A stretch of DNA of 64,000 bases. It comes from Candidatus Omnitrophota bacterium (GTDB lineage Bacteria > Omnitrophota > Gorgyraeia > Duberdicusellales > 4484-171). The DNA is taken from positions 239 through 64,238 of the forward strand of contig JAAEQW010000150.1 in assembly GCA_024231025.1 (NCBI GenBank). Reading direction: 5' to 3'. Under the pieces are notes generated by a model that saw only the letters and a program-made list of their open reading frames with translations, did not search any database and was not told where the DNA came from. Every line of letters begins with the position of its first letter. Position 1 is the first letter of the stretch. The translations under genes were made by a program, and so were the position numbers. Positions 1-64,000 of this stretch are shown here, piece after piece.

Positions 1-1288
1 TAACTCTGGCGGAGATAAGTCAATATTCTTGACTAGCCAGGACGATATGTACGTGGGTTATGTTAGCGATCCATTCGACGTAACCTTGACTTCCAATGCC
101 GGAGCTATTATTGACAACAACGGTGATGCTCTTAATATTGCCACGGAGAATTTATCTCTTTCAGCGGTAAATGGTATTGCTTCTAGCGATGATCTAGATA
201 CAGCAGTTAGCACGATCAACGCCGTAAACGCGTTATCTGGTGATATTAACATTGAAAACACTGGCGATTTGTATGTCCAGCTTGTGCAAAATTTTGCACC
301 GAATGCAAACATCTCGGTTACTACTCATTCTAACTTAATGGTTGGCTCGATTATCGCCGAAGATGCAGTTTATCTAAATGCAACTGATGGTGATATCGTT
401 GATGACGGGCCTGGTGGTTACATCTCAGCAGGAACAGTTTCCTTAAACGCTTTGGGTGACATTGGCGATTTAACGACTCTCCATGGGGATATCGATCTAA
501 TAGCCGATGTGGTAAGCGCCAATGCCGGAGGAAGCATTGCCATTGAAGAGTTAGACGGGGCTTTATTTGAGAATATAAGCGGGGCAGAGGCGATTGCTAT
601 ATTAACTCATGGCTCAAGTGCGCTCAATGACATTGCTGGGCAGGATTTCGTAAGCATAAGAACATCTTTAGGCGACTTGACAGTGCTTGGCGACGGCATC
701 ACTTCTTTTGACGGAGGAATTGGCCTAACAGCTGATTACGGCTCAGTTTACGCGCAAGGATCAGGACCGCATTTGGTTGGGGGAAATGATTCTTTTATAA
801 ATGCGCCTTTCGGCAGAATTTCTCCTTTTGGAGCACCGTTGAATGTTTCCATAAAAGGAGACCTAATATTAAACATTTCAAACCTTGACATTACTGCTCC
901 TGATAGAAGAACCTATGGAAATTTAGCAGGAACTGTTGAAGGGGGCATTCCTTTACTTTACCCTACTAGCTTTCCTTCACCACTGAATCCTCCAGGATTT
1001 GTGTATTTCAACGGTGTCCAAATTTGGCCGCCTACTAGCAGTGAGATGTATCAGCAGCTTTCACGGGCAGTTTCAGCAAGATTCCAAAGAGGATATTTGG
1101 AATTTTTGCAAAATTATCGTATGGTTTCTTTTGATCAGATGATGCCCACATTCTACGCTTATCATCCTCTAACTTCTACCGATTCTTCAGCTTTTGATGA
1201 TATTGCTTTGGATGAGGAATTTTATGAGTTCTTAGAAGGAAGCATCGAACCAAGAGGTCCTTTGGCGCCTTATTTTGAAGGCACTTAA
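1..1288 (+). CDS. 5'-truncated large repetitive surface protein, filamentous haemagglutinin / beta-helical adhesin-like; C-terminal ~420 aa
   Basis: The frame is open to the window edge. It has degenerate G/D/N/S/T-rich repeats of the ..NAGGSIAIE.. and ..GDIDLIADV.. type typical of parallel beta-helix passenger domains. A strong terminator follows. Confidence 0.4.
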   Translation, partial: NSGGDKSIFLTSQDDMYVGYVSDPFDVTLTSNAGAIIDNNGDALNIATENLSLSAVNGIASSDDLDTAVSTINAVNALSGDINIENTGDLYVQLVQNFAPNANISVTTHSNLMVGSIIAEDAVYLNATDGDIVDDGPGGYISAGTVSLNALGDIGDLTTLHGDIDLIADVVSANAGGSIAIEELDGALFENISGAEAIAILTHGSSALNDIAGQDFVSIRTSLGDLTVLGDGITSFDGGIGLTADYGSVYAQGSGPHLVGGNDSFINAPFGRISPFGAPLNVSIKGDLILNISNLDITAPDRRTYGNLAGTVEGGIPLLYPTSFPSPLNPPGFVYFNGVQIWPPTSSEMYQQLSRAVSARFQRGYLEFLQNYRMVSFDQMMPTFYAYHPLTSTDSSAFDDIALDEEFYEFLEGSIEPRGPLAPYFEGT

Positions 1289-1315
1289 GAATTAGAATAT
1301 AATTAGTAAATGACT

Positions 1316-1349
1316 AAAACAGGAGAGGTTACCCCTCTCCTGTTTTTTT
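1316..1349 (+). terminator. rho-independent terminator (AACAGGAGAGG-TTAC-CCTCTCCTGTT followed by a T run)
   Basis: Perfect 11-bp stem, 4-nt loop and a T7 tail directly after the stop of the first CDS. Confidence 0.8.
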
Positions 1350-1465
1350 ATACACATTGAGTTTAAGTGGCGCAAATAGTATAATAGAAAAGTGTAGGTT
1401 GACTAATTTAGAATGTTGATTTTGTTTTATTTGAAAAAATACCGTACTTGTTAAGGAGGTTACTT

Positions 1466-2011
1466 ATGAAAAAAGTTGTTTGCATAGCCTTAATGTCGCT
1501 TTTGGTTTTTGGTTGCAGTGCTCCCTCTAACGGAAAAACTGCCATTAAAATTGATAGTGTAAAAATATCCGTTAGTGAGTTTGATCAGGCTTTTTCTTTG
1601 TCTAACCTTGCTGATGGTGATAAGTCAGCCAAGAGAGAGTTTTTAGATATTCTTGTTTCGCGTAAATTAATTTTAAAAGAGGCAGAAAATTTGGGTTTAG
1701 ACAAGGATACCGAATTTTTGCAGGACATTCAACTTTTTTGGGAACAATCCTTGCTGAAAAGGATTCTTTCTAGGAAAGTAGAGCAAATAGAAAAAGACGC
1801 AAAAGTCGAAAATGAGGAAATTAGCGCATATTATATTGCCAACAGCGCAGATCAATTTCCCCAAAAATCATTAGAAGATGTTCATGATCAAATACAATTG
1901 TTGCTATCGAAACAAAAACAAAAACAATTAATGCAGGAGTGGATAAATTCCTTAAAAGAGAAAGCGAAAATAAAAATTGATTATGATTTATTGCAAATAG
2001 AGGAGGATTAG
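1466..2011 (+). CDS. SurA-N-terminal-domain-like periplasmic chaperone lipoprotein
   Basis: AAGGAGG sits 6 nt upstream of the ATG. The signal peptide carries a lipobox (LLVFGC). The body is helical and Lys/Glu-rich, resembling SurA/PpiD N-domains. Confidence 0.45.
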   Translation: MKKVVCIALMSLLVFGCSAPSNGKTAIKIDSVKISVSEFDQAFSLSNLADGDKSAKREFLDILVSRKLILKEAENLGLDKDTEFLQDIQLFWEQSLLKRILSRKVEQIEKDAKVENEEISAYYIANSADQFPQKSLEDVHDQIQLLLSKQKQKQLMQEWINSLKEKAKIKIDYDLLQIEED

Positions 2012-2012
2012 C

Positions 2013-2582
2013 ATGGCAACAAAGTCAAAGCGCAAGCAATATTTGATTGATAGTAATTTTCAAATTAAATTTATTTTAAAATTTTGCCTAGTAGTTGTTC
2101 TCTCTTCTTTACTAGTTGTTGGATTGCTTTTGTTTTTAGCAAAAGATTCAACCACTGTAGCTATTGAAAATACTCAAGTTTTGGTTAAAAACACAGCTGA
2201 TTTTATTTTACCACTTACGATAAGTGCAGTATTGATTGGAATGCTATTTTCCGGAGGTGTGGTTTTAATTTTGACACTGTTTACTTCTCATAAAATTTCT
2301 GGCCCGCTATACAGGTTAAAAAACGAAGTGGATAATTTGACGAAAGGTGATTTTAAAAGAAATTTTTATATTCGTGGCGATGATCAACTACAGAATTTCT
2401 CTCAGAGCCTGGATCAGATGTGTAACTCATTACGCGATAAGCACTTAGCGTTAAGAAATAAGTATCAGTATCTAAAAGATTATCTAGAGGATAAGCAATT
2501 TTCTCTTTCCGATGAAAATAAAGAGGAAGCAGCCAAGGCTTTAAATGACTTAGGAGAGGAATTATCTGGTTTTAAGCTTTAA
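2013..2582 (+). CDS. membrane protein with two TM segments and a HAMP domain, no output domain
   Basis: Two hydrophobic helices are followed by a HAMP-like GPLYRLKNEVDNLTKGDF segment and a coiled coil. It is translationally coupled to its neighbours. Confidence 0.45.
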   Translation: MATKSKRKQYLIDSNFQIKFILKFCLVVVLSSLLVVGLLLFLAKDSTTVAIENTQVLVKNTADFILPLTISAVLIGMLFSGGVVLILTLFTSHKISGPLYRLKNEVDNLTKGDFKRNFYIRGDDQLQNFSQSLDQMCNSLRDKHLALRNKYQYLKDYLEDKQFSLSDENKEEAAKALNDLGEELSGFKL

Positions 2583-3139
2583 TGAAAAAGTTTTTTCTTC
2601 TACTTATTTGCATTACTTTTCCATTTTCTCTTTTTGCTCAGGAGCGCAAGCTTTTGCCATTATCTGAGGGGAAGTATTTTTCTGTATATGGCGATAATCT
2701 GAACGCTATTCTAGTGTTAGAGAAAATTAATTCCCCTTCTTTGGTGTCAGTTGATAGCATTTTCACAAAAACCGACAATCTTTATGATGTGCTAGCCGAA
2801 ACTTTAGACAATCTTTATTCAGAGGTTTCAGATATTCTAGATATTCATATGTATAGTTTTCATAGTAAGATTCATATTGTTCGTGATAAATTCCAGCTAA
2901 ATTCAATACTTAATAGGCGCTACAAAATGGATTTTACTAAAGAGGCACTTTATTTGCATGAAGAAAACACGATTTATGTATCGCTTGAAGATTTAACTCT
3001 AGGCATGTTGGGCCATGAAATCGGCCATGCGATAGTGTCTCGTTATTTTGTGGTTCCCCCTCCGGTAAAAGTGCAAGAAGTTCTTTGTGGATATGTAGAA
3101 TATAATCTGCGTAAAAAAACCAAGGAAATTCCCCATTAA
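2582..3139 (+). CDS. secreted HExxH zinc-metallopeptidase-like protein
   Basis: N-terminal signal peptide plus a HEIGHAIV (HExxH) motif. The start overlaps the previous stop. Confidence 0.4.
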   Translation: MKKFFLLLICITFPFSLFAQERKLLPLSEGKYFSVYGDNLNAILVLEKINSPSLVSVDSIFTKTDNLYDVLAETLDNLYSEVSDILDIHMYSFHSKIHIVRDKFQLNSILNRRYKMDFTKEALYLHEENTIYVSLEDLTLGMLGHEIGHAIVSRYFVVPPPVKVQEVLCGYVEYNLRKKTKEIPH

Positions 3140-3224
3140 ATCCTAGTCTTTTTACTGTTCAAGCTAAAAGTCCTTGCCAGTAGGCGTGTAATATGATAAA
3201 TTACTTTAAATTTGGAGGTGCAAA

Positions 3225-5099
3225 ATGAGTGAAAATTACATGGAGTTATTAAAACAAAAGATTGATCAGGAAAATTTGGATAAGTTGTTGGCCTTAAAGA
3301 ATGAAGAGGTTATTAACTTTGTTGGTGAGTATGTCGAGCTTTGCAACCCGGCTAGCGTTTTTGTACGTACAGATTCAGAGCCTGATAGGGCATATATTAG
3401 AGGCAAATCTCTATCCGGAAATGAAGAGATACCACTGAAGACGAAGGGGCATACCGCCCACTTTGATGGTTTTTTTGATCAGGCAAGAGACAAAAAAAAT
3501 ACCAAATATTTGGCAGTCGGTGATCGTAAATACACTAAGTATGTTAATACTGTCGATAAAGATAGCGGTTTAGGTGAGGTAAGGGGATATTTGAAAGATA
3601 TAATGCAGGGCAAGGAGATGTTTGTTTGCTTTTTTTGTTTGGGTCCTGCTAATTCAGAATTTTCAATATCAGCAGTGCAAATTACTGATTCTGCCTATGT
3701 TGTGCACTCTGAAGATATTTTATATCGACCAGGCTATGAACAATTTAAAGGCGTTAAGAGTGAATTTTTCCACTTTGTGCATAGCGCTGGTGAATTAGAG
3801 GCAGCAGTTAGCAAGAATGTTGATTCTCGCCGTGTTTACATTGACTTAGAGAACAATACGGTTTTTAGCACTAACACCCAATATGCAGGAAATACTGTTG
3901 GGTTGAAAAAACTGGCCTTACGTCTTGCGATTAATAAAGCATCCAAAGAAGGGTGGCTTGCTGAACACATGTTTGTTATGGGCGTGCACAATGACCAGGG
4001 AGAAAAAGCTTATTTTTGCGGAGCATATCCTAGCATGTGTGGCAAAACTTCAACAGCAATGATCAATGGCGAGAAGATTATCGGAGATGATATTGCTTAT
4101 TTAAGAGAACGCAACGGAAAGGTTTATGCGGTAAACGTAGAACGTGGAATATTCGGTATCATTAAAGACGTTAACTCCACCGATGATGCCGTAATATTTA
4201 ATTCGCTTACTAAAGAGGGTGAGGTAATTTTCTCTAACATTTTAGTTGATAATGACGGTGTACCATTTTGGCTGGGCAAAGATGCACCGCTACCTTCAAA
4301 AGGTATAAATTATTCTGGGGATTGGTCGCCAGGTAAAGTTGACGATAAAGGTAACGAAATTACTCCGTCTCACAAAAATGCGCGCTATACAATTAGCATT
4401 AGTGCTTTGGATAATGTAGATGAAAATTTAGAAAATCCCGATGGAGTAGAGATCAAGGGGCTTGTTTATGGAGGAAGAGATTCCGACACATCCTCGCCGA
4501 TCGAGCAATCGTTATCTTGGGAGCACGGTATCATTACCAAGGCAGCCGCTCTAGAGTCTGAGACTACTGCGGCAACTCTTGGAAAAGAGGGCGTGCGGGT
4601 GTTTAATCCGATGTCGAACATTGATTTTCTTGCGGTAGGACTTGGCAAGTATATCGATATGAATTTAAGATTTAAAGACAAATTGAAAGACGCGCCGCTA
4701 ATTTTTTCTGCTAATTATTTTCTGCGCGATAGTGATGGAAAATTTTTAAATGCTATTGAAGATAAAAGAGTGTGGCTTAAATGGATGCGCCAAAGAGTTG
4801 ATAAAAGTGTTAAAGCGTTGAAAACTCCTACCGGGTTCATTCCTAAGTATGAGGATTTAGCACAGTTATTTAAAACTGTCCTAAACAAAGAATACAAAAA
4901 AGATGATTACATCGAACAGTTTAGCTTAAGGATCCCCAAAATTTTTGCCAAAATTGAACGCATATTGAAAATATATAAAGAATCTGAAGGCATTCCTAGT
5001 CAGCTGTTCGATGAATTAGAGGCACAAGGGCAGCGTCTTTCGCAATGTCAGAAAGAATTTGGTGATTGTGTAACACCTCAAAGCTTTAAGGAGGAATAA
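3225..5099 (+). CDS. pckG: phosphoenolpyruvate carboxykinase (GTP)
   Basis: Length 624 aa with a GAYPSMCGKTS kinase-1a P-loop and overall GTP-PEPCK layout. Confidence 0.8.
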   Translation: MSENYMELLKQKIDQENLDKLLALKNEEVINFVGEYVELCNPASVFVRTDSEPDRAYIRGKSLSGNEEIPLKTKGHTAHFDGFFDQARDKKNTKYLAVGDRKYTKYVNTVDKDSGLGEVRGYLKDIMQGKEMFVCFFCLGPANSEFSISAVQITDSAYVVHSEDILYRPGYEQFKGVKSEFFHFVHSAGELEAAVSKNVDSRRVYIDLENNTVFSTNTQYAGNTVGLKKLALRLAINKASKEGWLAEHMFVMGVHNDQGEKAYFCGAYPSMCGKTSTAMINGEKIIGDDIAYLRERNGKVYAVNVERGIFGIIKDVNSTDDAVIFNSLTKEGEVIFSNILVDNDGVPFWLGKDAPLPSKGINYSGDWSPGKVDDKGNEITPSHKNARYTISISALDNVDENLENPDGVEIKGLVYGGRDSDTSSPIEQSLSWEHGIITKAAALESETTAATLGKEGVRVFNPMSNIDFLAVGLGKYIDMNLRFKDKLKDAPLIFSANYFLRDSDGKFLNAIEDKRVWLKWMRQRVDKSVKALKTPTGFIPKYEDLAQLFKTVLNKEYKKDDYIEQFSLRIPKIFAKIERILKIYKESEGIPSQLFDELEAQGQRLSQCQKEFGDCVTPQSFKEE

Positions 5100-5968
5100 T
5101 GGTTTATCAAACAGATTATAAAGATGTAAATGTATTCAAAAAAGGAAAAGTTCGTGACGTATACGAAATAGACGATAACCTGCTTTTGATTGCAACTGAT
5201 CGGATTTCTTGTTTTGATTATATTTTACCAACTCCAATTCCTAATAAAGGTAAAATACTAACTAAGATCTCTTTGTTTTGGTTTTCGTTTTTAAAGGATG
5301 TTGTTGAAAATCATCTTATTTCAAGTCATGTGGAAGATTTACCGCCAGCTTTGTCTGAACATCGTGATGATTTAATCGGCCGCATCATGATTGCTAAAAA
5401 ATGTGAGGTGATCCCTTTTGAATGTGTTGTGCGGGGGTACATTTCTGGTTCTGGCTGGAAGGAATATCAGCAAAAAGGAAGTGTTTGTGAGATCAAATTG
5501 CCTGAAGGCTTAAAGCAATCCGATAAGCTCGAGAGTCCAATTTTTACTCCGGCAACTAAGGCTGATGCCGGCCATGATGAGAATGTTGGCTTCGACTATA
5601 TGGCAAGTCAAATAGGATTGGGATTGGCTGAGCAATTAAGAGATTTAAGTATTGCGATTTACAAAAAAGCGGCCGAGTACGCTGATAGTAAAGGTATAAT
5701 CATTGCCGATACCAAATTTGAATTCGGCCTTTTCAATGGTAAGGTTATTTTGGTGGATGAGGTATTAACGCCTGATTCATCACGTTTCTGGCCGAAATCA
5801 ACTTATTCACCAGGTGGTCCGCAAGCTAGTTTTGATAAGCAATTTGTGCGGGACTATTTAGAAAGCATTAATTGGGACAAACAGCCGCCGGCTCCCGAAC
5901 TCCCCGATGAAATTGTTTCTAAGACTGAAGATAAGTATAGAGAGGCTTTGAATCTGCTTAAAAGCTGA
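5099..5968 (+). CDS. purC: phosphoribosylaminoimidazole-succinocarboxamide synthase (SAICAR synthetase)
   Basis: N-terminus GKVRDVYEIDDNLLLIATDRISCFD is typical of PurC. Confidence 0.85.
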   Translation: MVYQTDYKDVNVFKKGKVRDVYEIDDNLLLIATDRISCFDYILPTPIPNKGKILTKISLFWFSFLKDVVENHLISSHVEDLPPALSEHRDDLIGRIMIAKKCEVIPFECVVRGYISGSGWKEYQQKGSVCEIKLPEGLKQSDKLESPIFTPATKADAGHDENVGFDYMASQIGLGLAEQLRDLSIAIYKKAAEYADSKGIIIADTKFEFGLFNGKVILVDEVLTPDSSRFWPKSTYSPGGPQASFDKQFVRDYLESINWDKQPPAPELPDEIVSKTEDKYREALNLLKS

Positions 5969-7791
5969 TGAAAAAATATGATACTGTTGTTATTGGTGCG
6001 GGGCATGCCGGCATTGAAGCAGCGTATCTGGCAGCAAAACTCCACTGTTCGGTTTTACTTTTAACCCTTGATATTGATGGTATTGGAAGGCTCTCATGTA
6101 ATCCGGCCGTGGGCGGAGTTGCTAAAGGGCATTTGGTTAGGGAAGTCGATGCTTTAGGCGGTTTAATTGGTAAAATTACTGATTCAAGTGCTTTAGGTTA
6201 TCGCTTTTTAAACCGCAGCAAGGGCAAAGCTGTTTGGGCAACCAGGGTTCAGGTGGATAAGTATGTTTATCCTAAAGTAGCAAGAGAATATCTCCAAAAT
6301 AGCAGCAACATAACCATCCTTAACGCAAAAGTTAAGAACATAATTACAAAAAATAATAAAGTAAAAGGGGTAGAAACTAATTTCGGGCAGTTTTTTTATG
6401 CAAAAACAATCATTGTTTGTGCTGGAACATTTCTTAAAGGAAAAATACATATTGGTTTGGATAGTTTTTCCGGAGGCAGACTTTATGAAGAATCAAGCAA
6501 CAGTCTGTTTAAAAGCATAAAGGCGCTTAAGCTTAAAACTAAACATTTTAAAACTGGAACCTGTGCCAGGCTTGATCGGCGAACCTTAAACTTTTCTAAG
6601 ATGGTTGAGCAGCCTTCACAAGAGGATGTTGAGCCGTTTTCTTTTTTTAACAAAAGAATAGGAAAAAATCATTTAAGCTGCTACATTACACATACCAACA
6701 AAAAAACACATAAGGTAATCTCTAAAAATTTAAAGTATTCGCCTCTTTATACGGGAAAAATCAAATCAACCGGAGTTAGGTATTGTCCTTCTCTTGAAGA
6801 TAAGATTGTGCGTTTTTCAAATCGCGATCAACATCAAATTTTTATTGAGCCAGAGGGTAGAGATAGCGTCGAGATTTATCCTAATGGAATTTCTACATCG
6901 CTGCCGTTTGATGTCCAGTGTGAATTTATCCAAACCATCAAGGGGCTAGAGAGCGCTGTGATTCTTCGCCCTGGTTATGGCATTGAGCATGGTGTTATTG
7001 ACGCAAGAGAACTGAGTGCAACATTGCAAACGCAAACGATTAGCGGGCTTTATTTTGCCGGGCAGCTTAATGGAACAACTGGTTATGAAGAAGCAGCCGC
7101 CCAAGGTGCTATTGCTGGCATAAACGCTGCCTTAAGTGTAAAAGGCAAAAATCCATTTGTTTTAGATAGGAGCGATGCGTTTATCGGTGTATTGATTGAT
7201 GACTTGGTAAATAAGGGAACAAATGAACCGTATCGGATGTTCACATCAAGAAGTGAATTTCGTCTTTCAGTGCGTGAGGGCAATGCCGCCTTTAGGTTAA
7301 TGCCAAAGGCCTATAAGTTGGGTTTAATAAATAAAGAAGAATATGCTCTCTTGCAAAAACAAAAAACGTCATTGGAGGGGATAATCAAAGATCTCCGATC
7401 TACAAAGGTCACAATGAACGGTAAAAAAGACTCTTTAGCTAACTTTTTAAAAAGACCGCAAGTGTCATTCGCAAACGTTAACAAACATCTTGATAAAAAA
7501 ATTAAAACTTCATTTTTATCGAAAGAAGCAGAGGTAACGATAAAATATGAAGGATTCCTGCGTAGAGAGCAGTCTGCGGTTAGGGAGCTTAAAAATTTTG
7601 ATAGAATAAAAATACCTGCAATCGATTATTCAAAAGTGCATTCTTTATCTCGAGAAGTAGTTGAAAAGTTGAAAAAGTTTAACCCCAAAACTTTAGGTGA
7701 TGCATTAAAAATCAGTGGGATTACACCGGCCGCAGTTTTAAATATCTATAGCTTTATAAGGCGACCTAAAGATCAAGATAATTGCCGATAA
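5968..7791 (+). CDS. mnmG: tRNA uridine 5-carboxymethylaminomethyl modification enzyme MnmG/GidA
   Basis: FAD motif YDTVVIGAGHAGIEAA at the N-terminus, 607 aa, and a GidA-like C-terminal domain. Confidence 0.9.
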   Translation: MKKYDTVVIGAGHAGIEAAYLAAKLHCSVLLLTLDIDGIGRLSCNPAVGGVAKGHLVREVDALGGLIGKITDSSALGYRFLNRSKGKAVWATRVQVDKYVYPKVAREYLQNSSNITILNAKVKNIITKNNKVKGVETNFGQFFYAKTIIVCAGTFLKGKIHIGLDSFSGGRLYEESSNSLFKSIKALKLKTKHFKTGTCARLDRRTLNFSKMVEQPSQEDVEPFSFFNKRIGKNHLSCYITHTNKKTHKVISKNLKYSPLYTGKIKSTGVRYCPSLEDKIVRFSNRDQHQIFIEPEGRDSVEIYPNGISTSLPFDVQCEFIQTIKGLESAVILRPGYGIEHGVIDARELSATLQTQTISGLYFAGQLNGTTGYEEAAAQGAIAGINAALSVKGKNPFVLDRSDAFIGVLIDDLVNKGTNEPYRMFTSRSEFRLSVREGNAAFRLMPKAYKLGLINKEEYALLQKQKTSLEGIIKDLRSTKVTMNGKKDSLANFLKRPQVSFANVNKHLDKKIKTSFLSKEAEVTIKYEGFLRREQSAVRELKNFDRIKIPAIDYSKVHSLSREVVEKLKKFNPKTLGDALKISGITPAAVLNIYSFIRRPKDQDNCR

Positions 7792-8842
7792 AATCAGCAA
7801 ATTTTTTACTTCCGCCTCCGGGGCCAAGAAGCGCCGCAACGCCGGATAAATCACTTTCAATTTTCTGGTAAGCTTGTCTATCTTCGAGTACGCTTAGTGT
7901 GTATTTGGCAATGTTTTCTGCAGTTACATCGTTTTGAAGCAGCTCTTCGATAATCTTACGGTTTGATAAGATATTAACCATCCCAGCAAATTTTATATTA
8001 ACCAGTTTCTTTACAATTTTCCAGGTTAATAAATTCAATTTGCAGACAATTAAATAAGGGATTCTTAAAATGGCAATTTTTATTGTTGCTGTACCTGAAG
8101 CAGTAATAATAAATTCCGATCTCTGCAGTTCTTCGGTGCAATACTCAACGACTGGTATATCAACAGAAAATTTCTCATAAAAACTTTCGGGAATGTTAGC
8201 CGGACGGATAATTTGAAATTTATAATTTAGTTTTTCTGCAATAATTTTTTTTGCACCTTGCATTGGTGGCAGGTGTTTTTTTATTTCATTTTTTCGTGAT
8301 CCAGGCATTAGGGAAATCAAGGTTTCGCACTTTACGTCTTTTTTCTCTATAATTTCAAGTAAAGGATGGCCAAAATACAAAACGTCGATCCCCTCGTTTT
8401 TATAAAAATCTTGTTCAAATTTAAAAATAACAATCATTTTATCTACGTATTTTTTTATCAATTTTATTCGTTTTTTTCTCCATGCCCAAACTTGAGGGCT
8501 TATGTAATAAAAAACTGGATATTTGTGATTTAGTTTTTTTAAGAGGCGAAGATTAAAATCGGGGAAGTCAATTGGAATTATCAAATCCGGTTTAATTTTT
8601 TCTATTTCTTCTACGGTTGTTTTAAAGATTTTGAGAATTTTTTTGAGACCAGATAATACTTCAAAAATTCCGGTAACTGAATGAGAGAGGAGATTAATTT
8701 TTTGTTGTGAGTGTTGAGCGAGATTTTCACCGCCGAAAGAAAAAATTTCGACACCAGGATATTTTTCTTTTAAGTACCTGCTTAAGAGTCCACCATAAAG
8801 ATCGCCAGATTTATCTCCGGCAATGATCGCTATTTTTTTCAT
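7766..8842 (-). CDS. lpxB: lipid-A-disaccharide synthase
   Basis: N-terminus MKKIAIIAGDKSGDLYGGLL and a glycosyltransferase family 19 layout. Confidence 0.85.
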   Translation of the reverse strand: MKKIAIIAGDKSGDLYGGLLSRYLKEKYPGVEIFSFGGENLAQHSQQKINLLSHSVTGIFEVLSGLKKILKIFKTTVEEIEKIKPDLIIPIDFPDFNLRLLKKLNHKYPVFYYISPQVWAWRKKRIKLIKKYVDKMIVIFKFEQDFYKNEGIDVLYFGHPLLEIIEKKDVKCETLISLMPGSRKNEIKKHLPPMQGAKKIIAEKLNYKFQIIRPANIPESFYEKFSVDIPVVEYCTEELQRSEFIITASGTATIKIAILRIPYLIVCKLNLLTWKIVKKLVNIKFAGMVNILSNRKIIEELLQNDVTAENIAKYTLSVLEDRQAYQKIESDLSGVAALLGPGGGSKKFADFIGNYLDL

Positions 8843-8933
8843 CCTGTTAAACCTCTTATAAAATATTTTGCAAAAAGCGCTGGGCTTGCCCTATTAGACC
8901 TCTTGTGAAATGCGTTAGAAGGTCTGGTCGGGT

Positions 8934-9827
8934 TCATGCGAATTTTTTCTGAATATCAATGGCAAGAGCCAAAGCATTTCTTGCGCTGATTGCGTATTCT
9001 GTGCGGAACTTTTTGCCTTTAACTAAGCTTACAAATTCACCAATTTCTTTTTTTAACGGTTCTTCCTTATTGATTGGCAGAAGTTTTTTCGTGATTTTAT
9101 TTTTTATTTTTTGATATATTTCTACGCGTTGCTGAGCGTAGTCTAGCGATATGTAGCAATTATGCATGAAAATCCTAATTTTTCTTTCTTTTTTGGTTGA
9201 GATCCTTGAGCTGGTTATATTGGCAACACACCCATTTTTAAAAGTAATTCTGGTGTTAGCAATATCAGCTGAATTAGAAAGTACATTTACTCCCTTAGCG
9301 TCTATTTTTTTAACATCGCTTTTTACTAGGTCTAAGATTATATCCAAATCATGAATCATTAAGTCAAGGGTAACTCCAATGTCAAGAGAACGATGAGGAT
9401 AAGGGCTTAGGCGGTGACACTCAATAAAGAGGGGATCCTTGATAATTTTTTTTATCGCTAAGTATGCGTTGTTGTATCTTTCTACATGGCCGACAAAAAG
9501 TAAGGTTTTATTTTTTTTAGATACTTCAATCAGCTTGTTGCCTTCTTTTACGTCGGTGGTGAGTGGTTTTTCAACTAATACCGGTATTTTTCGTTCTAAA
9601 AAGAATTTTGCGATTTCAAAGTGAGTCGGGGTTGGTGTTGCCACGCTTACCATGTCAACTGCCCCAATTAGCTTGCGATAATCGTTAAAGCAAGGCACGT
9701 CGCTGCATTGAGCTAATTTTCCTGCATCAACGTCCACCGCAAAAACCTTCTTAACCGCTCTAAGTTCTTTATAGATGCGAAGATGGATGCTGCCTAATTT
9801 TCCTATTCCAATAACGCCAACTTTCAT
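8934..9827 (-). CDS. Gfo/Idh/MocA-family NAD(P)-dependent oxidoreductase
   Basis: MKVGVIGIGKLGSIHL Rossmann N-terminus and an EKPL motif. It is co-directional with lpxB. Confidence 0.7.
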   Translation of the reverse strand: MKVGVIGIGKLGSIHLRIYKELRAVKKVFAVDVDAGKLAQCSDVPCFNDYRKLIGAVDMVSVATPTPTHFEIAKFFLERKIPVLVEKPLTTDVKEGNKLIEVSKKNKTLLFVGHVERYNNAYLAIKKIIKDPLFIECHRLSPYPHRSLDIGVTLDLMIHDLDIILDLVKSDVKKIDAKGVNVLSNSADIANTRITFKNGCVANITSSRISTKKERKIRIFMHNCYISLDYAQQRVEIYQKIKNKITKKLLPINKEEPLKKEIGEFVSLVKGKKFRTEYAISARNALALAIDIQKKFA

Positions 9828-9868
9828 ATAATTTTTCTCATTTTTCTGATCTTTGGTCTCTGGTTTCT

Positions 9869-9912
9869 GGAAAATCCGGAAAAACTTACAACTTATAACT
9901 TAAAACTAAACC
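9869..9912. repeat. partial copy of the MITE-like element (left half: GGAAAATCCGGAAAAACTTACAACTTATAACTTA), flanked by GGTCTCT heptamers at 9851-9870 and 9916-9929
   Basis: 33/33 nt identical to 59531-59563. Located in the lpxB-operon to msbA divergent intergenic region. Confidence 0.6.
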
Positions 9913-9947
9913 AACGGTCTCTGGTCTACGTGATTGTATCAAATCTC

Positions 9948-9976
9948 TTGAGGAAAGTCAATTAATGTGGTAGAAT
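9948..9976 (+). promoter_or_regulatory. sigma70-like promoter for msbA (TTGAGG - 17 bp - TGgTAGAAT extended -10)
   Basis: Hexamers and spacing read directly from the sequence, about 25 nt upstream of the msbA ATG. Confidence 0.45.
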
Positions 9977-10001
9977 CATGCACTAATTTTGAAAGGTTTT
10001 T

Positions 10002-11813
10002 ATGAAGCAATTTATGAAAGAATACTTTAAGCTTTTGGGGTTTGCCAAATCACACAGAGGACTCTTGTGCCTGGCTGCTGTTTGCATGGGTGTTTCTACG
10101 ATTTTTGAAGGAATTTCAATGGGGATGATTGTTCCTCTTTGCGACAGAATATTCACCGACAAGGTGATTATTATTCCCGGCAATTTGCCTAAATTTCTTG
10201 CTTCAATCATCGGTGTGTTTAATACCACAGAATCAGCGGTGCTGCTTAGTTACACAATATTTTTTGTGCCCGTGCTTTTTTTCTTTAAGGGTTTATTTAT
10301 GTACTTGCAAAACCTGCTAATGAATATGGTAGGTCAGGGGGTTGTGCGCCAAGTAAGGGATAAGCTCTATTCTAAGTTTCATGAGTTATCTTTAGATTTT
10401 TATGCTGATAAGCGTTCCGGTGAACTTATGTCGCGAATTACAAATGATGTTGCGTTCATTACTCATTCGTTGTCATATGCGTTGACCGATCTTATATACG
10501 AATCAATGCGAGCAATTGTTTTTGCGGTTATTGCCTTTTTCTTGGCCTTTAGCATTTCTTGGAGACTTCCGCTTTTTGCTTTTGTTATTTTTCCATTGAT
10601 AATGTTTCCGGTTTTAAGGATTGGCAAAAGAGTGAAGAAATTTTCAATTGTAATTCAAAAACGCATGGCAGATTTGAACTCACAACTTTCCGAGACTATT
10701 CAGGGCGCATATATCGTAAAAGCTTTTTGTAGAGAAAATTATGAGCTGGAGCGGTTCAAGCGAATAAATCATCAATATTATAAATTTATGATGAAAAACA
10801 TCAAAAGGATGATTATTCTTTCACCATTAACTGAGTTTATTGGTGTTACTAGTGCGATGGCAATAGTATGGATCGTTGGTAAAGAAGTTTTGGCTGGTCG
10901 TCTTTCTTTTGGCGTGTTCGGTTTGTTTTTAGGTGCTCTTTTATCAATCATACGTCCGATCAAAAAACTTTCTAATGTTCACGTAATCAATCAGCAAGCT
11001 TTAGCCGCTTCAAGCAGAATATATGATATTTTAGAAGAAAAATCAACCATTATGCAAAAGTCTGACGCTAAAGAGATCAGTGATTTAAACGATGCGATAG
11101 TCTTTGATAACGTTACATTTGCTTATGAAAATGAAGAGGTTTTGAAAAATATTAATCTTAATGTCAAAAAGGGTGAAGTTATTGCTTTAGTTGGTCATTC
11201 CGGTGCCGGCAAATCGACCTTGGTGGGTCTTTTACCGCGTCTTTATGACCCTAAAAAGGGGAAGATCACGATTGATGGAGTTGATTTGCGTGATTTAAAA
11301 ATAAAACCATTGCGAATGTTGATTTCCGTTGTTTCTCAGGAAATGGTGCTTTTCAACGCGACAGTAAAGGATAATATTGCTTATGGTAGGGTTGATGCAA
11401 CTCTTGATGAGATAAAAGAAGCAGCCAGAAAGGCATATGCGTTTGAATTTATCGAAAATCTGCCAAATGGATTTTCTACCGTTATCGGAGATCGTGGATT
11501 TAAGCTTTCCGGTGGAGAGCGTCAGAGAATCGCGATTGCTAGGGCAATCTTAAAGGATTCACCAGTTCTAATTCTCGATGAAGCGACCAGCCATCTTGAT
11601 TCTAAGTCAGAGCAGCTGATAAAAGAGGCTTTAAGCAATCTCATGAGAGGAAAAACCTCATTTGTTATTGCCCATCGGCTTTCTACGGTGCAAAAAGCTA
11701 ACAGAATAGCAGTTCTCGATAAGGGTCAAATTGTTGAGATTGGCCCCCACGATGATCTTCTTGTCCAAGATGCCTTTTATAAAAAATTGTATGATTTGCA
11801 GTTCAGCGCTTAG
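10002..11813 (+). CDS. msbA: ABC transporter permease/ATPase, MsbA-like lipid A flippase
   Basis: Six-TM N-domain followed by Walker A GHSGAGKST, signature LSGGERQRIAIARA and Walker B ILDEATS. Confidence 0.8.
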   Translation: MKQFMKEYFKLLGFAKSHRGLLCLAAVCMGVSTIFEGISMGMIVPLCDRIFTDKVIIIPGNLPKFLASIIGVFNTTESAVLLSYTIFFVPVLFFFKGLFMYLQNLLMNMVGQGVVRQVRDKLYSKFHELSLDFYADKRSGELMSRITNDVAFITHSLSYALTDLIYESMRAIVFAVIAFFLAFSISWRLPLFAFVIFPLIMFPVLRIGKRVKKFSIVIQKRMADLNSQLSETIQGAYIVKAFCRENYELERFKRINHQYYKFMMKNIKRMIILSPLTEFIGVTSAMAIVWIVGKEVLAGRLSFGVFGLFLGALLSIIRPIKKLSNVHVINQQALAASSRIYDILEEKSTIMQKSDAKEISDLNDAIVFDNVTFAYENEEVLKNINLNVKKGEVIALVGHSGAGKSTLVGLLPRLYDPKKGKITIDGVDLRDLKIKPLRMLISVVSQEMVLFNATVKDNIAYGRVDATLDEIKEAARKAYAFEFIENLPNGFSTVIGDRGFKLSGGERQRIAIARAILKDSPVLILDEATSHLDSKSEQLIKEALSNLMRGKTSFVIAHRLSTVQKANRIAVLDKGQIVEIGPHDDLLVQDAFYKKLYDLQFSA

Positions 11814-11861
11814 GGGTATTTTTGTCTGATTTTTATGGTAAAAATGGCGAAAAGAAGGGTA

Positions 11862-11889
11862 TTGCAAATATAAAGATATATGGTATACT
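11862..11889 (+). promoter_or_regulatory. sigma70-like promoter for the rpsB-tsf-pyrH-frr operon (TTGCAA - 16 bp - TGgTATACT)
   Basis: Good -35 hexamer and an extended -10, located 65 nt upstream of the rpsB ATG. Confidence 0.5.
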
Positions 11890-11953
11890 TTTTGGACGTA
11901 TAAATCGAAACTGTATATTTATATACGTATAACATTAAGGAGGATTACAGGAA

Positions 11954-12748
11954 ATGGCGTTACCGGAAGCGATTAAGGATTTACTGGAAAATGGAGTGCA
12001 TTTTGGGCATTTGAGTAAGCATTGGAACCCGAGAATGAAAAGATTTATTTTCGGCAAGAAAAAGAACGTCTACGTTATCGATTTAGAAAAAACTGCTCAG
12101 GAGCTCGATAAAGCTAAAGATTTTGTTAGTTCGGTGGCCAAACGTGGTGGCAAGATTCTTTTTGTAGCCACTAAAAAACAGATCCGTCATTTAATAAAGG
12201 ACTTTGCTGTTGAATGTGATATGTCTTATGTGGTAGAAAGGTGGGTTGGAGGTTTTCTTACAAACTTTTCTACGGTAAGAACGCGAGTAAAAAAATATAT
12301 CGAGCTTTTAGAAAGAAAAGAAAGCGGCGATTTTGATAGGCTATCAGGTAAGGAAGTTTCTCGTCTCAATCGAGAGATCAATAAGATGGATAAGAATTAT
12401 CGAGGTGTTACGACTTTGGATGAATACCCAAAGTGTGTGATTGTGGTTGATCCCAAAAGAGAGGTTTCTTGTGTGCGTGAAGCGAATAGATTGTCAATAC
12501 CAGTTGTGGCGTTGATTGATACGGATGCTGATCCTGACGTTATCGACTATCCAATTCCTGGCAATGATGACGCGATAAAATCAGTAGGGTATGTAATTAA
12601 GGGGCTTGTTGAGGCAATTAAAGATGGCACAGAACAGGCTAAAGCAGTGGTCGCAGAAGAGTTGGCTGTACAAGAGAAAGCTGATCAAGAAGCCAACAAG
12701 GAGACACCTGTGAAGGAAGAAGAGAAGGTAGAGGGCGCTGAAAGTTAA
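11954..12748 (+). CDS. rpsB: 30S ribosomal protein S2
   Basis: LLENGVHFGH at the N-terminus, with an acidic C-terminal tail. Confidence 0.9.
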   Translation: MALPEAIKDLLENGVHFGHLSKHWNPRMKRFIFGKKKNVYVIDLEKTAQELDKAKDFVSSVAKRGGKILFVATKKQIRHLIKDFAVECDMSYVVERWVGGFLTNFSTVRTRVKKYIELLERKESGDFDRLSGKEVSRLNREINKMDKNYRGVTTLDEYPKCVIVVDPKREVSCVREANRLSIPVVALIDTDADPDVIDYPIPGNDDAIKSVGYVIKGLVEAIKDGTEQAKAVVAEELAVQEKADQEANKETPVKEEEKVEGAES

Positions 12749-12767
12749 GTTGAAGGAGGAGAGTGCG

Positions 12768-13301
12768 ATGAGTTTGGATGCGATAAAAAGACTAAGAGAA
12801 TTAACATCGGTGGGAATTAATGAGTGCAAAAATGCCCTGGGTGAATCTGGTGGTGATTTTGATAAGGCGCTAGAAATTTTAAGAAGACGAGGCATTCAAG
12901 TTGCCGAAAAAAGAGGGGGTCGAACCGCTTCGCAAGGGCTAGTTGATGCATATGTGCATTTTGGTGGTAATCTTGGTGCGCTTGTGGAGATAAATTGTGA
13001 AACCGACTTTGTTGCTCGTACCGACGTATTTAAGAAATTTACCAGAGATGTTGCAATGCAAGTTGCGGCAGCCAATCCGAAGTATATTAAGCGCGAGGAT
13101 GTTCCCGCAAGTGAATTAGAAGGATTAAAAAATGCTGATGATTACATTAAGCAAGTATGTTTGTTTGAGCAATCATTTGTAAAAGATTCTAAACTTACCA
13201 TGAGTGATTATTTACGTGATGTTATTGCGCAAACGGGAGAGAACGTGGTAATCAGAAGGTTTACTCGTTTCTCTTTGGGGACAGGAGATGAACCCCGTTA
13301 A
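12768..13301 (+). CDS. tsf: elongation factor Ts (short form)
   Basis: AAGGAGG upstream of the ATG at 12768; LRELTSVGINECKNAL UBA-like N-terminus. Confidence 0.85.
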   Translation: MSLDAIKRLRELTSVGINECKNALGESGGDFDKALEILRRRGIQVAEKRGGRTASQGLVDAYVHFGGNLGALVEINCETDFVARTDVFKKFTRDVAMQVAAANPKYIKREDVPASELEGLKNADDYIKQVCLFEQSFVKDSKLTMSDYLRDVIAQTGENVVIRRFTRFSLGTGDEPR

Positions 13302-13334
13302 GCCTCTCATAAAATATTTAGGAGGTCGGATAGG

Positions 13335-14051
13335 GTGAGAGCTAAATATAAAAGAATTCTTCTTAAATTGAGCGGCGAAGCTTTCCTAGGAGATGAACCG
13401 CACGGCATCGATACAGGTGTTTGTTCACATCTTGCAGATCAAATCAAAGAAATATTAGAATTGGGTTTAGAGATAGCCCTGGTTGTTGGTGGTGGGAATA
13501 TCTTTCGCGGGGCACCTCGTTCAAAAGACTTTGAAATGGAACGCACGGTTGCTGATTATATGGGGATGCTCGCGACGGTTTTAAATGGATTAGCCTTGCA
13601 AAATGCCTTAGAACATAAAGGTGTTTCTTCAAGGGTAATGACTGAGATTCAGATGCATCAGATTGCCGAGCCGTACATTCGTCGTCGAGCGATTAGGCAC
13701 CTAGAGAAGAAGAGAGTAGTTATATTTGTTGGAGGAACAGGCAATCCTTATTTTACTACCGATACGGCTGCTGCTTTAAAGAGTGCGGAGATTGGTGCTG
13801 ACATCTTGCTTAAAGCAACTAAGGTAGGCGGTGTTTATTCGGCTGATCCGGTAAAGGAAAAGGATGCCAAATTATTTAAAGAATTAAGCTATAAAGATGT
13901 TATAAATAAAGACTTAAAAGTTATGGATTTTACAGCCATTACTATGTGCATGGAAAATAACTTACCGATAAATGTTTTCAATTTTATGGAAAAAGGTAAT
14001 TTAAAAAAAGTAGTATTGGGAACAAGCATCGGAACTCTTATCCAAAAATAA
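13335..14051 (+). CDS. pyrH: UMP kinase
   Basis: KRILLKLSGEAF N-terminal motif. A GTG start follows GGAGG. Confidence 0.85.
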   Translation: MRAKYKRILLKLSGEAFLGDEPHGIDTGVCSHLADQIKEILELGLEIALVVGGGNIFRGAPRSKDFEMERTVADYMGMLATVLNGLALQNALEHKGVSSRVMTEIQMHQIAEPYIRRRAIRHLEKKRVVIFVGGTGNPYFTTDTAAALKSAEIGADILLKATKVGGVYSADPVKEKDAKLFKELSYKDVINKDLKVMDFTAITMCMENNLPINVFNFMEKGNLKKVVLGTSIGTLIQK

Positions 14052-14066
14052 TCTGGGGAGAACATT

Positions 14067-14627
14067 ATGCTTTCTAAAGAAATTTTAAAAGAAGCCGGCG
14101 AGTCCATGCAAAAAGCGATTAACGCAACCAAAAGAGAATTCTCTGAATTGCGTTCTGGCAGAGCCAATCCAAAAATGGTGGAAGGTCTTAGGGTTGATTA
14201 TTACGGTACTCCGACAATGCTGAAAGAAATTGCAGCGATTGGTGTTCCTGAGGCGAAGATGGTTGTGATAAATCCGTGGGATCCTTCAGCGGTTAAGGAA
14301 ATAGAGAAAGCTATTTTGCAATCCGAATTAGGAATTACTCCAATTACCGACGGAAAAATCATAAGATTGATTGTTCCACCGCTTTCTGAGGAACGTAGGA
14401 AAGATTTAATAAAAATAGTAAAAAAAGTTGCCGAAGAAGGCAAGGTTTCAATCCGTACGGTTCGTAGAGACTATAAGGAACGTGTAAAAGTTTTAGAAAA
14501 AGATAAAAAAATTTCTGAAGATGAGCGCTTTAAGGCTGAAGATGACCTTCAGAAACTTACAGATAATTGCATTAAAGATCTCGATAAGCTTTCAGAAGAT
14601 AAAGAAAAAGAGTTAAGAGAGTTTTAG
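14067..14627 (+). CDS. frr: ribosome recycling factor
   Basis: RRF-like 186 aa carrying VRRDYKER. Confidence 0.85.
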   Translation: MLSKEILKEAGESMQKAINATKREFSELRSGRANPKMVEGLRVDYYGTPTMLKEIAAIGVPEAKMVVINPWDPSAVKEIEKAILQSELGITPITDGKIIRLIVPPLSEERRKDLIKIVKKVAEEGKVSIRTVRRDYKERVKVLEKDKKISEDERFKAEDDLQKLTDNCIKDLDKLSEDKEKELREF

Positions 14628-14672
14628 AGCAGTCATTGATAATTAGATTAGTAATGGATTGAGCCGCTAGCT
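14627..14672. repeat. 46-bp perfect direct repeat, copy 1; ends in the first 12 nt of tRNA-Lys (GAGCCGCTAGCT)
   Basis: Identical to 14784-14829. This copy continues into non-tRNA sequence. Confidence 0.8.
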
Positions 14673-14783
14673 TCCGCCGTCGTTCTTCGAACTTTGGCGG
14701 ATTAATTCAGCTATACACTTTTTCTTCGTGCTGCTCGAAAAAGTGTAAGTTTCATTGAACAGTTGGCTTGCTGGTTTGCGATA

Positions 14784-14829
14784 GAGCAGTCATTGATAAT
14801 TAGATTAGTAATGGATTGAGCCGCTAGCT
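14784..14829. repeat. 46-bp perfect direct repeat, copy 2; runs into the intact tRNA-Lys
   Basis: Identical to 14627-14672. Confidence 0.8.
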
Positions 14830-14893
14830 CAGTTGGCAGAGCACCGCCCTTTTAAGGCGGGTGTCCCGGGTTCGAGCCTCGGGCGGCTCACCA
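14818..14893 (+). tRNA. tRNA-Lys (anticodon TTT), CCA encoded
   Basis: Manual fold: 7-bp acceptor GAGCCGC/GCGGCTC, anticodon stem CCGCC/GGCGG, loop CTTTTAA, T-loop TTCGAGC. Confidence 0.85.
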
Positions 14894-14898
14894 TTTAA

Positions 14899-14980
14899 GC
14901 GGATGTGGCGGAATTGGCAGACGCGCTAGACTTAGGATCTAGTCTTTTACGAGGTGGGAGTTCAACTCTCCCCATCCGCA
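14899..14980 (+). tRNA. tRNA-Leu (anticodon TAG), type II with long variable arm, no encoded CCA
   Basis: Acceptor GCGGATG/CATCCGC, anticodon stem CTAGA/TCTAG, loop CTTAGGA. Confidence 0.85.
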
Positions 14981-15046
14981 TTTGAATTTTGAATCGGTTG
15001 TTTAGCAATTCATAATTCACAATTGATAATTCATAATTGAATATTC

Positions 15047-15123
15047 GCGGGCGTAGCTCAATCGGCTAGAGCGTCACGTTGCCAACGTGAAGGTTAGGGG
15101 TTCGATTCCCCCCGCCCGCTCCA
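15047..15123 (+). tRNA. tRNA-Gly (anticodon GCC), CCA encoded
   Basis: Acceptor GCGGGCG/CGCCCGC, anticodon stem TCACG/CGTGA, loop TTGCCAA, T-loop TTCGATT. Confidence 0.85.
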
Positions 15124-15176
15124 TGCGTCAGTTTAAAACTATCGGTATGTTCTGGTGAGTATTGTGTTGTTTTTTT

Positions 15177-15656
15177 ATGGATATTAATATTCTTAATTAC
15201 CTCGATAAAGATAGTATAGTTTTTGATTTTAAGGATAAAAGCAAAAGAGTGATTTTTTCATCACTGCTCGATCATCTTATTCTTAAGAAAAAGATTGCCA
15301 AGCGCGACAAAAATTCAATCATCAGAGCACTTATCCAACGAGAAGATATGGGATCAACTGCCATTGGTGGCCACATCGCTTTTCCTCATACCCGTGTAGC
15401 TTCTGTTAAAAAAGTGGTTCTTTGCCTTGCGGTATCAAATCGGGGCATTGAATTTGATGCCTTAGATCAGGAACCGGTTAACATTGTTCTCTTATTGCTT
15501 TCAAACAATAAAGAGGCAGGGTTGCACCTTAAAATGCTTGCATTCTTGGCACGTTTGTTGAGAGATAAATATTTTGTTCAACAATTGAAGAATGCAAAAA
15601 AATCAGAGGAAGTTCTTCGGTTGATCAACAAACAACAACAGGCGGTAAAACACTAA
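15177..15656 (+). CDS. ptsN: PTS EIIA(Ntr)-type nitrogen regulatory protein
   Basis: EIIA type-2 phosphorylation motif GGHIAFPH and a conserved C-terminal block PVNIVLLLLS. Confidence 0.7.
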   Translation: MDINILNYLDKDSIVFDFKDKSKRVIFSSLLDHLILKKKIAKRDKNSIIRALIQREDMGSTAIGGHIAFPHTRVASVKKVVLCLAVSNRGIEFDALDQEPVNIVLLLLSNNKEAGLHLKMLAFLARLLRDKYFVQQLKNAKKSEEVLRLINKQQQAVKH

Positions 15657-15662
15657 GCACTT

Positions 15663-16907
15663 ATGAAAAAGTTTTTTAAATTCATTCGATGGTTTTATCC
15701 GGGTTTAAGAATTAAGCGTTGGGTTATTGTTCTTGTAATCGGATTGCTTTTGCTTTTGGGGTCATCTTCCAGTTCTAAGGATATATTATTGTGGAAAATA
15801 GTTAATACTTTTATATTTATCCTTGGTGCCGGCGCATTGATTACCGGAACAGCTTTTTTAATAAAAAGTTTTATTGAAGTGATCTATCCGCATAAGGAAA
15901 AAGGATTGATTGATATAATTTACGAAAAAAGATTTCTGGCCAAGGGCCCTAAGATTGTTGCCATTGGTGGAGGAACCGGGCTTTCTACGATTCTAGAAGG
16001 ATTAAAGAGCTATACTTCGAATATTTCCGCAATAGTTGCGGTAGCTGATGAAGGTGGATCTTCAGGCAGAATTAGAGAAGAATTTGGAATTTTGCCACCT
16101 GGAGATATACGGAATTGTCTAGTTTCTCTTTCCGATTCTCCTCAGCTTATGCGGGATTTATTTCAGTATCGCTTTAAAGAAGGCGGAGGAATGAAGGGGC
16201 ATAGCTTTGGCAATCTTTTCATTACTGCTTTGACTGAAGTTACCGGAAGTTTTAAAGATGCAGTTGAAGAATCAAGTAAAGTTTTAGCGATTAGAGGGCG
16301 GGTTATTCCGTCTAGTTTAGATGAAATACGGCTCAAGGCTGAATATAGAGATGGGACTACTCAAGATGGAGAAGATAAAATTCCTGATGTGGCAAAGCCG
16401 ATAAAAAAAATATTCCTTATGCCTAGCGATGCTCAACCTAATCCGGAAGCGTTAGACGCAATAAGAGAGGCAGAGATGATTGTGTTTGGGCCAGGGAGTT
16501 TGTTTACGAGTATTATTCCCAATCTCTTAATAAAAGAAATAAGTGATGAAATTGTCAAAAGAGATGTGTTAAAAGTGTATATTTGCAATGTAATGACTCA
16601 GCATGGCGAAACAGATGGTTTTACTTCAGCGGATCACCTCTCAATGTTTATGGAGCATGTTGATAAAGGAGTTGTTAACTGCTGCCTAGTTAATTCAGGG
16701 GGGCTAAAACATAAGCTATTGTTTAAATATGCCCAAGAAGGATCTTTTCCGGTTATCTTTGACAGGGAGCGGTTGAAAAGAATGGGGGTAACTGTTTTTG
16801 ATGGTGACGTTGTAAGTAAAAGCAATTACCTTCGTCATGATTCAGAAAAAGTTGGTAAAAAGATAGTTAATATTTACAACGAATGGAAAAAGACATGGAA
16901 AGAATAG
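15663..16907 (+). CDS. yvcK: YvcK/UPF0052 (CofD-like) gluconeogenesis-factor family protein with N-terminal TM anchor
   Basis: IVAIGGGTGLSTILEGLK core motif. Confidence 0.75.
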   Translation: MKKFFKFIRWFYPGLRIKRWVIVLVIGLLLLLGSSSSSKDILLWKIVNTFIFILGAGALITGTAFLIKSFIEVIYPHKEKGLIDIIYEKRFLAKGPKIVAIGGGTGLSTILEGLKSYTSNISAIVAVADEGGSSGRIREEFGILPPGDIRNCLVSLSDSPQLMRDLFQYRFKEGGGMKGHSFGNLFITALTEVTGSFKDAVEESSKVLAIRGRVIPSSLDEIRLKAEYRDGTTQDGEDKIPDVAKPIKKIFLMPSDAQPNPEALDAIREAEMIVFGPGSLFTSIIPNLLIKEISDEIVKRDVLKVYICNVMTQHGETDGFTSADHLSMFMEHVDKGVVNCCLVNSGGLKHKLLFKYAQEGSFPVIFDRERLKRMGVTVFDGDVVSKSNYLRHDSEKVGKKIVNIYNEWKKTWKE

Positions 16908-17161
16908 AAAGCCAAATTATAGTCAATAGTAACCATGGCTTGCATGCGCGTCCGGCAGCGGTTTTTGTTCAGATTGCCAATAAGTTTGATTCTAAAGTTT
17001 CTCTTGCTAAAGATGGCGAGTGTGTAGATGGCAAGTCAATAATTGCTATATTGAGTTTAGGAATAAATAGAGGGGCACAAGTTAGCTTGATCGCAGAAGG
17101 GCGAGACGCTAAAGAAACGGCAGATGAGTTAAGAAAATTTTTGGAGAGCAATAATGATTAA
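16883..17161 (+). CDS. ptsH: phosphocarrier protein HPr
   Basis: VNSNHGLHARPAAVFV, with the active-site His in the GLHARP context. Confidence 0.85.
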   Translation: MEKDMERIESQIIVNSNHGLHARPAAVFVQIANKFDSKVSLAKDGECVDGKSIIAILSLGINRGAQVSLIAEGRDAKETADELRKFLESNND

Positions 17162-18911
17162 TTTGCAAGGCGTTGCTGCTGCTGGTGGTATAGCAATTGG
17201 AAAAGTTTTCTATTTGGGAAAAGAAGAATTTGTGATACCTAAGCATAGAATAACGCATGAGGATATTTCTCGTGAAATATATCGGCTTGAAGAATCATTA
17301 ATTGATACTCGTCGAGAGATATCTTCTTTGCAGAAGAGAATTGCTAAAGAGTTTGGTTTTGATCATGCCAAGATTTTCGAAGCGCACCTTTTGGTTTTGG
17401 AAGACAGAGTCTTAATAGAAGATGTTATTCAGCAGATTAAAGATAAAAAAATAAATATCGAATATGCTTTTTCCCAGAGCATTAAGAAGTATGTAAATAT
17501 TTTGTTGAAACTCAATGATGATTATCTTCGTGAGCGCGTGATCGACATTGAAGATGTCTCGCGCAGAGTTATGAGCAAACTTCTAAAACAGAAGGAAGTT
17601 AATTTAAGAGATTTAGATGAAAAAGTTGTTGTAGTTTCTCATGATCTTCCACCATCTCAAACTGCTAATCTACCAAAAGAAAAGATTATGGGCTTTGTTA
17701 CCGATGTTGGTGGTCGCACCTCGCATACGGCAATTATCGCCAGAAGCCTTGGTATTCCAGCAGTAGTTGGCACCGAAGTCGCTACAAAAAACGTAAAGTC
17801 CGGAGATGTGATTATAATTGACGGTTCTCTTGGGCAAGTTTTTGTAAATCCGCCAGAGAAAATTATTCGCGAATATAAAGAAAAGCTAGTTAAGTATAAA
17901 AAAGAAATAGAGATTGCCCATGTGCCCCGAGCGTTGAAAGCTTGCACAAAAGATAAAAAAGAAATAGTAGTTTCAGCTAATGTAGAATTGCCAGAAGAGT
18001 TGCCTCTGGTTGTTCAATCTGGAGCAGAAGGGATCGGTCTTTATCGCACAGAATTTATCTTTTTAGGCCGTCGTGATTTGCCAACGGAAGACGAACAATA
18101 CAAGGCATATTTAACAGTAGCGAAAAAGGTGAAGCCTAATTCGGTAATTATTAGAACAATTGATATTGGCGGAGATAAATTTCTTTCTCGGCCGGAAGTT
18201 CCCGCTGAATTAAGTCCATTTTTAGGGTGGCGGGCAATAAGATTTTGCCTTGCACGCCCAGAGCTTTTTAAAACTCAACTTAGAGCGATCTTGCGAGCGT
18301 CAACTGAAAAAAATATAAAGGTTATGTTTCCAATGATTTCCGGTATCGAAGAGTTGCGTGAAGCCAAAAAGCTCTTAGAGGAATCTAAAAAGGAACTTAA
18401 GAAAGAAGGCAAGAAATTTGATGATAAAATCTCTGTTGGAACGATGATCGAGGTTCCCTCAGCGGCACTAACCGCAGATTCGTTAGCTCGCGAAAGCGAT
18501 TTTTTCAGCATTGGGACCAATGATTTAATACAATATTCTTTAGCGGTTGACCGTGCTAATGAAAAAGTGGCATATCTTTATGAGCCTGGTCATCCGGCAG
18601 TATTGCGATTGATAAAAAGTGTTATTGAAAGTGCGCATAAAAATAAAATATGGGTAGGTATGTGCGGTGAGATGGCGGGCGAACCTCTTTTTGCGTTTTT
18701 ACTTATAGGTTTTGGGTTGGATGAATTTAGTATGCCACCGCCTTGCGTTCCTAAGGTTAAAGAATTAATTAGAAACATCAAATTTAAAGATGTAGAGAAA
18801 ATATCCCAGAAAGTGATAGATCTTGCAACTGCTAGGGAAGTGGAAAAGTATTTACAGGAAGAAGCGCGAAAGATCTTAAAAGATGATTTTGAGCGCATTA
18901 TAATGCGATAA
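17154..18911 (+). CDS. ptsI: phosphoenolpyruvate-protein phosphotransferase (PTS enzyme I)
   Basis: GGRTSHTAIIARSLGIPAVVG phospho-His motif and a PEP-utilising C-terminal domain. Confidence 0.85.
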   Translation: MINLQGVAAAGGIAIGKVFYLGKEEFVIPKHRITHEDISREIYRLEESLIDTRREISSLQKRIAKEFGFDHAKIFEAHLLVLEDRVLIEDVIQQIKDKKINIEYAFSQSIKKYVNILLKLNDDYLRERVIDIEDVSRRVMSKLLKQKEVNLRDLDEKVVVVSHDLPPSQTANLPKEKIMGFVTDVGGRTSHTAIIARSLGIPAVVGTEVATKNVKSGDVIIIDGSLGQVFVNPPEKIIREYKEKLVKYKKEIEIAHVPRALKACTKDKKEIVVSANVELPEELPLVVQSGAEGIGLYRTEFIFLGRRDLPTEDEQYKAYLTVAKKVKPNSVIIRTIDIGGDKFLSRPEVPAELSPFLGWRAIRFCLARPELFKTQLRAILRASTEKNIKVMFPMISGIEELREAKKLLEESKKELKKEGKKFDDKISVGTMIEVPSAALTADSLARESDFFSIGTNDLIQYSLAVDRANEKVAYLYEPGHPAVLRLIKSVIESAHKNKIWVGMCGEMAGEPLFAFLLIGFGLDEFSMPPPCVPKVKELIRNIKFKDVEKISQKVIDLATAREVEKYLQEEARKILKDDFERIIMR

Positions 18912-18914
18912 AAT

Positions 18915-19670
18915 ATGCGAGTAATAATTCTTGCAGGTGGTTACGGAACAAGATTGTATCCTTTAACAATTAATCTTCCCAAGCCTCTGATCCCCATAAA
19001 CGGAAAGCCGATAATTAATTTCTTATTGGATAAAGTTGAAAGATTGCGTGAAAATTTTACGGTTACTGATATAAGAATTGTTTCGAATAATAAATTTTCT
19101 AAAAAGTTCTTATCTTGGCAGAAACGCTATTGTCTTAAGGTTAACGTTCTTAATGACGGATCTAACACCGTTGAGGATCGCCTGGGAGCAGTCGGTGACA
19201 TTAAGTTTGCTATCGGTAGAAAAAAGGGTGATTGGCTGGTTATTGGCGGTGATAATTTGTTTGAAGATGATTTATCCAATTTTCTAAAATTTGCACTTAA
19301 GAATAAACCCTATCCTTGTGTGGGGTTGTATGATTTAGGAAATAAATCTATTGCTTCTCGTTATGGGGTGGTAAAAATTAATAGCAAAAAAAGAATAGAG
19401 AAGCTCGTTGAAAAACCGACGAAACCGGCATCTAGCTTAATAGCAAGTTGTGTGTATTTTTTTCCTGAAGAATCATTAAGTTTTCTTGATAATTATCTAA
19501 AAGAAACTAATGCCTGTGATGCTGCCGGAGGGTATATATCTTGGTTGGTTAGCAGGACGAAAGTTTTTGGTTACACCTTTAAAGGGCGTTGGCTTGATGT
19601 TGGACATAAGGATTCTTTGAAGCTTGCACAGAGTAGCTTTATGAATAACCAAGATGCAATAATCAAATAA
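18915..19670 (+). CDS. sugar-phosphate nucleotidyltransferase (G1P thymidylyl/uridylyl-transferase family)
   Basis: MRVIILAGGYGTRLYPLT N-terminal NTP-transferase motif. Confidence 0.6.
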   Translation: MRVIILAGGYGTRLYPLTINLPKPLIPINGKPIINFLLDKVERLRENFTVTDIRIVSNNKFSKKFLSWQKRYCLKVNVLNDGSNTVEDRLGAVGDIKFAIGRKKGDWLVIGGDNLFEDDLSNFLKFALKNKPYPCVGLYDLGNKSIASRYGVVKINSKKRIEKLVEKPTKPASSLIASCVYFFPEESLSFLDNYLKETNACDAAGGYISWLVSRTKVFGYTFKGRWLDVGHKDSLKLAQSSFMNNQDAIIK

Positions 19671-19797
19671 TAACCAATTACCAAATTAGAATAATCAAAT
19701 CGTTTGGTTATTGGTTTTTGTAATTTGTTTGCCTGACCGCCGGCAGGCGGGTATCTTGTAGCTTGGTAATTGGTGTTTTAATAGATAGGGGGTAAAA

Positions 19798-20856
19798 ATG
19801 GGGTTAAATGATCTAAGAAACAGTATTGACAATATAGATGGAAAAATATTGAACTTACTTAATTTACGGGCGAAAGAAGTGCTTAAGATAAGTGAGTTTA
19901 AAAGAAACAAAAAGCTCAAGGCTTATTCGCCTGATCGTGAAGCAAATTTACTTAGGCGACTAAGAAAACTCAATCAGGGGCCGCTGTCTTCTAAGGATAC
20001 CGATATTATTTTTGGCGAAGTTATGTCGGTTTGTCGTGCCCTACATGCCAAACTAAAGATTTCTTATTTAGGTCCCGAGGGGACATTCACTCATTTAGCA
20101 GCTAGAAAGAAGTTTGGAAAAAAAACAGCGTATGTTTCATCTGATAGCATTGCCGATGTGTTCGAAAAAGTTGAAAAAGGTGATGCCGATTACGGTGTCG
20201 TTCCGATTGAAAATTCTACCGAAGGCGTGGTAAAACATACTCTAGATATGTTTGCGACATCGCCGTTGAAGATTTGTTCGCAAATTACACTAAATATATC
20301 TCATTTTTTACTGAGTAAAACCACTCTTTCAAGGGTGAAGAAAATTTATTCGCACCCTCAAGCATTTGCTCAGTGCAGAAAATGGATCACCGCTAATACT
20401 CCAGGTGTGAAATTAGTGGATGCGTTATCTACCGCTAAGGCTGCGCAATTAGCCAAAAAAGATTCGGCTGGAGCATGTTTGGGCAATAAAGTATTAGCAC
20501 AAATATATAAGCTCAGAATTATCAGCTCATCGGTTGAGGATTCTTCAAATAATCGTACTAGATTTCTGGTTATTGCCAAAAATGACAGCCCAACATCAGG
20601 AAAAGATAAAACGTCGGTGCTTTTGGCAATGCAGGATAAAGTTGGAGCATTGCATGATACATTGCTAGTTTTTAAGAAGGGGAAAATAAACTTAACAAAG
20701 ATTGAGTCGCGCCCATCGAAGAAAAAAGCCTGGGAATATTATTTTTTTGTGGATTTTCAGGGCCACAAAAATTCTGACAATGTTGAAAAAGTCTTAAAAG
20801 AACTCTCAAAAAATTGTACAATTAAAATTCTTGGTTCCTATCCTGACGAAAATTGA
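19798..20856 (+). CDS. pheA: bifunctional chorismate mutase / prephenate dehydratase (P-protein) with ACT domain
   Basis: N-terminal chorismate-mutase helices, a PDT core and a C-terminal ACT domain (LLAMQDKVGALHD). Confidence 0.8.
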   Translation: MGLNDLRNSIDNIDGKILNLLNLRAKEVLKISEFKRNKKLKAYSPDREANLLRRLRKLNQGPLSSKDTDIIFGEVMSVCRALHAKLKISYLGPEGTFTHLAARKKFGKKTAYVSSDSIADVFEKVEKGDADYGVVPIENSTEGVVKHTLDMFATSPLKICSQITLNISHFLLSKTTLSRVKKIYSHPQAFAQCRKWITANTPGVKLVDALSTAKAAQLAKKDSAGACLGNKVLAQIYKLRIISSSVEDSSNNRTRFLVIAKNDSPTSGKDKTSVLLAMQDKVGALHDTLLVFKKGKINLTKIESRPSKKKAWEYYFFVDFQGHKNSDNVEKVLKELSKNCTIKILGSYPDEN

Positions 20857-20857
20857 T

Positions 20858-22018
20858 ATGTTTAGAAAAGATTTAGTTAAAATAAAAGCTTACAAACCAG
20901 GTCGGCCTATCGAAGAGGTAAAACGCGCTTTGGGGTTGAAGGAGGTTTATAAACTTGCTTCTAATGAGGTTCCGTTTGCGCCAAATTATATCAAAAAAGC
21001 TATCTTGAAAGAAGTAGCAAATGTTAATCGCTACCCTGAGGGTGGCTGTTTTTACTTAAGGCGTGCCTTAGCTAAGCAGTTAAAGGTTGATCGGGATCAA
21101 ATTGTATTCGGCAATGGCTCCGACGAATTGATTGTGTTGGCGCTAGAGGCTTTCATCCAGAAAGGTGATGAAATTGTTGTAGCTTATCCTACATTTCTGA
21201 TATATGAACTTCAGGGGATGGTTAAAGGGGCCAAAGTTAGGCGCTTGCCACTAAAGGATTTTCGTTATGATCTTGATGCGATGGCAAAAGCGATCACAAA
21301 TAAGACAAAAATTGTTTTCATTGCCAATCCGGACAATCCTGGCGGAACATATCTTAACAAAATTGAAGTTGAGCAATTTTTGAAGAAAATTCCAAAAAAT
21401 GTTTTAGTATTTTTAGATGAGGCTTATTTTGAATTTGCTCCTTCGAATTTCCCCAAGAGCTTAAATCTTTTAAAAAAAAGAGGTAATATAATTGTTACGA
21501 GAACTTTCTCTAAGGCTTATGGATTGGCAGGTTTGCGTATTGGTTATGGAGTTACAACAAAAAAAATTGCTGATATTTTGAATAAAATCAGAGAACCTTT
21601 TAATGTTGATCGCATCGCTCAGGTGGCGGCAATCGAAGCTCTAAAGAACAAAGATTTTCTCAATAAAGTACTTAAATTCGTAAAGAAGGAAAAACAATAT
21701 CTTTATAACGAACTTAAAAAACTTAAATTTGATTTTATCGAGAGTGCCACAAATTTTGTGCTTATTAACCTTAAAAAGGATACTGCTTCCCTTAATGAGT
21801 ATCTTTTGAAGGAAGGGGTAATCATTCGCGAATTAAGGGGGTGGGGGCTAAATAATTTTTTTAGAGTTACAGTTGGGTTGCATAAAGAGAACGTAAAGTT
21901 CATTAAATGCCTTAAGAGCTATATGTGTTGTCAAAATATGTATGGAAAAATAACTAAAAACGTAAAATGTAAAACGAAAAACCATAGTGCAAAATTAAAA
22001 ATTACTAAAGTGTGTTAG
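20858..22018 (+). CDS. hisC: histidinol-phosphate / aromatic aminotransferase (class II PLP), with unusual ~35-aa Cys/Lys-rich C-terminal tail
   Basis: Start ATG at 20858, directly after the pheA stop. YPEGGC and SKAYGLAGLRIGY (PLP Lys) motifs. Confidence 0.7.
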   Translation: MFRKDLVKIKAYKPGRPIEEVKRALGLKEVYKLASNEVPFAPNYIKKAILKEVANVNRYPEGGCFYLRRALAKQLKVDRDQIVFGNGSDELIVLALEAFIQKGDEIVVAYPTFLIYELQGMVKGAKVRRLPLKDFRYDLDAMAKAITNKTKIVFIANPDNPGGTYLNKIEVEQFLKKIPKNVLVFLDEAYFEFAPSNFPKSLNLLKKRGNIIVTRTFSKAYGLAGLRIGYGVTTKKIADILNKIREPFNVDRIAQVAAIEALKNKDFLNKVLKFVKKEKQYLYNELKKLKFDFIESATNFVLINLKKDTASLNEYLLKEGVIIRELRGWGLNNFFRVTVGLHKENVKFIKCLKSYMCCQNMYGKITKNVKCKTKNHSAKLKITKVC

Positions 22019-22141
22019 ATTTTAATGTTTTTGGTTGGGAAGATTTTAGATTTTAAGTTTTGGTTTTTAGCTTTTCGTTTTTAATTTTTAGTTTGTGAGT
22101 TGCTAATTTTTGTATGATTAAAAAAATGATGGGAGTAACCA

Positions 22142-23158
22142 ATGATAATTGTTTTTAAAAAAAGTGCTACGCAGGAGAACATAGATCATCTTTTGGCCCG
22201 TGTGGATAAATTAGGCTTGAAAAGCATGGTGTCTAAAGGATCAGAACGAACCATCGTTGGCATTATTGGTGCTGAGGATGTTGTGCGCATTCAACCCCTA
22301 GAGGTGTTTGCCGGTGTCGAGCAGGTAATGAGCGTATTGGCGCCGTATAAATTAGTATCACGAGAATTCAAACCGCAAGATAGCGTAATTAAGGTAAAAG
22401 ATGGCGTTGAGATTGGCGGAAAAAAAATTAATGTTATCGGTGGTCCCTGTTCAATTGAATCAAAAGAATCCTTAAGGGCGATTGCGATTGAAGTAAAAAA
22501 ATCAGGTGGTACAATTTTACGAGGCGGAGCGTTTAAGCCGCGCACATCACCATATGCTTTTCAGGGATTGGGCGAAGAAGGATTAAAATTTTTAAAAGAT
22601 ATTGCCATTGAACTTGATTTAGCAACAGTTACTGAAGTCATGGATCCAAGAGATGTAGGGTTGGTAGCTAAATATGCAGACATGTTGCAGATCGGCGCGC
22701 GTAATATGCAAAACTTTAATCTCTTAAAAGAAGTTGGTCAAACTAAAAAGCCGATTATGCTTAAGAGGGGGCTATGTGCCACAATAAAAGAGTGGTTGAT
22801 GAGTGCTGAATATATTCTTTCAGAAGGTAATTTTAATGTAATTTTATGTGAACGTGGAATACGTACTTACGAAACGGAAACTCGCAATACCCTTGATTTG
22901 AGTGCGATCCCGATTGTTAAGCAAAAATCGCATTTACCGATTATTGTTGATCCGTCACATGCTGTTGGTAAGTGGGGGTTGATTGCGCCGCTAAGTAAGG
23001 CTGCGATTGCCACAGGAGCAGATGGGCTAATGATTGAGGTTCATACTAACCCCGAAGAGGCATTGTGTGATGGGCCACAGCAATTATTGCCTGAGAATTT
23101 TGCCTCTCTTATGGGTGAACTTGAGAAGATTGCTAAAGCAATTGATAGAGAACTATGA
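22142..23158 (+). CDS. 3-deoxy-7-phosphoheptulonate (DAHP) synthase, type I-beta (KDO8PS-like) with N-terminal regulatory domain
   Basis: GGPCSIES, KPRTSPY and LQIGARN motifs behind a ~70-aa N-terminal ferredoxin-like extension. Confidence 0.75.
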   Translation: MIIVFKKSATQENIDHLLARVDKLGLKSMVSKGSERTIVGIIGAEDVVRIQPLEVFAGVEQVMSVLAPYKLVSREFKPQDSVIKVKDGVEIGGKKINVIGGPCSIESKESLRAIAIEVKKSGGTILRGGAFKPRTSPYAFQGLGEEGLKFLKDIAIELDLATVTEVMDPRDVGLVAKYADMLQIGARNMQNFNLLKEVGQTKKPIMLKRGLCATIKEWLMSAEYILSEGNFNVILCERGIRTYETETRNTLDLSAIPIVKQKSHLPIIVDPSHAVGKWGLIAPLSKAAIATGADGLMIEVHTNPEEALCDGPQQLLPENFASLMGELEKIAKAIDREL

Positions 23159-23982
23159 AGAAAAAAAAGATAGCAATTATTGGCGTTGGGTTGATGGGTG
23201 GAGCATTTGCGAAATCTGTTAAAGAGTTTTCCACATGGGGCTATGCAAGAAGTGATAAATCATATGCCAAGCTTAAGAAGTTAAAAATTCTTGATGCGGT
23301 TAGTCAAAGCTTAGAAGAAACAGTATCCGGTGCTGATTTTGTTGCTTTATCTTTACCGGTTATTGCAATTGGTCAATATTTCAAAAAAATTGCGCCATTT
23401 CTAAAAAAGGATGCAATAGTTTTTGATATGGGCAGTAGCAAAAAGTTCATTACGGCTAAAGCGAAAAAACATTTGCCAAAGTATGTAAGTTTTGTTGGTT
23501 GTCATCCTCTAGCAGGAAGTGAAAAAAGTGGTGCTCAGTTTAGTCCTGATACTCTTTATGAAGGGGCAACGTGCATTATTACTTCAAACAGAAAAGCAAA
23601 AGCGACAAAAACAGTTGCTGCTCTTTGGAGAAAAGTAGGGTGTAAAGTTGTATATATTTCAGCTGAATTGCATGACAAGGTTCTTTCAAGCGTGTCACAT
23701 ATGCCGCACTTGATTTCTTTTGCGCTTACTCAATTTGTTGATAAAAAGTATGCCAAGTTTGCACCGGCAAGTTTACGCGATTTAACGCGGATATCGAATT
23801 CTCCGGATTTTGTCTGGGCGGATATTTTTATTTCCAATAAAATAAATTTACTGCAAGGCATAAGGAGTTACTCGAAAGTTTTAAAAAAGTTTGAAACCGC
23901 TTTGCGAAAAGGCGATAAGGATTGTCTTATAAAATTGATCAAGGAAGCTAACACAAAACAAAAACTCTTCCTGCAAGGTTAA
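23155..23982 (+). CDS. tyrA: prephenate/arogenate dehydrogenase
   Basis: IAIIGVGLMGGAF Rossmann N-terminus and a TyrA-like catalytic domain. Confidence 0.7.
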   Translation: MKKKKIAIIGVGLMGGAFAKSVKEFSTWGYARSDKSYAKLKKLKILDAVSQSLEETVSGADFVALSLPVIAIGQYFKKIAPFLKKDAIVFDMGSSKKFITAKAKKHLPKYVSFVGCHPLAGSEKSGAQFSPDTLYEGATCIITSNRKAKATKTVAALWRKVGCKVVYISAELHDKVLSSVSHMPHLISFALTQFVDKKYAKFAPASLRDLTRISNSPDFVWADIFISNKINLLQGIRSYSKVLKKFETALRKGDKDCLIKLIKEANTKQKLFLQG

Positions 23983-23995
23983 CCATTTTTACAAT

Positions 23996-24640
23996 ATGAT
24001 AATAGCCATTGACGGCCCAGCTGGGTCAGGAAAAACTACCGTTGCAAAACTACTTGCGGATAAGTTGAAGATCTCATACCTTGATACTGGAGCTACCTAT
24101 CGTTCGTTAACCCTAAAGGCATTGGAGTTAGGTGCAAATCTATCCGATGAAGATGCGCTAGAGGCACTTATTGATGATCTTGATTTAAAAATGCACGATC
24201 GTTTTGTTTATCTTGATGGCAATGATGTAAGTGCGGCAATCAGGGATCCACGAATTGATAAAAATATATCAGTCGTTGTATCTTTTGCGAAAGTAAGAAG
24301 CAAAATGGTTCAGTTGCAGCGTCGTCTTAGCTTTGATGGCGATTTTGTTGTGGAGGGTCGAGACATTACAACAGTTGTTTTTCCCAATGCTAAATTTAAA
24401 TTTTATCTGGACGCTGATTTTGAGTTACGCATCGAGCGCCGCTACAAGGAGCTTAAAGCTAAGGGAATTAACGTGCCCCTTGATGAGGTAGGAGAAGATT
24501 TAAAAAAACGGGACCATGCTGACATGAATAGAGCAGTTGGCCCGCTTAAATTAAGTGAAGATGCAATTTGCATTGACACAACTGACTTATCGATTGATGA
24601 AGTTATCGAAAAATTGGCAGGGTATGTAAATAATGGGTAA
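23996..24640 (+). CDS. cmk: cytidylate kinase
   Basis: IIAIDGPAGSGKTTVAKLLA P-loop. Confidence 0.85.
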   Translation: MIIAIDGPAGSGKTTVAKLLADKLKISYLDTGATYRSLTLKALELGANLSDEDALEALIDDLDLKMHDRFVYLDGNDVSAAIRDPRIDKNISVVVSFAKVRSKMVQLQRRLSFDGDFVVEGRDITTVVFPNAKFKFYLDADFELRIERRYKELKAKGINVPLDEVGEDLKKRDHADMNRAVGPLKLSEDAICIDTTDLSIDEVIEKLAGYVNNG

Positions 24641-26423
24641 AAAAGAAATAAGAAACTTTTGCATCATTGCGCACATTGATCATGGCAAATCTACTATTGC
24701 TGATCGATTTATGGATTTAACCAAGGCGGGTGATCAGCGTAAACGCTGCGATCAAATGCTCGATAGCATGGAGCTTGAGCGGGAAAGAGGAATCACTATT
24801 AAAGCTAAGGCGGTGCGTCTCAATTATACGTATGAAGGCAAAGAATATATTTTAAATTTAATTGACACTCCCGGTCACGTTGATTTTGCTTATGAAGTTA
24901 CAAAGTCATTAAAAGGGTGCGAAGGAGCAATACTTTTAGTTGATGCTTCTCAAGGAGTTGAAGCTCAAACAGTGGCTAATTTTCATTTAGCCCTGGAAGG
25001 TGATTTGAGAATAATTCCCGTACTTAACAAAATCGATCTTCCTAGTGCTGATGTGGCGAGAGTATCTGATCAACTTTTTGATATCTTTGGTTTTAATAGT
25101 GACGAAATCACTTCTGTTTCGGCTAAAGATGGCCGAGGTGTTGTAGAAGTTATTGAAAGAGTAATAAAAGAGATGCCGCCACCTGAGGGCGATATAGAAA
25201 AACCGTTAAAGGCAGTTTTATTTGATTCCATTTACGACTCTTATAAAGGAGTTATCCTGTTTGTAAGAGTTTTTGATGGGGAAATTAAAGTTGGTGAAAA
25301 TATTCTGCTTATGCATCAGGACAAAAATTATCGCGTTGAAGAGTTGGGAGTGTTTTTACCGGCAGCTGAGAAGAAAAAGAAGCTTAGCTGCGGTGAGGTA
25401 GGTTATATTTGCTGCAGTATCAAGAATCCACAGGAAATAGACATTGGCGATACAATAACCTCAGCAAATAATCCAACGGCTTCGCCTTTTGAAGGGTATG
25501 AAAAGCTTACTCCAATGGTATTTTGTGGGATATTTCCAACCTTACCTAAGGATTACCCCCCATTACGTGCGGCAATAGAAAAATTGCGACTTTCTGATCC
25601 ATCTTTTGTATTTGAGCCGGACAACTTAGGAAGTTTGGGTTATGGGTTTAGATGCGGATTTTTGGGCCTTTTGCATATGGAAATTGTTCAAGAAAGATTG
25701 GAGCGCGAATATGATCTCGATCTAACGCTTACTGCTCCTAATGTAATGTATAAACTTAAAAAAACCAATGGCGATGAAGTTCACATTGAGAGCCCCCATC
25801 AACTTCCTGACGCATCAGAGATTGATAGTGTGTGTGAGCCGTTTATTAGGGCAACTGTTGTTACCCCGGTTGAAGGGATGGATCCGATTTGTGATTTGGC
25901 AAAATCGCGTCGTGGTGAATTTATAAAAATGGATTATCTTGGCAAAGATCGCTTAGGAGTTGTTTTTAAATTACCTTTAAGTGAGGTGGTTATTGATTTT
26001 TATGATAAAATAAAGTCTTTAACCAAAGGGTACGCTTCTTTTGACTATGAGTTTATCGGTTATCAAAAAACTGAGATAGCTAAAATTGATCTTTTGTTAA
26101 ATAAAAAGAAGATAGAAGCGTTCTCTCTCTTAGTGCATAAGAGTAAGCTTGAGAGTAAAGCGCGCTTGGTGGTTGAAAAATTAAAAGAGTTAATTCCTCG
26201 GCAAATGTACCAAGTAAGCATACAGGTTGCGGTAGGCGCTCGGATAATTGCTGCTGAGAAAGTTTCGCCGTTGAAAAAAAATGTTACTGCCAAATGTTAC
26301 GGTGGCGACATTACGCGCAAGAGAAAACTTTGGGAAAAACAGAAAAAAGGTAAGAAAAAAATGAAACAGATGGGTGACGTGAGCGTTCCTCAAGGTGCCT
26401 TTTTGGAAGTGCTAAAAATGTAA
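24633..26423 (+). CDS. lepA: elongation factor 4 (LepA)
   Basis: NFCIIAHIDHGKST G1 motif, 596 aa, LepA C-terminal domain. Confidence 0.9.
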   Translation: MGKKEIRNFCIIAHIDHGKSTIADRFMDLTKAGDQRKRCDQMLDSMELERERGITIKAKAVRLNYTYEGKEYILNLIDTPGHVDFAYEVTKSLKGCEGAILLVDASQGVEAQTVANFHLALEGDLRIIPVLNKIDLPSADVARVSDQLFDIFGFNSDEITSVSAKDGRGVVEVIERVIKEMPPPEGDIEKPLKAVLFDSIYDSYKGVILFVRVFDGEIKVGENILLMHQDKNYRVEELGVFLPAAEKKKKLSCGEVGYICCSIKNPQEIDIGDTITSANNPTASPFEGYEKLTPMVFCGIFPTLPKDYPPLRAAIEKLRLSDPSFVFEPDNLGSLGYGFRCGFLGLLHMEIVQERLEREYDLDLTLTAPNVMYKLKKTNGDEVHIESPHQLPDASEIDSVCEPFIRATVVTPVEGMDPICDLAKSRRGEFIKMDYLGKDRLGVVFKLPLSEVVIDFYDKIKSLTKGYASFDYEFIGYQKTEIAKIDLLLNKKKIEAFSLLVHKSKLESKARLVVEKLKELIPRQMYQVSIQVAVGARIIAAEKVSPLKKNVTAKCYGGDITRKRKLWEKQKKGKKKMKQMGDVSVPQGAFLEVLKM

Positions 26424-26425
26424 TT

Positions 26426-27028
26426 ATGGATAAAGAGAACAAAAACAAAAAGGGTGCCTTAAGAGAGTGGGTAGAAGCATTAGTTATTGCTGGGGTGCTG
26501 GCAATATTTTTGCGGACTTTATTCTTTCAGATTTACAAAATCCCTACAACTTCAATGGTTGCAACCTTAATGCCTGGGGATAAGATTTTTGTTAGTAAGG
26601 TTCATTATGGTCCCAAATTGCCGATTGTTAATTTTCGTATAAAAGGATTTACAACCCCTAAAAGGGGAGAAGTTATTGTTTTTGTGCCGCCTCAGGAAGC
26701 AGTAAAGCCATGGCATGTGCGTAAGCAGTATATTAAGCGATTGGTGGCTTTAGGTGGTGATAGAGTGCTCATAAAACAAGGAAATCTCTATATTAATGGT
26801 GAAATGATCGTCGATCCGAAAATGGCGAAGAATTACTATTATAATCAGGGTCAATATGCTAAAGATGGCAAAGAGATAATTGTTCCTGAGGGGAAATATT
26901 TCTTTCTTGGGGATAATAGCATGTCGTCTTTAGATAGTCGTTTTTGGGGTTTTGTTGATAAAGAAGATATCATCGGCAAGGCAATTTTTATCTGGTGGAA
27001 TCCTAAAAGAATTGCTATGATAGAGTGA
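26426..27028 (+). CDS. lepB: signal peptidase I
   Basis: GDNSMSSLDSRFWG box and the catalytic SM..K region. Confidence 0.8.
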   Translation: MDKENKNKKGALREWVEALVIAGVLAIFLRTLFFQIYKIPTTSMVATLMPGDKIFVSKVHYGPKLPIVNFRIKGFTTPKRGEVIVFVPPQEAVKPWHVRKQYIKRLVALGGDRVLIKQGNLYINGEMIVDPKMAKNYYYNQGQYAKDGKEIIVPEGKYFFLGDNSMSSLDSRFWGFVDKEDIIGKAIFIWWNPKRIAMIE

Positions 27029-27038
27029 TGGTGATCTT

Positions 27039-27067
27039 GTAGGGGTCGGGTGCCCCGGCCCTTTATG
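27039..27067. repeat. REP-like hairpin, family GTAGGGGCCG-n-CGGCCCTTT, imperfect copy
   Basis: tgtaggggtcgggtgccccggcccttta shares both ends with copies at 35341, 50810 and 50982(rc). Confidence 0.55.
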
Positions 27068-27088
27068 GAATTGAAACAGGAGGTAACT

Positions 27089-27397
27089 ATGAGAAAAAAT
27101 TTTGTCTTTGGTCTTTGGTCTTTGGTCTTTTGTCTAAGCATAGTTGGTTGTGCCACTAGAACTCAAACAGGTGCAGGCGTTGGTGCGCTAGCTGGGGCAG
27201 GCTTAGGTGCAATTATCGGCCATCAGTCTGGTCATGCTGGTGAAGGTGCAGCAATTGGTGCGGGTGCTGGTGTGCTTACCGGAGGATTGATCGGGCATCA
27301 TATGGATAAGAAAGATTGTCCGGTTTGTGGTAGAAAATTTTCTCGCTCCAAAAATAATTGCCCTTATGATGGTGCAGAATTAGTAGATCAAGAATAA
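27089..27397 (+). CDS. small lipoprotein with glycine-zipper segment and C-terminal Cys-rich (CxxC..C) tail
   Basis: AGGAGG RBS; lipobox IVGC; GAGVGALAGAGLGAIIG glycine zipper; CPVCGRKFSRSKNNCPYDG tail. A hairpin follows the stop. Confidence 0.5.
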   Translation: MRKNFVFGLWSLVFCLSIVGCATRTQTGAGVGALAGAGLGAIIGHQSGHAGEGAAIGAGAGVLTGGLIGHHMDKKDCPVCGRKFSRSKNNCPYDGAELVDQE

Positions 27398-27442
27398 TTT
27401 ATAGGGGCAGATTGCGATCTGCCCATTAAAGAAAAAGTTTTT

Positions 27443-28003
27443 ATGAATCTTGCAGATAAGATCTCTGCTTTGAGAATAGCTTTGGTTCCGGTGTTTGTGT
27501 CGCTGTTGGTGTATTCGTGTAGTACGCCATTTTTGATAAATATAGCGGTAGCGGTGTTTATCTTAGCGGTGTTGAGTGATTTTCTCGATGGATTAGTAGC
27601 CAGAATAAGAAAAGAGAAGTCTGATATCGGGCAAATCATTGATCCCGTCGCAGATAAATTATTTTTGTTCGCATCGTTTTTTTCATTGTACCTGTTAAGA
27701 GACAGCTTGCCGCTTGCTTATAAAATGCCCCTTGGAATAGTGCTTGCGGCCGCTGGCAGAGACGTTGTTGTTCTTTCTGGTCTTCTTACTTTGTATATTT
27801 TGAAAAAAGATGTAAATATTGCGCCGTCGGTATGGGGCAAGCTTACAACTTTTTTTCAGATGCTTACGGTACTAATGTTGTTTCTAAACATTTCTTGGTT
27901 TATATGGGTGTGCAGGATAGCAGTGATATTTACAATAATTTCAGGAATCGGCTATTTCATAAGAGGAGTTAAAGCAGGTAATGATCATACTGTTAGTGGC
28001 TAG
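27443..28003 (+). CDS. pgsA: CDP-alcohol phosphatidyltransferase (phosphatidylglycerophosphate synthase-like)
   Basis: DFLDGLVARIRK...DPVADK motif in a polytopic membrane protein. Confidence 0.7.
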   Translation: MNLADKISALRIALVPVFVSLLVYSCSTPFLINIAVAVFILAVLSDFLDGLVARIRKEKSDIGQIIDPVADKLFLFASFFSLYLLRDSLPLAYKMPLGIVLAAAGRDVVVLSGLLTLYILKKDVNIAPSVWGKLTTFFQMLTVLMLFLNISWFIWVCRIAVIFTIISGIGYFIRGVKAGNDHTVSG

Positions 28004-28574
28004 TTATTTTTTAGGAAGTATTCCATTTGGTTTTTTAGTTGTCCATTTAGTTAAAAAGGTGGATATTCGTAAAGTTGGTTCTGGTAATATTGGCGCAACC
28101 AATGTTTATCGAGTGCTTGGCAAAAAGTGGGCAATAGCGGTTTTTGTTCTTGATTTTTTAAAAGGATTTATAGCTCTTTTTATAGCAAGCAGCATTGATG
28201 GCCTGCCAAACTATATGTACATTCTGACAGCAGTTTGCGTTGTCTGTGGCCATAATTGGACGATATTTTTGAACTTTAAAGGTGGCAAGGGTGTTGCCAC
28301 AAGCGTTGGGGCGATTGTTGGTTTAAGTTTAGTTTTTCCGGTGCTTTTTGTAGCTTTGTTTTTATCCTTAACTGTTTGGATTATATTGTTCAGTATTCTG
28401 AAATATGTTTCCATTGCGTCTTTAGCTGCGGCGCTTTGTTTTTTTCTTTTTTCACTATTTTTTGTAAGTGTTTGGGAAATAAAAGTGTTTGCTTTTGCAC
28501 TTTTTGTTTTTATAGTTGCAAGACATAAAGAGAACATAAAAAACCTTATTGCCAAGCGAGAGCTTCGTTTTTAA
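27981..28574 (+). CDS. plsY: glycerol-3-phosphate acyltransferase PlsY
   Basis: LGSIPFGFL...[12 protein letters not shown] motifs. Confidence 0.85.
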
Positions 28575-28599
28575 GGTTGTTTGTAAAGGAGGTATAGCC

Positions 28600-29625
28600 A
28601 TGGGTAATGAGAAGACGAACGTAGCGAACAAGAAAAAAGCGTTAGAGTTGGCAATTTCTAATATAGAAAAAAGCCATGGAAAAGGTGCGATTATGCGTTT
28701 GGGCGGGAGCACCAAATTAAACATTGAAACTATCTCGACAGGGATTATTTCATTGGATCGTGCATTAGGTGTTGGAGGTATGCCCCGAGGAAGAATATGT
28801 GAGGTGTATGGACCTGAATCATCAGGCAAGACAACTTTAACTTTAAGCATTATTGCTCAAGCTCAAGCTGAAAACGGAACAACTGCATTCATTGATGCTG
28901 AACATGCGTTTGATCCAGCTTATGCCAAGGTTATTGGCGTTAATTTGGAGGATCTTTTGATTTCACAGCCAGACACTGGCGAGCAGGCATTGGATATTGT
29001 TGAAACGCTAGTGCGCTCTAATGCGGTGGATTTAATTGTGGTTGATTCTGTGGCGGCACTTGCTCCGCGCGCTGAGATAGAGGGGGAAATGGGAGAATCG
29101 CGTATTGCTTTGCAGGCTCGTTTGATGAGCCAGGCGTTACGCAAATTAACTGCAGCGATAGGTAAATCTAAAACCTGCGTTGTGTTTATCAACCAGATAA
29201 GAGAAAAAGTAGGAGTTATGTTTGGTTCTCCGGAGATCACTCCCGGAGGAAGAGCTTTAAAATTTTATTCGTCATTAAGAATGGATTTAAGAAGAAAGGA
29301 AACATTAACTGGCTCCAACGGTCCGGTTGGAATAAAAGTTCGCTGCAAGATAGTTAAGAATAAAGTTGCACCGCCATTTAAAGAAGCAATGTTTGAAATT
29401 CTTTACAATGAGGGTGTATCCAAAGTGGGTGCTTTAATCGATGCCGGGGTTGAAAGCGAAGTGATCAAGAAAGCTGGTAGTTGGTTTTCTTATAAGGATA
29501 AGAATCTTGCTCAAGGCAAGGAACAACTCCGTGACCTGCTTAAGGGTGATGAGGTTTTAAGAAAAGATATTGAAGAAGAACTCAACAAGGCAATTCATAG
29601 CGACGCAGAGGAGGTAGCAAAATGA
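28600..29625 (+). CDS. recA: recombinase RecA
   Basis: AAGGAGG RBS, start MGNEKTNV..., Walker [10 protein letters not shown], and the whole RecA core. Confidence 0.9.
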
Positions 29626-31031
29626 GGAAATTTTTCGCCATCTCTTTAGTGATCATTATTTCTTCACTAGGGGTCTTTGCCGCGGATACAAGAGATTTTC
29701 GAAATTCAATAATCGATGTTGCCGCAAGTGTTGGTGGTACGGTTGTTTCAATCAGCAGCACAGTTAAGGAAAAGGTTGATCCTGGAGTTCATTCGGGATC
29801 TCCTCTTGGAGATTTTAGTGGTGAAGATTTTGGCGGGTTTTTTCAAGAGTTTTTTGGTGAATTTCCCAAAGAGCTTAAGCGCCAAGGTTTGGGCAGCGGG
29901 GTAATAATTGATAAGGATGGATATATCCTTACCAATGAACACGTTGTTTCAGACGCAAGCGAAATAAAGGTAAAGTTGTCGGATGGTCGAGATTATGATG
30001 CTCAAATAAGAGGAACCGACAAACGCAGTGATCTTGCAATAATAAAAATTGATGCAAAAAATCTTCCTGTAGCTAAACTTGGTAATTCAGATAATTTGCA
30101 AATTGGTGAATGGATGGTTGCGATCGGTAATCCTTTTGGATTTGCGATTGAGAGTTCAGAGCCTACGGTTACCGTAGGTGTTGTTAGCGCGCTTGGCAGG
30201 TATATCCCTATGTTAGGGCAGCGAAGCAGAAGTTACGATGATCTTATTCAAACTGACGCGGCAATTAATCCGGGTAATTCAGGAGGCGCGTTAGTTAATC
30301 TTGATAGTGAAATTGTAGGGATCAATACTGCGATTATCACTACAACTGGCGGTTATCAGGGCTTGGGGTTTGCTGTGCCAATAAATAAAGCTAAAAGAAT
30401 ATTGAAGAAGCTAATCAAAGGCGAAAAAATTCAGTATGGCTGGCTTGGCGTAAGCGTGCAAGATCTTAATGAGGATTTGCGTAATTACTTCGGAATTAAA
30501 GAAAAAGAAGGGGTAATTATTGTGAAGGTGTATAAGGATTCTCCCGCTGAAGATGGTAGCCTTAAAGAAGGTGACTTAATTATTAAATTCAGTGGCAAAA
30601 GCGTAAAAACGACAATGGATTTAGTTAGAATGGTTTCTTTTACCGAGGTAGACAAAAAAGTTCCGGTTACAGTTATGCGTGATGGAAAAGAAAAAGTGTT
30701 GAAAATAAAAATTGGTAAACGTCCGGCCGAAGAAGAGGATTTTGCCAAATTGTCCGAACGCGGAGATACCTTTCGCGGTATGGAAGTAGAAAATGTAAGT
30801 GCTGCTATCAAACGTAAATTTCGCATCAAAGACGACAAAGGTGCAGTTATTACCTATGTTAAAGATGGGTCATTGGCCGACAAAAGCGGGATAGAAGCAG
30901 GCGATGTGATAATTAAGGTAGAAAAAACCAAGATTGCTAATAAAGATGATTTTGACTCGGCGGTTTCAAAATTAGAAGGTAATTGCCTTATTAAAACTAC
31001 GCGTGGCTATGTTGTTTTAAAAGGAAAATGA
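29622..31031 (+). CDS. htrA: periplasmic serine endoprotease DegP/HtrA family with two PDZ domains
   Basis: Signal peptide plus the catalytic triad context TNEHV...D...GNSGGAL, followed by two PDZ domains. Confidence 0.8.
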
Positions 31032-31041
31032 TAATTTAAAA

Positions 31042-31512
31042 GTGGAAGATTACAATAAAGCTTGCAACTATTCTTTTCTTCTTTTGAAATATCGGCCAAG
31101 AAGCAAGCACGAACTAATCTTGCGACTAAAAACAAAGCAGTATTCCTCACCGGTTATTAAAAAAACTGTAGAGTTTTTACAAGAATGTAATTATATAAAT
31201 GATTCTGAGTTTGTTCCTCTTTTTGTTAGATCGTCACTGAATAAAGGATGGGGGCGGCGCAGGATTGATTATGCTCTTAAAAAATTGGGTATATCAGCCG
31301 AGCTGGCAGAAAAATTTATGCCGGCTAAAAAGGTTTATAAGGCCAAAATAAGAGAATTGATTAAAAAAAAGGTTCACTATTATAGTGGCAAAAAAAATGT
31401 GTATCAAAAAATAGTGCGTTTTCTTGTATCTCGCGGTTATGATCACGATGAAATTTATGAAGCGATGCAGAAATTAGAGGTAAAGAAATTTGAAAAGTTT
31501 AACAACAAATGA
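31042..31512 (+). CDS. recX: RecA regulator RecX
   Basis: LLLKYRPRSKHELILRL...RFLVSRGY pattern of RecX three-helix repeats. Confidence 0.7.
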   Translation: MEDYNKACNYSFLLLKYRPRSKHELILRLKTKQYSSPVIKKTVEFLQECNYINDSEFVPLFVRSSLNKGWGRRRIDYALKKLGISAELAEKFMPAKKVYKAKIRELIKKKVHYYSGKKNVYQKIVRFLVSRGYDHDEIYEAMQKLEVKKFEKFNNK

Positions 31513-34117
31513 ATTAAGGCGCAAGTATCTGGAATTTTTTCAAAAGATGGGTCACCGTCTTTTTTCTTCAGATACCCTTGTGCCTGACGATCCGACTGTA
31601 TTGTTTACTTCTGCGGGAATGAATCAATTCAAGCCTTATTTTTTAGGCGAAAAAAAAGATACGAAGCGGGCGGTGAGTTGCCAGAAATGTTTTCGTACCG
31701 GTGATTTAGATGAGGTAGGAAACACTCCGTTTCATCATACTTTTTTTGAAATGCTTGGTAATTTTTCTTTCGGTGATTATTTTAAAAAAGAGGCAATTGC
31801 TTTTGCCTGGGAGTTTTTAACGAAAGAACTTGGCATGAAAGAGGATTCTCTTTGGGTGTCGGTGTATAAGGATGACAAAGAAGCGTACGATATTTGGCTA
31901 AAAGACGTAGGTATTTCCAAAGAGAGGATAATTAAATTAGGCGAGAAAGACAACTTTTGGCCAGCTAATGCGCCGGCTCTTGGGCCCAATGGTCCATGCG
32001 GGCCGTGTTCTGAAATCTTTTTTGATCGTGGCACCGAGCAAGGCTGCAAAAAAGAAGATTGCTCTTTGGCATGCGGTTGTGAGCGTTTTGTTGAGGTTTG
32101 GAATTTAGTGTTTACTCAGTTTAATCGTGTTGGCGAAAATGAATTAAAACCTTTACCACAGAAAAATATTGATACCGGCATGGGTTTGGAGCGTATGGCA
32201 GCAGTATTGCAAGGCAAGTACAGTAATTTTGAAATTGATATATTGACTCCGGTAGTTGCAAAAGTGCGTAAAATTTTAAAAGTTAATGGGGCGGATAACT
32301 TAATTAATGCAATTGTTGATCACACTCGGGCTGCTGTTTTTGCGATAAATGATGGAGTGTATCCATCCAATGAAGAACGAGGTTATGTTATCAGAAAAGT
32401 TATTAGAAAAGCAGCATATAGTGCTCATCTTTTGGGGAGGAAGGAGGCGTTTTCCCATCAACTGGTTGATGATTTTGCGCAATTAATGCAGGATCCTTAT
32501 CCAGAGTTGAAAGAGAAGGCGTCAATTATCGCAAAGGTTATAAAGGCCGAAGAGGAAAAGTTTCTTTCGACTCTGCAGGATGGCGAAGCGCAATTTTCTG
32601 TTATTGCTGAAAATTTAAAAAAAGATGATACAGTCAGCGCAGAAGATTTATTTAAACTTTACGACACCTATGGGTTTCCACTTGAGTTAAGCAAAGAGCT
32701 GGCAAAAAAATATAACCTAACCCTAGACGAAAGTGGTTTCGATAGGTTATTAAAGCAACAGCAGCAGCGGTCGCGTAAAAAAAGCCAATTTTCTGAGTCA
32801 GTATTTGTTGTTGATTGCGAAAGCGAAAAAGCGATTAAAGAAAAAATTACCGAATTTGTTGGCTACGATACTTTCACATGTAAAAGCGCAATTGTCTTGC
32901 TTCGCCAAGATGATCAAAATGTTAAGCAGCTGAAAGAAGAAGATAAGGGTATGATTATTTTGCAATCTACCCCTTTTTATGCCGAAAGTGGCGGGCAGCT
33001 TTCTGATCAGGGCGTTATTAAAGGTGCGAGTGGTGAGTTTGTTGTTGAGTGTGTTGTAAAAATGGGCGAGGCGATTATTCATGTTGGAAAAGTCACACAA
33101 GGCCAAATTAATAGTGGCGAGGAAGTAGAGGTGAGAGTTCGCGACTCACGCAGGCGTGCACTAGCCCGTGCCCACACCGCAACGCATATTATGCAAGCTG
33201 CTTTACGCGTAATTTTAGGCAGTCATGTTGTGCAGCAGGGTTCATTGGTTGATGAGGATCGCTTGCGTTTTGATTTTACTCATTTTCAGGCGCTAACCAA
33301 AGACGAACTCAAAAAAATAGAACACTTAGTTAACGAATATGTATTGGATGGCATGCAAGTTAGCAAACGCTTGATGACTCTAGATGAAGCGAAGAAAGAA
33401 GGCGCTTTAGCTTTCTTTAAGGATAAATACCAGGATACGGTACGAATGGTATCGGTTGGTGAAGTTAGTTGTGAGCTATGTGGTGGAACGCATATTGATA
33501 ATAGTTCAGAAATCGGCTTGTTTCTTGTTGAAAGTGAATCGTCAATAAGTAGTGGCGTTAGAAGAATTGAGGCTGTAGTGGGAAAAAAGGCTTATAATCT
33601 TTTAACCCAGATTAAAGAGGGCATAAATGTATCAGCCGCCATGTTAAAATGCGATTATAGCGATTTGCCTGGCGCGATAGATAATCTTCGCCAAGACATT
33701 AAGAAAAAATCCGACACTATTAATTCTCTAAAAAAGAATCAGGCGTTGGGGCAGGTCGACGACATCTTAAAACATAAAAAAGATGTTTGCACAGTGCCAA
33801 CGTTAATTTATCGGATGGATGGTGCGGAGAAAGAGGATCTTCTTTGTGTTTGCGATGCGTTGCGTAAAAAAGGGACGCTATTTATTTTTATGGTTGCATC
33901 AACAAATGGCAAAAATACTTTTTTGTGTACAGCTACCGAAGATTTAATTAAGAAAAAAGTTAGTTGCAAAAAGTTTGTCACAAAACACGGGGAAGCATTA
34001 ACGTTAAAGGGTGGAGGACGCGATCATTTGGTAGGGGGCGTTGTCGGTTGCATGGGTGATGATTTTTTGATAAAAGTAGATAAAGAAATTAAGGAATTTT
34101 TAAAAATATGCGCGTAG
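31490..34117 (+). CDS. alaS: alanine--tRNA ligase
   Basis: FTSAGMNQFK and WNLVFTQFNR class II motifs; 875 aa. Confidence 0.9.
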   Translation: MKSLTTNELRRKYLEFFQKMGHRLFSSDTLVPDDPTVLFTSAGMNQFKPYFLGEKKDTKRAVSCQKCFRTGDLDEVGNTPFHHTFFEMLGNFSFGDYFKKEAIAFAWEFLTKELGMKEDSLWVSVYKDDKEAYDIWLKDVGISKERIIKLGEKDNFWPANAPALGPNGPCGPCSEIFFDRGTEQGCKKEDCSLACGCERFVEVWNLVFTQFNRVGENELKPLPQKNIDTGMGLERMAAVLQGKYSNFEIDILTPVVAKVRKILKVNGADNLINAIVDHTRAAVFAINDGVYPSNEERGYVIRKVIRKAAYSAHLLGRKEAFSHQLVDDFAQLMQDPYPELKEKASIIAKVIKAEEEKFLSTLQDGEAQFSVIAENLKKDDTVSAEDLFKLYDTYGFPLELSKELAKKYNLTLDESGFDRLLKQQQQRSRKKSQFSESVFVVDCESEKAIKEKITEFVGYDTFTCKSAIVLLRQDDQNVKQLKEEDKGMIILQSTPFYAESGGQLSDQGVIKGASGEFVVECVVKMGEAIIHVGKVTQGQINSGEEVEVRVRDSRRRALARAHTATHIMQAALRVILGSHVVQQGSLVDEDRLRFDFTHFQALTKDELKKIEHLVNEYVLDGMQVSKRLMTLDEAKKEGALAFFKDKYQDTVRMVSVGEVSCELCGGTHIDNSSEIGLFLVESESSISSGVRRIEAVVGKKAYNLLTQIKEGINVSAAMLKCDYSDLPGAIDNLRQDIKKKSDTINSLKKNQALGQVDDILKHKKDVCTVPTLIYRMDGAEKEDLLCVCDALRKKGTLFIFMVASTNGKNTFLCTATEDLIKKKVSCKKFVTKHGEALTLKGGGRDHLVGGVVGCMGDDFLIKVDKEIKEFLKICA

Positions 34118-35325
34118 TAAGAAATGTAAATAGCTTGGAGAAGCTTCTCCTAAAACGGCGGGTTCGTAAGAACAAAATTGATGAACGGGTAAGCAAAATT
34201 ATTAAAGGGGTTGCCCAACGTGGAGACGATGCCCTAGTTGAATATACAAAAAAATTCGATAAAGTTAAAATTTCAAATAAAGAGTTACGTGTTACCGAAA
34301 GCGAAATAAGCGCAGCTTTTAATGAACTGGATTCTTCGCTGGTTAAAACCTTTAAAGTAGCAATCGACAATGTAAGTCGTTTCTATAAGCATCAAATTCC
34401 AAAAGCAGTTAGAATAAAAGACCCCAATGGTAAAACCACACTTACTCGCTATATTCCTTTAAACAGGGTTGGTGTTTATGTTCCAGCGGGAACCGCGCCT
34501 CTTGTTTCATCGGTGTATATGGCAGTGATTCCAGCTTTAGTGGCCGGAGTGAAGGAAATAGTCCTAGCGACTCCGCCAAGGGCAGATAAATGCGTTAATC
34601 CTTTTATTCTAGCGGTTGCGTCACTTCTTAAGATAAAAAAAATATACCGTATTGGAGGTGCTCAAGCTATTGCAGCGATGAGTTTGGGAACAAAAACTGT
34701 TGAGCGAGTCGATAAGATAGTTGGCCCAGGTAATGAGTTTGTAACTGAAGCGAAGCGTCAGGTTTTTGGTAAAGTTGACATTGATATGTTGGCCGGGCCA
34801 AGCGAAGTTGTGATTATTGCTTCAAAAGATGCTAATCCCGAACATATCATTGCCGATGTAGAGGCGCAAATGGAACACCATAATGGGATTGGGATCCTTG
34901 TTACTAATTCGCGTAAAATTATTCGTGAAGTAAGGAAAAGAAAAGTTGCCGGTTTTGCTTTGCGTGTTAGAAATTTAGATGAAGCCTGTTCTGTGGCAAA
35001 TAGAATTGCGCCGGAACACTTAGAGATTCTAACAAAGAAGCCGGCTGCGCTTTTAAAGAAAATTACAAATGCCGGTGCAATATTCTTAGGCGAAAACACT
35101 CCAGTTGCATTGGGCGACTATACTGCCGGACCAAGTCACGTTCTTCCAACTGGGGGTAGTGCTAGATTTTTTTCGTCGCTTTCAACTCGAGAATTTTTAA
35201 AAGAAGTGCATGTAATAAACTATACAAAACGGGCTTTGCAAGAAGAAGCCGAAGTTCTAGAGAAGATTGCGTCATTAGAGGGAATGAATAAACATATTGA
35301 AAGTGTAAAAAAGAGACTTATCTAA
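34108..35325 (+). CDS. hisD: histidinol dehydrogenase
   Basis: HisD-like 405 aa with an IVGPGNEFV motif. Confidence 0.8.
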   Translation: MRVVRNVNSLEKLLLKRRVRKNKIDERVSKIIKGVAQRGDDALVEYTKKFDKVKISNKELRVTESEISAAFNELDSSLVKTFKVAIDNVSRFYKHQIPKAVRIKDPNGKTTLTRYIPLNRVGVYVPAGTAPLVSSVYMAVIPALVAGVKEIVLATPPRADKCVNPFILAVASLLKIKKIYRIGGAQAIAAMSLGTKTVERVDKIVGPGNEFVTEAKRQVFGKVDIDMLAGPSEVVIIASKDANPEHIIADVEAQMEHHNGIGILVTNSRKIIREVRKRKVAGFALRVRNLDEACSVANRIAPEHLEILTKKPAALLKKITNAGAIFLGENTPVALGDYTAGPSHVLPTGGSARFFSSLSTREFLKEVHVINYTKRALQEEAEVLEKIASLEGMNKHIESVKKRLI

Positions 35326-35340
35326 CAATTGCATGTTGTT

Positions 35341-35368
35341 GTAGGGGCCGGTCGTGACCGGCCCTTTA
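35341..35368. repeat. REP-like hairpin (GTAGGGGCCGGTC-GT-GACCGGCCCTTTA), perfect 9-bp stem
   Basis: Lies between hisD and hisB. Same family as 27039, 50810 and 50982. Confidence 0.6.
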
Positions 35369-35395
35369 CAAAATATAAAATTTCAAAAAGGAGAA

Positions 35396-36016
35396 ATGAT
35401 GAGAAAGGCGCAAATAAAGAGAAAGACAAACGAGGTCGACATTAATGGTGCATTTGTAATTGATGGCAGCGGACAAACTAGTGTTAAAACGGGTTTTGAG
35501 CCGCTTAATCACCTGCTTACTCTTTTTGCTTTTCATGGTCTTTTTGATCTAAACCTTGATGCAACAGGGGATCTCCCCCATCATATTATCGAAGATGTCG
35601 GTATTGCTTTAGGCAAGGCTTTTAAGGAGGCTTTGGGCGACAAAGCGGGTATTAATCGTTATGGTTCATTTTCAGCAACAATGGATGAGGTTGTGGTTGA
35701 GGCAAATATTGATATTAGCGGTCGGCCAAAATTAACTTGTAATATTATTGCAGAGAATAAAGATGAGATTGAAAATGTTCTTAATAATGGTAAGTTTGAT
35801 GACACATCTTTTACCCATAAGGACGCGGGTGAATTTCTAAACGCATTTATTCAGCATGCTGGCTTAAGCCTTGTGGCTATAATCAAATCTGGTCCGGAGG
35901 ATTTACACCATCTGCTTGAGGCATTATTTAAGGCAATGGGCAAAGCGCTTGATCAAGCTACACAAATTGATCCTCGGCGCAATGGTGTTCCTTCAACAAA
36001 AGGAATCATTGATTAG
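35396..36016 (+). CDS. hisB: imidazoleglycerol-phosphate dehydratase
   Basis: RKTNEVDI N-terminal motif; ATG after AAGGAG. Confidence 0.8.
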   Translation: MMRKAQIKRKTNEVDINGAFVIDGSGQTSVKTGFEPLNHLLTLFAFHGLFDLNLDATGDLPHHIIEDVGIALGKAFKEALGDKAGINRYGSFSATMDEVVVEANIDISGRPKLTCNIIAENKDEIENVLNNGKFDDTSFTHKDAGEFLNAFIQHAGLSLVAIIKSGPEDLHHLLEALFKAMGKALDQATQIDPRRNGVPSTKGIID

Positions 36017-36188
36017 CGGTAAGTCGTAAGTATTAAGTACGAATCAAGGAGAGATTTGGAATTGATAAATTTAAAAAATTGAATAATGATTATGATGAAA
36101 TTGGGAAAATCTTAAATGGGTTGTATAAGAAGCTTAATTCTTAATCCTTATAACTTATGATTTATAACTTACTACTTATGACTGACTC

Positions 36189-36803
36189 ATGACTATCATA
36201 GTTGACTACGGAATGGGTAATTTGCGCAGTGTTGCAAAGGCGGCTGAGCATCTTGGTAAGGGAGTGCGTATCTCTGATAAGGCGTCAATTATTGATAAAG
36301 CAACAAAGATAGTTTTTCCTGGAGTAGGGCATTTTGCCGGGGCAGTAAAAGAGTTAAAGAAGAGAAAGCTTATTCCTGTTTTAAAGAAAAAAATTAAAGA
36401 CGGAATTCCGTTTCTTGGGATATGTGTGGGGATGCAGTTATTGTTTGAGAGTAGCGAAGAGGCTCCGGGTGTTAAGGGCCTTGGGGTTGTTGAAGGCGTT
36501 GTAAAAAAATTTAAAAACACCAAATTAATTGTTCCGCATATGGGTTGGAACCAGGTACAGACCAGAGACCAGAGACCAGAGACCAGAGACATTTTTGATG
36601 GGGTGGATGATGGGAGTTATTTTTATTTTGCTCACTCATACTACTGTAAACCAAAGAAAAATAAAACAATTTTAACCACAACTAATTACGGAATAAACTT
36701 TGCGTCATCTTTACGTCAAGATAATGTGTGGGGAGTGCAGTTTCACCCTGAGAAGAGCCAGAAATTAGGATTAAAAGTATTCAATAATTTTCTAAATTTA
36801 TGA
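36189..36803 (+). CDS. hisH: imidazole glycerol phosphate synthase, glutamine amidotransferase subunit
   Basis: IVDYGMGNLRSV and the catalytic GICVGMQLL motif. An in-frame (ACCAGAG)4 microsatellite encodes TRDQRPETRD. Confidence 0.8.
   Translation: MTIIVDYGMGNLRSVAKAAEHLGKGVRISDKASIIDKATKIVFPGVGHFAGAVKELKKRKLIPVLKKKIKDGIPFLGICVGMQLLFESSEEAPGVKGLGVVEGVVKKFKNTKLIVPHMGWNQVQTRDQRPETRDIFDGVDDGSYFYFAHSYYCKPKKNKTILTTTNYGINFASSLRQDNVWGVQFHPEKSQKLGLKVFNNFLNL
36558..36590. repeat. (ACCAGAG)n heptamer tandem repeat, ~4.5 units, inside the hisH coding sequence
   Basis: accagagaccagagaccagagaccagagac. It is the reverse complement of the GGTCTCT heptamers at 9851, 9916, 27103 and 36850. Confidence 0.85.
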
Positions 36804-36888
36804 TTATGATGTTCGATCCGAAATATATAATTGAAAAAAAATTGATTATGGGTCTATGGTCTGTGGCCTATAGTCTGTGGTCTAACTC

Positions 36889-37605
36889 ATGAAGTTAATA
36901 CCTGCAATTGATTTATGGGATGCCAAGGCGGTAAGGTTTTTACGCGGTGATCCCTTCATGTCAAAGGTTTACAGCGACAACCCAGTTGAGGTTGCTAAGC
37001 GTTGGGAGGCAGAAGGCGCAAAGATTTTGCATGTCGTTGATTTATCGGCAGCGCTGGATCAAGGAGACAATTCTTCTTTAGTTGAGGAAATAATAAAGAC
37101 AGTAAATATTCCAGTTGAGATTGGTGGTGGAATACGGACAATTGAAAGGGCAAAAGAGTTAATTGATATCGGGGCCGAGAGGATCATTGTTGGCACCAAA
37201 AGCGTGGAAGAAGAGTTTTTAGATGAACTGATTGCAACAGTTGGAGCCGATAAATTAGCAATCGGGGTAGATGTAATAAACTCAGTTGTAGCAGTTGAAG
37301 GGTGGAAATTAAAGACAACAATCAAGGGCGATCAATTTATTCCTTATCTGCAGAAAAAGGGGATAAAGTGGATAATTTATACCGATATTTCTCGTGATGG
37401 CACCCTAAAAGGGCCAAATATCGGTGGAATTCAGACATTTTCAGAACTTTCCGGGGTAAACTTTATTGCTTCGGGAGGAGTATCTTGTCTTGATGATTTA
37501 AGGGCTTTAAAGGATCAAGCGCCCTTTATTTGGGGGGTTATTACTGGCAAGGCTCTCTATGAGGAAACCTTTACTTTGAGCGAGGCCAACGCGATTTTTG
37601 AATAA
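36889..37605 (+). CDS. hisA: 1-(5-phosphoribosyl)-5-[(5-phosphoribosylamino)methylideneamino]imidazole-4-carboxamide isomerase
   Basis: MKLIPAIDLWDAKAVR N-terminus of a HisA/HisF TIM barrel. Confidence 0.8.
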   Translation: MKLIPAIDLWDAKAVRFLRGDPFMSKVYSDNPVEVAKRWEAEGAKILHVVDLSAALDQGDNSSLVEEIIKTVNIPVEIGGGIRTIERAKELIDIGAERIIVGTKSVEEEFLDELIATVGADKLAIGVDVINSVVAVEGWKLKTTIKGDQFIPYLQKKGIKWIIYTDISRDGTLKGPNIGGIQTFSELSGVNFIASGGVSCLDDLRALKDQAPFIWGVITGKALYEETFTLSEANAIFE

Positions 37606-37625
37606 TAAAAAAAATTCTAAAAATA

Positions 37626-37653
37626 TTGACAATTCTCTAGAATATGGTATAAA
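37626..37653 (+). promoter_or_regulatory. sigma70 promoter for rplM-rpsI (TTGACA - 16 bp - TGgTATAAA)
   Basis: Consensus -35 and an extended -10. The leader contains a GTCCC...GGGAC hairpin. Confidence 0.55.
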
Positions 37654-37710
37654 AGATACTTACTTGTCCCATTAACCTTATTTTACGGGACGATAAAGGA
37701 GATTCGTAGG

Positions 37711-38145
37711 ATGAAGAAGACAAAGTTTTTCAATAAAGAAGAAAGAAAGTGGGTGCTCATCGACGCGAAAGATAAAGTGCTAGGCAGGCTTGCTGTGCGT
37801 ATCGCAATGATTTTGATGGGTAAGACCAAAGCGACTTATTCGCCTAATTTTCTTTGTGGCGATCAGGTAGTTGTTATTAACGTAAAAGATATAGTTGTTA
37901 CTGGAAACAAAGAGAGCGATAAAATTTACGATAAATACACCGGTTTCCAAAGCGGACGAAAAGAGATTACTTATAAGGAGCTAAAAGAGAAAAATCCTTC
38001 AAAGATTCTTTATTACGCAGTTAAGGGAATGTTGCCGAAAAATTGGCTAGGTAAAAGAATGATTCGTTCCTTAAAAATTTACCCGGATAATCAACACGCG
38101 CATCAGGCGCAACAACCACAAACAATAGAGGTTCTTAATGGTTAA
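37711..38145 (+). CDS. rplM: 50S ribosomal protein L13
   Basis: ERKWVLIDAKDKVLGRLA N-terminus. Confidence 0.9.
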   Translation: MKKTKFFNKEERKWVLIDAKDKVLGRLAVRIAMILMGKTKATYSPNFLCGDQVVVINVKDIVVTGNKESDKIYDKYTGFQSGRKEITYKELKEKNPSKILYYAVKGMLPKNWLGKRMIRSLKIYPDNQHAHQAQQPQTIEVLNG

Positions 38146-38542
38146 AAGTGATAAAGATTTATTTATGGCTACAGGAAGAAGAAAGACGTCTATCGCCAGA
38201 GTAAGAGTAAATACCAGTGGCAAAGGAAATATCAGAGTTAACGGAAGAGAGCTTGGGGGTTATTTTTTTACCGTTGATCAACGTACCCAGGTTACTAAAG
38301 TTATGACTGTTGTTGATTTAGAAGGCAAAGTTGATGTTGCTGCCAATGTATGTGGAGGGGGATTAAGTGGCCAAGCCGGTGCCGTCAGTTTAGGTGTGGC
38401 AAGATGTTTGGTTGAATGGAACCCCGAATTTAGAGCCGTCTTCAGAAAAGAGGGCTTACTTACCCGCGATCCTCGCGCCAAAGAACGAAAAAAATACGGA
38501 CGCAAAGGCGCTCGCAAACGATTCCAGTGGACCAAACGTTAA
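38138..38542 (+). CDS. rpsI: 30S ribosomal protein S9
   Basis: GRRKTSIARVRV motif and a basic C-terminus. Confidence 0.85.
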   Translation: MVKSDKDLFMATGRRKTSIARVRVNTSGKGNIRVNGRELGGYFFTVDQRTQVTKVMTVVDLEGKVDVAANVCGGGLSGQAGAVSLGVARCLVEWNPEFRAVFRKEGLLTRDPRAKERKKYGRKGARKRFQWTKR

Positions 38543-38636
38543 TTTTGGTTCTTCTATAATTTACTAAAATTTTTTAGTTTATGTGTGTGCTCAAACTTCT
38601 TGACAATCAAAGTTTGATGAGTTAATGTAATTTACC

Positions 38637-39821
38637 ATGTTTACCAATATTGAAGACATTATCAGTGATTTCAAGCAGGGAAGGCCGGTTATTGTTGTTG
38701 ATGACGAAGGCCGTGAAAATGAAGGCGATTTGGTTGTCGCTGCTCAATTTGCTACTCCAGAAGTAATTAATTTTATGATCAAAGAGGCACGAGGGCTAGT
38801 TTGCGTACCTCTTAGGAGTGAGCGTATTCGTCAACTTGATTTGGGTCCGATGCATCAACACAACCAGGATCCGTTTAAAACTGCTTGGCGAATATCAGTC
38901 GATGGAGCGAGCGGCATAACTACTGGAATTTCCGCGTTTGATCGAGCACGAACAATCCAAATTTTAATTGATCCTCAAAGCAGTCCGACAGATTTAAGCA
39001 GACCAGGGCACTCATTTCCTTTAGAGGCTAAGGATGGCGGAGTATTGGTGCGTGCCGGTCACACTGAGTCGGCGGTTGATTTGGCCAAGTTGGCTGGCTT
39101 AAACCCATCCGGTGTTATCTGTGAAATAATTAAGGAAGATGGATCAATGGCCAGGCTTGTTGATCTAATTGAATTTTCTAAAAAACATAATTTAAAAATT
39201 TGCACAATTGCTTCGTTAATTGAATATAGAAGAAAGAAAGAAAAATTGATAAATCTTATTGAAAAAGTTAAACTCCCATCAAAGCATGGGGAGTTTGATC
39301 TTTATCTGTATGAATCAGTGCTAGATGGCAGCGAACATATTGCTTTGGTGAGCGGAAAGATTAACGATGAACCAATTTTTGTAAGAGTGCATTCCGAATG
39401 TCTTACCGGTGATGTGTTTTCTTCTCGTCGTTGTGATTGTGGATCGCAGCTTGAAAATGCGATGGAAACGATCGGAAAAAATGGCGGTGCGCTTCTTTAT
39501 ATGCGTCAGGAAGGAAGAGGAATTGGGCTTAAAAATAAAATGAGGGCCTATTCTTTGCAGGAGAAAGGTGCCGATACAGTTGAGGCGAACGAAATGCTTG
39601 GATTTGCGCCGGATTTACGTGATTACGGTATTGGCGCGCAGATGCTAGTTGATTTAGGCGTAAAAAAAATAAAGTTACTTACCAACAATCCTAAGAAGAT
39701 TATTGGACTTGAAGGGTATGGACTTGAAATTACAGAGCGCATTCCGGTTAAAATAAAAGCATGTGACAGCAATCGTCGCTATCTCGAAACAAAAAAAGAT
39801 AAAATGAATCATATGCTATGA
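38637..39821 (+). CDS. ribBA: bifunctional 3,4-dihydroxy-2-butanone-4-phosphate synthase / GTP cyclohydrolase II
   Basis: DDEGRENEGDL (RibB) and CDCGSQ...RQEGRGIG (RibA) motifs. Confidence 0.85.
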   Translation: MFTNIEDIISDFKQGRPVIVVDDEGRENEGDLVVAAQFATPEVINFMIKEARGLVCVPLRSERIRQLDLGPMHQHNQDPFKTAWRISVDGASGITTGISAFDRARTIQILIDPQSSPTDLSRPGHSFPLEAKDGGVLVRAGHTESAVDLAKLAGLNPSGVICEIIKEDGSMARLVDLIEFSKKHNLKICTIASLIEYRRKKEKLINLIEKVKLPSKHGEFDLYLYESVLDGSEHIALVSGKINDEPIFVRVHSECLTGDVFSSRRCDCGSQLENAMETIGKNGGALLYMRQEGRGIGLKNKMRAYSLQEKGADTVEANEMLGFAPDLRDYGIGAQMLVDLGVKKIKLLTNNPKKIIGLEGYGLEITERIPVKIKACDSNRRYLETKKDKMNHML

Positions 39822-39997
39822 AATATAAATTTGCAGTACAAGAAATAACCAATAAACAAGATGCAAGAAACAAACAAATCTCAATATTCAATACCCAATA
39901 ACCAATAAATTTGGTTATTTGAGCTTGGTTATTGATTATTATTTGGTTATTGTAACTTGTTTCTTGTTTCTTTAACGAAATGCATACAGGAGGTATT

Positions 39998-40456
39998 ATG
40001 AAAGAGATAAAAGGATCGTTCGCAGGAAAAGGGCAAAGAATAATTATAGCAATTTCAAGATTTAACGAATTTATCAGCAATCAGCTTCTTGTTGGATGTA
40101 TTGATGCTTTAAAAAAATCTGGCGTAAAAGACGACGATATAACTGTTGTCTGGGCTCCAGGCTCATTTGAGATCCCGCAATTATTAACCAAGATCGATGA
40201 GAAAAAATATGATGCCGCAATTGCATTGGGCGCGGTTATCAGAGGCGAAACGCCTCATTTTGATTATGTAGCTGCTGAGGTGTCAAAAGGCGTGGCAAAA
40301 ATTTCTTTAGATAAGAAGTTTCCAATTATTTTTGGTGTGATTACTGCTGATACTGTTGAGCAGGCAATCGAGCGTGCCGGCACAAAACACGGCAACAAGG
40401 GTAGAGATGCAGCTTTGGCTGCTCTAGAAATAGCAAATATTTATTCGCAACTTTAA
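39998..40456 (+). CDS. ribH: 6,7-dimethyl-8-ribityllumazine synthase
   Basis: GGAGG RBS; IAISRFNEFI...VWAPGSFEIP motifs. Confidence 0.85.
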   Translation: MKEIKGSFAGKGQRIIIAISRFNEFISNQLLVGCIDALKKSGVKDDDITVVWAPGSFEIPQLLTKIDEKKYDAAIALGAVIRGETPHFDYVAAEVSKGVAKISLDKKFPIIFGVITADTVEQAIERAGTKHGNKGRDAALAALEIANIYSQL

Positions 40457-40464
40457 ATCTGTAT

Positions 40465-40911
40465 ATGAGATTACGTTCAAAAGCGAGAGAGGTTTCTTTG
40501 CATCTTCTTTATCAAGTAGAAATCACCAAGGGTGATTTTGCTTCGATTTTTCAAAAATATATCAAAAATGACCCACAACGCCAAGAAGTCGAGGATTTTT
40601 CGCACTCAATTTTCGGTGGAGTGGAGGATAATTTAAGCGCAATTGATTCAGTAATCAAAAAACATGTAAAAAATTGGGAAATTGGCAGGATGGCAATCAT
40701 TGATAGAAATATCTTACGTATTGCTTGCTTTGAGTTGCTTTATTTAGATGAAGTGCCGCCTAAGGTTTCGATTAATGAGGCGATTGAGCTTGCTAAGCGT
40801 TTTGGTGATGTTGACTCACCGCGTTTTGTGAATGGCATCTTAGATAAAATATATAAAACGGAAAGAAAGGATAAAGAAGACAATGTTCGAGAATGCGACA
40901 AACAAGTGTGA
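40465..40911 (+). CDS. nusB: transcription antitermination factor NusB
   Basis: NusB-like 148-aa all-helical protein placed after ribH, as in many bacteria. Confidence 0.7.
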   Translation: MRLRSKAREVSLHLLYQVEITKGDFASIFQKYIKNDPQRQEVEDFSHSIFGGVEDNLSAIDSVIKKHVKNWEIGRMAIIDRNILRIACFELLYLDEVPPKVSINEAIELAKRFGDVDSPRFVNGILDKIYKTERKDKEDNVRECDKQV

Positions 40912-41719
40912 CCTTCACATCCATTCAACATTCTCTGATAGCGATCAAACTTTAGAAAGCATTTTTCTATCTGCCAAAGAAAACGACCTCAGCTGCATAT
41001 CTATAACTGATCACGATACTACCAGCGGAATAAAATGTGCACGCTCACTCAGCAGACGAGTTGGCATCGAATTAATTGATGGCATTGAAATCAGCGCTCA
41101 TAAAGATGAGACTGAAATTCATATTTTGGGCTATTTTATTGATAGCGAAAATAGAAAATTTCAAAATGCGCTAGAAGATGTAAGAGAATTACGAAAAAAG
41201 CGCTTAATCGCGATGGTCAAGCGCCTAAGCGCTTTAGGGCTGGCAGTTGATTGCGATGAAATTTTAGAAGGGATTGGCGATGCTATTGCCACAAGGCTTC
41301 ATCTTGGATTATACTTAGTTAAGAAAAAAATTGTTGGTAATCTCTGGGAAGCTTTTAAAAAATATCTTTCCTGCGGAAAGCCGGCTTATATTGGGCGTTT
41401 TAAATTTTCAGTAAAAGAGGCGATTGAGTTAATCAAAGATAGCGGTGGCCTAGCTTTTATTGCGCATCCGCGTTATATTACGGATCGAGCGTGGATAAAA
41501 GAATTTGCTAATTACGGTGCAGATGGCTTAGAGGTGGTTTATCCGTGTCTTTCGGCTGCCAAAATGGCATCTTTTTCTGATATTGCGGACGAATTGGGAC
41601 TCATTAAAAGTGGCGGTTCTGACGCTCACGGAACGTATAAAGAGTATACCAAAGTTGGAGGAGTAAGCATTCCTTACAGCTGGGTTTTGAAGATGAAGGA
41701 ACGTCTTTGCTTGGTATGA
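40883..41719 (+). CDS. PHP-domain metal-dependent phosphoesterase (TrpH/YciV-like)
   Basis: CDLHIHSTFSDSD and ITDHDT PHP motifs. Confidence 0.7.
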   Translation: MFENATNKCDLHIHSTFSDSDQTLESIFLSAKENDLSCISITDHDTTSGIKCARSLSRRVGIELIDGIEISAHKDETEIHILGYFIDSENRKFQNALEDVRELRKKRLIAMVKRLSALGLAVDCDEILEGIGDAIATRLHLGLYLVKKKIVGNLWEAFKKYLSCGKPAYIGRFKFSVKEAIELIKDSGGLAFIAHPRYITDRAWIKEFANYGADGLEVVYPCLSAAKMASFSDIADELGLIKSGGSDAHGTYKEYTKVGGVSIPYSWVLKMKERLCLV

Positions 41720-42789
41720 ATAAAGATTTAATTTTTCTAAAAAAAGCGTTAGAGCTTGCTCAACAGGCCGAAGGATTAACTTCGCCCAATCCTTTAGTTG
41801 GGGCAGTGATTGTTAAAAAAGGTAAAGTAGTTTCTAAGGGCTATCATCGCCGTGCCGGTTTGCCTCACGCTGAAGTTGAAGCAATCAAAAAGGCAAAAGC
41901 CGATATAAAAGGGGCAACTCTTTATATAGGCTTAGAACCATGTTGCCATTTTGGCAAAACTCCGCCCTGCGTTGATAAGATTATTGCAAGTGGAATAAAA
42001 AGAGTTGTTATCGCAACGCTTGATCCTAATCCGATAGTTAGTGGCAAATCGGTTAAAAAATTAAAAAAAGCAGGAATCCAGGTAAGTGTTGGTTTGCATC
42101 AAGCCTGGGCTCAGCAAATTAACGAAGTGTTTTTTAAAAACATGGCTCAACGCTTACCGTTTGTTGTGGCAAAAGCTGCTCAGAGCCTGGATGGAAAAAC
42201 AGCAACCAAAAATAAAAAGTCTAAATGGATAACATCTGATGCGATGCGTCTTTGCGCAAAAAAATTACGCGATAAGTACGATGCGGTGTTAGTAGGAATT
42301 AATACGGTATGTGCCGATAACCCTTCACTTGATGGGGCGAATAAGACGCCGTTTAAGGTTGTGATTGATCCGCATTTGCGAATCTCTTCTGATTGTAAAT
42401 TGATTAAGAATAATCCGCAACGGTTAATAATTTTTACTTCTAAGTGCAATGAGCACAAGGCTTGGAAAATGCCCGATCGGGTAAACATATTTTTCTTAGA
42501 AGGTAAAAACGATAAATTTGCCTTAAAAGATGTTTTAAAAAAGCTTTATAAGGTTGGGATAAGGTCAGTATTCGTTGAGGGTGGCTCGCAGACCTTAGGT
42601 GAGTTTTTTGACAGTAAGCTAGTCGATAAAGTGTATTTTTTTATTGCGCCGAAGATTATCGGTGGTAAAGATGCGCTTGTTTCAGTGGGCGGCGAGGGAG
42701 CGTCATCGCCAAATAGTGCGCTAAATATAAGAGATATGCAGTCAACGCCAGTTGACAACGGCATTCTAATTTCAGGATATCCCACGTGA
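41707..42789 (+). CDS. ribD: bifunctional riboflavin biosynthesis deaminase/reductase
   Basis: HAEVEAI...PCCHFGKTPPC CMP/dCMP-type deaminase zinc motif plus a RibG reductase domain. Confidence 0.85.
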   Translation: MLGMNKDLIFLKKALELAQQAEGLTSPNPLVGAVIVKKGKVVSKGYHRRAGLPHAEVEAIKKAKADIKGATLYIGLEPCCHFGKTPPCVDKIIASGIKRVVIATLDPNPIVSGKSVKKLKKAGIQVSVGLHQAWAQQINEVFFKNMAQRLPFVVAKAAQSLDGKTATKNKKSKWITSDAMRLCAKKLRDKYDAVLVGINTVCADNPSLDGANKTPFKVVIDPHLRISSDCKLIKNNPQRLIIFTSKCNEHKAWKMPDRVNIFFLEGKNDKFALKDVLKKLYKVGIRSVFVEGGSQTLGEFFDSKLVDKVYFFIAPKIIGGKDALVSVGGEGASSPNSALNIRDMQSTPVDNGILISGYPT

Positions 42790-42797
42790 TGAGAGTT

Positions 42798-42846
42798 ATA
42801 AGTCGTAAGTTGTAAGTTGTAAGTTGTAAGTTGTAAGTTGTAAGTT
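42798..42846. repeat. (GTAAGTT)n heptamer tandem repeat, 6 perfect units plus one degenerate
   Basis: cgtaagttgtaagttgtaagttgtaagttgtaagtt, located in the ribD-to-giant-gene intergenic region. Confidence 0.85.
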
Positions 42847-43054
42847 TGCCTGCCTGTCCGGCAGGTATTAGAAAACTTGAAATTTCAACTCATATGCACC
42901 GCGTAGGTGCGCATTGTTTTGTAAACTGTTGAGTGTGAGGTAGTTACCGACAGCGTCTCCTTGTGGTTATTTTTTGTAAATTGGGTTGACTTTTGCTTGT
43001 GGATATGTTACTTTTGTGTAAGCGCTTACAAAGCAATGTATGTTAAATACCTGG

Positions 43055-43093
43055 GGAGGCATTACTCAAATAGAGTAATGCCTCCCTTTTTTA
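43055..43093 (+). terminator. strong rho-independent terminator / leader hairpin (13-bp stem GGAGGCATTACTC, loop AAATA, CTTTTTT)
   Basis: A perfect 13-bp stem with a T-run, 55 nt upstream of the giant-gene ATG and 265 nt downstream of the ribD stop. Confidence 0.75.
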
Positions 43094-43148
43094 ATGTTTT
43101 AAAGGTGGCAATTGCAGTGATTTTGCTGCACAATTGAGGAGGTTTTCG

Positions 43149-46100
43149 ATGATACTATTTTTACAAAAGAGAAAAGCGTCGGTTCCATTCAAAGTTACAG
43201 TGTTTTTAGCAATGGGAATTTTTCTGCTGGGCACCTTTATGATGCAGACCAATAAAGTTCCTAAAGCATATGCTTCCGCCTTGCCGTATATGGCGGCACC
43301 GACCGAACTTATTGATACAACCGCAAATTTTAACCCGGTAGTTTTGCGCGGGATAAAATTTGATACCAACAATCCCTTTAAATTCAATTTTATTCTTGAT
43401 GAAGGCGATACTGCCCTTAGCGACGGCGAACTGAAAAAGGAAGTAGAAAAGATCGCTCGCCAATTTCTTGCGGCGATAACTGTTCCCGAAGAGGATTTAT
43501 GGGTTAACCTTTCTCCATTGGAAAAAGATAGAATTATTTCTGATGAGCTAAGCGTAACCGATATTGGACGTGACCTTTTAGGTGAAGATTACGTTCTAAA
43601 ACAATTAACTTCGTCTTTAACTTATCCGGAAAGTCCGCTTGGTAAAGAGTATTGGAAAAAGATTTACACTCGGACCCAAGAAATGTATGGCACAACTGAC
43701 GTGCCAATTAATACCTTTAACAAAGTTTGGATTACTCCTAAGCATGCGGTAATTTACGAAAATGCCCAAGGCGCATATATTGGTGAGAGCCATCTAAAGG
43801 TAATGTTGGAACAGGATTACCTTGCCCAAGAACAAAACATCGCAGGGGCACAGCGTGATGTGCCCTCTGAAAAACAAATCAATAATATTTCCGCCCAAAT
43901 AACCAAAGAAGTAATTTTGCCGGTAATCGAGAACGAAGTAAATTACGGGAAAAGCTTCTCGCATTTGCGTCAAATTTATCATTCGGTGCTTTTAGCCTCG
44001 TGGTTTAAAAAGAAACTAAAACAGACTATTCTTAATGATATCTACGTTGATAAGAAAAAGATTGCCGGAGTTGACACCAGCGACCCCCAGATTAAGGAAA
44101 AAGTATACAACCAATATTTAGAAGCTTACAAAAAAGGTGTCTATAATTATATTCGCCGTGATTCTGATTTTACCACAAAAAGAAAAGTTAATCGTCGTTA
44201 CTATTCTGGCGGAACTGATCTGGTGGTTGGCCCAACAACTACGACTAAGTCTGGTACCGATCCTTTGGCTCCAGGTGTTGGCGGGGCTTCAAAGGGTGAA
44301 GTAAGTGAGGCTGGAGTTACAACCGAAGGCATTGACAATAAACCTGGGCCGGATATGGCCGCTGCAGCGATTCCGCATGGTCGGACTAATAAGGGGATAT
44401 CAGGCGCAATCGAAGGTAATACTGTTACTCGTCAAAAGGCAAATGGAAGCTACGCAAAAGAGGTTTTTGATGCTGAGAAAGCGCCTAAAGACAGTTCGGT
44501 AATAACTAAGGCCGACGTGCGTGATGTTCCACAGTTAGCCGGATCAATTACCGAATTAATTCATAACTACAGAGACATAATTACTTTCGACCTTGATAGC
44601 GCAGGAAGAATGGTCAATGTTCAACTCCCCACGGACCTCACAGATAATCTTCGTATACTTGATTTAGCGCGTGAACTTTCAGTTGTTCAACCTGATCCGC
44701 AAGTGCGCCGCATGGCTTTTCATTTAGCTGCGGCAATTCAACGTGCGCGCGGAAAACTTTCTCCAAATGTTAGAAATGTATCGTTACTCCAGCCATTTAC
44801 CGATGGCGTTTTAAGAGGTATTCCGGCAGATAATTTACGCTGCGGTGGGGCGATGGAGCAAGCTGCTCTTGGGCGAGCAGCAGATAAAGCTAACGCGGTT
44901 ATTGCGGCTGAAATTGCCATGTCTGAGCTGATCTATTCTGGGCTTTTGGATTTATTTGATTTTGTTGGTCATGTATATCTTGGTGATGCTTTTGCTGGCC
45001 GTGATGCTTCAACTCCTACGCAGCTTGATCATCTTCAAGCTAAATTGTCAGAAATATTTGCTTTAGATAAGACGAAGGCTCTAATTGCAGCGGCGTCCGA
45101 TGAACTGTCGGTTGATGGTTACGAGGAGAAAATTTGGGCGAAAATGCCTCTTGTTGAACGCGAGAGTTCAGGGATGATTGATAAGGCGCGGCGAGAAGCA
45201 GAAATGCAGAAAATATTCGGCATACTTACCTTAGCCGCTGAAGCAGGAATTACCCATTTCGATATTGATTTTTCAACTCTGGCGGATCAAGTTCTAATGG
45301 AAGCCCTTTACCGAGGTGCGCACACTGATGATAATCCTAATGGTTTTAGTCCAAGCATGAAGATGCTAATCGATAAGATCAAGAGCTCTCCATCAATGGA
45401 AGTGGCGGTTGCATGGGTTAGAGATAAGGGTGAGGTTTCTGATGATAAGCTTTGGGAGTTGTATAGTCCCAAGCGTCAGGCAGCATCTGAGAAAATTCAG
45501 GTATTTAATGCCAAATTTAGCGCAAAGGCAATCGTCCACCAAAGAATAGAAGAGGCGAAAGCAATAAGGGCCGGATATTTACCGGAAGGGTTTCGTGCCC
45601 TTTCTGGTGTTGAAGATGCACATACTGATTTAAAGTTTCTTGAGAATAAACCGAGTGAGCCGGAATCAGTTGTTGCATTTTTGCTTATGTTGCGTCGTGA
45701 GTTATTAGAAGCGAATAAACAGTTTAAAGCAGATTACGGTTACGATTTACCTGAGTTAACCGCAATTAAATGGAGTCCGAAAACCGGAACTTCACATGGT
45801 ACCGCGGGGATAGAGGCCAATATCGGTGTTTTTGCGTTGGCGGAAAGGTATCTTGCCTTGCCGCAAGTGAAAGAAATCCTCGGCGGTGAGTTTGTCCTAA
45901 TAAGGGGTCAGCATGGAGCCTCTAAATGTACTACCGATCAGTACGCAGATATGGGTCGAAATGCTGAGGATATTCACTTTGCGACTGGAATAGCTAACAA
46001 ATTTTCCGGAACAATGGCCGAAGAATTTAACATAATGACCGATACTGTGGGGGATTTACTGCAGTTGCTTTTAAAGCCTGATCGAGCGAATATTACCGAT

Positions 46101-49100
46101 CGCCTTAACGCGTATTTAGAGGTTATTGGTAAGGATGCGGATTGGCTGATGGATTACGTTACGCTGCCTGGAGTTGAAGCCAAAATCAAAAGATTTCGTT
46201 CGGCTGAATTTGGCGGGAAAAATGATGCCCAAACAAAGTTTTTCAATATCTTAGCTAAGGAGGGCATAACTTCATATACTCTCGAAGGCCGCAGGAGACT
46301 TACCCATCTTATTCTTACCGACCCTGAGGAGGGTGTTCCTAGTGATGCAAGAAGTAAACTGAAAGATTTAGTAAAGCATGTTTACAGACCACTTTTACCC
46401 TACTTTCTTAGTATGCCGCAAGAATTACGGGATCCGGTTATGAACGCGGTGCAGGCCTGGATGGGAGACGCAATAAATGAGTTAGGTATTGCAGATAGTT
46501 TTGATAAGCTTGTACCATATTTACCTCAAGAACCTTTGGTTTTGCGCCCGATTCCTGCCGATTTTGTTGCGGAAGCTCAAGAAGCAGTGCAGCAAAGCTT
46601 GCCGCTGATTGAACAAATCGACAATGGATTTGCGCAAGCGAGAGAGGCTTTTGATGGTGGCGAATATCAGCTAGCATTTACCAGAGTCGATAAGGCAATA
46701 GAACTTTTGATGAGACCTGAAAAATTCGACGCAAAAGATGATCCGCTAACCGGCGTCAGTAACCCTAATGAAATTTTAAGTCTGTTAAATAGTTTAGGAT
46801 CAAAGCGCCAATTATATCCTCGTCAAGAAGACCTTCAGGGTTTTCTTCACGCAGGCATAAATGGGCTGGATTTGATTAATGGCTTAAGAAAGCTAAATGG
46901 TTTCAAGCTAATAATCGAAGAAGTCGACCCTCAAGACGTGCCGCTGATTGAACAAATCGATGGCTTGTTTGTCGAAGCGAAAAAAGCTCTTGCGAAGGGT
47001 GAGGATCAGTTAGCATATACCAAGGTCGAGGAGGCAACAACACTTTTGACACGGCCTCTCGATTTCGACACAAGTGATGATCCACTAACCGGCCTCAGTA
47101 ATCCCGATGAGGTTTTAAAACTATTAAATAGCTTAAAGCTTCAACGGTCTCGTCGTCAAAGCGCCCTTTGGCGCTTGCTTGGCCAACGTTTAAATGGATT
47201 GGATTTAATTAACGGGTTAAGGATGGCAATTGGTTTTGGGGTAATAACCGAAGAAGTCGATCCTCAAGACCTGCCGCTGACTAATAAACAAATAGACAGT
47301 TTTTTTGATAGAGCCGAAGAACATTCTAAACATGGAAGAGATTCCTATGCACTTAAAGAAATTGATAAGGCAATAGAACTTTTGAAATGGCCTGAAAAAT
47401 TTGATGCAAAGGGTAACCCGCTAGTCGGCATCAGTAACCCCGATGGAGTTCAACACCTATTAAGTGCGATAGAGACAGGAGGGTACACATTATCTTTTAG
47501 TGAGGAAGCTCTTAAACTTCTTCTTGATGAAGGTGCAAGCGGATTAGAATTAGTTAATGGTTTGAGAGAGATAGATAGGCTCGATCCAATAGCAAAAAAA
47601 GCTGACCCTCAAGATCTGCCGCTGATTGAACAAATCGACAATGGATTTACCGAAGCGAGAGAAGCTTTTGATAGTGGCGAATATCAGCTAGCATTTACCA
47701 GAGTCGATAAGGTAGCAGAACTTTTGAGACGGCCTTACGATTTTGACGTAAGTAATGATCCACTAACCGGCCTCAGTAACCCTAATGAAGTTTTGATGCT
47801 GTTAAATGATTTAGAATTAAATGTTGGATTATCGCATCGTCAAAAAGCGCTTAAGGATTTTATTGGTCAAGGTAGAAACGGATTGGACTTAATTAATTGC
47901 CTAAGAATGGCAGTTGGTTATGGGGTAATAATCGCGAAAGCTGGCAGCGCTGCTGCCAACGGGTCGGTTGTTTTAGAGAAGAAAAATAAGGTTGCAATTA
48001 ATGGCGGCGGCAGAATCGGCATGTTGAGTTTGCGCGTGTGGATTATGAAAAAAATGCACGGAGAGCCAACCGATCTTGATGTTGTAGCGATGAATGATTT
48101 GCAGTCACCCCAGCAGCTAGCTTACAAACTTAAGTACGATTCTAATCATGGAGAGCTTAAGGATGTTGGAATCGATGTGGTCGAAGAGGGAAATGATAAC
48201 TTTTTGGTTATCAATGCTGAAGGAATCAATAATCATAGAATTCAATTATTTTCAGAAAGAGATCCGACACAGCTGCCATGGGGACAACTAGGTATTGGTC
48301 AAGTGTGGGAGTGTACCGGAATATTTAGAGATAAAGAAGCGGCTGATTTGCATCGTCAAGCGGGAGCCAAAAAAGTTATTGTTAGCGCTCCGGGCAAAGG
48401 GCTTCCAACTATAGTTTTCGGAGTGAACCAAGGTATTTATGATCCAGCGAAGCATGACATAGTTTCGAACGCATCGTGCACAACCAATGATCTTGCTCCG
48501 GTGATTAAGGTCTTAAATGATACACTTGGAGTTCAGTCGGCAATGATGAATACAACGCATGCTACAACTAATGATCAGAAAGTAGGTGACGCTCCGCACA
48601 GCGATCCTTATCGATCAAGAGGCGCTATCGGTGCGATGATAATACCTACCATCACAGGGGCAGCTAAAACTACTGGCAAAGTAATACCTGAATTGGATGG
48701 AAAAATAGATGGAGCTTCACTTCGTATTCCTACTAAAACTGTTTCAGCGACGACGATAACAATCAATGTGAAAAAAGACACAACAGTAGCAGAAGTTAAC
48801 GCAATTTTAAAGGAAGCATCAGAGACTGAGGGATTAAAAGGTATTCTTGCTTATACCGATGAGAAAAAAGTTGGGGTGGATTTTCTTACTGATCCACATT
48901 CATCAACGGTTGCCGGAGACTTCACTAAAGTTGTTGTCGGTACGATGGTGCAAGTACTTTCTTGGTACGATAATGAATGGGGTTTTGCCAATCGCATGGT
49001 TGATCTTGGTGAGCATATGGCAGATGCCGATTTCGCCTTTGCTGAGAAAGAAATTGTGCAGGAGACAGCGCATGATACATTTGTAAAAAATGAATTAAAG

Positions 49101-50723
49101 TATCTTCGTCGGAAAGGTGGAGAAATTGAACAGGCGGCTGAGGCAGCGGACCTATCGCGTATTGCTACGGCGTTGAATCGTAGCGAAAAGGATCTCAAAA
49201 ACGCGGCGCTATATGTTGCTAAGTTTATTGATATCTTAACCGTAGAGGGCAGGCTGGCAATTGGTGAGGGATTACCTTTCTTGCACGCGCGCAAAGGTAT
49301 ATTTGATCTTTTTTATAGATGGAATCTTTCAGAATCAGCAATTACAACTGGTATTCAGCTCTTTCTTCATAAGGAAATCACATCCGAGCAGCGCGGTCGA
49401 GCGATATTTCACGATGCTTTGCATGTTGTTGTTCCAAAGTCGCTGCGCCACCCCACAGAAGAAGAAATAGAAAATGGTGCGGTAGATCCTTTCCCGACAG
49501 ATCAGGACATTAAAGATCACCTTGTTGAACTTTCTAAAAATTTAGGAGAAAAACCACCAACCAGCACCGGCGCTTACGACATGGCGGCTGCGCAATCAAG
49601 CCAGCTGAATTTGGAAGAAACTACTTGTCAAGGTGGCAATTGGAAGAGGCATCTTGAGAACAGAAAAGAGGCTAAAGAAAAAATAGACCGTTTTGAAAAA
49701 AAGTTCAGAAATGGAATACCTGAAGGAGCATGGGCGGGTATTGCGGTGCAAAATGAGTATGTTGCGATGGCAGGCGCAGCATGGAAAGATTCTGCTCTTG
49801 AAGCTGGTGTCCAATCAATATTCTTTAGAGTGGAAGAAAATCAGGAAAATGTTGTGAGGTATTTGAAGCGGCGGATTCAAGAAGCAGTAGATGCTGGTGC
49901 AACTTGGGCCAATATTGCCCATTCAATACATCGAGCAATGGGTAAAGGATTAACCGATCTTGATGCCAATATCTTAATGCATGCCATACTTAATGATGGT
50001 CGTTTAATGCCTTGGTACACTGTTGAAGTATCTGACGGAGGTGATGTAAACGGAAGAACCACTCAACAAGAAATAGATGACGCGGTAAATATTGGTTTAG
50101 CCGGTATTACTGCAGAGCAGCTATTGGGCGTTCCGATTACTATTGAACCAACCAGAGACATTAGCACTCCAGCTGAAGGTAAAGCAGTTAATCTTGTTGA
50201 GTTGGATACAGAAAAGATTAAAAAAAGAGTTGATATGCTACGTTTAGCTTTAATTGTAAAATACGGTGATATTGCCAGGCGTTTTAATGTTGGTTATGGG
50301 GCTAGTATCGCCAGAAAAAACGCGCGAGCAATCTTTAGCATTCCTGGTGTCAACAATGGTTTAGCTGGTGGAGAAAGTCAAAATGAAGATGTATTCATGG
50401 AAGTAATAGAGAAGGCTCAGCAGGGAGTTGAAGACTTGGCTCTTTATCAGGCAGAGGATATTGGCGAGATTAATGAAACAGATTCTTCCGATGAGCAAGA
50501 GGATTATAATGCAGCAGAGAGATCGTTTGGTGGAATTAATTTAGATGGTGAAATTGACCTGCGCGGTGATGGACAATTTAACATCGACCTTTATGATATT
50601 CCTTTTGACATTAAGACTTTTAAAGGGTTGGCACCTTTGGTAAGCAAGATGAAGCGTGATCAGGACCCGAAGAGTTTCTTTGCGTCAAAGCAACCGCAAC
50701 AAGAACTCTCTTACGCGCATTAA
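43149..50723 (+). CDS. giant exported multidomain protein (2,524 aa): signal peptide, N-domain, G/T/P linker, unknown region with weak class-II-aldolase-like segment, 4 x ~112-aa repeats, GAPDH homologue, linker, triosephosphate-isomerase homologue, acidic tail
   Basis: Uninterrupted ORF; GAGGAGG sits 6 nt before the ATG at 43149. The N-terminal h-region is VTVFLAMGIFLLGTFMM with a predicted cleavage site AYA|SA. GAPDH motifs: KVAINGGGRIG, KYDSNHGE, AGAKKVIVSAPGK, SNASCTTNDLAP, TTHATT, IIPTITGAAK, SWYDNEWGF. TPI motifs: GNWKRH, AGATWANIAHSIHR, IEP, GYGAS-x21-GGES. Terminators flank both ends. Confidence 0.8.
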   Translation: MILFLQKRKASVPFKVTVFLAMGIFLLGTFMMQTNKVPKAYASALPYMAAPTELIDTTANFNPVVLRGIKFDTNNPFKFNFILDEGDTALSDGELKKEVEKIARQFLAAITVPEEDLWVNLSPLEKDRIISDELSVTDIGRDLLGEDYVLKQLTSSLTYPESPLGKEYWKKIYTRTQEMYGTTDVPINTFNKVWITPKHAVIYENAQGAYIGESHLKVMLEQDYLAQEQNIAGAQRDVPSEKQINNISAQITKEVILPVIENEVNYGKSFSHLRQIYHSVLLASWFKKKLKQTILNDIYVDKKKIAGVDTSDPQIKEKVYNQYLEAYKKGVYNYIRRDSDFTTKRKVNRRYYSGGTDLVVGPTTTTKSGTDPLAPGVGGASKGEVSEAGVTTEGIDNKPGPDMAAAAIPHGRTNKGISGAIEGNTVTRQKANGSYAKEVFDAEKAPKDSSVITKADVRDVPQLAGSITELIHNYRDIITFDLDSAGRMVNVQLPTDLTDNLRILDLARELSVVQPDPQVRRMAFHLAAAIQRARGKLSPNVRNVSLLQPFTDGVLRGIPADNLRCGGAMEQAALGRAADKANAVIAAEIAMSELIYSGLLDLFDFVGHVYLGDAFAGRDASTPTQLDHLQAKLSEIFALDKTKALIAAASDELSVDGYEEKIWAKMPLVERESSGMIDKARREAEMQKIFGILTLAAEAGITHFDIDFSTLADQVLMEALYRGAHTDDNPNGFSPSMKMLIDKIKSSPSMEVAVAWVRDKGEVSDDKLWELYSPKRQAASEKIQVFNAKFSAKAIVHQRIEEAKAIRAGYLPEGFRALSGVEDAHTDLKFLENKPSEPESVVAFLLMLRRELLEANKQFKADYGYDLPELTAIKWSPKTGTSHGTAGIEANIGVFALAERYLALPQVKEILGGEFVLIRGQHGASKCTTDQYADMGRNAEDIHFATGIANKFSGTMAEEFNIMTDTVGDLLQLLLKPDRANITDRLNAYLEVIGKDADWLMDYVTLPGVEAKIKRFRSAEFGGKNDAQTKFFNILAKEGITSYTLEGRRRLTHLILTDPEEGVPSDARSKLKDLVKHVYRPLLPYFLSMPQELRDPVMNAVQAWMGDAINELGIADSFDKLVPYLPQEPLVLRPIPADFVAEAQEAVQQSLPLIEQIDNGFAQAREAFDGGEYQLAFTRVDKAIELLMRPEKFDAKDDPLTGVSNPNEILSLLNSLGSKRQLYPRQEDLQGFLHAGINGLDLINGLRKLNGFKLIIEEVDPQDVPLIEQIDGLFVEAKKALAKGEDQLAYTKVEEATTLLTRPLDFDTSDDPLTGLSNPDEVLKLLNSLKLQRSRRQSALWRLLGQRLNGLDLINGLRMAIGFGVITEEVDPQDLPLTNKQIDSFFDRAEEHSKHGRDSYALKEIDKAIELLKWPEKFDAKGNPLVGISNPDGVQHLLSAIETGGYTLSFSEEALKLLLDEGASGLELVNGLREIDRLDPIAKKADPQDLPLIEQIDNGFTEAREAFDSGEYQLAFTRVDKVAELLRRPYDFDVSNDPLTGLSNPNEVLMLLNDLELNVGLSHRQKALKDFIGQGRNGLDLINCLRMAVGYGVIIAKAGSAAANGSVVLEKKNKVAINGGGRIGMLSLRVWIMKKMHGEPTDLDVVAMNDLQSPQQLAYKLKYDSNHGELKDVGIDVVEEGNDNFLVINAEGINNHRIQLFSERDPTQLPWGQLGIGQVWECTGIFRDKEAADLHRQAGAKKVIVSAPGKGLPTIVFGVNQGIYDPAKHDIVSNASCTTNDLAPVIKVLNDTLGVQSAMMNTTHATTNDQKVGDAPHSDPYRSRGAIGAMIIPTITGAAKTTGKVIPELDGKIDGASLRIPTKTVSATTITINVKKDTTVAEVNAILKEASETEGLKGILAYTDEKKVGVDFLTDPHSSTVAGDFTKVVVGTMVQVLSWYDNEWGFANRMVDLGEHMADADFAFAEKEIVQETAHDTFVKNELKYLRRKGGEIEQAAEAADLSRIATALNRSEKDLKNAALYVAKFIDILTVEGRLAIGEGLPFLHARKGIFDLFYRWNLSESAITTGIQLFLHKEITSEQRGRAIFHDALHVVVPKSLRHPTEEEIENGAVDPFPTDQDIKDHLVELSKNLGEKPPTSTGAYDMAAAQSSQLNLEETTCQGGNWKRHLENRKEAKEKIDRFEKKFRNGIPEGAWAGIAVQNEYVAMAGAAWKDSALEAGVQSIFFRVEENQENVVRYLKRRIQEAVDAGATWANIAHSIHRAMGKGLTDLDANILMHAILNDGRLMPWYTVEVSDGGDVNGRTTQQEIDDAVNIGLAGITAEQLLGVPITIEPTRDISTPAEGKAVNLVELDTEKIKKRVDMLRLALIVKYGDIARRFNVGYGASIARKNARAIFSIPGVNNGLAGGESQNEDVFMEVIEKAQQGVEDLALYQAEDIGEINETDSSDEQEDYNAAERSFGGINLDGEIDLRGDGQFNIDLYDIPFDIKTFKGLAPLVSKMKRDQDPKSFFASKQPQQELSYAH

Positions 50724-50753
50724 ATAAGTCTCGCGCATAAATTAGAATTACAA

Positions 50754-50785
50754 ACGGGAAGGCCTTCGCCTTCCCGTTTTGTGTT
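50754..50785 (+). terminator. rho-independent terminator (GGGAAGGC-CTTC-GCCTTCCC + GTTTTGTGTT)
   Basis: An 8-bp GC-rich stem and U tract 30 nt after the giant-gene stop. Confidence 0.8.
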
Positions 50786-50809
50786 ATAATGGTTCTGCAT
50801 TTAGATAAC

Positions 50810-50834
50810 GTAGGGGCCGATGGCTGTCGGCCCT
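50810..50834. repeat. REP-like hairpin GTAGGGGCCGA-TGGCTG-TCGGCCCT (forward copy)
   Basis: Forms an inverted pair with 50982-51006 across a 147-bp AT-rich spacer. Confidence 0.6.
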
Positions 50835-50932
50835 CTCTAAGATGTAAAATTAAATGAATTTGGTTTAATTATTAATGACGAATTAAAAAATTCTGAAATT
50901 ATTCGAAACGAAATAAAATTGAACATATAATC

Positions 50933-51250
50933 ATGCCTAATCATATTTACGCCATTGCTATAATCAAAAATAATATCATAAAGGGCCGACAGCCATCGGC
51001 CCCTACGGATAAAATTAATCAAAAACAATTATTATCATCATTCGTCGCCGGTTTTAAATCCGTGGCAGCAAAACGTATCAACACCTTACGTAATACACCA
51101 GGAAATCCTATTTGGCAACGTAATTATTATGACCATATTATTCGTGATGATAAATCTTTGCAGAAAATTCGCGAATACATTACCGGCAATCCGGTTATGT
51201 GGGATACCGACGAAAATAATATTATTAATCACAATAGGAGGCAGATATGA
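50933..51250 (+). mobile_element. truncated REP-associated tyrosine transposase (RAYT / IS200-like Y1 transposase) remnant, C-terminal ~2/3 only
   Basis: Carries the C-terminal block NPIWQRNYYDHIIRDDKSLQKIREYITGNPVMW. A degenerate HuH site reads HIYAIAI where a histidine-x-histidine pair would be expected. The N-terminal beta-strand region is missing. A REP-like hairpin lies inside its 5' end and another lies upstream. Confidence 0.5.
50982..51006. repeat. REP-like hairpin, reverse-complement copy (AGGGCCGACAGCCATCGGCCCCTAC)
   Basis: Exact reverse complement of 50810-50834. It is embedded in the 5' end of the RAYT-remnant ORF, encoding KGRQPSAPT. Confidence 0.6.
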
Positions 51251-51435
51251 AAAAAGTTTTGATTGCAGCAGCGTTTTTAATTTTTGCGGGGTGTGTCAGT
51301 ACCTTAATTACTAAAGAGGTGCAGGTGCATAAAGACAAAGACGGCACGGTCGAGAAAATAGTTGAAATCGAAAGGGTAACCCAACAAGACGCGATTCGTA
51401 GAATCAAATTAGAGCATTTAAAAACCGGTAAATAA
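51247..51435 (+). CDS. small lipoprotein (62 aa)
   Basis: AGGAGG RBS, signal peptide with lipobox FAGC. The start overlaps the RAYT-remnant stop. Confidence 0.4.
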   Translation: MKKVLIAAAFLIFAGCVSTLITKEVQVHKDKDGTVEKIVEIERVTQQDAIRRIKLEHLKTGK

Positions 51436-51550
51436 GCGGATATTCAGTATTTACATATTTTCAGTTGCATTGACAATCTGTAAAAACAAAATTGCACCTA
51501 AAATCTAACAGTTGCAAAAATGCTATATTTGTGAGTATAATACTACTGCT

Positions 51551-51898
51551 ATGGAAAAACAAAGAAAACTAATAAGGCTTGATACAGATGATTTCCTAGA
51601 AATAAGATTGCTGGATGATTCCGTTAAAAGTAAGGGCAGCAGTAAGAATATTACTTCGATGGGGATATGTTTTTCGTCTGAAAACAATTGGCAAAAGGAT
51701 CAAATTCTTTTGATTAATTATTTTCTTCCCGATGAATTAGATTCAGTTAAACTGAAAGTTGTGGTTGTTTGGTCTGAATTCATTGATCCGGAAAGTGGTT
51801 ATTTTTGCGGAGGCGAGATAACCGAAATTGAAGAAGGCAAAGAAGACCAATTCGCACACTATTACCTGCAACAATTGAAAGATAGATTTTGTAAATAG
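51551..51898 (+). CDS. PilZ-like c-di-GMP-binding domain protein (tentative)
   Basis: QRKLIR (RxxxR-like) and NITSMG (D/NxSxxG-like) motifs spaced as in PilZ domains. Confidence 0.35.
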   Translation: MEKQRKLIRLDTDDFLEIRLLDDSVKSKGSSKNITSMGICFSSENNWQKDQILLINYFLPDELDSVKLKVVVVWSEFIDPESGYFCGGEITEIEEGKEDQFAHYYLQQLKDRFCK

Positions 51899-51907
51899 CC
51901 TCGTTTT

Positions 51908-54900
51908 ATGTGTTTGAATACCCCTAATTTTCCTGAAGTTGTAGTAGTCGAGGCATCTGCCGGTTCCGGTAAAACCTATTGCCTTGCTAAGCGTTATCTG
52001 CAACTATTTATGAATCCTAAAATACCCCCGGAGTGTATTTCTTTGCGCGATATTCTTGCGATTACTTTTACCAATAAAGCAACGATTGAAATGAAAGAAA
52101 GAATTCTTGAGTTTTTAAAGCGTATTGCCTTTGACGATTTTTCAAACAAAGAACAGGAAAAAGATATTTACGATTCGCTTGGGGTCGATAAAAAGTTTGC
52201 CAGGGAGCGCGCCAATTTAATTATGGATAAGCTCATTAGCCACTATAATTTTTTCCAGGTTAAAACAATCGACAGTTTTATTAACGCGCTTCTTTTGGGT
52301 TGTGCTTTGCGTATTGACCGTTCGGCAAGCTTTAGCATAAAACGCGATTATTCCAAAATACTTGCCTACTGCTTAGATCTTGTTATTGAAAGAGCCGCCA
52401 ATGAAGCAGAAGTATTAAATTCTTTTGAAGAGTTTTTGGCGCATTATTTGTTTGTTGAAAATCGAAACGGTTGGTTTCCAAAAGATGATATCCTGCAATT
52501 GATGCACTCATTATTTCGATTAAGTAATAAGTATGGCGGAATATTTAGAGAGTATCGTGGCCGAAGTGTTGAAGCGATAAAGAAAAAGGGAATTGTTTTT
52601 AAGCAGATAGAAGAACTTTCAAAAAAAATTCCTCCAGGAATGAACGCAGCCACTACTAAAGCAATAAATCGGTTCATTAGCCGGGGCGATAAGTTTGATA
52701 TATCTGATCTACCAAAAAAGTTTAGCGATTCAGTTGTGCCAATGAATAAGGGCAAAGTTTGCGATAAGCACTTTAGTAAAAAGTGGAGCGCAACTGGCAA
52801 AAGCATTAAAGAGCTGGTTGAGAGTTGCGCAACAACAGCATACAATCCATATGTAAAACTTTATGGGATGTTGCTTGATTCTTTTAGTGAGGTTTGTAAA
52901 AGAGAAGATGTATTATTTTTAGAAGAGCTCAACCGCAAAGCGCGCCTACTTTTTGACGAAGACGGCTTCACCGTTGCCGAGCTCTACTATCGGCTAGCCA
53001 CCAGATTTAAACACTATTTAATTGATGAATTCCAAGACACAAGCATTTTGCAATGGCAAAATCTTCGCCTTATGATTGAAGAAGCTCTATCTTGCGGGGG
53101 GTCGCTGTTCTATGTTGGCGACAAAAAACAAGCAATTTATCGGTTTCGCGGTGGAGAAGCGAAGCTATTTGACTCGGTTAAGAGAGATTTTACCCATTTC
53201 AATGTTAAGGGGGCTTTTCTTGATAAGAATTGGCGCAGTCAAAAGGAAATAGTTGAATTTAATAATCAGGTGTTTTCGAAAGAAAATTTGAATAGTTTTC
53301 TAAAAGCATCTGGAATTAATGAAAAAATTGGCGATGCAAAAGAAATTCTTGATGTTTTTAAAGATGATAAACAGCAGTATTGCCAAGGCAGCGGCGATGG
53401 CTATGTGTGCATCGAACGCGTTGACGCTGAAAATCAAAGTCAGCGTAATGAAGTGGTGCAAAGTAAGATTTTAATTTTGCTGGATGATTTAAGCAAACGT
53501 TTTAGTTTTTCGGACATTGCAATACTCACTCGCGATAATAATGAGACCGAGCTTGTTACATCATGGCTTTTGACAAAGAATTTGCCGGTTGAATCAGAAA
53601 AAACTCTAAACATTTTAAAACACTCACAAATCAAAGAAATTATTGCATTTCTTAACTTTTTACATTCTCCAATTGATAATTTAAATTTTGCCGCCTTTAT
53701 TCTTGGTGATATTTTTACTACTGCATCAGGGCTGTCTTCTGAGGATGTGCGGGATTTTATTTTTTCTTTACGTAAAAAAAATACAGAAGCCGCACTCTAT
53801 GCGTTATTTCGCAAACAATACCCTGTAATTTGGGAAAAATATATTGAACCATTTTTTAGAAGTGTTGGCTTTATATCGGTATATGAATTATTGACAAATA
53901 TTTATCAGCGCTTGAATGTAATTAAAAATTTTAAAGAGAGTCAGGCGTTTTTTATGAAACTTCTAGAATTGGCAAAAGCTAAAGAAGAAGATTGCCTCGG
54001 ATTAGATGAACTACTTACTTTTTTAAAAGATGCTTCGGCCGATGATTTATATGTTAATGTCATTGGCAGTGAGGCAATAAAAGTTCTTACTGTGCATAAA
54101 TCTAAAGGATTAGAATTTGGTGTAGTTATTGTGCCGTTTTTTCGTATTGATATAACACCGGAAACTGGCGGAAGAGGAACAAAATCATACATTGAAGACG
54201 AGGAAGCCGGTGATTTGGGCCTTTTGCGCATTGTTGAAGATTATCGCCTGTATTGTGAAAAGCTTAACTCCATATACATTAGAGATTACAAAAAGTCATG
54301 CATTGATGAGCTAAATAATACTTATGTTGCCTTAACCAGATCTAAATATGAGCTCTATGTGTTTATTCCCAAAAAAAGCGCAAATGCCATCAATAAGGCC
54401 GGTTTTCTTATTCCGGAAGATATTAAAGAACGTGGCGAGAAAAAAACATATCAAATAGTTAAGAGAGAAAAAAACTATCAAATAATTGATGCTGGCCCGT
54501 ATGCTCATTGTGACTGGTCGTCGCTTTTAAGCGGAGAGTTCACCTTAGACCGCCGCCAGAGAATTGTTGAAGGTAATATTTTGCACCTAATGTTATCTGT
54601 AATAGGCGATTGTACCGGTAAAAGTGATGAGGAAATAGTGCGACTGGCGTGTAAGCGCGCGCAATTAGAGCACTCTTTTGATGAAAAACGTTATTGTGAA
54701 AAGATAAAACAATTAATTAGCAAAGATGAGCTAAAAACTATTTTCTATCCGCAAGCAGAAGTGTTTTGTGAAAAGGAATTTATAAGTGTTTTTGGTGATG
54801 CCAAACGCATTGACCGCCTTATTGTTTGGGAAAAAGAAGCCTGGATTATTGATTATAAATTGACCAAAGACAACCAAGCCAATTATCGCAACCAGATTAA

Positions 54901-54997
54901 AGAGTATGCGGGCATTCTTGGCCAGATTTATAAGGATAAAAAAATAAGAAGTTTTTTAGTTTATCTGGATAATTTAGAAAAAGAAGAAGTGCAATGA
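51908..54997 (+). CDS. addA: AddA/RecB-like ATP-dependent helicase-nuclease (UvrD-family helicase + C-terminal PD-(D/E)XK nuclease)
   Basis: Helicase motifs EASAGSGKT, DEFQDTS, VGDKKQAIYRFRGG, NWRSQ and VHKSKGLEF. C-terminal nuclease motif IDRLIV...IIDYKLTKD. Confidence 0.75.
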   Translation: MCLNTPNFPEVVVVEASAGSGKTYCLAKRYLQLFMNPKIPPECISLRDILAITFTNKATIEMKERILEFLKRIAFDDFSNKEQEKDIYDSLGVDKKFARERANLIMDKLISHYNFFQVKTIDSFINALLLGCALRIDRSASFSIKRDYSKILAYCLDLVIERAANEAEVLNSFEEFLAHYLFVENRNGWFPKDDILQLMHSLFRLSNKYGGIFREYRGRSVEAIKKKGIVFKQIEELSKKIPPGMNAATTKAINRFISRGDKFDISDLPKKFSDSVVPMNKGKVCDKHFSKKWSATGKSIKELVESCATTAYNPYVKLYGMLLDSFSEVCKREDVLFLEELNRKARLLFDEDGFTVAELYYRLATRFKHYLIDEFQDTSILQWQNLRLMIEEALSCGGSLFYVGDKKQAIYRFRGGEAKLFDSVKRDFTHFNVKGAFLDKNWRSQKEIVEFNNQVFSKENLNSFLKASGINEKIGDAKEILDVFKDDKQQYCQGSGDGYVCIERVDAENQSQRNEVVQSKILILLDDLSKRFSFSDIAILTRDNNETELVTSWLLTKNLPVESEKTLNILKHSQIKEIIAFLNFLHSPIDNLNFAAFILGDIFTTASGLSSEDVRDFIFSLRKKNTEAALYALFRKQYPVIWEKYIEPFFRSVGFISVYELLTNIYQRLNVIKNFKESQAFFMKLLELAKAKEEDCLGLDELLTFLKDASADDLYVNVIGSEAIKVLTVHKSKGLEFGVVIVPFFRIDITPETGGRGTKSYIEDEEAGDLGLLRIVEDYRLYCEKLNSIYIRDYKKSCIDELNNTYVALTRSKYELYVFIPKKSANAINKAGFLIPEDIKERGEKKTYQIVKREKNYQIIDAGPYAHCDWSSLLSGEFTLDRRQRIVEGNILHLMLSVIGDCTGKSDEEIVRLACKRAQLEHSFDEKRYCEKIKQLISKDELKTIFYPQAEVFCEKEFISVFGDAKRIDRLIVWEKEAWIIDYKLTKDNQANYRNQIKEYAGILGQIYKDKKIRSFLVYLDNLEKEEVQ

Positions 54998-57801
54998 GCG
55001 ATGTTATTACGTATAGCTTTAAAGACAATTTTATAGAAAAACTTTCTGATTTTCTTTATGATGACTTTTATAAAAAAGGTAAGTCGCTGGAGCGGGTTGC
55101 GTGTTGTTTTGGGGGAAAACGGCCGGCTTTATTCTTGCGTAAAGCGCTTAGCCGCAAAATCAAAACAAGCTATATTGGCCCGAGTGTATTTTCAATTGAT
55201 GAGTTTATAAACTATACTATTTCGCCAACAGCCCCCATAAAGCAGATAACCAGCCTTGACTCAAGCTTTTTGATTTATAGTTTAGCTAAAAAGCATGCCC
55301 CCGATATATTAAAAGGGCGCGATAATTTTGCTGAGTTTTTGCCCTGGGCCAGGGAGATAATTTCTTTTATTGAGCAAATTGACTGCGAAGATGTTGAAAG
55401 TAAAAATTTAGTCAATATTGAGAAAAGTGCTGATATTGGATATGAAATACCCGATAGCATAAATGCTTTGCTAAAGCACATTATAAAGCTGCGCAAATAT
55501 TATCACCAATCTTTAAGTGAGCAGGATCTTTATTCGAGGGGAACCAAATATCTTAAGGCAAAGGAAAAAGCTATTACCAATAGTTTTGACTCATTTGATA
55601 AAATCATATTTTGTAACTTCTTTTATATTAATTCTTCCGAAGCCGGGCTTATGAAAGCAATCCGCAGCAAGGGAAAGGGGATTTTTATTTTTCAGGGCAG
55701 CCAAGATGATTGGTCGGTGCTTGGTAAAAATGCCAAGAATTTTGGTGTACCAATTACTTGTCCCAAGCCCGCAATGGGTGATTTTAAACTTTATCAGGCT
55801 TTTGATATTCATTCTCAAGTTGCCGCAGTTAACGAGATAGTAAAAGCCGGCCCATGCGATAACACAGTTATAGTTTTGCCGCGTTCGGAGGTAGTTATCC
55901 CATTATTAACGCAGGTAAATTTGGGCAGTGAGTTTAATGTTTCAATGGGGTACCCATTGCGCCTGAGTCCGCTTTATGCTTTATTTAACTTATTAGCTAA
56001 AGCACAAGAAAATAAAAAAAATGGTAAGTATTATACCCGCGATTACTTAAATGTTCTTCGTCACCCATTGATTAAAAACCTTAAAATTACCTCCAGCGAA
56101 ATAATTAGCCGTGTGCTTATCCACAAATTGGAAGAGTCACTTTGCGGCTTCGATGAAACATCGATTGGCGGTAGCCTTTTTTTAAGTTTAGATGAAATTG
56201 AAGCAGAAGAAAAAATATTTCTACTTACCAAAGAGACCCTCAGTAATATGAAAACAGAGGCGAGCATTGAGGAATGTCGGCTTACTTTAAAGGAAATACA
56301 TTCTTTGGTTTTGCGTCAATGGGAAGGGGTTAACACTTTTGTGAAGTTTGCCGAAAATATGGGTGCTCTTTTAGACGTGTTGGTCGACAAAAGCATACTT
56401 TATAAGTTTGCTTTTAATTCGAAAGTTATTAACAGACTCTACGGCGTCAAAGATGATTTAGAAAATTTATCATTTTGCAACGAACACTTCCAGTCTGGTC
56501 AACTCTGGGACATATTTGGCCAGTTTTTACAAGGCGATAAGCTTTCTTTTTCCGGGTCACCGTTACGGGGTATGCAAGTTTTAGGGCTCTTTGAAACTCG
56601 ATCACTTAATTTTGATAATGTTATTATTGTTGATGCTAACGAGTCGGTGTTGCCCAAATTAAAAATATATGAACCATTGATTCCTCGTGAGGTAATGCTG
56701 AATCTTGGCCTAAACCGTCTTGAAAAAGAGGAAGAAATTCAGCGTTATCAATTTATGCGTTTGATTGCATCTGCTAAGGGCGTTCATTTAATTTATGAGG
56801 AAAGCTCCAATAAGGAAAGAAGCCGTTTTATCGAAGAGCTAATATGGAACAAGCAGAAACAAAGCGCTAAGTTAATGGCGATTCCCCCGCAGAAGATGAG
56901 TTTTGAAGTTAAAGTTTGCAGCAACGACAAAGTAATTGAGAAGACACCGGAGATGGTGCAATACTTAAGGCAAGCGACTTATTCAGCAAGCAGAATTAAT
57001 ACTTATTTGAGTTGTCCGTTAAATTTTTATTACAACTATTGCTTAGGACTAAAGGAAAAAAAAGATTCACTTGATGATCCTCAGGCCTCAACGGTGGGAA
57101 CTTTTATTCATGAACTTCTGGAAGATGTTTTCAGCCGGTTTCTCAGCACTCAACCAATTATTGATAAGGCGTTTCGCGTTTATTTTTTTAAAAGAATGGA
57201 TGAGCGCTTTAAGCATCAACTTACGCGTAGAATGAAGTCGGATTCATTTTTACTGAAAAAAATTATGACCATTCGAATGAACAAATTCTTAGATGCAGAA
57301 AGCAAGCGTAACGTTAAGCGCGTTATTTGTCTTGAAAAGAAAATAAAAGATACCATGACAATAATGGGCAATGATATTGAGTTTGTTTATACTGCCGATA
57401 GGGTTGACGAGCTCGGTGATGATAGTATAGTAATTATAGACTATAAAACCGGCGCAAGTAATATTGTCCCTAAAAAATTAAAGGCATTAGAGGCAATGGA
57501 AATGACACGTCCGTCGATTAAGGAAAATATACGTTCTTTTCAATTGCCGTTGTACTATTATTTTACTGAGAAGCAATACCCAGAACGTTCAATTAACGCT
57601 GAACTGTACAATTTAAGAACTACCGAACGTAAACCTTTTATATCTGATGCTAATCGCGCCTCGGTAGATAAGATGATGCAGGCTTGCAATAAAGCTTTGG
57701 AGTGTATTTTTTCTGATATTTTTGATATAAATGTACCGTTTGTCGCCGACAAAAACGAAAGGCGTTGTAGATTTTGCCCGTTTACAATGTTTTGTGAATA
57801 A
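54994..57801 (+). CDS. addB: AddB-like nuclease subunit with PD-(D/E)XK domain and Cys4 iron-sulfur cluster staple
   Basis: No functional Walker A. C-terminal DRVDEL...IIDYKTG nuclease motif. Cys pattern C-P...CRFCPFTMFC (1 + CxxCx5C) as in AddB. Translationally coupled to addA. Confidence 0.7.
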   Translation: MSDVITYSFKDNFIEKLSDFLYDDFYKKGKSLERVACCFGGKRPALFLRKALSRKIKTSYIGPSVFSIDEFINYTISPTAPIKQITSLDSSFLIYSLAKKHAPDILKGRDNFAEFLPWAREIISFIEQIDCEDVESKNLVNIEKSADIGYEIPDSINALLKHIIKLRKYYHQSLSEQDLYSRGTKYLKAKEKAITNSFDSFDKIIFCNFFYINSSEAGLMKAIRSKGKGIFIFQGSQDDWSVLGKNAKNFGVPITCPKPAMGDFKLYQAFDIHSQVAAVNEIVKAGPCDNTVIVLPRSEVVIPLLTQVNLGSEFNVSMGYPLRLSPLYALFNLLAKAQENKKNGKYYTRDYLNVLRHPLIKNLKITSSEIISRVLIHKLEESLCGFDETSIGGSLFLSLDEIEAEEKIFLLTKETLSNMKTEASIEECRLTLKEIHSLVLRQWEGVNTFVKFAENMGALLDVLVDKSILYKFAFNSKVINRLYGVKDDLENLSFCNEHFQSGQLWDIFGQFLQGDKLSFSGSPLRGMQVLGLFETRSLNFDNVIIVDANESVLPKLKIYEPLIPREVMLNLGLNRLEKEEEIQRYQFMRLIASAKGVHLIYEESSNKERSRFIEELIWNKQKQSAKLMAIPPQKMSFEVKVCSNDKVIEKTPEMVQYLRQATYSASRINTYLSCPLNFYYNYCLGLKEKKDSLDDPQASTVGTFIHELLEDVFSRFLSTQPIIDKAFRVYFFKRMDERFKHQLTRRMKSDSFLLKKIMTIRMNKFLDAESKRNVKRVICLEKKIKDTMTIMGNDIEFVYTADRVDELGDDSIVIIDYKTGASNIVPKKLKALEAMEMTRPSIKENIRSFQLPLYYYFTEKQYPERSINAELYNLRTTERKPFISDANRASVDKMMQACNKALECIFSDIFDINVPFVADKNERRCRFCPFTMFCE

Positions 57802-57804
57802 TTT

Positions 57805-58926
57805 ATGATTAGTAAATCATTTTTCCTAAAACTTCATGAATCAGCGAGCATGCAGCGCTGGAACGATCAAATTCGCACGGTAGAGCTTACCGAACTAGAC
57901 AAACAAGCGCATAAGATGATTATTGCTTATGTGCTGGGCAAGTATGAGCAGGATTTAAATAATAAAGATTTCAACTGGATTGAAGTGATTGAAGGTGGAA
58001 TTTTTGAATTTCTGCAAAGAACTATTCTCACTGATTTGAAACCGCCTCTTTTTCATCGCATAAAAGAGGACCATAAAAAATATAAAATGCTAAATACCTG
58101 GGTTTATGAAAGGATAAATCCGGTTATGGCATGTTTGGGTGATGATTTCTGCTTTCGTTTTAAAAAATATCTTCTTGATCCAGAGCGCAATATTAATCGG
58201 CGCATTATTAGTGCAGCCCATTTTTATGCAACAAAATGGGAGTTTGACATTATTGAACGAGCCAATCCTGATGGATACGAGATTGAGGAGATCGCTTGTG
58301 ATATTGTTGCTAAGCAAGAGAAATACCATGATCTTGAAAGTATGCAAATGCTTCTTTCCTCACAAAACTTAAAAAAGTTTGTTGATATTTGTGCTCAATT
58401 GCGTTTTCAAATTCGCTGGAGTCACCTGCATAGAGTGCCTAAGACTTCTGTATTGGGGCATATGTTAATTGTTGCGATGCAAGCGTACCTATTTTCTTTA
58501 GAGATTGGTGCAAGTAAGCAGCGATGCGTAAACAATTATTTTACTGGTCTTTTTCATGATTTGCCGGAGGTTTTAACGCGTGACATTATTAATCCGGTTA
58601 AAAAGTCTATTGAGGGTCTTAAAGCTTTGATTGAAGAGTATGAGCGCCAGGAAATGGAGAAAAAGATTTATAAACTTCTTCCCTTACAGTGGTGTGCGCA
58701 GATGAAAAGCTTTACCGAAGATGAATTTATAACCACTAAAACGCGCGATGGACAACTAGTGAAAGCTGCCGATGATTTGTCGGCGTTTATTGAAGCATAT
58801 TTAGCAATGAAAAATGGGATACAGAGTGAAGACTTAGAAGGGGCAAAATATTCTTTGATTGAGCAATATAAAGATAAGGTTATTAGTGGAGTCGATTTCG
58901 GACGTATTTATAAGAGTTTTGAATAA
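57805..58926 (+). CDS. HD-domain phosphohydrolase family protein
   Basis: LGHMLIV...LFHDLPE (H...HD) metal-binding motifs. Immediately downstream of addAB. Confidence 0.6.
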   Translation: MISKSFFLKLHESASMQRWNDQIRTVELTELDKQAHKMIIAYVLGKYEQDLNNKDFNWIEVIEGGIFEFLQRTILTDLKPPLFHRIKEDHKKYKMLNTWVYERINPVMACLGDDFCFRFKKYLLDPERNINRRIISAAHFYATKWEFDIIERANPDGYEIEEIACDIVAKQEKYHDLESMQMLLSSQNLKKFVDICAQLRFQIRWSHLHRVPKTSVLGHMLIVAMQAYLFSLEIGASKQRCVNNYFTGLFHDLPEVLTRDIINPVKKSIEGLKALIEEYERQEMEKKIYKLLPLQWCAQMKSFTEDEFITTKTRDGQLVKAADDLSAFIEAYLAMKNGIQSEDLEGAKYSLIEQYKDKVISGVDFGRIYKSFE

Positions 58927-58938
58927 AGGGAGGAGAAG

Positions 58939-59481
58939 ATGAAAAAGTTTTTCATTACGATGATGGTGGGTTTATTTTTATTTAATGGATGTGGGGAGGG
59001 TAATGCTATGGAAGAGAAGAAGGTTGTTCTACAAACAAATCAGGGCGATATTGAAATTAAACTAATGCCGGAGATAGCGCCAAAGACTTGTGAAAATTTT
59101 ATCGGCTTGATAGAAAAAGGGTATTATGATGGAATAATTTTTCATCGCATTATACCGAATTTTATGGTTCAAGGTGGTGATCCTACCGGAACCGGCAGAG
59201 GTGGCGAGTCACTTTGGGGGCAGCCATTTGAAGATGAAGTAACTCAATCGGTTGGGTTCACCAAGCCCGGATTGCTTGCTATGGCAAATGCCGGTCCAAA
59301 CACTAATGGCAGTCAGTTTTTTATTACGACTGCAGCTACTGGCTGGCTGAATATGAAACACACTATCTTTGGTGAAGTTACCTCAGGCTATGATGTAGTA
59401 GAGAAGATCGAAGGCGTAGAAACTGGTCCTGGTGATAAGCCAGTTGATGAACAGAAAATAATAAAAGCCTACGTTAAATAG
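58939..59481 (+). CDS. ppiB: cyclophilin-type peptidyl-prolyl cis-trans isomerase, lipoprotein
   Basis: FHRIIPNFMVQGGDP...GRGGESLWG cyclophilin core; lipobox LFNGC. Confidence 0.85.
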   Translation: MKKFFITMMVGLFLFNGCGEGNAMEEKKVVLQTNQGDIEIKLMPEIAPKTCENFIGLIEKGYYDGIIFHRIIPNFMVQGGDPTGTGRGGESLWGQPFEDEVTQSVGFTKPGLLAMANAGPNTNGSQFFITTAATGWLNMKHTIFGEVTSGYDVVEKIEGVETGPGDKPVDEQKIIKAYVK

Positions 59482-59528
59482 TGTAAAACTATAATTGGTT
59501 TTAAGTTATAGGTTGTAGGTTTTAAGTT

Positions 59529-59612
59529 CGGAAATCCGGAAAAACTTACAACTTATAACTTACGACCGTACAAGGATTAAGTGATAAGGATTAAGAATTT
59601 TCCGGATTTCCG
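59529..59612. mobile_element. 84-bp MITE-like element with perfect 15-bp terminal inverted repeats (CGGAAATCCGGAAAA ... TTTTCCGGATTTCCG)
   Basis: The TIRs are exact reverse complements. The interior holds ACTTACAACTTATAACTTAC and GGATTAAG repeats. Partial copies lie at 9869-9912 (left half) and 60340-60430 (right half). Confidence 0.55.
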
Positions 59613-59665
59613 GACTTAATACTTACCACTTACGACTTACGACTAAGTGTGGTTCTTAAGCAACG

Positions 59666-60226
59666 TTAATACCATTTTGCGATGAATTCACAGTGGTCGG
59701 CTCCATCAAGTTGGCAGGAAATCTCTTTAATCGCTATTCCGTGTGCGCCGCTTACTTCGAGTGTTCCTTTGGAATAACCCATTAAATAGTGGCAGTATGC
59801 TTTGTGGGGTATTTGGTTTTCATAAAGTGCGGCAACGGCAGAATTTTTGTCAGCCAAATCAACTTTTAGTCTGCCGTAATTATTGAGTTGGTTCCAAAGG
59901 CGAGAGCCTCTGGTTATTACATATCCTGGATCACCAAATTTAATGAATATCTTATATATTGTTGGGATGCTTTCTTTAGCTATAAGTGTGCCGATTTTTT
60001 CACTTACTGCGTAATCTCCACAGCCAAAGATTTCATCGGCCAAAGCGATAAGCCTGACAAAAGGTTCCTTTGGCTGCCAGGAACTGGCGGCGATGCGACT
60101 TTGAAGAACCATTCTGCCTTGTTGATTCATTTCTTGCATTATCATCTCAAGAGCGTCCGGACCAAACAGATTGGTTACTGTTTTTCTTGCCTGATTGTAC
60201 ATTTGTCCTTTGATACATGGAATCAT
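59666..60226 (-). CDS. hypothetical protein, possibly V4R-like (paired C-terminal Cys: C-x24-C-x7-C)
   Basis: 186-aa ORF on the opposite strand to all its neighbours. It is bracketed by direct copies of the dispersed repeat (59570-59650 and 60340-60430). Confidence 0.4.
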   Translation of the reverse strand: MIPCIKGQMYNQARKTVTNLFGPDALEMIMQEMNQQGRMVLQSRIAASSWQPKEPFVRLIALADEIFGCGDYAVSEKIGTLIAKESIPTIYKIFIKFGDPGYVITRGSRLWNQLNNYGRLKVDLADKNSAVAALYENQIPHKAYCHYLMGYSKGTLEVSGAHGIAIKEISCQLDGADHCEFIAKWY

Positions 60227-60339
60227 TGACCTTCTCCCTTTGCAATTATGATAGCAATCTACCTTTAGTATGTCAATGGGTTACATCAAAGTTGGTTATC
60301 AAATAGCTAAAAGCGAAAATCTAAGAGCGTAAGACCACG

Positions 60340-60430
60340 CAAGGATTAAGCGATAAGGATTAAGGATTAAGAATGAAGTTTTTCCGGATTTCCGAACTTA
60401 AAACTTACAACTAATAACTTAAGACTAAGA
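60340..60430. repeat. partial copy of the MITE-like element (right half: GGATTAAG tandem + TTTTTCCGGATTTCCG + ACTTA-type heptamers)
   Basis: About 85% identical and co-linear with 59570-59650. Confidence 0.6.
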
Positions 60431-60477
60431 TCCAAATATGGATCGTCTAATTGGGTTTTTTCTGATATAATTATTGC

Positions 60478-60657
60478 ATGAAAATATTTTCAAAAATGCT
60501 GCTCATTGTGGTGTTAATCCTTGTGGGGTTTTCCTCAAATGGTTGCGCGGCTTTATCGCTTCCCTTTCAAGCGATTTCAACAGTTCTTAATTTAGTAGGG
60601 GAAGCCTTTAAACTTGCCCAGAGCTTGCCCAAACCTCCTCCGGGCGTATTTTTTTAA
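60478..60657 (+). CDS. small lipoprotein (59 aa), below the ORF-track length cutoff
   Basis: Manually translated as MKIFSKMLLIVVLILVGFSSNGCAALSLPFQAISTVLNLVGEAFKLAQSLPKPPPGVFF. It has a signal peptide and lipobox and ends 4 nt before the U32 ATG. Confidence 0.4.
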   Translation: MKIFSKMLLIVVLILVGFSSNGCAALSLPFQAISTVLNLVGEAFKLAQSLPKPPPGVFF

Positions 60658-60661
60658 TAAA

Positions 60662-61876
60662 ATGCAAAAAAACAAACCTCAGCTAATATCACCGGCCGGT
60701 GACTGGCCCTCACTTAGAAGTGCAGTAGAGGCCGGTTGCGATTGTGTTTATTTTGGGGTTAAGGGTCTTAACATGCGCAATCGGGCGGATAATTTTGACC
60801 TTCTTGAACTGGGTAAAGTGATGGAGTTTCTTCATGGTAACGAAAAAAAAGGTTATCTTGCGCTTAATGTTATTGTGATGGATGGCGAAATAAAAAAGGT
60901 GCGTAAAATATTAGAAACCGCTAAAGAAGCGGCTGTTGATGGAGTAATCCTTTGGGACATGGCTGTTTTTTCCATTGCTAAAGAGTTAGGATTGAATATT
61001 CATATTTCTACTCAGGGGAGTGTATCGAACATAGAGGCTTTATCATTTTTTTCGAAATTAGGTGCTCATCAGGCGGTTCTTGCTCGTGAATGTACCTTAG
61101 AGAACATTAAAGGCATCTCAGAGCAAATTCAGAAACAAGGTATCCCATGTCAGTTAGAAGCTTTCATTCACGGTGCGATGTGCGTAAGCATCTCTGGCAG
61201 ATGTTTTCTTTCGCAGTATACATTTTCTAAGTCGGCTAATCGCGGCGAATGTTTACAGCCTTGTAGACGCGAATATGACATTATTGATAAAGAAGGAGAA
61301 GCCAACTACACCTTAGGGTGCGACTATGTTCTAAGTCCCAAAGATTTATGCACAATTGATTTCCTTGATCAGCTAATTGAAGCAAAAATAGGATCTTTTA
61401 AAATAGAAGGAAGAAAGCGTTCCCCCGAATACATTAAAGTGGTTACTTCAGTGTATCGGCGAGCGATTGATGCTTTTTTTGATGGCGCACTTAATGCGGC
61501 GCTAAAGAGCAAATTAAAAGATGAGTTGAGCAATGTTTATAATCGCGGATTTTCTTCGGGGTTCTACCTTGGTCGGCCTGGCGATGATGTGAGTCGAAAA
61601 CTCCAGCATAATTACGAAAAAGTATATATTGGTGAAGTTGCAAAATTTTTCAAAAAAATTAGTGTTGCTGAAATTCTGATTCAAAACGAATCCTTAAAGC
61701 AAGGCCAGGAAGTGCTTTTTATTGGTAAGAACACTCCTGCTTGTTTTACCACTGTTGAGCAATTGCAGCAAAATCATGCTTTTGTAAGTGAGGTATCTAA
61801 AGGGGAAAGGGTTGGAGTTAAGCTGGCATTTACTGTTCGAAGAAAGGATAAGGTCTTTTTGTGGCGCAAAAAGTGA
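60662..61876 (+). CDS. peptidase U32 family protein (collagenase-like / RlhA-YhbU family)
   Basis: KPQLISPAGDWPSLRSAVEAGCDCVYFG N-terminal U32 motif. The start is placed at ATG 60662, after the small lipoprotein. Confidence 0.8.
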   Translation: MQKNKPQLISPAGDWPSLRSAVEAGCDCVYFGVKGLNMRNRADNFDLLELGKVMEFLHGNEKKGYLALNVIVMDGEIKKVRKILETAKEAAVDGVILWDMAVFSIAKELGLNIHISTQGSVSNIEALSFFSKLGAHQAVLARECTLENIKGISEQIQKQGIPCQLEAFIHGAMCVSISGRCFLSQYTFSKSANRGECLQPCRREYDIIDKEGEANYTLGCDYVLSPKDLCTIDFLDQLIEAKIGSFKIEGRKRSPEYIKVVTSVYRRAIDAFFDGALNAALKSKLKDELSNVYNRGFSSGFYLGRPGDDVSRKLQHNYEKVYIGEVAKFFKKISVAEILIQNESLKQGQEVLFIGKNTPACFTTVEQLQQNHAFVSEVSKGERVGVKLAFTVRRKDKVFLWRKK

Positions 61877-61915
61877 CTCTGGTCACGAACCTTTTAATAT
61901 GGTAATATTTAGTCG

Positions 61916-63811
61916 ATGATTACAGAAAATAAGTTAGGTTTATGGGATGTTTTTTGCATGGCAACCGGGGCGATGATCTCTTCTGGTTTGTTTGTCTTGC
62001 CTGCGCTTGCCTACCGTTATGGTGGGCCATCAATAGTGATTTCTTATGTCCTTGCCGGTGTACTGGTGCTTCCGTCGGTGTTAAGTAAGGCTGAATTGAT
62101 TTCAGCAATGCCGAAAGCAGGAGGAACGTATTTTTTTATTGAACGTAGTTTTGGGCCGATTTCCGGAACATTTAGCGGTTTTGCTAATTGGTTTTCAATA
62201 AGTTTAAAAGGTGCTTTTGCTTTAGTTGGTATGGGTGCTTTTTTGGAATATTTCTTTCCTAACGTGAGCTATATGGAGATAAAGATTGCCGCGGCAATTT
62301 TTTGTGTATTCTTTATGTTAATCAACGTTTACAGCGTTAAAGCAAGCTTACGTGTTAACAATCTCATGGTAGTCTTTTTGCTTGGTGTTTGTGCTCTTTA
62401 TGTGGTGGGAAGCTTTATTGTTCTAAGCGGCAAAATGATTCCCTATGAGCACATTAGTCCGTTTATGCCCGGAGGATTAAAAGGCATTCTCTCTGTTGCA
62501 GGGATGGTTTTTATTTCTTATGGTGGTCTTACCAAAATTGCAACCATCGCTGAAGAAGTGAATAAGCCTTCAAAAACCATACCAAAAGCGATGTTTATTT
62601 CTTTTTTCGTAGTTCAAACTATATATGTACTTTGTGTTATTGTAACGATTGGTCTTTTATCTCCAAAAGAGCTAGGTTCAACGCTTATTCCTTTAACCCA
62701 TGGTGGTTTAAAAATGGGAGGAATGTTGTTTGGGGGATTTCTTTCGTTGGCGGCACTGGTCGCTTTTATAACGACAGCAAATGCCGGTATTGTTTCTTCG
62801 TCGCGTGTACCTTTAGCAATGGCTAAAGATGGTCTTTTGCCCAGCAGGTTTTCAACGGTTTCTTCTAAGCGGGGAGTACCGTATTTTTCTATCATAGTAA
62901 CTGGATTTTTTATGCTTACCTTGATTTTATTTCTAGATTTAGACAGCTTGGTTAAGACGGCTTCGACTTTGATGATAATTCTTTTTATGTATGTTAATCT
63001 TTCAGTAATCATTATGCGTGAGAGCAAAATCATAAATTATCGGCCACTCTTTCGTGCGCCACTTTATCCGTGGTTGCAAATAATTGCGATTATTGCCTAT
63101 GGTTTTCTGATTTATGAAATGGGTTATATTCCGCTTTTGATTGCCGCTATCTTTATTGGTTTAAGTCTTCTTTGGAATCTTTTTTATGTACGTAATAGAA
63201 TTAAGCGTCAATCTGCCTTGATGCATTTGGTGGAAAGAGTTACTGCTAAAGAATTTGTTGATACATCATTGGAAGAGGAGTTAAAAAAGATTCTTCACAA
63301 GCGTGACAATGTAATTAAGGATCGTTTTGATAGTTTGATTGAGAATTGTCCAGTGTTGGATATTGAAGAGTCAATGGAGCGCGATGAATTTTTCGACATC
63401 ATTTCGGATCTTCTCGCTAAAGAATTCGATATTAAGCCAGCGAAAATTAAAAAATTACTGATAGCAAGAGAAGAAGAGTCGCATACGGTTATTGATAAGG
63501 GATTAGCTATACCGCATATAGTTATTCCTGGTAAGGGCAAATTTGAAGTTATTGTTGTTCGTGCGCAAAAAGGAATAATTTTTTCTGTTGATGAGGAACC
63601 TGTTAATATAATTTTTGTCTTAGCCGGAAGTCACGATGAACGTAATTTCCATTTGCGTTCTTTGATGGCTATTGCCAACATCGTGAAAGAACCACATTTT
63701 TATAAGCAGTTTACTGGTGCGCGCAACGATGAAACCCTTCGGATTTTGATTCTGTCGTCAACAAGGAAGCGGCACAAAAATGTTTTTAATCTACATAAAA
63801 AGAGAAAATAA
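61916..63811 (+). CDS. APC-family amino-acid permease fused to a C-terminal PTS EIIA type-2 (Ntr-like) regulatory domain
   Basis: About 12 TM helices. The ~150-aa C-terminal domain carries GLAIPH (phosphorylatable His) and PVNIIFVLAGSHDE blocks, paralleling PtsN at 15177. Confidence 0.7.
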   Translation: MITENKLGLWDVFCMATGAMISSGLFVLPALAYRYGGPSIVISYVLAGVLVLPSVLSKAELISAMPKAGGTYFFIERSFGPISGTFSGFANWFSISLKGAFALVGMGAFLEYFFPNVSYMEIKIAAAIFCVFFMLINVYSVKASLRVNNLMVVFLLGVCALYVVGSFIVLSGKMIPYEHISPFMPGGLKGILSVAGMVFISYGGLTKIATIAEEVNKPSKTIPKAMFISFFVVQTIYVLCVIVTIGLLSPKELGSTLIPLTHGGLKMGGMLFGGFLSLAALVAFITTANAGIVSSSRVPLAMAKDGLLPSRFSTVSSKRGVPYFSIIVTGFFMLTLILFLDLDSLVKTASTLMIILFMYVNLSVIIMRESKIINYRPLFRAPLYPWLQIIAIIAYGFLIYEMGYIPLLIAAIFIGLSLLWNLFYVRNRIKRQSALMHLVERVTAKEFVDTSLEEELKKILHKRDNVIKDRFDSLIENCPVLDIEESMERDEFFDIISDLLAKEFDIKPAKIKKLLIAREEESHTVIDKGLAIPHIVIPGKGKFEVIVVRAQKGIIFSVDEEPVNIIFVLAGSHDERNFHLRSLMAIANIVKEPHFYKQFTGARNDETLRILILSSTRKRHKNVFNLHKKRK

Positions 63812-64000
63812 ATGGTAAGAACGAAAATAATTGCTACTCTTGGGCCATCAAGTAGCCAAGAGAGTGTTTTGCGAAAAATGTTTACAAACGGGCTCGACAT
63901 CGTTCGCCTTAACTTTTCTCATGGTACCCATCAGCAGCATTTAGAGATGGTTAAAATCATTCGCAGTTTGAATAAAAAAATGCGCCGGCGAATAAAGATA
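63812..64000 (+). CDS. pyk: pyruvate kinase, N-terminal fragment (runs off window end)
   Basis: KIIATLGPSS...VRLNFSHG motif. ATG lies 1 nt after the permease stop. Confidence 0.75.
   Translation, partial: MVRTKIIATLGPSSSQESVLRKMFTNGLDIVRLNFSHGTHQQHLEMVKIIRSLNKKMRRRIKI

Follow-up and report, generated by a model that had tools for sequence, protein, structure and literature searches.

Introduction

The Omnitrophota are widespread, uncultured nanobacteria that encode giant multi-enzyme proteins of puzzling purpose. In 2023, TPI, PGI, FBPase, PGM and FBA domains were reported within Omnitrophota giants much larger than the protein described here (10.1101/2023.11.21.568195, section 8), and in 2026 further giants were described as "multi-enzyme metabolic clusters" (10.64898/2026.06.07.730766). 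These "Archaeovorins" (10.1101/2023.11.21.568195) or "class 1 multi-enzyme metabolic clusters" (10.64898/2026.06.07.730766) carry an N-terminal signal peptide followed by many normally cytoplasmic enzyme domains per chain, which include the five sugar-metabolism enzymes named above and, in addition, domains of the methyltransferase, NUDIX, HEAT, HATPase and radical SAM types. They are 10,000–147,000 aa long (the length criterion is at least 10,000 aa, and 30,000 in the 2023 paper), contain tens to more than 100 transmembrane (TM) helices and in some cases begin with C39 or S8 peptidase domains. Their location is predicted to be extracytoplasmic, which the authors of both preprints call puzzling; glycolytic and other cytoplasmic-type domains are predicted outside the cell, unexplained, in proteins far too large for experiment. 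The word "glyceraldehyde" occurs in neither preprint, and GAPDH is mentioned once in the second, as KO K00134, present in all 176 complete genomes.

A second precedent is found in eukaryotes, where TPI-GAPDH fusions of ~600 aa have TPI directly N-terminal to GAPDH and no aldolase; a mitochondrial targeting signal at the N-terminus moves these glycolytic steps into a different compartment (Nakayama et al. 2012, PMC3527533).

The 280-kDa chain analysed here shows the same paradox as the Omnitrophota giants with one signal peptide, two conserved terminal domains (referred to as N-cap and C-cap) and three enzyme modules that belong to a single metabolic node, and its size allows expression and dissection.

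The gene and its surroundings

The gene lies in a 64,000-nucleotide stretch of DNA (the window) from a Candidatus Omnitrophica MAG, and its product is identical to NCBI MCP4652550.1 (locus tag GY858_04105), annotated as "hypothetical protein". The open frame spans 43134..50723 and opens at a TTG; the ATG at 43149 is preceded by a ribosome-binding site, read directly from the sequence (Table 1). The hairpin upstream of the gene (dG −27.8 kcal/mol, z −7.0) is most simply the terminator of the upstream ribD operon and could also serve as a leader or attenuator; no RNA family in Rfam matched the leader, the sole Rfam matches over the window being three tRNAs. Together with the downstream hairpin (dG −22.2 kcal/mol, z −5.2) and the ribosome-binding site, it bears out the first-pass annotation of one continuous, monocistronic ORF with strong terminators on both sides.

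Table 1. Features of the giant-protein locus (positions in the window; residues of the 2,524-aa protein)
Feature	Coordinates	Strand	Residues and remarks
Upstream intrinsic-terminator-like hairpin	43053..43087	+	15-bp stem and U-run; ~60 nt 5′ of the start codon
Ribosome-binding site GAGGAGG	43136..43142	+	6 nt 5′ of the ATG
CDS	43149..50723	+	2,524 aa and stop
Sec-type signal peptide	43149..43274	+	1–42; n-region QKRK..K, h-region 14–32, c-region AYA
N-cap	43275..44243	+	~43–365 (~330 aa); conserved, family-defining domain
Gly/Thr/Pro/Ser-rich low-complexity linker	44244..44555	+	~366–469; 36% G+T+P+S
Class II (metal-dependent) aldolase-superfamily (β/α)8 barrel	44556..46598	+	~470–1150; large helical insertions
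Four tandem ~112-aa repeats	46596..47942	+	1150–1262, 1264–1373, 1375–1488, 1490–1598
Type I GAPDH module	47982..49028	+	~1612–1960
link2 domain	49029..49628	+	~1961–2160; common to paralogues P0005 (two copies), P0006 and P0058
Divergent triosephosphate isomerase (TIM) module	49629..50423	+	~2161–2425
C-cap	50466..50720	+	~2440–2524; degenerate copy of the family C-terminal module (jackhmmer)
Downstream intrinsic-terminator-like hairpin	50752..50779	+	12-bp stem and U-run

The source organism is a diderm, and the window also encodes lpxB and an HtrA-type periplasmic protease. The gene is surrounded by housekeeping genes, no secretion or sorting genes are adjacent to it and the window holds no free gap, tpi or fba genes. 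A PilZ gene downstream was considered as conserved synteny with the locus of the paralogue P0077 and rejected, the proteins having no pairwise similarity. Exact-protein contig look-ups for MCP4652550.1 and the paralogue P0005 matched no record.

Signal peptide, terminal caps and the carrier family

The first-pass annotation had proposed a cleavable-signal-like N-terminus, and its elements are indeed seen: a K/R n-region, a hydrophobic core that is the only hydrophobic segment of the whole protein and an A-x-A-type site, with cleavage predicted before S43 (AYA-S at 40–43). By sequence rules applied by hand and with a crude script, a positive n-region and a hydrophobic core are each present in 107 of 108 family members and the small-residue (−3,−1) site in all 108, often with Gln at +1.

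The N-cap follows directly. It had been described as an unknown domain of ~300 aa; it defines a family. Its motifs (WVNLSPxE, GxDxLxxDYxLKQ, TFNKVWxxP, ExDY, ExNxGxxFxxLRQ and RxYxGG) belong to a domain that recurs with ~50% identity in over 1,600 proteins and at over 582 genomic loci, nearly all of them from Omnitrophota, and that is common to all 119 best homologues. It is always N-terminal and always preceded by a Sec-type signal peptide; no fold in the PDB matched it. The low-complexity linker behind it is not conserved among paralogues.

At the other end, what had been described as an acidic tail ends in a conserved module of ~70 aa, the C-cap, which forms the extreme C-terminus in 113 of 120 family members. 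The copy in the giant protein (FGGINLD...IPFDIKTFKGL...ELSYAH) represents the "PFDIxxFxGF" subtype in degenerate form, the family consensus being GGIDLNP..L.LQ...GF.PVIINI.P.TNLP.LLG., and the subtypes of N-cap and C-cap co-vary. Neither cap belongs to a Pfam or NCBIfam family; neither the canonical C-cap nor that of the giant protein has an NCBIfam or Pfam match at E ≤ 10, and the N-cap, repeats, link2 and C-cap retrieve nothing from Pfam, NCBIfam, PHROGs or PADLOC. A homologue search with the 72-aa canonical C-cap is uninformative on its distribution because all the matches were short pieces of genes on tiny contigs.

The cargo of other family members includes PGK, enolase, PGI, FBPase, PGM, isocitrate lyase with malate synthase, kinases, and radical SAM, DEAD helicase, MutS and HTH domains. 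As judged from sequence, this is a family of modular carrier proteins, essentially confined to Omnitrophota, whose common plan would be a cleavable Sec signal, N-cap, low-complexity linker, variable enzyme cargo and C-cap.

The family also bears on whether separate genes were mis-joined in the MAG. The exact protein is recorded from one contig only and the GC content of the gene is slightly above that of its flanks, as an assembly chimera might show; yet the uninterrupted 7.6-kb frame starts with the family N-cap, ends with the C-cap and is bracketed by a ribosome-binding site and terminators. The same type of architecture recurs in independent NCBI, ENA and JGI assemblies, P0077 being found on four contigs, which argues against an artefact, and we regard a chimera as extremely improbable.

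GAPDH and TIM modules

The first-pass annotation had placed GAPDH and TPI homologues within one giant signal-bearing protein, and Pfam matches both at almost exactly the residues that it had predicted. Gp_dh_N (PF00044) matches residues 1614–1729 (E 1.7e-22; 80.1 bits against a gathering threshold of 31.7) and Gp_dh_C (PF02800) residues 1782–1940 (E 1.2e-48; 165.1 bits against 24.4), while the equivalog TIGR01534 scores 352.9 bits, just under its cut-off of 367.2. The NAD site is represented by GxGxxG at 1619–1624 and Asp 1650, catalysis by Cys 1777 (SNASCTTN) and His 1804 (TTHATTNDQ) and phosphate binding by Arg 1859, and WYDNEWG is present; alignment to 3gnq and free GAPDHs accounts for the catalytic, phosphate-binding and NAD-site residues. 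The module is 50–53% identical to free-standing type I GAPDHs, the level seen between free enzymes from different phyla. It is a canonical type I GAPDH with its catalytic residues intact.

The TIM module is divergent. Pfam TIM (PF00121) matches residues 2163–2422 with E 1.1e-8 in the full protein and 7.5e-11 when the module is scanned alone (35.4 and 42.4 bits respectively, against a gathering threshold of 20.1), and the best NCBIfam TIM equivalogs reach only 18.9–20 bits against cut-offs of 293–509. Aligned to 7n8u, 5ibx and the paralogous modules, it keeps the catalytic Asn and Lys (GGNWK, 2162–2166), His (AHS, 2257–2259) and Glu (IEP, 2332–2334), alongside YGAS and AGGES, with loop 6 altered (PTRDISTP versus the canonical PVWAIGTG). 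The same TIM subtype occurs in P0004.

An aldolase-type barrel as third enzyme

The stretch before the repeats had been described as ~700 aa of unknown fold. It is instead a (β/α)8 barrel of the class II aldolase superfamily, a third enzyme module that the first-pass annotation had missed, with class II aldolases as its nearest relatives in fold. The motifs of the barrel are IPADN (558–562), LDH (626–628), HFDIDFS (703–709), TGTSHG (879–884), QHGAS (921–925) and IHFAT (942–946). In an alignment with AgaY (1gvf), at an E of only 0.2, TGTSHG and QHGAS coincide with H180 and H208; LDH aligns with the ADH of P0002 and is invariant in five homologues. "THFDID" was considered as the aldolase Asp-His motif and rejected, since the homologue alignment makes LDH the invariant motif and HFDIDFS a separate conserved one.

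Neither PF01116 nor PF08013 matches the giant protein in Pfam, and the homologous region of P0002, at 25.2 bits, stays just below the gathering threshold (25.5). The sole PDB match of the middle region by phmmer, an ATP-synthase b′ coiled-coil, was judged spurious. Relatives of the domain are rare, with only three among 1.84 billion representative proteins; P0122 combines an aldolase-like domain of the same type with a TIM behind a signal peptide. The nearest structures include aldolases as well as 4-epimerases, and because the barrel is structurally nearest the GatZ/tagatose-4-epimerase branch, it may be an epimerase instead of an FBP aldolase.

Repeats, link2 and the polyprotein alternative

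The four tandem repeats noted in the first pass are real, with 37–61% aa identity to one another; the module is reused in paralogues P0006, P0009, P0046 and P0058, has no Pfam match and probably acts as a spacer or scaffold. Likewise, the supposed ~200-aa linker between GAPDH and TIM (1960–2160) is not a mere linker, link2 being a domain, also without a Pfam match, that paralogues reuse.

These spacers matter to a reading in which the chain is only a vehicle for synthesis and export, cut in its linkers into free enzymes and free caps that would each function as proteins in their own right. GAPDH and TIM normally function as homo-oligomers, which would form more easily from free domains, and the low-complexity G/T/P/S linker behind the N-cap would offer a place to cut. 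West-Roberts et al. (10.1101/2023.11.21.568195) propose proteolytic processing of the larger giants. However, Pfam detects no protease or self-cleaving domain in the giant protein, no conserved cleavage motif is seen between modules and the spacers are structured, reused domains, not disordered linkers. We consider a polyprotein precursor quite unlikely, and it is compatible with, and not strictly exclusive of, the exported carrier favoured below.

Recurrence of the trio points to catalysis

The aldolase/GAPDH/TIM set, or part of it, occurs in at least four other family proteins (P0002, P0003, P0028 and P0077), in which the order of the enzymes differs and the aldolases are class II, class I or DeoC-type. 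The trio has been put together several times, independently, with non-homologous aldolases. The GAPDH Cys, His and Arg and the TIM His and Glu are kept in all paralogous modules, even those only ~25% identical to the giant protein. Recurrence in varied order and with non-homologous aldolases argues for selection on catalysis.

The same evidence bears on a proposal of the first-pass annotation, now disfavoured, that the protein is a surface adhesin built from moonlighting glycolytic folds, after the surface moonlighting of GAPDH, enolase and TPI in pathogens. With its signal peptide, its repeats and its size, the protein does resemble adhesins, and giant Omnitrophota ORFs have been proposed as such (PMC10066038). 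Against a non-catalytic scaffold that uses these folds as binding modules, the catalytic, cofactor-binding and phosphate-binding residues that were checked are all kept across the paralogues, even at ~25% identity, the GAPDH is as close to free enzymes as these are to each other across phyla, and building one trio with non-homologous aldolases makes sense only for chemistry, not adhesion. We therefore rate this reading as very unlikely.

Where the enzymes would act

The best explanation as a whole, to which we give about an even chance, is an exported carrier with a cargo of triose-phosphate enzymes. The cargo would be a covalently linked module of aldolase-superfamily barrel, four spacer repeats, GAPDH, link2 and TIM; with all three enzymes active, a ketohexose bisphosphate, most simply fructose-1,6-bisphosphate, would yield two triose phosphates and then 1,3-bisphosphoglycerate, or the pathway would run in reverse, tethering holding the three activities together. 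The signal peptide would route the polypeptide via SecYEG, so that the module would work outside the producer's cytoplasm, whether in the periplasm, at the cell surface or host contact zone, or inside a host cell, and the caps may be sorting, anchoring or delivery parts common to all cargo types, a role that is pure conjecture as neither has a recognisable relative. Given the host-dependent or predatory lifestyle proposed for the phylum (Seymour et al. 2023, PMC10066038; West-Roberts et al. 2023, bioRxiv 10.1101/2023.11.21.568195), the likely substrates would be sugar phosphates and cofactors from host or prey.

Several observations weigh against the exported carrier. GAPDH requires NAD+ and phosphate, and paralogous cargo needs ATP, SAM, Fe-S clusters or nucleic acids, so that a simple surface or periplasmic role fits badly, these cofactors and nucleic acids not being expected in the periplasm or extracellularly. 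In addition, the gene has no secretion or sorting neighbours, neither cap has a recognisable relative, its own C-cap is degenerate, the barrel may be an epimerase and the TIM combines an altered loop 6 with equivalog scores that are far too low.

In a rival reading, the N-terminal segment would be an uncleaved anchor that holds the cargo at the inner membrane, on its cytoplasmic side; there the organism's own glycolytic or gluconeogenic triose-phosphate flux would be channelled, and the caps would serve assembly or anchoring, not export. The family cargo is almost wholly of cytoplasmic type and dependent on ATP, NAD, SAM or Fe-S, the gene stands among housekeeping genes, about half of the catalogue of proteins of at least 10 kAA is read as inner-membrane-anchored with cytoplasmic enzymes (10.64898/2026.06.07.730766), and West-Roberts et al. 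(10.1101/2023.11.21.568195) doubt the extracellular prediction for glycolytic domains. However, by the positive-inside rule the N-terminus is cytoplasmic and everything after the helix outside, no second hydrophobic segment returns the chain, and all 108 members have an A-x-A cleavage site between helix and N-cap, often with Gln at +1. A normal, free gap-pgk-tpi-secG operon in another Omnitrophota MAG also makes the fused copies, which by the first-pass annotation might be the organism's only gap and tpi genes, look like extras. We hold such a cytoplasmic metabolon to be rather unlikely.

A more far-reaching form of the exported carrier, which we put forward tentatively as possible if rather improbable, is that N-cap and C-cap are recognisable parts of a new phylum-wide sorting or delivery system for blocks of central metabolism, directed into a host, prey or sealed contact compartment. 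Its users would be ultra-small, host-dependent Omnitrophota, and the cargo moved would comprise aldolase-TPI-GAPDH, PGK, enolase, PGI and the glyoxylate shunt along with kinases, phosphatases and acetyl- and methyl-transferases, which would use the cofactors of the host and divert its carbon and energy to the parasite. A near precedent is Chlamydia (PVC group), which secretes glycogen-metabolism enzymes into its inclusion. Were the enzymes truly to act outside the producer's cytoplasm, parasite or predator and host would interact metabolically in a new way. Caps at hundreds of loci, without known relatives, offer a handle on where and how such enzymes are placed, and the repeated, independent assembly of the trio is good comparative evidence that its chemistry is selected.

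Comparison with known systems

The first-pass annotation knew of no described protein that embeds both enzymes in an exported scaffold; a claim of no precedent is not supported, in view of the giants of 2023 and of 2026, the eukaryotic TPI-GAPDH fusions and the other members of the family itself. Like the eukaryotic fusions (PMC3527533), the giant protein joins the two enzymes behind an N-terminal targeting signal; unlike them, it places GAPDH before TIM with a 200-aa domain between, uses a bacterial Sec peptide and adds an aldolase-type barrel and caps, and the two are clearly of independent origin. Bacteria, too, have a TIM covalently joined to an enzyme of an adjacent glycolytic step, in the bifunctional PGK/TIM of Thermotoga and its relatives (NCBIfam NF010569), which matches the TIM of the giant protein weakly (36 bits against a cut-off of 883) and is a cytoplasmic two-domain enzyme without signal peptide or caps. 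The barrel shares its fold, and putatively the metal-ligand histidine motifs, with the class II aldolase superfamily (FBA/TBA, PF01116; GatZ/KbaZ; tagatose 4-epimerase/UxaE), from which it differs in its ~680-aa length, large helical insertions and lack of a Pfam match of its own. The Omnitrophica "fusion proteins" of a JBC paper are small SpeD fusions and have no bearing on the giant protein.

As in MARTX and polymorphic-toxin effectors, conserved termini of the carrier family bracket variable, shuffled enzymatic modules, with several paralogues per genome. The analogy is functional only: the cargo of the giant protein is metabolic, not toxic, the protein would depend on Sec, and Pfam scans of the whole chain and of its segments detect neither RTX repeats nor a cysteine protease domain, a T1SS signal or toxin domains. 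T9SS cargo has a Sec signal at the N-terminus, frequently followed by Gln at +1, and a C-terminal sorting domain of ~80 aa, so that it and the carrier family alike combine a Sec signal with a conserved ~70–80-aa domain at the extreme C-terminus. The carrier family belongs to a different phylum, however, and we know of no conserved N-terminal cap in T9SS cargo; the C-caps match no curated sorting-domain model, and no T9SS genes were seen.

With the Archaeovorins or class 1 giants (10.1101/2023.11.21.568195; 10.64898/2026.06.07.730766) the protein shares its phylum and a multi-enzyme sugar-metabolism cargo behind a signal peptide. It differs from them in being 2,524 aa long, below their length range, and in having one hydrophobic segment and no peptidase, and its N-cap and C-cap are described in neither preprint; the N-cap/C-cap carrier family is defined here and is absent from the papers searched. 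If the delivery of metabolic blocks proposed above is true, the far larger Archaeovorins could be studied through this 2.5-kAA protein as a tractable model. Glycolytic domains in much larger Omnitrophota giants have been known since 2023; what the present analysis adds to the first-pass annotation are the family-defining caps, the aldolase-type barrel as third enzyme and the recurrence of the trio in paralogues.

Enzyme modules of the giant protein

The giant gene is a single, uninterrupted ORF on the + strand of the window, and its product has the same sequence as NCBI MCP4652550.1 ('hypothetical protein GY858_04105') from a Candidatus Omnitrophica MAG, the exact protein being a database record from one 65-kb contig. 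The first-pass annotation of the ORF, its domains and its repeats was confirmed almost residue for residue, including a GAPDH at residues ~1614-1955, a TPI (TIM) at ~2162-2425 and four tandem repeats; the features are collected in the table below.

Features of the giant gene, its protein and the window (protein features in residues, all others in nucleotides)
Feature	Position	Details
Four tandem repeats	1150-1598 (residues)	37-61% aa identity between copies
Pfam Gp_dh_N	1614-1729 (residues)	E 1.7e-22
Pfam Gp_dh_C	1782-1940 (residues)	E 1.2e-48
Pfam TIM	2163-2422 (residues)	E 1e-8; 7.5e-11 scanned alone
ORF as called	43134-50723	start TTG
ATG start	43149	ATG, GAGGAGG 6 nt upstream; 2,524 aa
Hairpin + U-run, upstream	43053-43087	~60 nt before giant gene; dG -27.8 kcal/mol, z -7.0
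Hairpin + U-run, downstream	50752-50779	~30 nt after giant gene; dG -22.2 kcal/mol, z -5.2
Heptamer repeat (AGTTGTA) x 7.6	42794-42846	perfect-looking; between ribD and giant gene, 5' of terminator hairpin
Small ORF directly downstream	50933-51250	weak IS200/Y1-transposase-like match, E 5e-4, below gathering score
Weak PilZ-domain ORF	51512-51898	after giant gene
Amino-acid permease + PTS EIIA(2) fusion	61916-63811	one ORF, 631 aa
ptsI (PTS enzyme I)	17154-18911	
tRNA cluster	14818-15123	tRNA-Lys(UUU), tRNA-Leu(UAG), tRNA-Gly(GCC)
ORF at window start	29-1288	419 aa; no Pfam match at E <= 1e-5

The GAPDH module scores 353 bits against TIGR01534 (type I GAPDH; cut-off 367), its best PDB relatives are ordinary GAPDHs (E about 1e-90), and it shares 50-53% identity with free type I GAPDHs of many phyla, one from Omnitrophota included. 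Alignment with 3gnq and free GAPDHs shows that the glycine-rich NAD loop (INGGGRIG), the NAD-specificity Asp (AMNDL), the catalytic Cys1777 (SNASCTTN) and His1804 (TTHATTNDQ), the phosphate-site Arg (LRIPT) and WYDNEWG are all kept; at the sequence level the module is a well-preserved enzyme and no relic. The TIM module is far more divergent than the GAPDH, with Asn and Lys (GGNWK), His (AHS) and Glu (IEP) aligned with the catalytic positions of solved TIMs, and with the phosphate-binding YGxS and GG motifs kept. Loop 6 differs from the canonical form (it reads PTRDISTP), and the paralogue P0004 has the same subtype.

The ~700 residues previously described as an unknown fold appear to constitute a third enzyme of the same metabolic node, with a class II aldolase-like fold. 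Pfam and NCBIfam gave no match for this middle region, for which a search of 1.84 billion representative proteins yielded only three relatives, and it aligns over ~580 residues with a segment of the paralogue P0002 that bears a borderline match to PF01116 (class II FBP aldolase). PAxN, S-E, Q-x-D-H and D-x-D-x-S-T are invariant among five homologues, which also have TGTxHG, QHG(A/T)S and H(L/F)AT in common. A profile of the aldolase-like sequences found one match in the PDB, the class II tagatose-bisphosphate aldolase AgaY (1gvf), which is weak (E 0.2) and falls on metal-ligand H180 and H208. The structure models in this analysis were built from shallow alignments (22 and 5 sequences). By structure the middle region matched GatZ (2fiq, 16.8), YdjI aldolase (6ofu, 16.5), M. 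tuberculosis FBA (3ekl, 16.4), a putative FBA (3pm6, 15.2), a tagatose 4-epimerase (9kct, 14.6), T. aquaticus FBA (1rv8, 14.2) and UxaE (6il9, 13.7). Foldseek independently ranked two tagatose 4-epimerases and GatZ at the top (E 1.4e-4 to 1e-2), and the modelled class II aldolase-type fold is therefore a solid assignment. The enzyme may cleave an aldol or may instead epimerise at C4, a reaction with a related mechanism.

A metagenome protein of 1,321 aa (P0122) has a signal peptide, then this rare aldolase-like domain and then TIM-like motifs, and it lacks the N-cap, the conserved N-terminal domain described below; the pairing of aldolase and TIM behind a signal peptide therefore also occurs outside the capped family.

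A family defined by conserved caps

The ~300-aa domain that had been listed as unknown is the family-defining N-cap. The 119 best homologues of the giant protein (1.4-4.4 kAA, all source-named ones from Omnitrophota) match it only over residues ~40-370; the match is ~50% identical and falls in every case at the homologue's own N-terminus. The N-cap is found at >582 loci in species-representative genomes, with several copies per genome, and among the matches listed those with a name come from Omnitrophota or from MAGs under placeholder labels, apart from one contig that is probably misbinned. The contig in question (DYOU01000064.1, 6.3 kb) belongs to a MAG that carries the label Candidatus Elulimicrobium (Patescibacteria group). 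It most likely stems from Omnitrophota and was misbinned; a genuine N-cap there would be the sole occurrence outside Omnitrophota.

The N-cap starts 22-119 codons past an in-frame stop in 80/80 fetched loci, and by its sequence features the segment before it is a textbook Sec signal peptide. Of the 108 members whose N-terminus is intact, the n-region is net positive in 107 and a hydrophobic core is present in 107; every one has a small-residue (-3,-1) site, most commonly followed by Gln at +1.

What had been called an acidic tail is, over the last ~70-85 residues, a second conserved module, the C-cap (consensus GGIDLNP..L.LQ...GF.PVIINI.P.TNLP.LLG.), located at the extreme C-terminus of 113/120 proteins; the giant protein has a degenerate copy of a variant subtype. 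Cap subtypes co-vary, with 'P-T-x-L-I' N-caps accompanying 'PFDIxxFxGFxFxII' C-caps and 'P-G-x-M' accompanying 'PVIINI', which could reflect cap-cap interaction or simply shared descent. The repeats are reusable modules also present in paralogues, and so is the supposed ~200-aa linker between GAPDH and TIM. Two family members (P0008, P0013) contain an intein splicing domain (PF14890) in the precomputed Pfam list.

The domains between the caps are very diverse and of kinds that normally occur in the cytoplasm. When four paralogues were scanned with Pfam, the enzyme trio turned up again, the order after the N-cap being TIM, class I FBA, GAPDH in P0003; TIM, GAPDH, class I FBA in P0028; TIM, GAPDH, DeoC-type aldolase in P0077; and GAPDH, class II FBA-like in P0002, compared with class II aldolase-like, GAPDH, TIM in the giant protein. 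These varied orders, together with three non-homologous aldolase types, indicate that the trio was assembled several times, and all the GAPDH and TIM modules keep their catalytic residues, even those with only ~25% identity. No stronger evidence is available that triose-phosphate chemistry is what selection keeps, and it speaks against a role that is only adhesive or structural; an adhesin built from moonlighting folds, as had been suggested, is thus disfavoured.

Other cargo includes PGK, enolase, PGI, FBPase, PGM and isocitrate lyase with malate synthase. PGK-like modules directly follow the N-cap in the genomes of four further species (L079, L051, L023, L044), where they are 27-36% identical to a free Omnitrophota PGK. 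M48 peptidase with UbiB kinase, HEAT repeats, histidine-kinase ATPase, GNAT, methyltransferase, protein kinase/PP2C, radical SAM, DEAD helicase, MutS and HTH domains are also very frequent. Giant family-type genes cluster at two loci (L081 22929-27293, L082 1556-8230): in L081 the P0077 gene is followed after 5.6 kb by a second ORF of >2,400 aa with a weak PGI match, and in L082 the P0003 gene is immediately preceded by a 2,224-aa ORF (ARMT1-like, methyltransferase, PRK, His_Phos_1).

Genomic setting

Strong hairpins with U-runs flank the giant gene on both sides, and it is therefore most simply read as monocistronic. The window belongs to the core chromosome of a diderm and carries lpxB, an MsbA-like ABC exporter, an HtrA-type protease, PEPCK, ptsI, recA, alaS, lepA, rpsB, rplM, rpsI and his, rib and aromatic amino-acid genes; an AddAB-like helicase-nuclease pair, an HD protein and a cyclophilin lie downstream. 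In the window annotation no secretion genes adjoin the giant ORF.

GC content is 0.42-0.44 inside the gene (44000-50000) versus 0.36-0.40 in flanking housekeeping genes, a difference that amino-acid composition could explain, as could acquisition of the gene from a different Omnitrophota lineage. The small ORF directly downstream may be a transposase remnant. Two PilZ genes (L081 17439-18419) follow the P0077 gene, as a weak PilZ ORF follows the giant gene; the window and L081 proteins share no pairwise similarity and the adjacency is probably coincidental.

The 64-kb window contains no free-standing gap, tpi or pgk. Another Omnitrophota MAG has an ordinary gap-pgk-tpi-secG operon, suggesting that the fused GAPDH and TIM copies are probably additional ones.

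Proposed function

Given the demonstrated architecture, domain identities, active-site conservation and family structure, we propose that the chain would be exported by Sec and its signal peptide then removed, with the caps serving in sorting, anchoring or delivery of every cargo type. The three enzymes would form a tethered module, outside the producer's cytoplasm, that interconverts ketohexose bisphosphate, DHAP/GAP and 1,3-bisphosphoglycerate, probably using host-derived metabolites. This picture fits the proposal that members of the phylum depend on hosts or live as predators. The main difficulty is the supply of NAD+, and of ATP, SAM and Fe-S clusters for paralogous cargo, which keeps alive both a membrane-tethered metabolon on the cytoplasmic face and delivery into the host cytoplasm. 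Published work on larger giants met the same problem (bioRxiv 10.1101/2023.11.21.568195; 10.64898/2026.06.07.730766).

Relation to known systems

The first-pass view that no such protein had been described is not supported. TPI, PGI, FBPase, PGM and FBA were reported in 2023 inside Omnitrophota 'Archaeovorins' of >30 kAA (bioRxiv 10.1101/2023.11.21.568195), and 'multi-enzyme metabolic cluster' giants of at least 10 kAA in 2026 (10.64898/2026.06.07.730766); neither preprint describes fused GAPDH modules, this size class or the caps. Eukaryotes have TPI-GAPDH fusions behind a targeting signal (PMC3527533), similar to the signal-led giant protein, and bacterial PGK-TIM fusions likewise join TIM to a glycolytic enzyme. 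Given these precedents the protein is not categorically new; to the known multi-enzyme giants it contributes a member that is compact and tractable, a three-enzyme module recognised here for the first time, and a family, defined by its caps, that is not described in the literature searched (open-access papers and bioRxiv preprints).

Follow-up and report, generated by a model that had tools for sequence, protein, structure and literature searches.

A type I GAPDH domain with retained functional residues within a putatively exported giant protein of a Candidatus Omnitrophota bacterium

The stretch of Candidatus Omnitrophota DNA analysed here (64,000 nucleotides, referred to as the window) contains a single giant-protein gene, the features of which are collected in Table 1. 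The open reading frame that encloses the GAPDH segment extends from 43134 to 50723 on the forward strand, its actual start being the ATG at 43149. The same ATG is the annotated start of P0001, a protein of 2,524 aa from an NCBI Candidatus Omnitrophica MAG (locus tag GY858_04105) that is 100% identical to the product. While the G+C content of the gene is higher, its GC3 of 0.35 falls inside the range of the other window genes, which rules out horizontal transfer or a chimeric assembly as source of the elevated G+C and attributes it to amino-acid composition instead. The GC3 of the GAPDH segment (0.34) equals the genome background, and P0241, a protein from another source, unites the same aldolase-like, TIM-like and GAPDH modules. 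With a uniform, genome-typical GC3 and the same module set in P0241, the giant gene is native and no assembly artefact. A weak PilZ-like ORF is located at 51512-51898 of the window and has no detectable counterpart at the 80 best related genomic loci. Neither RTX repeats nor associated transporter genes were seen within the window.

Table 1. Features of the giant-protein gene and its product, with positions in the window.
Feature	Position	Strand	Basis
Ribosome-binding site GAGGAGG	43136..43142	+	read from sequence; ATG start 6 nt downstream
Giant-protein gene, single	43149..50723 (incl. stop)	+	ORF list and translation; product 2,524 aa
Predicted Sec-type signal peptide (aa 1-42)	43149..43274	+	n-region QKRKA, hydrophobic core, predicted cleavage after A-Y-A
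Conserved family N-domain (aa 45-358)	43281..44222	+	alignment to family members
Class II (metal-dependent) aldolase-like TIM barrel with large insertions (aa 445-1150)	44481..46598	+	predicted fold
QLDH, aldolase-like domain	45021-45038	+	motif
GTSHG, aldolase-like domain	45786-45800	+	motif
GQHGAS, aldolase-like domain	45906-45923	+	motif
Four tandem repeats, ~113-117 aa each (aa 1135-1612)	46551..47984	+	self-alignment
Type I GAPDH domain (aa 1613-1960)	47985..49025	+	Pfam, NCBIfam, structure match, residue alignment
NGGGRIG, GAPDH glycine loop	48000-48020	+	translation
Asp32 in AMNDL, GAPDH	48087-48101	+	alignment
Cys149, catalytic, GAPDH	48477-48479 (codon TGC)	+	alignment (NASCTTND)
Asp153, GAPDH	48489-48491 (codon GAT)	+	alignment
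His176, GAPDH	48558-48560 (codon CAT)	+	alignment (TTHATT)
Arg195 in YRSRG, GAPDH	48609-48623	+	alignment
Thr208-Gly209 in PTITGAAK, GAPDH	48645-48668	+	alignment
Arg231 in LRIPT, GAPDH	48720-48734	+	alignment
Asn313 in WYDNEWGF, GAPDH	48963-48986	+	alignment
Linker module (aa 1965-2160)	49041..49628	+	phmmer matches P0005 (3.4e-16), P0006 (7.3e-13); no Pfam match
Triose-phosphate-isomerase-like (TIM-like) domain	49635..50414	+	PF00121 35.4 bits vs cut-off 20.1; alignment with P0004, P0241 and canonical TIMs
Family C-terminal motif, variant form GGINLDGEIDLRGDGQFNIDLYDIPFDIKTFKGLAPLV	50529..50642	+	family motif comparison, phmmer

Both halves of the GAPDH domain are recognised by Pfam, Gp_dh_N (PF00044) with 80.1 bits (1.7e-22; cut-off 31.7) over profile positions 2-101 of 101 and Gp_dh_C (PF02800) with 165.1 bits (1.2e-48; cut-off 24.4) over positions 1-158 of 158. 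The NCBIfam model TIGR01534 is covered over its whole length (positions 1-330 of 330) with 352.9 bits (1.7e-105), narrowly short of the NCBI curated cut-off of 367.2. Among solved structures, 3gnq matches best (2.7e-91, ~50% identity across the domain), and the nearest stand-alone GAPDHs in a search of 5.8 billion proteins, all from other phyla, are 53% identical. By these scores the match is far beyond chance. All motifs quoted in the original prediction are present in the forward-strand translation of 47985-49010, i.e. KVAINGGGRIG, KYDSNHGE, ERDPTQLPW, AGAKKVIVSAPGK, IVSNASCTTNDLAP, TTHATT, IIPTITGAAK..GKVIPELDGK and SWYDNEWGF, and the GAPDH homologue that it had placed inside a larger protein is indeed a full type I domain within the 2,524-aa gene product. 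Hereby, the catalytic nucleophile Cys149 and the general base His176, both of which had been expected, could be aligned and their codons located. The phosphate-site residues Thr179, Arg195, Thr208-Gly209 and Arg231 align with the canonical ones, and a one-residue insertion lies between Arg197 and Ile203. The glycine loop fits GxGxxG as anticipated (GGGRIG), and the NAD contacts are kept along with it (Arg10, Ile11, Asp32, Arg77, Thr96, Phe99, Ser119, Asn180 and Asn313), including Asp32, which we take to be the mark of NAD preference in type I GAPDH. Going by the alignments, every known catalytic, phosphate-binding and direct NAD-binding residue is retained.

The embedded domain departs from the 120 nearest stand-alone GAPDHs at six positions that show no variation among the latter: F8G, R13M, C153D, Y178T, R194Y and S/T207I. 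An altered NAD site, as originally proposed, is found insofar as positions 8 and 13, in the GxGxxG loop or next to it, carry residues present in none of the 120 stand-alone enzymes (G and M compared to F and R); the proposal does not hold for the direct NAD ligands, which are intact. Two of the six substitutions fall within the S-loop or at its beginning, and this loop forms the tetramer core. To judge from the positions affected, the substitutions could impair cofactor affinity or oligomerisation of the domain. The reported change of Cys153 to Asp is real, the codon being GAT, and Cys153 is absent from all seven embedded GAPDH domains examined. The giant protein as a whole contains 6 Cys in 2,524 aa, i.e. 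0.24% compared to 1.32% in the 46 other window ORFs, an about five-fold deficit (binomial P = 7e-9), and the median cysteine content of 120 relatives is 0.11%. Since Cys153 and the other extra cysteines have been lost as they have family-wide, their loss points to adaptation to a new context. That Cys149 was spared despite this depletion, and that GAPDH is always accompanied by an aldolase in the relatives (see below), argues against a mere structural relic, in agreement with the original prediction.

The segment upstream of the repeats adopts a class II aldolase TIM-barrel fold in the predicted structure. Pfam model PF01116 gave no match to it with E allowed up to 10; the corresponding, homologous region of P0241 exceeds the gathering score (28.8 vs 25.5 bits), and P0002 scores 25.2 bits. 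An exhaustive HMMER search with the region recovered three homologues, and QLDH, GTSHG and GQHGAS align with the D-H, GT.HG and HGAS motifs of these homologues and of AgaY, so that they are candidates for the Asp-His pair and the two further metal-binding His (equivalents of AgaY His83, His180 and His208), the match to solved enzymes being weak (E 0.23). The medium-confidence model and the weak sequence signals together suggest an aldolase identity for this segment. The TIM-like domain is closest to the TIM domains of P0004 (3.5e-43) and P0241 (6.6e-41) and keeps the catalytic residues in GNWK (Asn10/Lys12), AHS (His95) and IEPT (Glu165). Canonical Glu97 is missing, with HSIHR in place of HSERR, and the loop-6 lid is altered to PTRDISTPAEG in place of PVWAIGTG, both variants also being found in P0004 and P0241.

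The terminal modules relate the protein to a family, defined in this analysis, whose members share a Sec signal peptide, an N-domain of ~315 aa, swappable enzyme cargo and a short motif at the C-terminus. The N-domain is 46-56% identical to that of 25 diverse members, has 46 invariant columns and contains the motifs WVNLSPYEKDRI, TFNKVWI.P and RKYFSGG. The C-terminal motif (aa 2461-2498) reads GGINLDG...IPFDIKTFKGL, a divergent form of GGI(D/N)L ... PFD ... F(E/K)GF, and is matched by phmmer to the C-termini of P0012, P0067, P0015 and P0017; GGI[DNS][LFM] occurs within the last 110 aa in 100 of 120 relatives. Leader, N-domain, C-terminal motif and cysteine depletion all agree with the family pattern, and by these sequence features the giant protein is a member of a very large, almost Omnitrophota-restricted family. 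Species-representative genomes contain at least 584 loci of this family, almost all of which carry the label Omnitrophota, and a single genome has several paralogues. Its cargo by Pfam includes kinases, UbiB, methyltransferases, MutS, DEAD helicases and response regulators; enolase, PGK, phosphoglycerate mutase, PGI, isocitrate lyase and malate synthase are found as well. Modules are shuffled between paralogues of the same MAG, and the linker is common to two such giants (P0005 and P0006; GY858 locus tags). The four repeats, each of which ends in G(L/S)GL(D/E)L(I/V)N(G/C)LR, are probably helical spacers and have no match in Pfam, among 120 relatives or at 80 related loci. Searches of Pfam, NCBIfam and PDB sequences gave no credible match to N-domain, repeats, linker or C-terminal motif, and nothing at the 80 best related genomic loci corresponded to the GAPDH, TIM or aldolase-like domains, the repeats or the C-terminus of the giant protein.

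A hydropathy scan (Kyte-Doolittle >1.6) identifies aa 9-34 as the only hydrophobic segment of the giant protein. The leader ends in KAYA, followed after the predicted cleavage site by SA, directly ahead of the conserved domain, and a comparable leader ending in (A/S)-Y-A is present in 115 of 120 relatives. A Tat (folded-protein) signal was rejected, the leader sequences showing no consistent twin-arginine motif. Positive charges lie ahead of the hydrophobic segment, which predicts an N-in, C-out orientation. The only window ORFs that are equally cysteine-poor are signal peptidase I, the gene of which is present in the window, HtrA, and one unannotated truncated ORF (29-1288); signal peptidase I and HtrA are extracytoplasmic proteins. 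Export, which had been presumed from the outset, is thus supported by the predicted signal peptide and by a cysteine exclusion common to the periplasmic proteins of the window.

GAPDH is a rare cargo in the family: it occurs in five of the 120 top relatives, and the 80 best genomic loci lack it. An embedded giant-protein copy can therefore not, as a rule, be the GAPDH found throughout the phylum. All five other GAPDH-bearing members (P0002, P0003, P0028, P0079 and P0241) also contain an aldolase, and four of these five contain a TIM domain as well. Counted over the top 120 relatives, an aldolase domain is present in 5 of 5 GAPDH-bearers compared to 3 of 115 others, based on Pfam annotations to which the aldolase-like domain of the window protein is added on fold evidence. 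The aldolases are of unrelated types, namely class I (P0003, P0028), class II (P0002, P0241) and DeoC/LacD (P0079), and the occurrence of three unrelated types beside GAPDH argues for selection on the pathway and not on structure. GlpX-type FBPase domains, guessed by eye in P0002 and P0003, were unsupported by Pfam. The embedded GAPDHs of these giants, which are paralogues and not orthologues of the window protein, are 31-43% identical to the window GAPDH, compared to 54% for the stand-alone enzymes. Loss of Cys149 or His176 in other giants, which would have spoken against a functional domain, is seen for His176 in P0241 copy B; both residues are kept in P0002, P0003, P0028, P0079 and P0241 copy A. 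Copy B is also without Arg231, and copy A is without the Rossmann glycine loop. The losses in copy B demonstrate that decay of embedded GAPDHs does occur in the family. The 5.8-billion-protein search with the GAPDH domain returned only stand-alone GAPDHs (<=53%) and no close orthologue, and a metagenome scan with GAPDH-specific peptides returned nothing above 51% identity.

Compared to known systems, the embedded domain resembles type I GAPDH (GapA; PF00044 + PF02800; TIGR01534) in its two-domain architecture, 50-54% identity, SCTTN nucleophile, His176 and both phosphate sites. That enzyme, however, is a cytosolic protein of ~335 aa, whereas here the domain constitutes residues 1613-1960 of a signal-peptide-bearing precursor of 2,524 aa. 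In Gram-positive pathogens, surface "moonlighting" GAPDH is the ordinary stand-alone enzyme, which has no signal peptide and binds host proteins. It likewise represents a normally cytoplasmic GAPDH beyond the cytoplasmic membrane, but in the present case export appears to be gene-encoded and the domain is fused to pathway neighbours. Constant end modules with swappable cargo are known from Rhs, CdiA and LXG toxins and from LapA-like type I secretion adhesins. The conserved N-terminal module, variable payload, many paralogues and inter-paralogue shuffling of the present family may be regarded as analogous, although it has no sequence or fold similarity to the trafficking domains of those proteins and carries ordinary metabolic and regulatory enzymes instead of toxins. 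TPI-GAPDH fusions with mitochondrial targeting signals, described for stramenopiles and other eukaryotes (PMC3527533), also combine both enzymes in one chain behind an N-terminal targeting signal for a non-cytosolic compartment. They are eukaryotic two-domain proteins with TPI first, directed to a compartment that contains NAD+, unlike the present protein, which is bacterial and has a Sec signal, an extra aldolase-like domain, repeats and the family end modules. Omnitrophota giants with signal peptides ("Archaeovorins" and others) have been described by West-Roberts et al. 2023 (10.1101/2023.11.21.568195) and in a 2026 preprint (10.64898/2026.06.07.730766), with FBPase, PGM and FBP aldolase domains predicted to face outward and a small PilZ-like gene that is often located downstream. 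These giants are 10,000-147,000 aa long and have numerous transmembrane helices. The present protein shares with them the phylum, a signal peptide, sugar-metabolism domains and the weak PilZ-like ORF in the window; with 2,524 aa and one hydrophobic segment it lies outside the size and helix range of the Archaeovorin type. Term searches of both preprint texts revealed no GAPDH in giants, N-domain, C-terminal motif or aldolase-GAPDH-TIM module. Metabolic domains in exported Omnitrophota giants are already noted in the preprints; the present family and its three-enzyme module are not.

Taken as a whole, the observations are best explained by a catalytically competent, exported, NAD-type phosphorylating GAPDH that is one of three fused triose-phosphate enzymes, an explanation to which we give a somewhat better than even chance. 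Domain identities, conservation of functional residues, family membership and export signatures are directly supported by the data; from these we infer that the enzymes are active, that the three domains cooperate and, at the furthest remove, where the protein acts and in which direction flux runs. Class II aldolase-like domain, GAPDH and TIM-like domain follow each other in this order in one 2,524-aa chain. The precursor would be translocated by Sec and then cleaved after A-Y-A (aa 42), with N-domain and C-terminal motif handling anchoring or further targeting, and the three domains would interconvert fructose-1,6-bisphosphate, triose phosphates and 1,3-bisphosphoglycerate beyond the cytoplasm of the producer. 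Omnitrophota are regarded as epibionts, parasites or predators, and a likely site would be wherever cytosolic NAD+, phosphate and sugar phosphates of a host or prey become reachable. NAD+, ADP and sugar phosphates are not known from the bacterial periplasm or from outside cells, which makes this site speculative. A wider reading, according to which signal peptide, N-domain and C-terminal GGIDL...FxGF mark a phylum-specific Omnitrophota export system that puts blocks of normally cytoplasmic metabolism outside the cell (aldolase, GAPDH and TIM in the present protein, the further enzymes from enolase to malate synthase elsewhere), is tentative and in our estimate rather doubtful. Under this wider reading, the exported enzymes could work in the host or prey cytoplasm or in the contact zone, with the parasite processing or harvesting central carbon metabolites of the host remotely.

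With no obvious NAD+ supply outside the cytoplasm, the fold might instead be used without catalysis, as might those of the aldolase-like and TIM-like domains, either as a binding module comparable to the surface GAPDHs of Gram-positive pathogens or as an oligomerising node (GAPDH tetramer, TIM/aldolase dimers) that cross-links the giants into an extracellular coat. A coat or adhesin role has already been proposed for Omnitrophota giant proteins, the otherwise invariant positions 8, 13, 178 and 194 near the cofactor loop and the S-loop are altered, and the GAPDH copies of P0241 are degenerate (A in the glycine loop, B in His176 and Arg231). We nevertheless consider this use unlikely, as catalytic, phosphate-binding and direct NAD-contact residues are all retained at ~53% identity, the catalytic cysteine persists in an otherwise cysteine-purged protein, and the three unrelated aldolase folds beside GAPDH are explained by selection for a reaction sequence and not for a shape. 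Alternatively, the hydrophobic segment could be an uncleaved anchor, or be ignored altogether, so that the enzymes form a membrane-tethered metabolon that faces the cytoplasm, has the usual access to NAD+ and phosphate, and serves the cell's own glycolysis/gluconeogenesis. Each cargo type of the family requires cytoplasmic cofactors, GAPDH is assigned by KO profile in 176/176 complete Omnitrophota genomes, cytoplasm-facing giants have been discussed (10.64898/2026.06.07.730766), and West-Roberts et al. warn that extracellular calls for sugar-metabolism domains could be topology errors (10.1101/2023.11.21.568195). Such a metabolon is still quite unlikely, since the charges predict the opposite orientation, the A-Y-A signal-peptidase motif is conserved in most of the family and the cysteine content resembles that of the periplasmic and not the cytoplasmic proteins of the window; moreover, the rarity of GAPDH cargo and the fact that the nearest GAPDHs are stand-alone enzymes from other phyla speak against a housekeeping copy.

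Finally, the domain could be recently captured cargo, i.e. a stand-alone gap gene that was fused by domain shuffling and now drifts without function while still looking intact. This is very unlikely. The closer relationship to stand-alone than to other embedded GAPDHs, the shuffling of modules among paralogues of the same MAG and the lack of an orthologue that would demonstrate constraint are compatible with it, but the GC3 of the segment does not stand out from the genome, and the nearest known sequence is merely 53% identical, so that the capture was not recent. Drift after such divergence would not have spared all functional residues, and the loss of Cys153 and of the other extra cysteines follows the pattern of the family.

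GAPDH is a textbook cytoplasmic enzyme. If the domain is indeed a catalytically competent, exported GAPDH, the giant protein would represent a clear case of a bacterium that moves part of glycolysis/gluconeogenesis outside its own cytoplasm, and part of the sugar metabolism of this Candidatus Omnitrophota bacterium may run there. The analysis also brings to light, for an uncultured phylum that is probably parasitic, a very large, modular and previously undescribed family of proteins, on which N-domain, C-terminal motif and cleavage site provide experimental handles. For metabolic reconstruction, caution is advised, as pathway calls based on KO or Pfam can be met by domains within exported giants. 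Should the reading as a phylum-specific export system be true, the "glycolysis" of Omnitrophota in published genome-based accounts may partly count exported enzymes.

A single open reading frame encloses the GAPDH domain. Its true start is the ATG at window position 43149, with GAGGAGG 6 nt before it, and the 2,524-residue product is 100% identical to GY858_04105 (here P0001), annotated as hypothetical in an NCBI Candidatus Omnitrophica MAG. Translation of the GAPDH segment reproduces every motif listed in the original prediction; both the GAPDH assignment and its coordinates proved real, with bounds right to within a few codons. The segment matches Pfam Gp_dh_N (1.7e-22) and Gp_dh_C (1.2e-48), and NCBIfam TIGR01534 (type I GAPDH) over all 330 profile positions with 352.9 bits, just below the cut-off of 367.2. 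The top solved structure is a Burkholderia GAPDH (3gnq; 2.7e-91, ~50% identity), followed by >100 further GAPDH entries. The domain belongs to the type I GAPDH superfamily on all sequence criteria, the strict NCBIfam cut-off being the one exception.

Features of P0001, of related giant proteins and of the surrounding window
Feature	Residues (aa)	Window position (strand)	Remark
Giant-gene ORF		43134-50723 (+)	
Signal-peptide-like leader	1-42		
Conserved N-domain	45-358		
Poorly conserved linker	359-444		
Class II aldolase-like barrel	445-1150		
Four tandem repeats	1135-1612	46551-47984 (+)	~113-117 aa each; between aldolase-like domain and GAPDH
GAPDH	1613-1960	47985-49010 (+)	
Linker module	1965-2160	49041-49628 (+)	common to two paralogues of the same MAG
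TIM-like domain	2163-2422		Pfam 35.4 bits, cut-off 20.1
C-terminal motif	2461-2498		
Linker module in P0005	942-1069; 1668-1760		GY858_02680
Linker module in P0006	1508-1665		GY858_09770
GAPDH-like domains of P0241	3590-3975; 4200-4595		
GAPDH active-site strand, P0002	~575-585		
GAPDH active-site strand, P0003	~1755-1765		
419-aa ORF		29-1288 (+)	zero cysteine
Three clustered tRNA genes		14818-15123 (+)	Lys-TTT, Leu-TAG, Gly-GCC
ribBA, ribH, ribD		38637-42789 (+)	directly upstream of giant gene
PHP-domain gene		40883-41719	between ribH and ribD
105-aa ORF		50933-51250 (+)	just 3' of giant gene
128-aa ORF		51512-51898 (+)	~800 nt 3' of giant-gene stop

That this domain is probably there for catalysis is supported by three arguments, drawn from its residues, its cysteines and its pathway context. 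All functional residues are intact despite only ~53% identity to any known sequence. Residues were compared by alignment with the 120 nearest GAPDHs in the database (each a stand-alone protein of 332-344 aa, ≤53% identical), with equivalences anchored on universally conserved motifs; a reference sequence served residue orientation only. Both Cys149 and His176 align as predicted, together with the catalytic and phosphate residues Ser148, Thr150, Thr179, Arg195, Thr208-Gly209 and Arg231. On the NAD side GxGxxG, Arg10, Ile11, Asp32 (the residue of NAD preference), Arg77, Thr96, Phe99, Ser119, Asn180 and Asn313 are kept. Six changes fall at positions invariant or near-invariant in the stand-alone enzymes (F8G, R13M, C153D, Y178T, R194Y and S/T207I), none of which is, to our knowledge, a catalytic or substrate ligand. 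Of these, 8 and 13 are part of the dinucleotide loop or adjacent to it, 178 opens the S-loop and 194 is inside it. The altered NAD site originally proposed thus holds for positions 8 and 13, but is modest, since the direct NAD ligands are kept.

With regard to cysteine, the catalytic Cys149 is retained while surplus cysteines are removed: the five embedded GAPDHs counted have exactly two each, compared to four (median) in their stand-alone relatives. All 120 stand-alone relatives have Cys153; no embedded copy does, the residue there being D, A, S, S and S, with S and G in the two copies of P0241, the sixth GAPDH-bearing family member. The remaining embedded GAPDHs have a single cysteine in addition to Cys149, placed 3 or 5 residues before it (C-A-S-C in P0002; C-x4-C in P0003, P0028, P0079 and P0241 copy B), where stand-alone enzymes have Ile, Val or Asn; this pair could be an alternative redox couple protecting or gating the catalytic thiol. 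The window GAPDH lacks the upstream cysteine and has its second one at position 95 (WECTG).

The window GAPDH is the most canonical embedded copy, being 54% identical to stand-alone enzymes compared to 31-43% to other embedded copies; the metagenome collection yielded no orthologue. The GAPDHs of P0028 and P0079 are very divergent, with Cys149 and His176 kept, Asp32 replaced and the S-loop shortened. P0241 (4,828 aa) has two GAPDH-like domains together with isocitrate lyase, TIM, malate synthase and the rare aldolase-like domain of P0001. Its copy A has no Rossmann glycine loop, an HTH_11-matching stretch standing in its place, and copy B has lost Arg231 and carries Leu for His176; degenerate GAPDH copies therefore exist in the family.

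The pathway argument rests on the aldolase-like and TIM-like domains that flank the window GAPDH. Each of the five other GAPDH-bearing members has an aldolase as well. These enzymes fall into three unrelated kinds (class I in P0003 and P0028, class II in P0002 and P0241, DeoC/LacD in P0079), and TIM is also present in four of the five proteins. Among the best 120 relatives, by our count of Pfam annotations, aldolase domains occur in 5/5 GAPDH-bearers, including the aldolase-like domain of P0001 on fold evidence, versus 3/115 others. The same three reactions have repeatedly been built from non-homologous parts, and this co-recruitment of unrelated aldolases with GAPDH points to selection on the reaction sequence.

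The aldolase-like region of P0001 has no Pfam match and no PDB sequence match, and when 1.84 billion representative proteins were searched exhaustively with HMMER, only three homologues emerged. In one of these, P0241, the homologous stretch scores above threshold for the Pfam class II FBP aldolase family. A profile of five aligned sequences matches only the class II aldolase AgaY, weakly (E 0.23), at the GT.HG and HGAS metal-ligand motifs. A word-index protein search with the GAPDH or aldolase-like domain as query missed P0001, which the full-length query retrieved; a negative from this search therefore counts for little when the query is an internal domain of a long protein. The TIM-like domain retains Asn10/Lys12, His95 and Glu165 in alignment; its Glu97 position and loop 6 are non-canonical, a variant shared with P0241 and P0004, another giant protein. 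The tandem repeats, which by eye read as helical spacers, have no Pfam match, and neither 120 relatives nor 80 related loci contain a homologue. The linker separating GAPDH from TIM recurs in P0005 (twice) and P0006 of the same MAG; modules have therefore been shuffled among paralogues within one genome.

Searching with full-length P0001 retrieved >100 proteins of 1,400-4,400 aa that match only its first ~350 residues (38-56% identity), the named ones all from Omnitrophica/Omnitrophota. Conservation is high over the N-domain and collapses beyond it, and a GGI(D/N)L... motif lies within the last 110 residues of 100/120 members. Neither the N-domain nor the C-terminal motif matches Pfam or NCBIfam, and a full-text literature search found no description of the family. 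Scanning one genome per species gave at least 584 loci, with several paralogues per genome; among the matches listed, nearly all lie in Omnitrophota-labelled MAGs, some in MAGs labelled 'uncultured Planctomycetales' and one on a 2.3-kb contig in a Patescibacteria-group bin. The cargo, by precomputed Pfam domains, is extremely diverse, and many members have none. Central-carbon enzymes include FBP aldolases of class I and II, FBP aldolase/phosphatase, FBPase, TIM, GAPDH, PGK, phosphoglycerate mutase, enolase, PGI, isocitrate lyase and malate synthase; other cargo comprises M48 peptidase with UbiB kinase, Ser/Thr kinases, PP2C, HATPase, receiver domains, GNAT, methyltransferases and HEAT repeats.

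Four indirect lines of evidence agree that P0001 is probably exported. Its sole hydrophobic segment (aa 9-34) is preceded by QKRK and followed by K-A-Y-A and then S-A. An equivalent leader occurs in 115/120 relatives (median 40 aa, median 4 K/R in the n-region, strongly hydrophobic core), with (A/S)-Y-A directly before the conserved domain. P0001 has 6 Cys in 2,524 residues (0.24%; family median 0.11%), compared to 1.32% in 46 other window ORFs (binomial P = 7e-9). This is the fourth-lowest content among all window ORFs, below it being only one truncated unannotated ORF and the known extracytoplasmic proteins HtrA and signal peptidase I, the latter a window gene product. By our reading the family leaders lack a consistent twin-arginine motif, which makes Sec transport of the unfolded chain the likely route. 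In P0242 (1,321 aa; 0.23% Cys) a signal peptide directly precedes aldolase-like and TIM domains without the family N-domain; the enzyme module would therefore be exportable without it. The cysteine-free 419-aa ORF starts ...DPFDVTLTSNAGAIIDNNGDAL, is possibly cut by the window start and might belong to a further exported or surface protein.

The giant gene is surrounded by an ordinary chromosome, as annotated: ptsI, aromatic amino-acid genes, cmk, lepA, signal peptidase I, recA, htrA, alaS, his and rib genes and an AddAB-like helicase-nuclease pair. The tRNA genes were found by ARAGORN and confirmed with Rfam. The gene's G+C of 0.43 exceeds that of its flanks, while its GC3 (0.35) is window-typical, which attributes the excess to amino-acid composition and rules out foreign origin as its cause. 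The 105-aa ORF weakly matches an IS200-like Y1 transposase (E 5.4e-4), the alignment being confined to the C-terminal half of the profile; what is left of a transposase may thus lie beside this modular, shuffled gene. The 128-aa ORF matches PilZ (E 6.8e-4) with 20.4 bits, under the cut-off of 22.5, and tblastn found no counterpart at 80 related loci; small pilZ genes usually follow Omnitrophota giant genes (West-Roberts et al. 2023, bioRxiv 10.1101/2023.11.21.568195).

On balance we lean slightly towards P0001 being a Sec-exported modular multi-enzyme, in which the aldolase-like, TIM-like and GAPDH domains would interconvert fructose-1,6-bisphosphate, triose phosphates and 1,3-bisphosphoglycerate outside the producer's cytoplasm. 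Their site of action would most coherently be in, or touching, the cytosol of a host or prey, because an attached, parasitic or predatory lifestyle is proposed for many Omnitrophota (West-Roberts et al. 2023 and other published work) and only a cytoplasm supplies the cofactors of the cargo. The gluconeogenic and glyoxylate-shunt enzymes of other members (FBPase, FBP aldolase/phosphatase, isocitrate lyase, malate synthase) would fit either flux direction. A non-catalytic role of the GAPDH domain, in binding or cross-linking, has the degenerate P0241 copies on one side and the intact active site of the window copy on the other, and we regard it as rather unlikely. Given the leader and the scarcity of cysteine, we consider a housekeeping metabolon facing the cytoplasm unlikely. 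Captured cargo that is drifting appears very improbable.

FBPase, PGM and FBP aldolase domains were predicted to be extracellular in Omnitrophota giants by West-Roberts et al. (2023), who warn of topology errors in those predictions; unlike P0001, their giants are multi-transmembrane and far larger. A 2026 preprint (10.64898/2026.06.07.730766) describes a 147-kaa protein with multi-enzyme metabolic content on the outer face. Neither preprint mentions an embedded GAPDH, the N-domain/C-motif family or a fused aldolase-GAPDH-TIM module, and the context of the GAPDH domain, a giant-protein family and a fused three-enzyme module, is new. The nearest conceptual precedent is the mitochondrion-targeted TPI-GAPDH fusion of stramenopiles (PMC3527533). 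According to the 2026 preprint, KOs for isocitrate lyase and malate synthase occur in 0/176 complete Omnitrophota genomes; in contrast, several members of the present family (P0241, P0068, P0070, P0093) carry Pfam ICL and malate synthase domains. Enzymes embedded in giant proteins may be overlooked, or elsewhere miscounted, by KO-based pathway calls.

Follow-up and report, generated by a model that had tools for sequence, protein, structure and literature searches.

Whether triosephosphate isomerase (TPI), known from textbooks as a 'perfect' enzyme and considered to need its dimer for activity, could work as one module of a long multi-enzyme polypeptide is the question raised by a single uninterrupted ORF at positions 43134..50723 (+ strand; 2529 aa) of the 64,000-nucleotide stretch of Omnitrophota DNA analysed here (the window). 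From the N- to the C-terminus, this ORF contains a signal-peptide-like sequence, an N-terminal module, an aldolase-like module, four repeats, a GAPDH module, a linker, the TPI domain, an acidic linker and a C-terminal motif. Its NCBI counterpart (P0001, GY858_04105, 'hypothetical protein', from a Candidatus Omnitrophica bacterium MAG) is 100% identical and 2524 aa long, indicating a start at the ATG at 43149.

The TPI domain, a divergent (beta/alpha)8 domain, was placed at 49626..50438 (+ strand; aa 2165-2435). The match to the Pfam TIM profile PF00121 spanned aa 2168-2427 (nt 49635-50414) and positions 5-244 of the 245 in the profile; E-value and score were 1.1e-8 and 35.4 bits for the whole protein and 2.5e-10 and 40.8 bits for the domain alone, above the gathering cut-off of 20.1. 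A phmmer search of the PDB with the domain returned essentially TPIs only (top 7n8u, 4e-10). With a custom HMM built from 20 canonical TPIs, the ORF was the sole match among all six translated frames of the window (6.6e-25), and no canonical tpiA was found there. The AlphaFold (AF2) model had a TPI-like fold with a pLDDT of 91.9 and a pTM of 0.91, from an input alignment that included canonical TPIs; this origin of the model is a point against an active TPI. The best 50 Foldseek matches in the PDB were TPIs and a TPI-family paralogue, L-erythrulose-1-phosphate isomerase (LerI), with TM values of 0.70-0.85, and the top match reached E=1.5e-19 and TM 0.80/0.84. Identity to canonical TPIs was 19-27%, and the scores against the NCBIfam TpiA equivalogs NF000722 and NF012036 were 18.9 and 20.0 bits, with cut-offs of 293 and 509. 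Profile matches and modelled fold together indicate that the segment is a genuine, unusually diverged TPI-family domain, bearing out the preliminary description of a diverged TPI homologue. The low identity is the one point in favour of the resemblance being fortuitous or the product of an assembly or annotation error. However, the Pfam, PDB, custom HMM and fold searches were each independently significant, the ORF is continuous with an identical NCBI protein, and homologues of the domain are present in other assemblies; this explanation is refuted and has practically no probability left.

An exhaustive search of 1.84 billion representatives placed 13 clusters in a divergent TPI subfamily (E<=1e-19), well apart from canonical TPIs (E of at least 6e-10), and the named ones were Omnitrophota. 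The members were 31-51% identical to the TPI domain. This lineage appears mostly as one module in large multi-enzyme proteins and, as far as its members are named, is Omnitrophota-associated. A complete stand-alone member of 289 aa, adjoining an rpiB-like gene, was also found. A word-index protein search with the TPI domain alone or with the subfamily profile gave almost no matches and missed even the identical parent, which we attribute to how such a tool treats a single domain as query when the targets are long, and not to a lack of relatives. The analysis thus shows the homology and fold of the segment, the conservation of its residues, the domain architecture of the protein and its family membership.

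The motifs quoted in the preliminary description were found to be real: GGNWK (2167-2171), AHSIHR (2262-2267), TIEPTRDIST (2336-2345), GYGAS (2387-2391) and LAGGES (2410-2415). All four catalytic equivalents that it listed are present, with N2169, K2171, H2263 and E2338 corresponding to Asn11, Lys13, His95 and Glu165/167, and these four were invariant across every subfamily member covering those columns. Together with P166, I170, Y208, S211, L230 and G232-G233, they form a set that is invariant or nearly so in the subfamily. The AF2 model predicts that N/K, H, E, YGAS and GG directly follow beta-1, -4, -6, -7 and -8, as in TPI. Canonical bacterial TpiA (PF00121; PDB 7n8u, 2btm, 4iot) likewise has the (beta/alpha)8 fold with the four catalytic residues at the same strand ends, and shares with our domain Pro166, Ile170, Tyr208, Ser211, Leu230, Gly232-Gly233 and the Tyr-to-GlyGly spacing. 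This spacing, said earlier to be canonical, was 24 and identical in 20/20 canonical TPIs aligned. Loop 7 reads YGAS at 2388-2391 (YGGS in canonical TPI; the Gly to Ala change is subfamily-wide), and loop 8 has its Gly-Gly at 2412-2413. Nine of the 11 active-site residues in a published list are retained (PMC10249627).

Four to five residues had been thought missing near the AIGTG phosphate-binding loop, and here the earlier account failed. The catalytic Glu and the Tyr of YGxS are 50 residues apart in our domain, 48-55 in the subfamily and 42-44 in 18/20 canonical TPIs; the spacing being greater, not smaller, than canonical, a deleted phosphate loop was ruled out, and loop 6 is remodelled and longer. 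Loop 6 (50151..50207, + strand; aa ~2340-2358), with the sequence EPTRDISTPAEG (PTRDISTPAEG...), has neither Trp168 nor the AIGTG motif and does not retain the canonical 11-residue lid. It is the sole low-confidence stretch in the AF2 model of the domain, where ~19 residues are predicted from beta-6 to helix 6 against 11 in canonical TPI, and the loop 6/helix 6 segment exceeds the canonical one by 6-8 residues. The real departures lie elsewhere than in a deleted phosphate loop, namely at Glu97, Thr75/loop 3, Trp168, Gly171 and the change from YGGS to YGAS.

Our preferred reading, to which we give a probability of roughly 60%, is that the domain is a true TPI-family member from a small Omnitrophota-associated lineage, most likely an active, probably dimer-independent DHAP/GAP isomerase, set beside aldolase-like and GAPDH modules in a protein that is probably exported or surface-/membrane-associated. 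It would follow the classical mechanism in interconverting dihydroxyacetone phosphate and glyceraldehyde 3-phosphate, with Glu2338 at the end of beta-6 as the base and with His2263 at the end of beta-4 and Asn2169 and Lys2171 after beta-1 stabilising the enediolate. YGAS of loop 7, the Gly-Gly of loop 8 and the longer, flexible lid of loop 6 would grip the phosphate. What the domain catalyses and on which substrate, its oligomeric state, and the channelling and location proposed for the protein are inferences.

Canonical TPI is a ~250-aa homodimer subunit, whereas ours is a module inside a 2529-aa protein. In TPI, Glu97 is near-universal and ion-paired to Lys13, a Q65/N11/K13/E97/T75' hydrogen-bond network ties the active site to the second subunit, and Thr75' of loop 3 couples the active site to the homodimer (PMC10249627). 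In our domain I2265 takes the place of Glu97, where relatives have Met, K2245 occupies the Thr75 column and the loop-3 GAxTGE motif is absent, and neither the Glu97-Lys13 ion pair nor the Thr75' network is retained. Further swaps were Arg98 to His, Glu104 to Leu and Cys126 to Thr, and in the lid Trp168 to Arg and Gly171 to Ser. The lineage-wide replacement of Glu97 and Thr75' suggests that the canonical homodimer may not be needed, and the TPI would act without it as a module of the long polypeptide. The changes at Glu97, Thr75'/loop 3, Trp168 and Gly171, the longer lid and the scores far under the TpiA cut-offs are points against an active TPI.

Engineered monomeric TIM (monoTIM) is ~1000-fold less active (PMC10249627) and, like our domain, has lost the loop-3 dimer contacts positioning Asn11 and Lys13. 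On these grounds the domain might be a dead or crippled TPI-fold module, kept for binding, scaffolding or assembly in the large protein: Glu97 and Thr75' are lost, and a monomeric state is expected to cripple TIM (PMC10249627). Moreover, some Omnitrophota proteins (P0003, P0028, P0079, P0068, P0024) embed TIM domains of a second class, in which the GNWK motif is not recognisable, so that such modules seem to degenerate, and partner domains are at times metabolically unrelated. However, N, K, H, E and the phosphate-binding loops are strictly invariant even at the identities seen within the subfamily, which would hardly be expected unless catalysis were under selection, and the stand-alone gene copy also argues against a dead module. 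We regard it as unlikely. While monoTIM is artificial, the changes in our protein are natural, lineage-conserved and accompanied by putatively compensating substitutions.

We were also interested in the modules upstream of the TPI domain. A class-II-aldolase-like module with large insertions was found at 44481..46583 (+ strand), carrying PADNLR (564-569), QLDHLQ (630-635), GTSHG (885-889) and QHGAS (926-930). Searched alone, this region had no direct match in Pfam or the PDB; class II aldolase was reached only via a profile from just 4 sequences, which matched PDB tagatose/fructose-bisphosphate aldolases (1gvf, 5.9e-4), and via homology to P0122 aa 2197-2852 (4e-87), the region bearing a PF01116 match. 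Motif alignment showed that DH, GTSHG (GTxHG) and QHGAS (QHGxS) are retained, and these are taken to be the metal-ligand histidine motifs of class II enzymes. Next come four tandem protein repeats of ~113 aa each (46602..47963, + strand), beginning at aa 1157, 1270, 1381 and 1496; TRF did not detect them as a tandem repeat on the DNA, where their divergence is too great.

A GAPDH module, probably of Type I, occupies 47982..49025 (+ strand; aa 1617-1964), with Pfam Gp_dh_N at 1.7e-22 and Gp_dh_C at 1.2e-48. Its score against TIGR01534 was 352.9 bits, slightly below the cut-off of 367.2, while both Pfam domains were well above threshold. Its NAD-binding motif is INGGGRIG (1622-1629); the catalytic Cys lies within SNASCTTN (1778-1785) and the catalytic His within TTHATT (1807-1812). 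The retention of the catalytic Cys, His and NAD motif by GAPDH, and of its own motifs by the aldolase-like module, is a point for an active TPI. The TPI domain follows in the same single ORF, so its fusion downstream of GAPDH, as first described, stands. Between the two lies a linker region of ~200 aa (49026..49613, + strand), common to P0005 and P0006 (paralogues from the same MAG), in which a Pfam search found no known domain. Aldolase-like, TPI and GAPDH modules represent three consecutive steps of glycolysis, and both trioses from fructose bisphosphate could thus be passed on to GAPDH within the protein.

The partners of other subfamily TPIs on the same polypeptide were compared. They include PGK (P0121, P0126, P0127), enolase (P0126), PPDK (P0128), class II aldolase (P0122, P0132), GAPDH (P0122 and our protein) and FBP aldolase/phosphatase (P0004), and such partners occurred in 8 of the 10 multi-domain subfamily proteins examined, a functional linkage that speaks for an active TPI. 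Some partners have no metabolic relation to triose phosphates, as with the proline dehydrogenase of L003 and the methyltransferase of P0124, indicating that the co-occurrence of TPI with triose-phosphate enzymes is not strict; partner domains unrelated to triose phosphates are a further point against an active TPI. A TPI-family isomerase for another small ketose or aldose phosphate, comparable to L-erythrulose-1-phosphate isomerase, would explain the changed loop 6, Glu97 and loop 3 as altered specificity. That enzyme (11eg/11ef) is about as good a match to the model as TPIs are (TM 0.75/0.84), the second shell and lid differ systematically across the subfamily, and the gene beside the stand-alone member, rpiB, encodes another sugar-phosphate isomerase. 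However, the same-polypeptide partners are overwhelmingly enzymes with triose phosphates as product or substrate (aldolase, GAPDH, FBP aldolase/phosphatase, PGK), and neither the phosphate grippers nor any of the four catalytic residues have changed, so that a different substrate seems improbable to us.

The fusion had been called unprecedented, a claim that did not hold. TPI-GAPDH fusion proteins are widespread in eukaryotes (mitochondrial; stramenopiles and others) (PMC3527533). Like our protein, they are single polypeptides in which TPI and GAPDH follow an N-terminal targeting sequence, which is putative in our case. However, their order is TPI to GAPDH, whereas ours is reversed, with GAPDH before TPI and ~200 aa between, and our protein comes from a bacterium, contains aldolase-like and repeat modules in addition, and has a TPI of the divergent type. 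Thermotoga has a bifunctional PGK/TPI (NCBIfam NF010569), a bacterial TPI fused to PGK as in P0121, P0126 and P0127; our protein scored 36.4 bits against it (cut-off 883) and is without a PGK module. Other Omnitrophota proteins (P0003, P0028, P0079, P0122) also combine TIM, GAPDH and aldolase in varied orders. According to the 'Archaeovorins' preprint (bioRxiv 10.1101/2023.11.21.568195), Omnitrophota giant proteins contain TPI, aldolase, FBPase, PGI and PGM domains, and in a second preprint 'multi-enzyme metabolic' long proteins and clusters are described (bioRxiv 10.64898/2026.06.07.730766). The giants resemble our protein in phylum and in bearing many unrelated enzyme Pfam domains in one polypeptide, and most have a predicted N-terminal signal peptide or membrane association. 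They are of at least 10,000 aa (2026) or at least 30,000 aa (2023), compared with 2,529 aa here, and the passages searched in both make no mention of the shared N-terminal module, the C-terminal GGIDLNP motif or the distinct TPI subfamily. This type of multi-enzyme protein is already reported, and therefore only the TPI variant is new.

The two ends of the protein were compared with those of its homologues. A putative signal-peptide-like N-terminus (43149..43274, + strand), judged from sequence features, has a KRK n-region, a hydrophobic segment and AYA|SA. The sole strongly hydrophobic segment of the protein lies at aa 19-37 (KD19 = 1.94) after the basic KRK, the AYA|SA that follows it looks like a signal-peptidase-I site, and the same pattern was found again in homologues. 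The N-terminal module (43275..44333, + strand; aa ~48-400, ~350 aa; DLWVNLSP...NTFNKVWI...LRQIY...RRYYSGG) shares 44-55% identity with the start of the other large Omnitrophota proteins that were retrieved. It had no match in Pfam, NCBIfam or PDB sequences, and its structure model (pLDDT 68.8) gave no fold match. After the TPI domain, an acidic linker (50439-50528, + strand) leads to the conserved C-terminal family motif (50529..50720, + strand; GGINLDGEIDLRGDG...IPFDIKTFKGLAPLV...ELSYAH). Here GGINLDG at aa 2466 corresponds to the family form GGIDLNP (GGI[DN]L...); GGI[DNS] occurs inside the last 110 aa in 103 of 120 family members, and the C-terminal region gave weak phmmer matches to other family C-termini. 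The host family comprises well over 100 proteins, probably over 1,000, in which the N-terminal module and the C-terminal motif are conserved and the enzyme cargo between them is swapped.

The signal-peptide-like sequence, the family-wide N-terminal module and the C-terminal motif suggest that the protein is probably exported or surface-/membrane-associated. With a signal peptide, enzymes that depend on NAD and sugar phosphates would end up outside the cytoplasm, with no obvious supply of their substrates, which is a point against an active TPI. Loop-6 deletion mutants of TIM reportedly leak methylglyoxal, as Pompliano, Peyman and Knowles are said to have found in 1990. Since loop 6 is remodelled here, the host protein has a signal-peptide-like N-terminus and Omnitrophota have been proposed as predators or parasites, the altered lid might let enediol phosphate escape, with phosphate elimination yielding toxic methylglyoxal from the triose phosphates of prey, as an effector of predatory or epibiotic cells. 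However, the lid is longer, not absent, its hinge Pro and clamp Ile are conserved, as are the Tyr and Ser of loop 7 by which it is locked, and fusion to GAPDH and PGK suggests productive flux. Such a role is very unlikely in our judgement.

A wider proposal, which we hold only tentatively and consider doubtful, is that a TPI lineage freed from the obligate homodimer acts outside the cytoplasm in exported aldolase-GAPDH-TPI 'cassettes', with well over 100 (probably more than 1,000) Omnitrophota proteins carrying interchangeable cargo between an N-terminal export/anchor module and a C-terminal sorting motif, possibly processing or hijacking metabolites of prey or host. A natural lineage with the catalytic tetrad and phosphate grippers but with changed Glu97 and Thr75' and a longer lid offers a ready-made test of which TPI features are required, and it might be a naturally monomeric TIM. 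At 2,529 aa and with three consecutive glycolytic steps, the protein is also an experimentally tractable case for the enzyme-laden large proteins of uncultured, possibly predatory Omnitrophota. If the domain is an accessory or crippled copy, it would represent ordinary domain shuffling within the host protein family.

The neighbouring genes are housekeeping ones (histidine and riboflavin biosynthesis, an AddAB-like helicase-nuclease and an HD hydrolase), and operon-context reasoning was dropped because they offer no functional clue. At NCBI, the name 'triose-phosphate isomerase' is carried by a subfamily member (P0131) and by a protein with the other class of embedded TIM domain (P0068), both from Omnitrophota.

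The TPI domain (aa 2165-2435, window 49626-50438) was found in a single unbroken ORF of 2529 codons on the + strand (window 43134-50723). The encoded protein was 100% identical to the 2524-aa 'hypothetical protein GY858_04105' of NCBI (P0001), from a Candidatus Omnitrophica MAG; this entry is 5 residues shorter, which puts its annotated start at ATG 43149. Three families passed the threshold in a Pfam scan of the host protein, Gp_dh_N (aa 1619-1734), Gp_dh_C (aa 1787-1945, E=1.2e-48) and TIM (PF00121, aa 2168-2427). The GAPDH module (aa 1617-1964) retains its NAD motif and both catalytic residues, Cys and His. The two enzymes do lie in one polypeptide with TPI downstream, as the preliminary description had proposed. 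The linker of ~200 aa between them (window 49026-49613) is a conserved unit, also present in P0005 (twice) and P0006, two proteins of the same MAG. The protein begins with a signal-peptide-like start (KRK, the sole strongly hydrophobic segment at aa 19-37, then AYA|SA), followed by a conserved N-terminal module (aa ~48-400; window 43149-44333 including the signal-like start), a class-II-aldolase-like module (aa ~450-1150, window 44481-46583), assigned indirectly by profile and motifs, and four ~113-aa protein repeats (aa 1157-1610, window 46602-47963). The repeats, with the consensus PLIEQID...DPLTG.SNP...GLDLINGLR, separate the aldolase-like module from the GAPDH; they matched no known domain, and TRF detection at the DNA level failed because the copies are too diverged. 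After the TPI domain, an acidic spacer leads to a C-terminal motif that starts with GGINLDG at aa 2466 (window 50529-50720). The G+C content of the giant gene was 0.42-0.44 (window 44001-50000) versus 0.35-0.41 elsewhere in the window, which may reflect amino-acid composition or a different history.

The homology of the domain to TPIs is real and far beyond chance. The PF00121 match covered nearly the whole profile (positions 5-244 of 245) and exceeded the gathering score (35.4 versus 20.1 bits); when the C-terminal 390 aa were scanned alone, the score was 40.8 bits (E=2.5e-10). A phmmer search of the domain against all PDB sequences retrieved essentially TPIs only (best match 7n8u, 4.1e-10), and when all six reading frames of the window were searched with an HMM of 20 canonical ~255-aa TPIs, the host ORF was the only match (6.6e-25). 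The AlphaFold2 model of aa 2160-2440 showed an eight-fold beta/alpha barrel (mean pLDDT 91.9, pTM 0.91); canonical TPIs were included in the modelling alignment, and the model informs the fold, not the fine active-site geometry. Foldseek with this model returned, among the top 50 PDB matches, TPIs and the TPI-family paralogue L-erythrulose-1-phosphate isomerase (best match E=1.5e-19, TM 0.80/0.84). These independent comparisons all agree with the TPI homologue that had been claimed, and an artefact is scarcely conceivable. That the domain is a TPI-family isomerase for another sugar-phosphate substrate was considered unlikely.

All motifs quoted earlier were located between aa 2167 and 2415: GGNWK (aa 2167-2171), AHSIHR (aa 2262-2267), TIEPTRDIST (aa 2336-2345), GYGAS (aa 2387-2391) and LAGGES (aa 2410-2415). 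Alignment with canonical TPIs identified the catalytic Asn, Lys, His and Glu as N2169, K2171, H2263 and E2338, so none of the four claimed residues is missing. In the model, N2169/K2171, H2263 and E2338 directly follow beta-1, beta-4 and beta-6, as in TPI, which places them at the strand ends of a TPI-type barrel. The spacing from the Tyr of YGxS to GlyGly was 24 in the query and in 20/20 canonical TPIs aligned, and is canonical as described. On the other hand, the assertion that 4-5 residues are missing around the AIGTG loop did not hold. The distance from the catalytic Glu to the Tyr of YGAS was 50 in the query and 48-55 in its close relatives, versus 42-44 in 18 of the 20 canonical sequences, and ~19 residues separate beta-6 from helix 6 in the model, versus the 11-residue canonical loop 6. 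A deleted phosphate loop was thus rejected by both spacing and model: the loop 6 lid is rewritten and lengthened. The same stretch was the only low-confidence part of the model, which fits the expectation for a mobile lid. The domain could alternatively be a lid-defective effector producing methylglyoxal, but we regard this as very improbable.

Exhaustive HMMER searching of 1.84 billion cluster representatives returned only 43 proteins at E<=1e-3. Thirteen of these scored from 2.9e-44 to 1e-19, followed by a clear gap and then by ordinary ~255-aa TPIs from 6e-10. The 13-member subfamily has GGNWK where canonical TPIs have GNWK, GHSMHR for GHSERR, T-x-EP-[TS]-x-x-IST-x-x-G-x-G for the 11-residue loop 6 motif, GYGAS for YGGS and N-[AI]-L-x-GG-x-S for G-x-L-V-GG-A-S, and the loop-3 motif GAxTGE is absent from it. 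Eleven active-site residues of TIM have been listed, namely N11, K13, H95, E97, E167, P168, I172, Y210, S213, L232 and T75' (PMC10249627). The query retains nine, and has lost E97 (I2265; Met in relatives) and T75' (K2245). E97 and T75' connect the second subunit with N11 and K13, and monomeric TIM is inactive or ~1000-fold impaired (PMC10249627). The catalytic quartet and the phosphate grippers were invariant in members with only 31-51% identity to the query, which speaks for catalysis being still under selection. That the residues coupling the site to the dimer were lost together points to a possible dimer-independent solution. We favour, with a probability of roughly 0.6, a predicted active TPI: it would use the classical chemistry, with Glu as base and His as electrophile, under a longer lid, and would work without the canonical dimer alongside the aldolase-like and GAPDH modules.

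The aldolase-like region (~700 aa) had no direct Pfam match. It was homologous (4e-87) to a region of the related protein P0122 that bears a PF01116 match, and a four-sequence profile of the region matched tagatose-/fructose-bisphosphate aldolases in the PDB (1gvf, 5.9e-4). The motifs PAxN, DH, GTxHG and QHGxS are kept (GTSHG and QHGAS in the query), the last three of which we take to be the class II metal-ligand histidine motifs. The region is thus a putative class II (metal-dependent) bisphosphate aldolase that contains large insertions. If this assignment is right, the host protein would cover three successive steps: cleavage of FBP, interconversion of the trioses and oxidation of GAP.

The subfamily members with source names were from Omnitrophota, namely P0166 from Omnitrophica WOR_2 GWA2_47_8 and P0131, which is already annotated as 'triose-phosphate isomerase, partial'. 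When 185,579 GTDB species representatives were scanned for the subfamily pattern, three loci matched, in two Omnitrophota MAGs and one MAG labelled 'uncultured Planctomycetales'; in the latter, the domain-bearing ORF spans all 6,387 bases of the locus (>2,100 codons) and is open at both ends. Glycolysis/gluconeogenesis partners were present in 8 of the 10 multi-domain subfamily proteins, the host protein counted. The partners were PGK (P0121, P0127), PGK and enolase (P0126), PPDK (P0128), class II aldolase (P0132), class II aldolase with GAPDH, isocitrate lyase and malate synthase (P0122), FBP aldolase/phosphatase (P0004), methyltransferase (P0124) and proline dehydrogenase (locus L003). The L003 protein (791 aa, 4483-6858, Omnitrophota UBA10183) consists of a signal-like N-terminus, proline dehydrogenase and divergent TPI, a metabolically odd pairing; an AbiEi/AbiEii toxin-antitoxin pair adjoins its gene. 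A complete stand-alone subfamily gene of 289 aa was also found (P0129; L005 650-1846 including the next gene). The gene directly downstream of it looks rpiB-like (ribose-5-phosphate isomerase B), as read by eye from the translation (MKIYLGADHRGF...).

The whole host protein as query gave 1,696 matches among 8,000 scored candidates. The best 120 of these were proteins of 1,393-4,390 aa that matched chiefly through the N-terminal module, and those with source names were from Omnitrophota; at least seven family members (GY858 locus tags) come from the same MAG as the host protein. The N-terminal module (~350 aa) shared 44-55% identity across 21 aligned homologues and had no match in Pfam, NCBIfam, PDB or a fold search. 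In 103 of the 120 listed members, GGI[DNS] occurred no more than 110 residues from the C-terminus, and the C-terminal tails listed had the common form GGI[DN]LNP...GFxPVIINIxPxxNLPxxLG. Between these ends the family carries class I and II aldolases, GAPDH, TIM, PGK, enolase, PGM, PGI, FBPase, isocitrate lyase with malate synthase, UbiB kinases, M48 peptidases, methyltransferases and HATPase domains. The N-module, varied enzymes and C-motif look like a cargo-carrying or sorting system.

TIM, GAPDH and aldolase recur as a triad in varied orders: TIM, class I aldolase, GAPDH in P0003; TIM, GAPDH, class I aldolase in P0028; TIM, GAPDH, DeoC-type aldolase in P0079; and all three among other domains in P0122. 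A second embedded TIM class (P0003, P0028, P0079, P0068, P0024), located immediately behind the N-terminal module of the family, keeps the canonical motifs GHSE, YEPxWAIG, YGG and DGxLVGG. GNWK (Asn11/Lys13) was not recognisable in any of the five proteins, and the Pfam match begins at profile position ~47-53 in four of them and at 14 in P0003. Such domains may represent TPI modules that have lost their N-terminus or degenerated, and the apparent lack of GNWK indicates that embedded TIM modules can decay. The query domain could likewise be a crippled or dead scaffold module, but catalytic residues and grippers held invariant at such low identity point to selection on catalysis, and we consider inactivity doubtful. 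Isocitrate lyase and malate synthase domains were found inside P0068, P0093 and P0122, of which P0068 has an Omnitrophica source name. By KO calls, a 2026 preprint scored the glyoxylate shunt as absent (0/176) in complete Omnitrophota genomes (10.64898/2026.06.07.730766). Enzyme domains in long proteins may thus be overlooked by standard pathway annotation.

The fusion had been called unprecedented, which the literature contradicts. Eukaryotic TPI-GAPDH fusions are well known (PMC3527533). Two preprints describe Omnitrophota giant proteins holding TPI, PGI, FBPase, PGM and aldolase homologues (West-Roberts et al., bioRxiv 10.1101/2023.11.21.568195) and 'multi-enzyme metabolic' long proteins (10.64898/2026.06.07.730766). 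Together with the triads of P0003, P0028, P0079 and P0122, these reports show that neither fusion nor setting is without precedent. NCBIfam includes a separate model for bifunctional PGK/TPI, to which the query gave only a weak match. No description was found in open-access text of a TPI subfamily with the E97/T75/loop-6 signature, of the N-module/C-motif architecture or of the ~2-4 kAA size class. The domain is best placed in a divergent, apparently dimer-uncoupled TPI lineage within already reported Omnitrophota multi-enzyme proteins. If the signal-like start of the host protein is functional, the protein would be exported, a puzzling location for enzymes that depend on NAD and sugar phosphates. 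West-Roberts et al. predicted the giant proteins to be extracellular and warned that the localisation may be wrong (bioRxiv 10.1101/2023.11.21.568195), and the later preprint reported a signal peptide and/or TM helices in 94% of long Omnitrophota proteins (10.64898/2026.06.07.730766). An active monomeric TIM, or an exported metabolon, would make the domain of greater interest.

The gene neighbourhood in the window gave no functional clue to the giant gene. Upstream are a riboflavin cluster (ribBA, ribH, ribD) and a PHP-domain gene, preceded by a gene of histidine biosynthesis (His_biosynth family). Directly downstream, a short ORF (window 50933-51250) weakly matched the IS200-like Y1 transposase (E=5e-4, below the gathering score) over the C-terminal part of the profile only, and is possibly a mobile-element remnant. 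Genes for a PilZ protein and an HD hydrolase also lie downstream, as does an AddAB-like pair (window 51908-57801) of an adjacent UvrD-type helicase (1029 aa) and PD-(D/E)XK nuclease-domain protein (935 aa).
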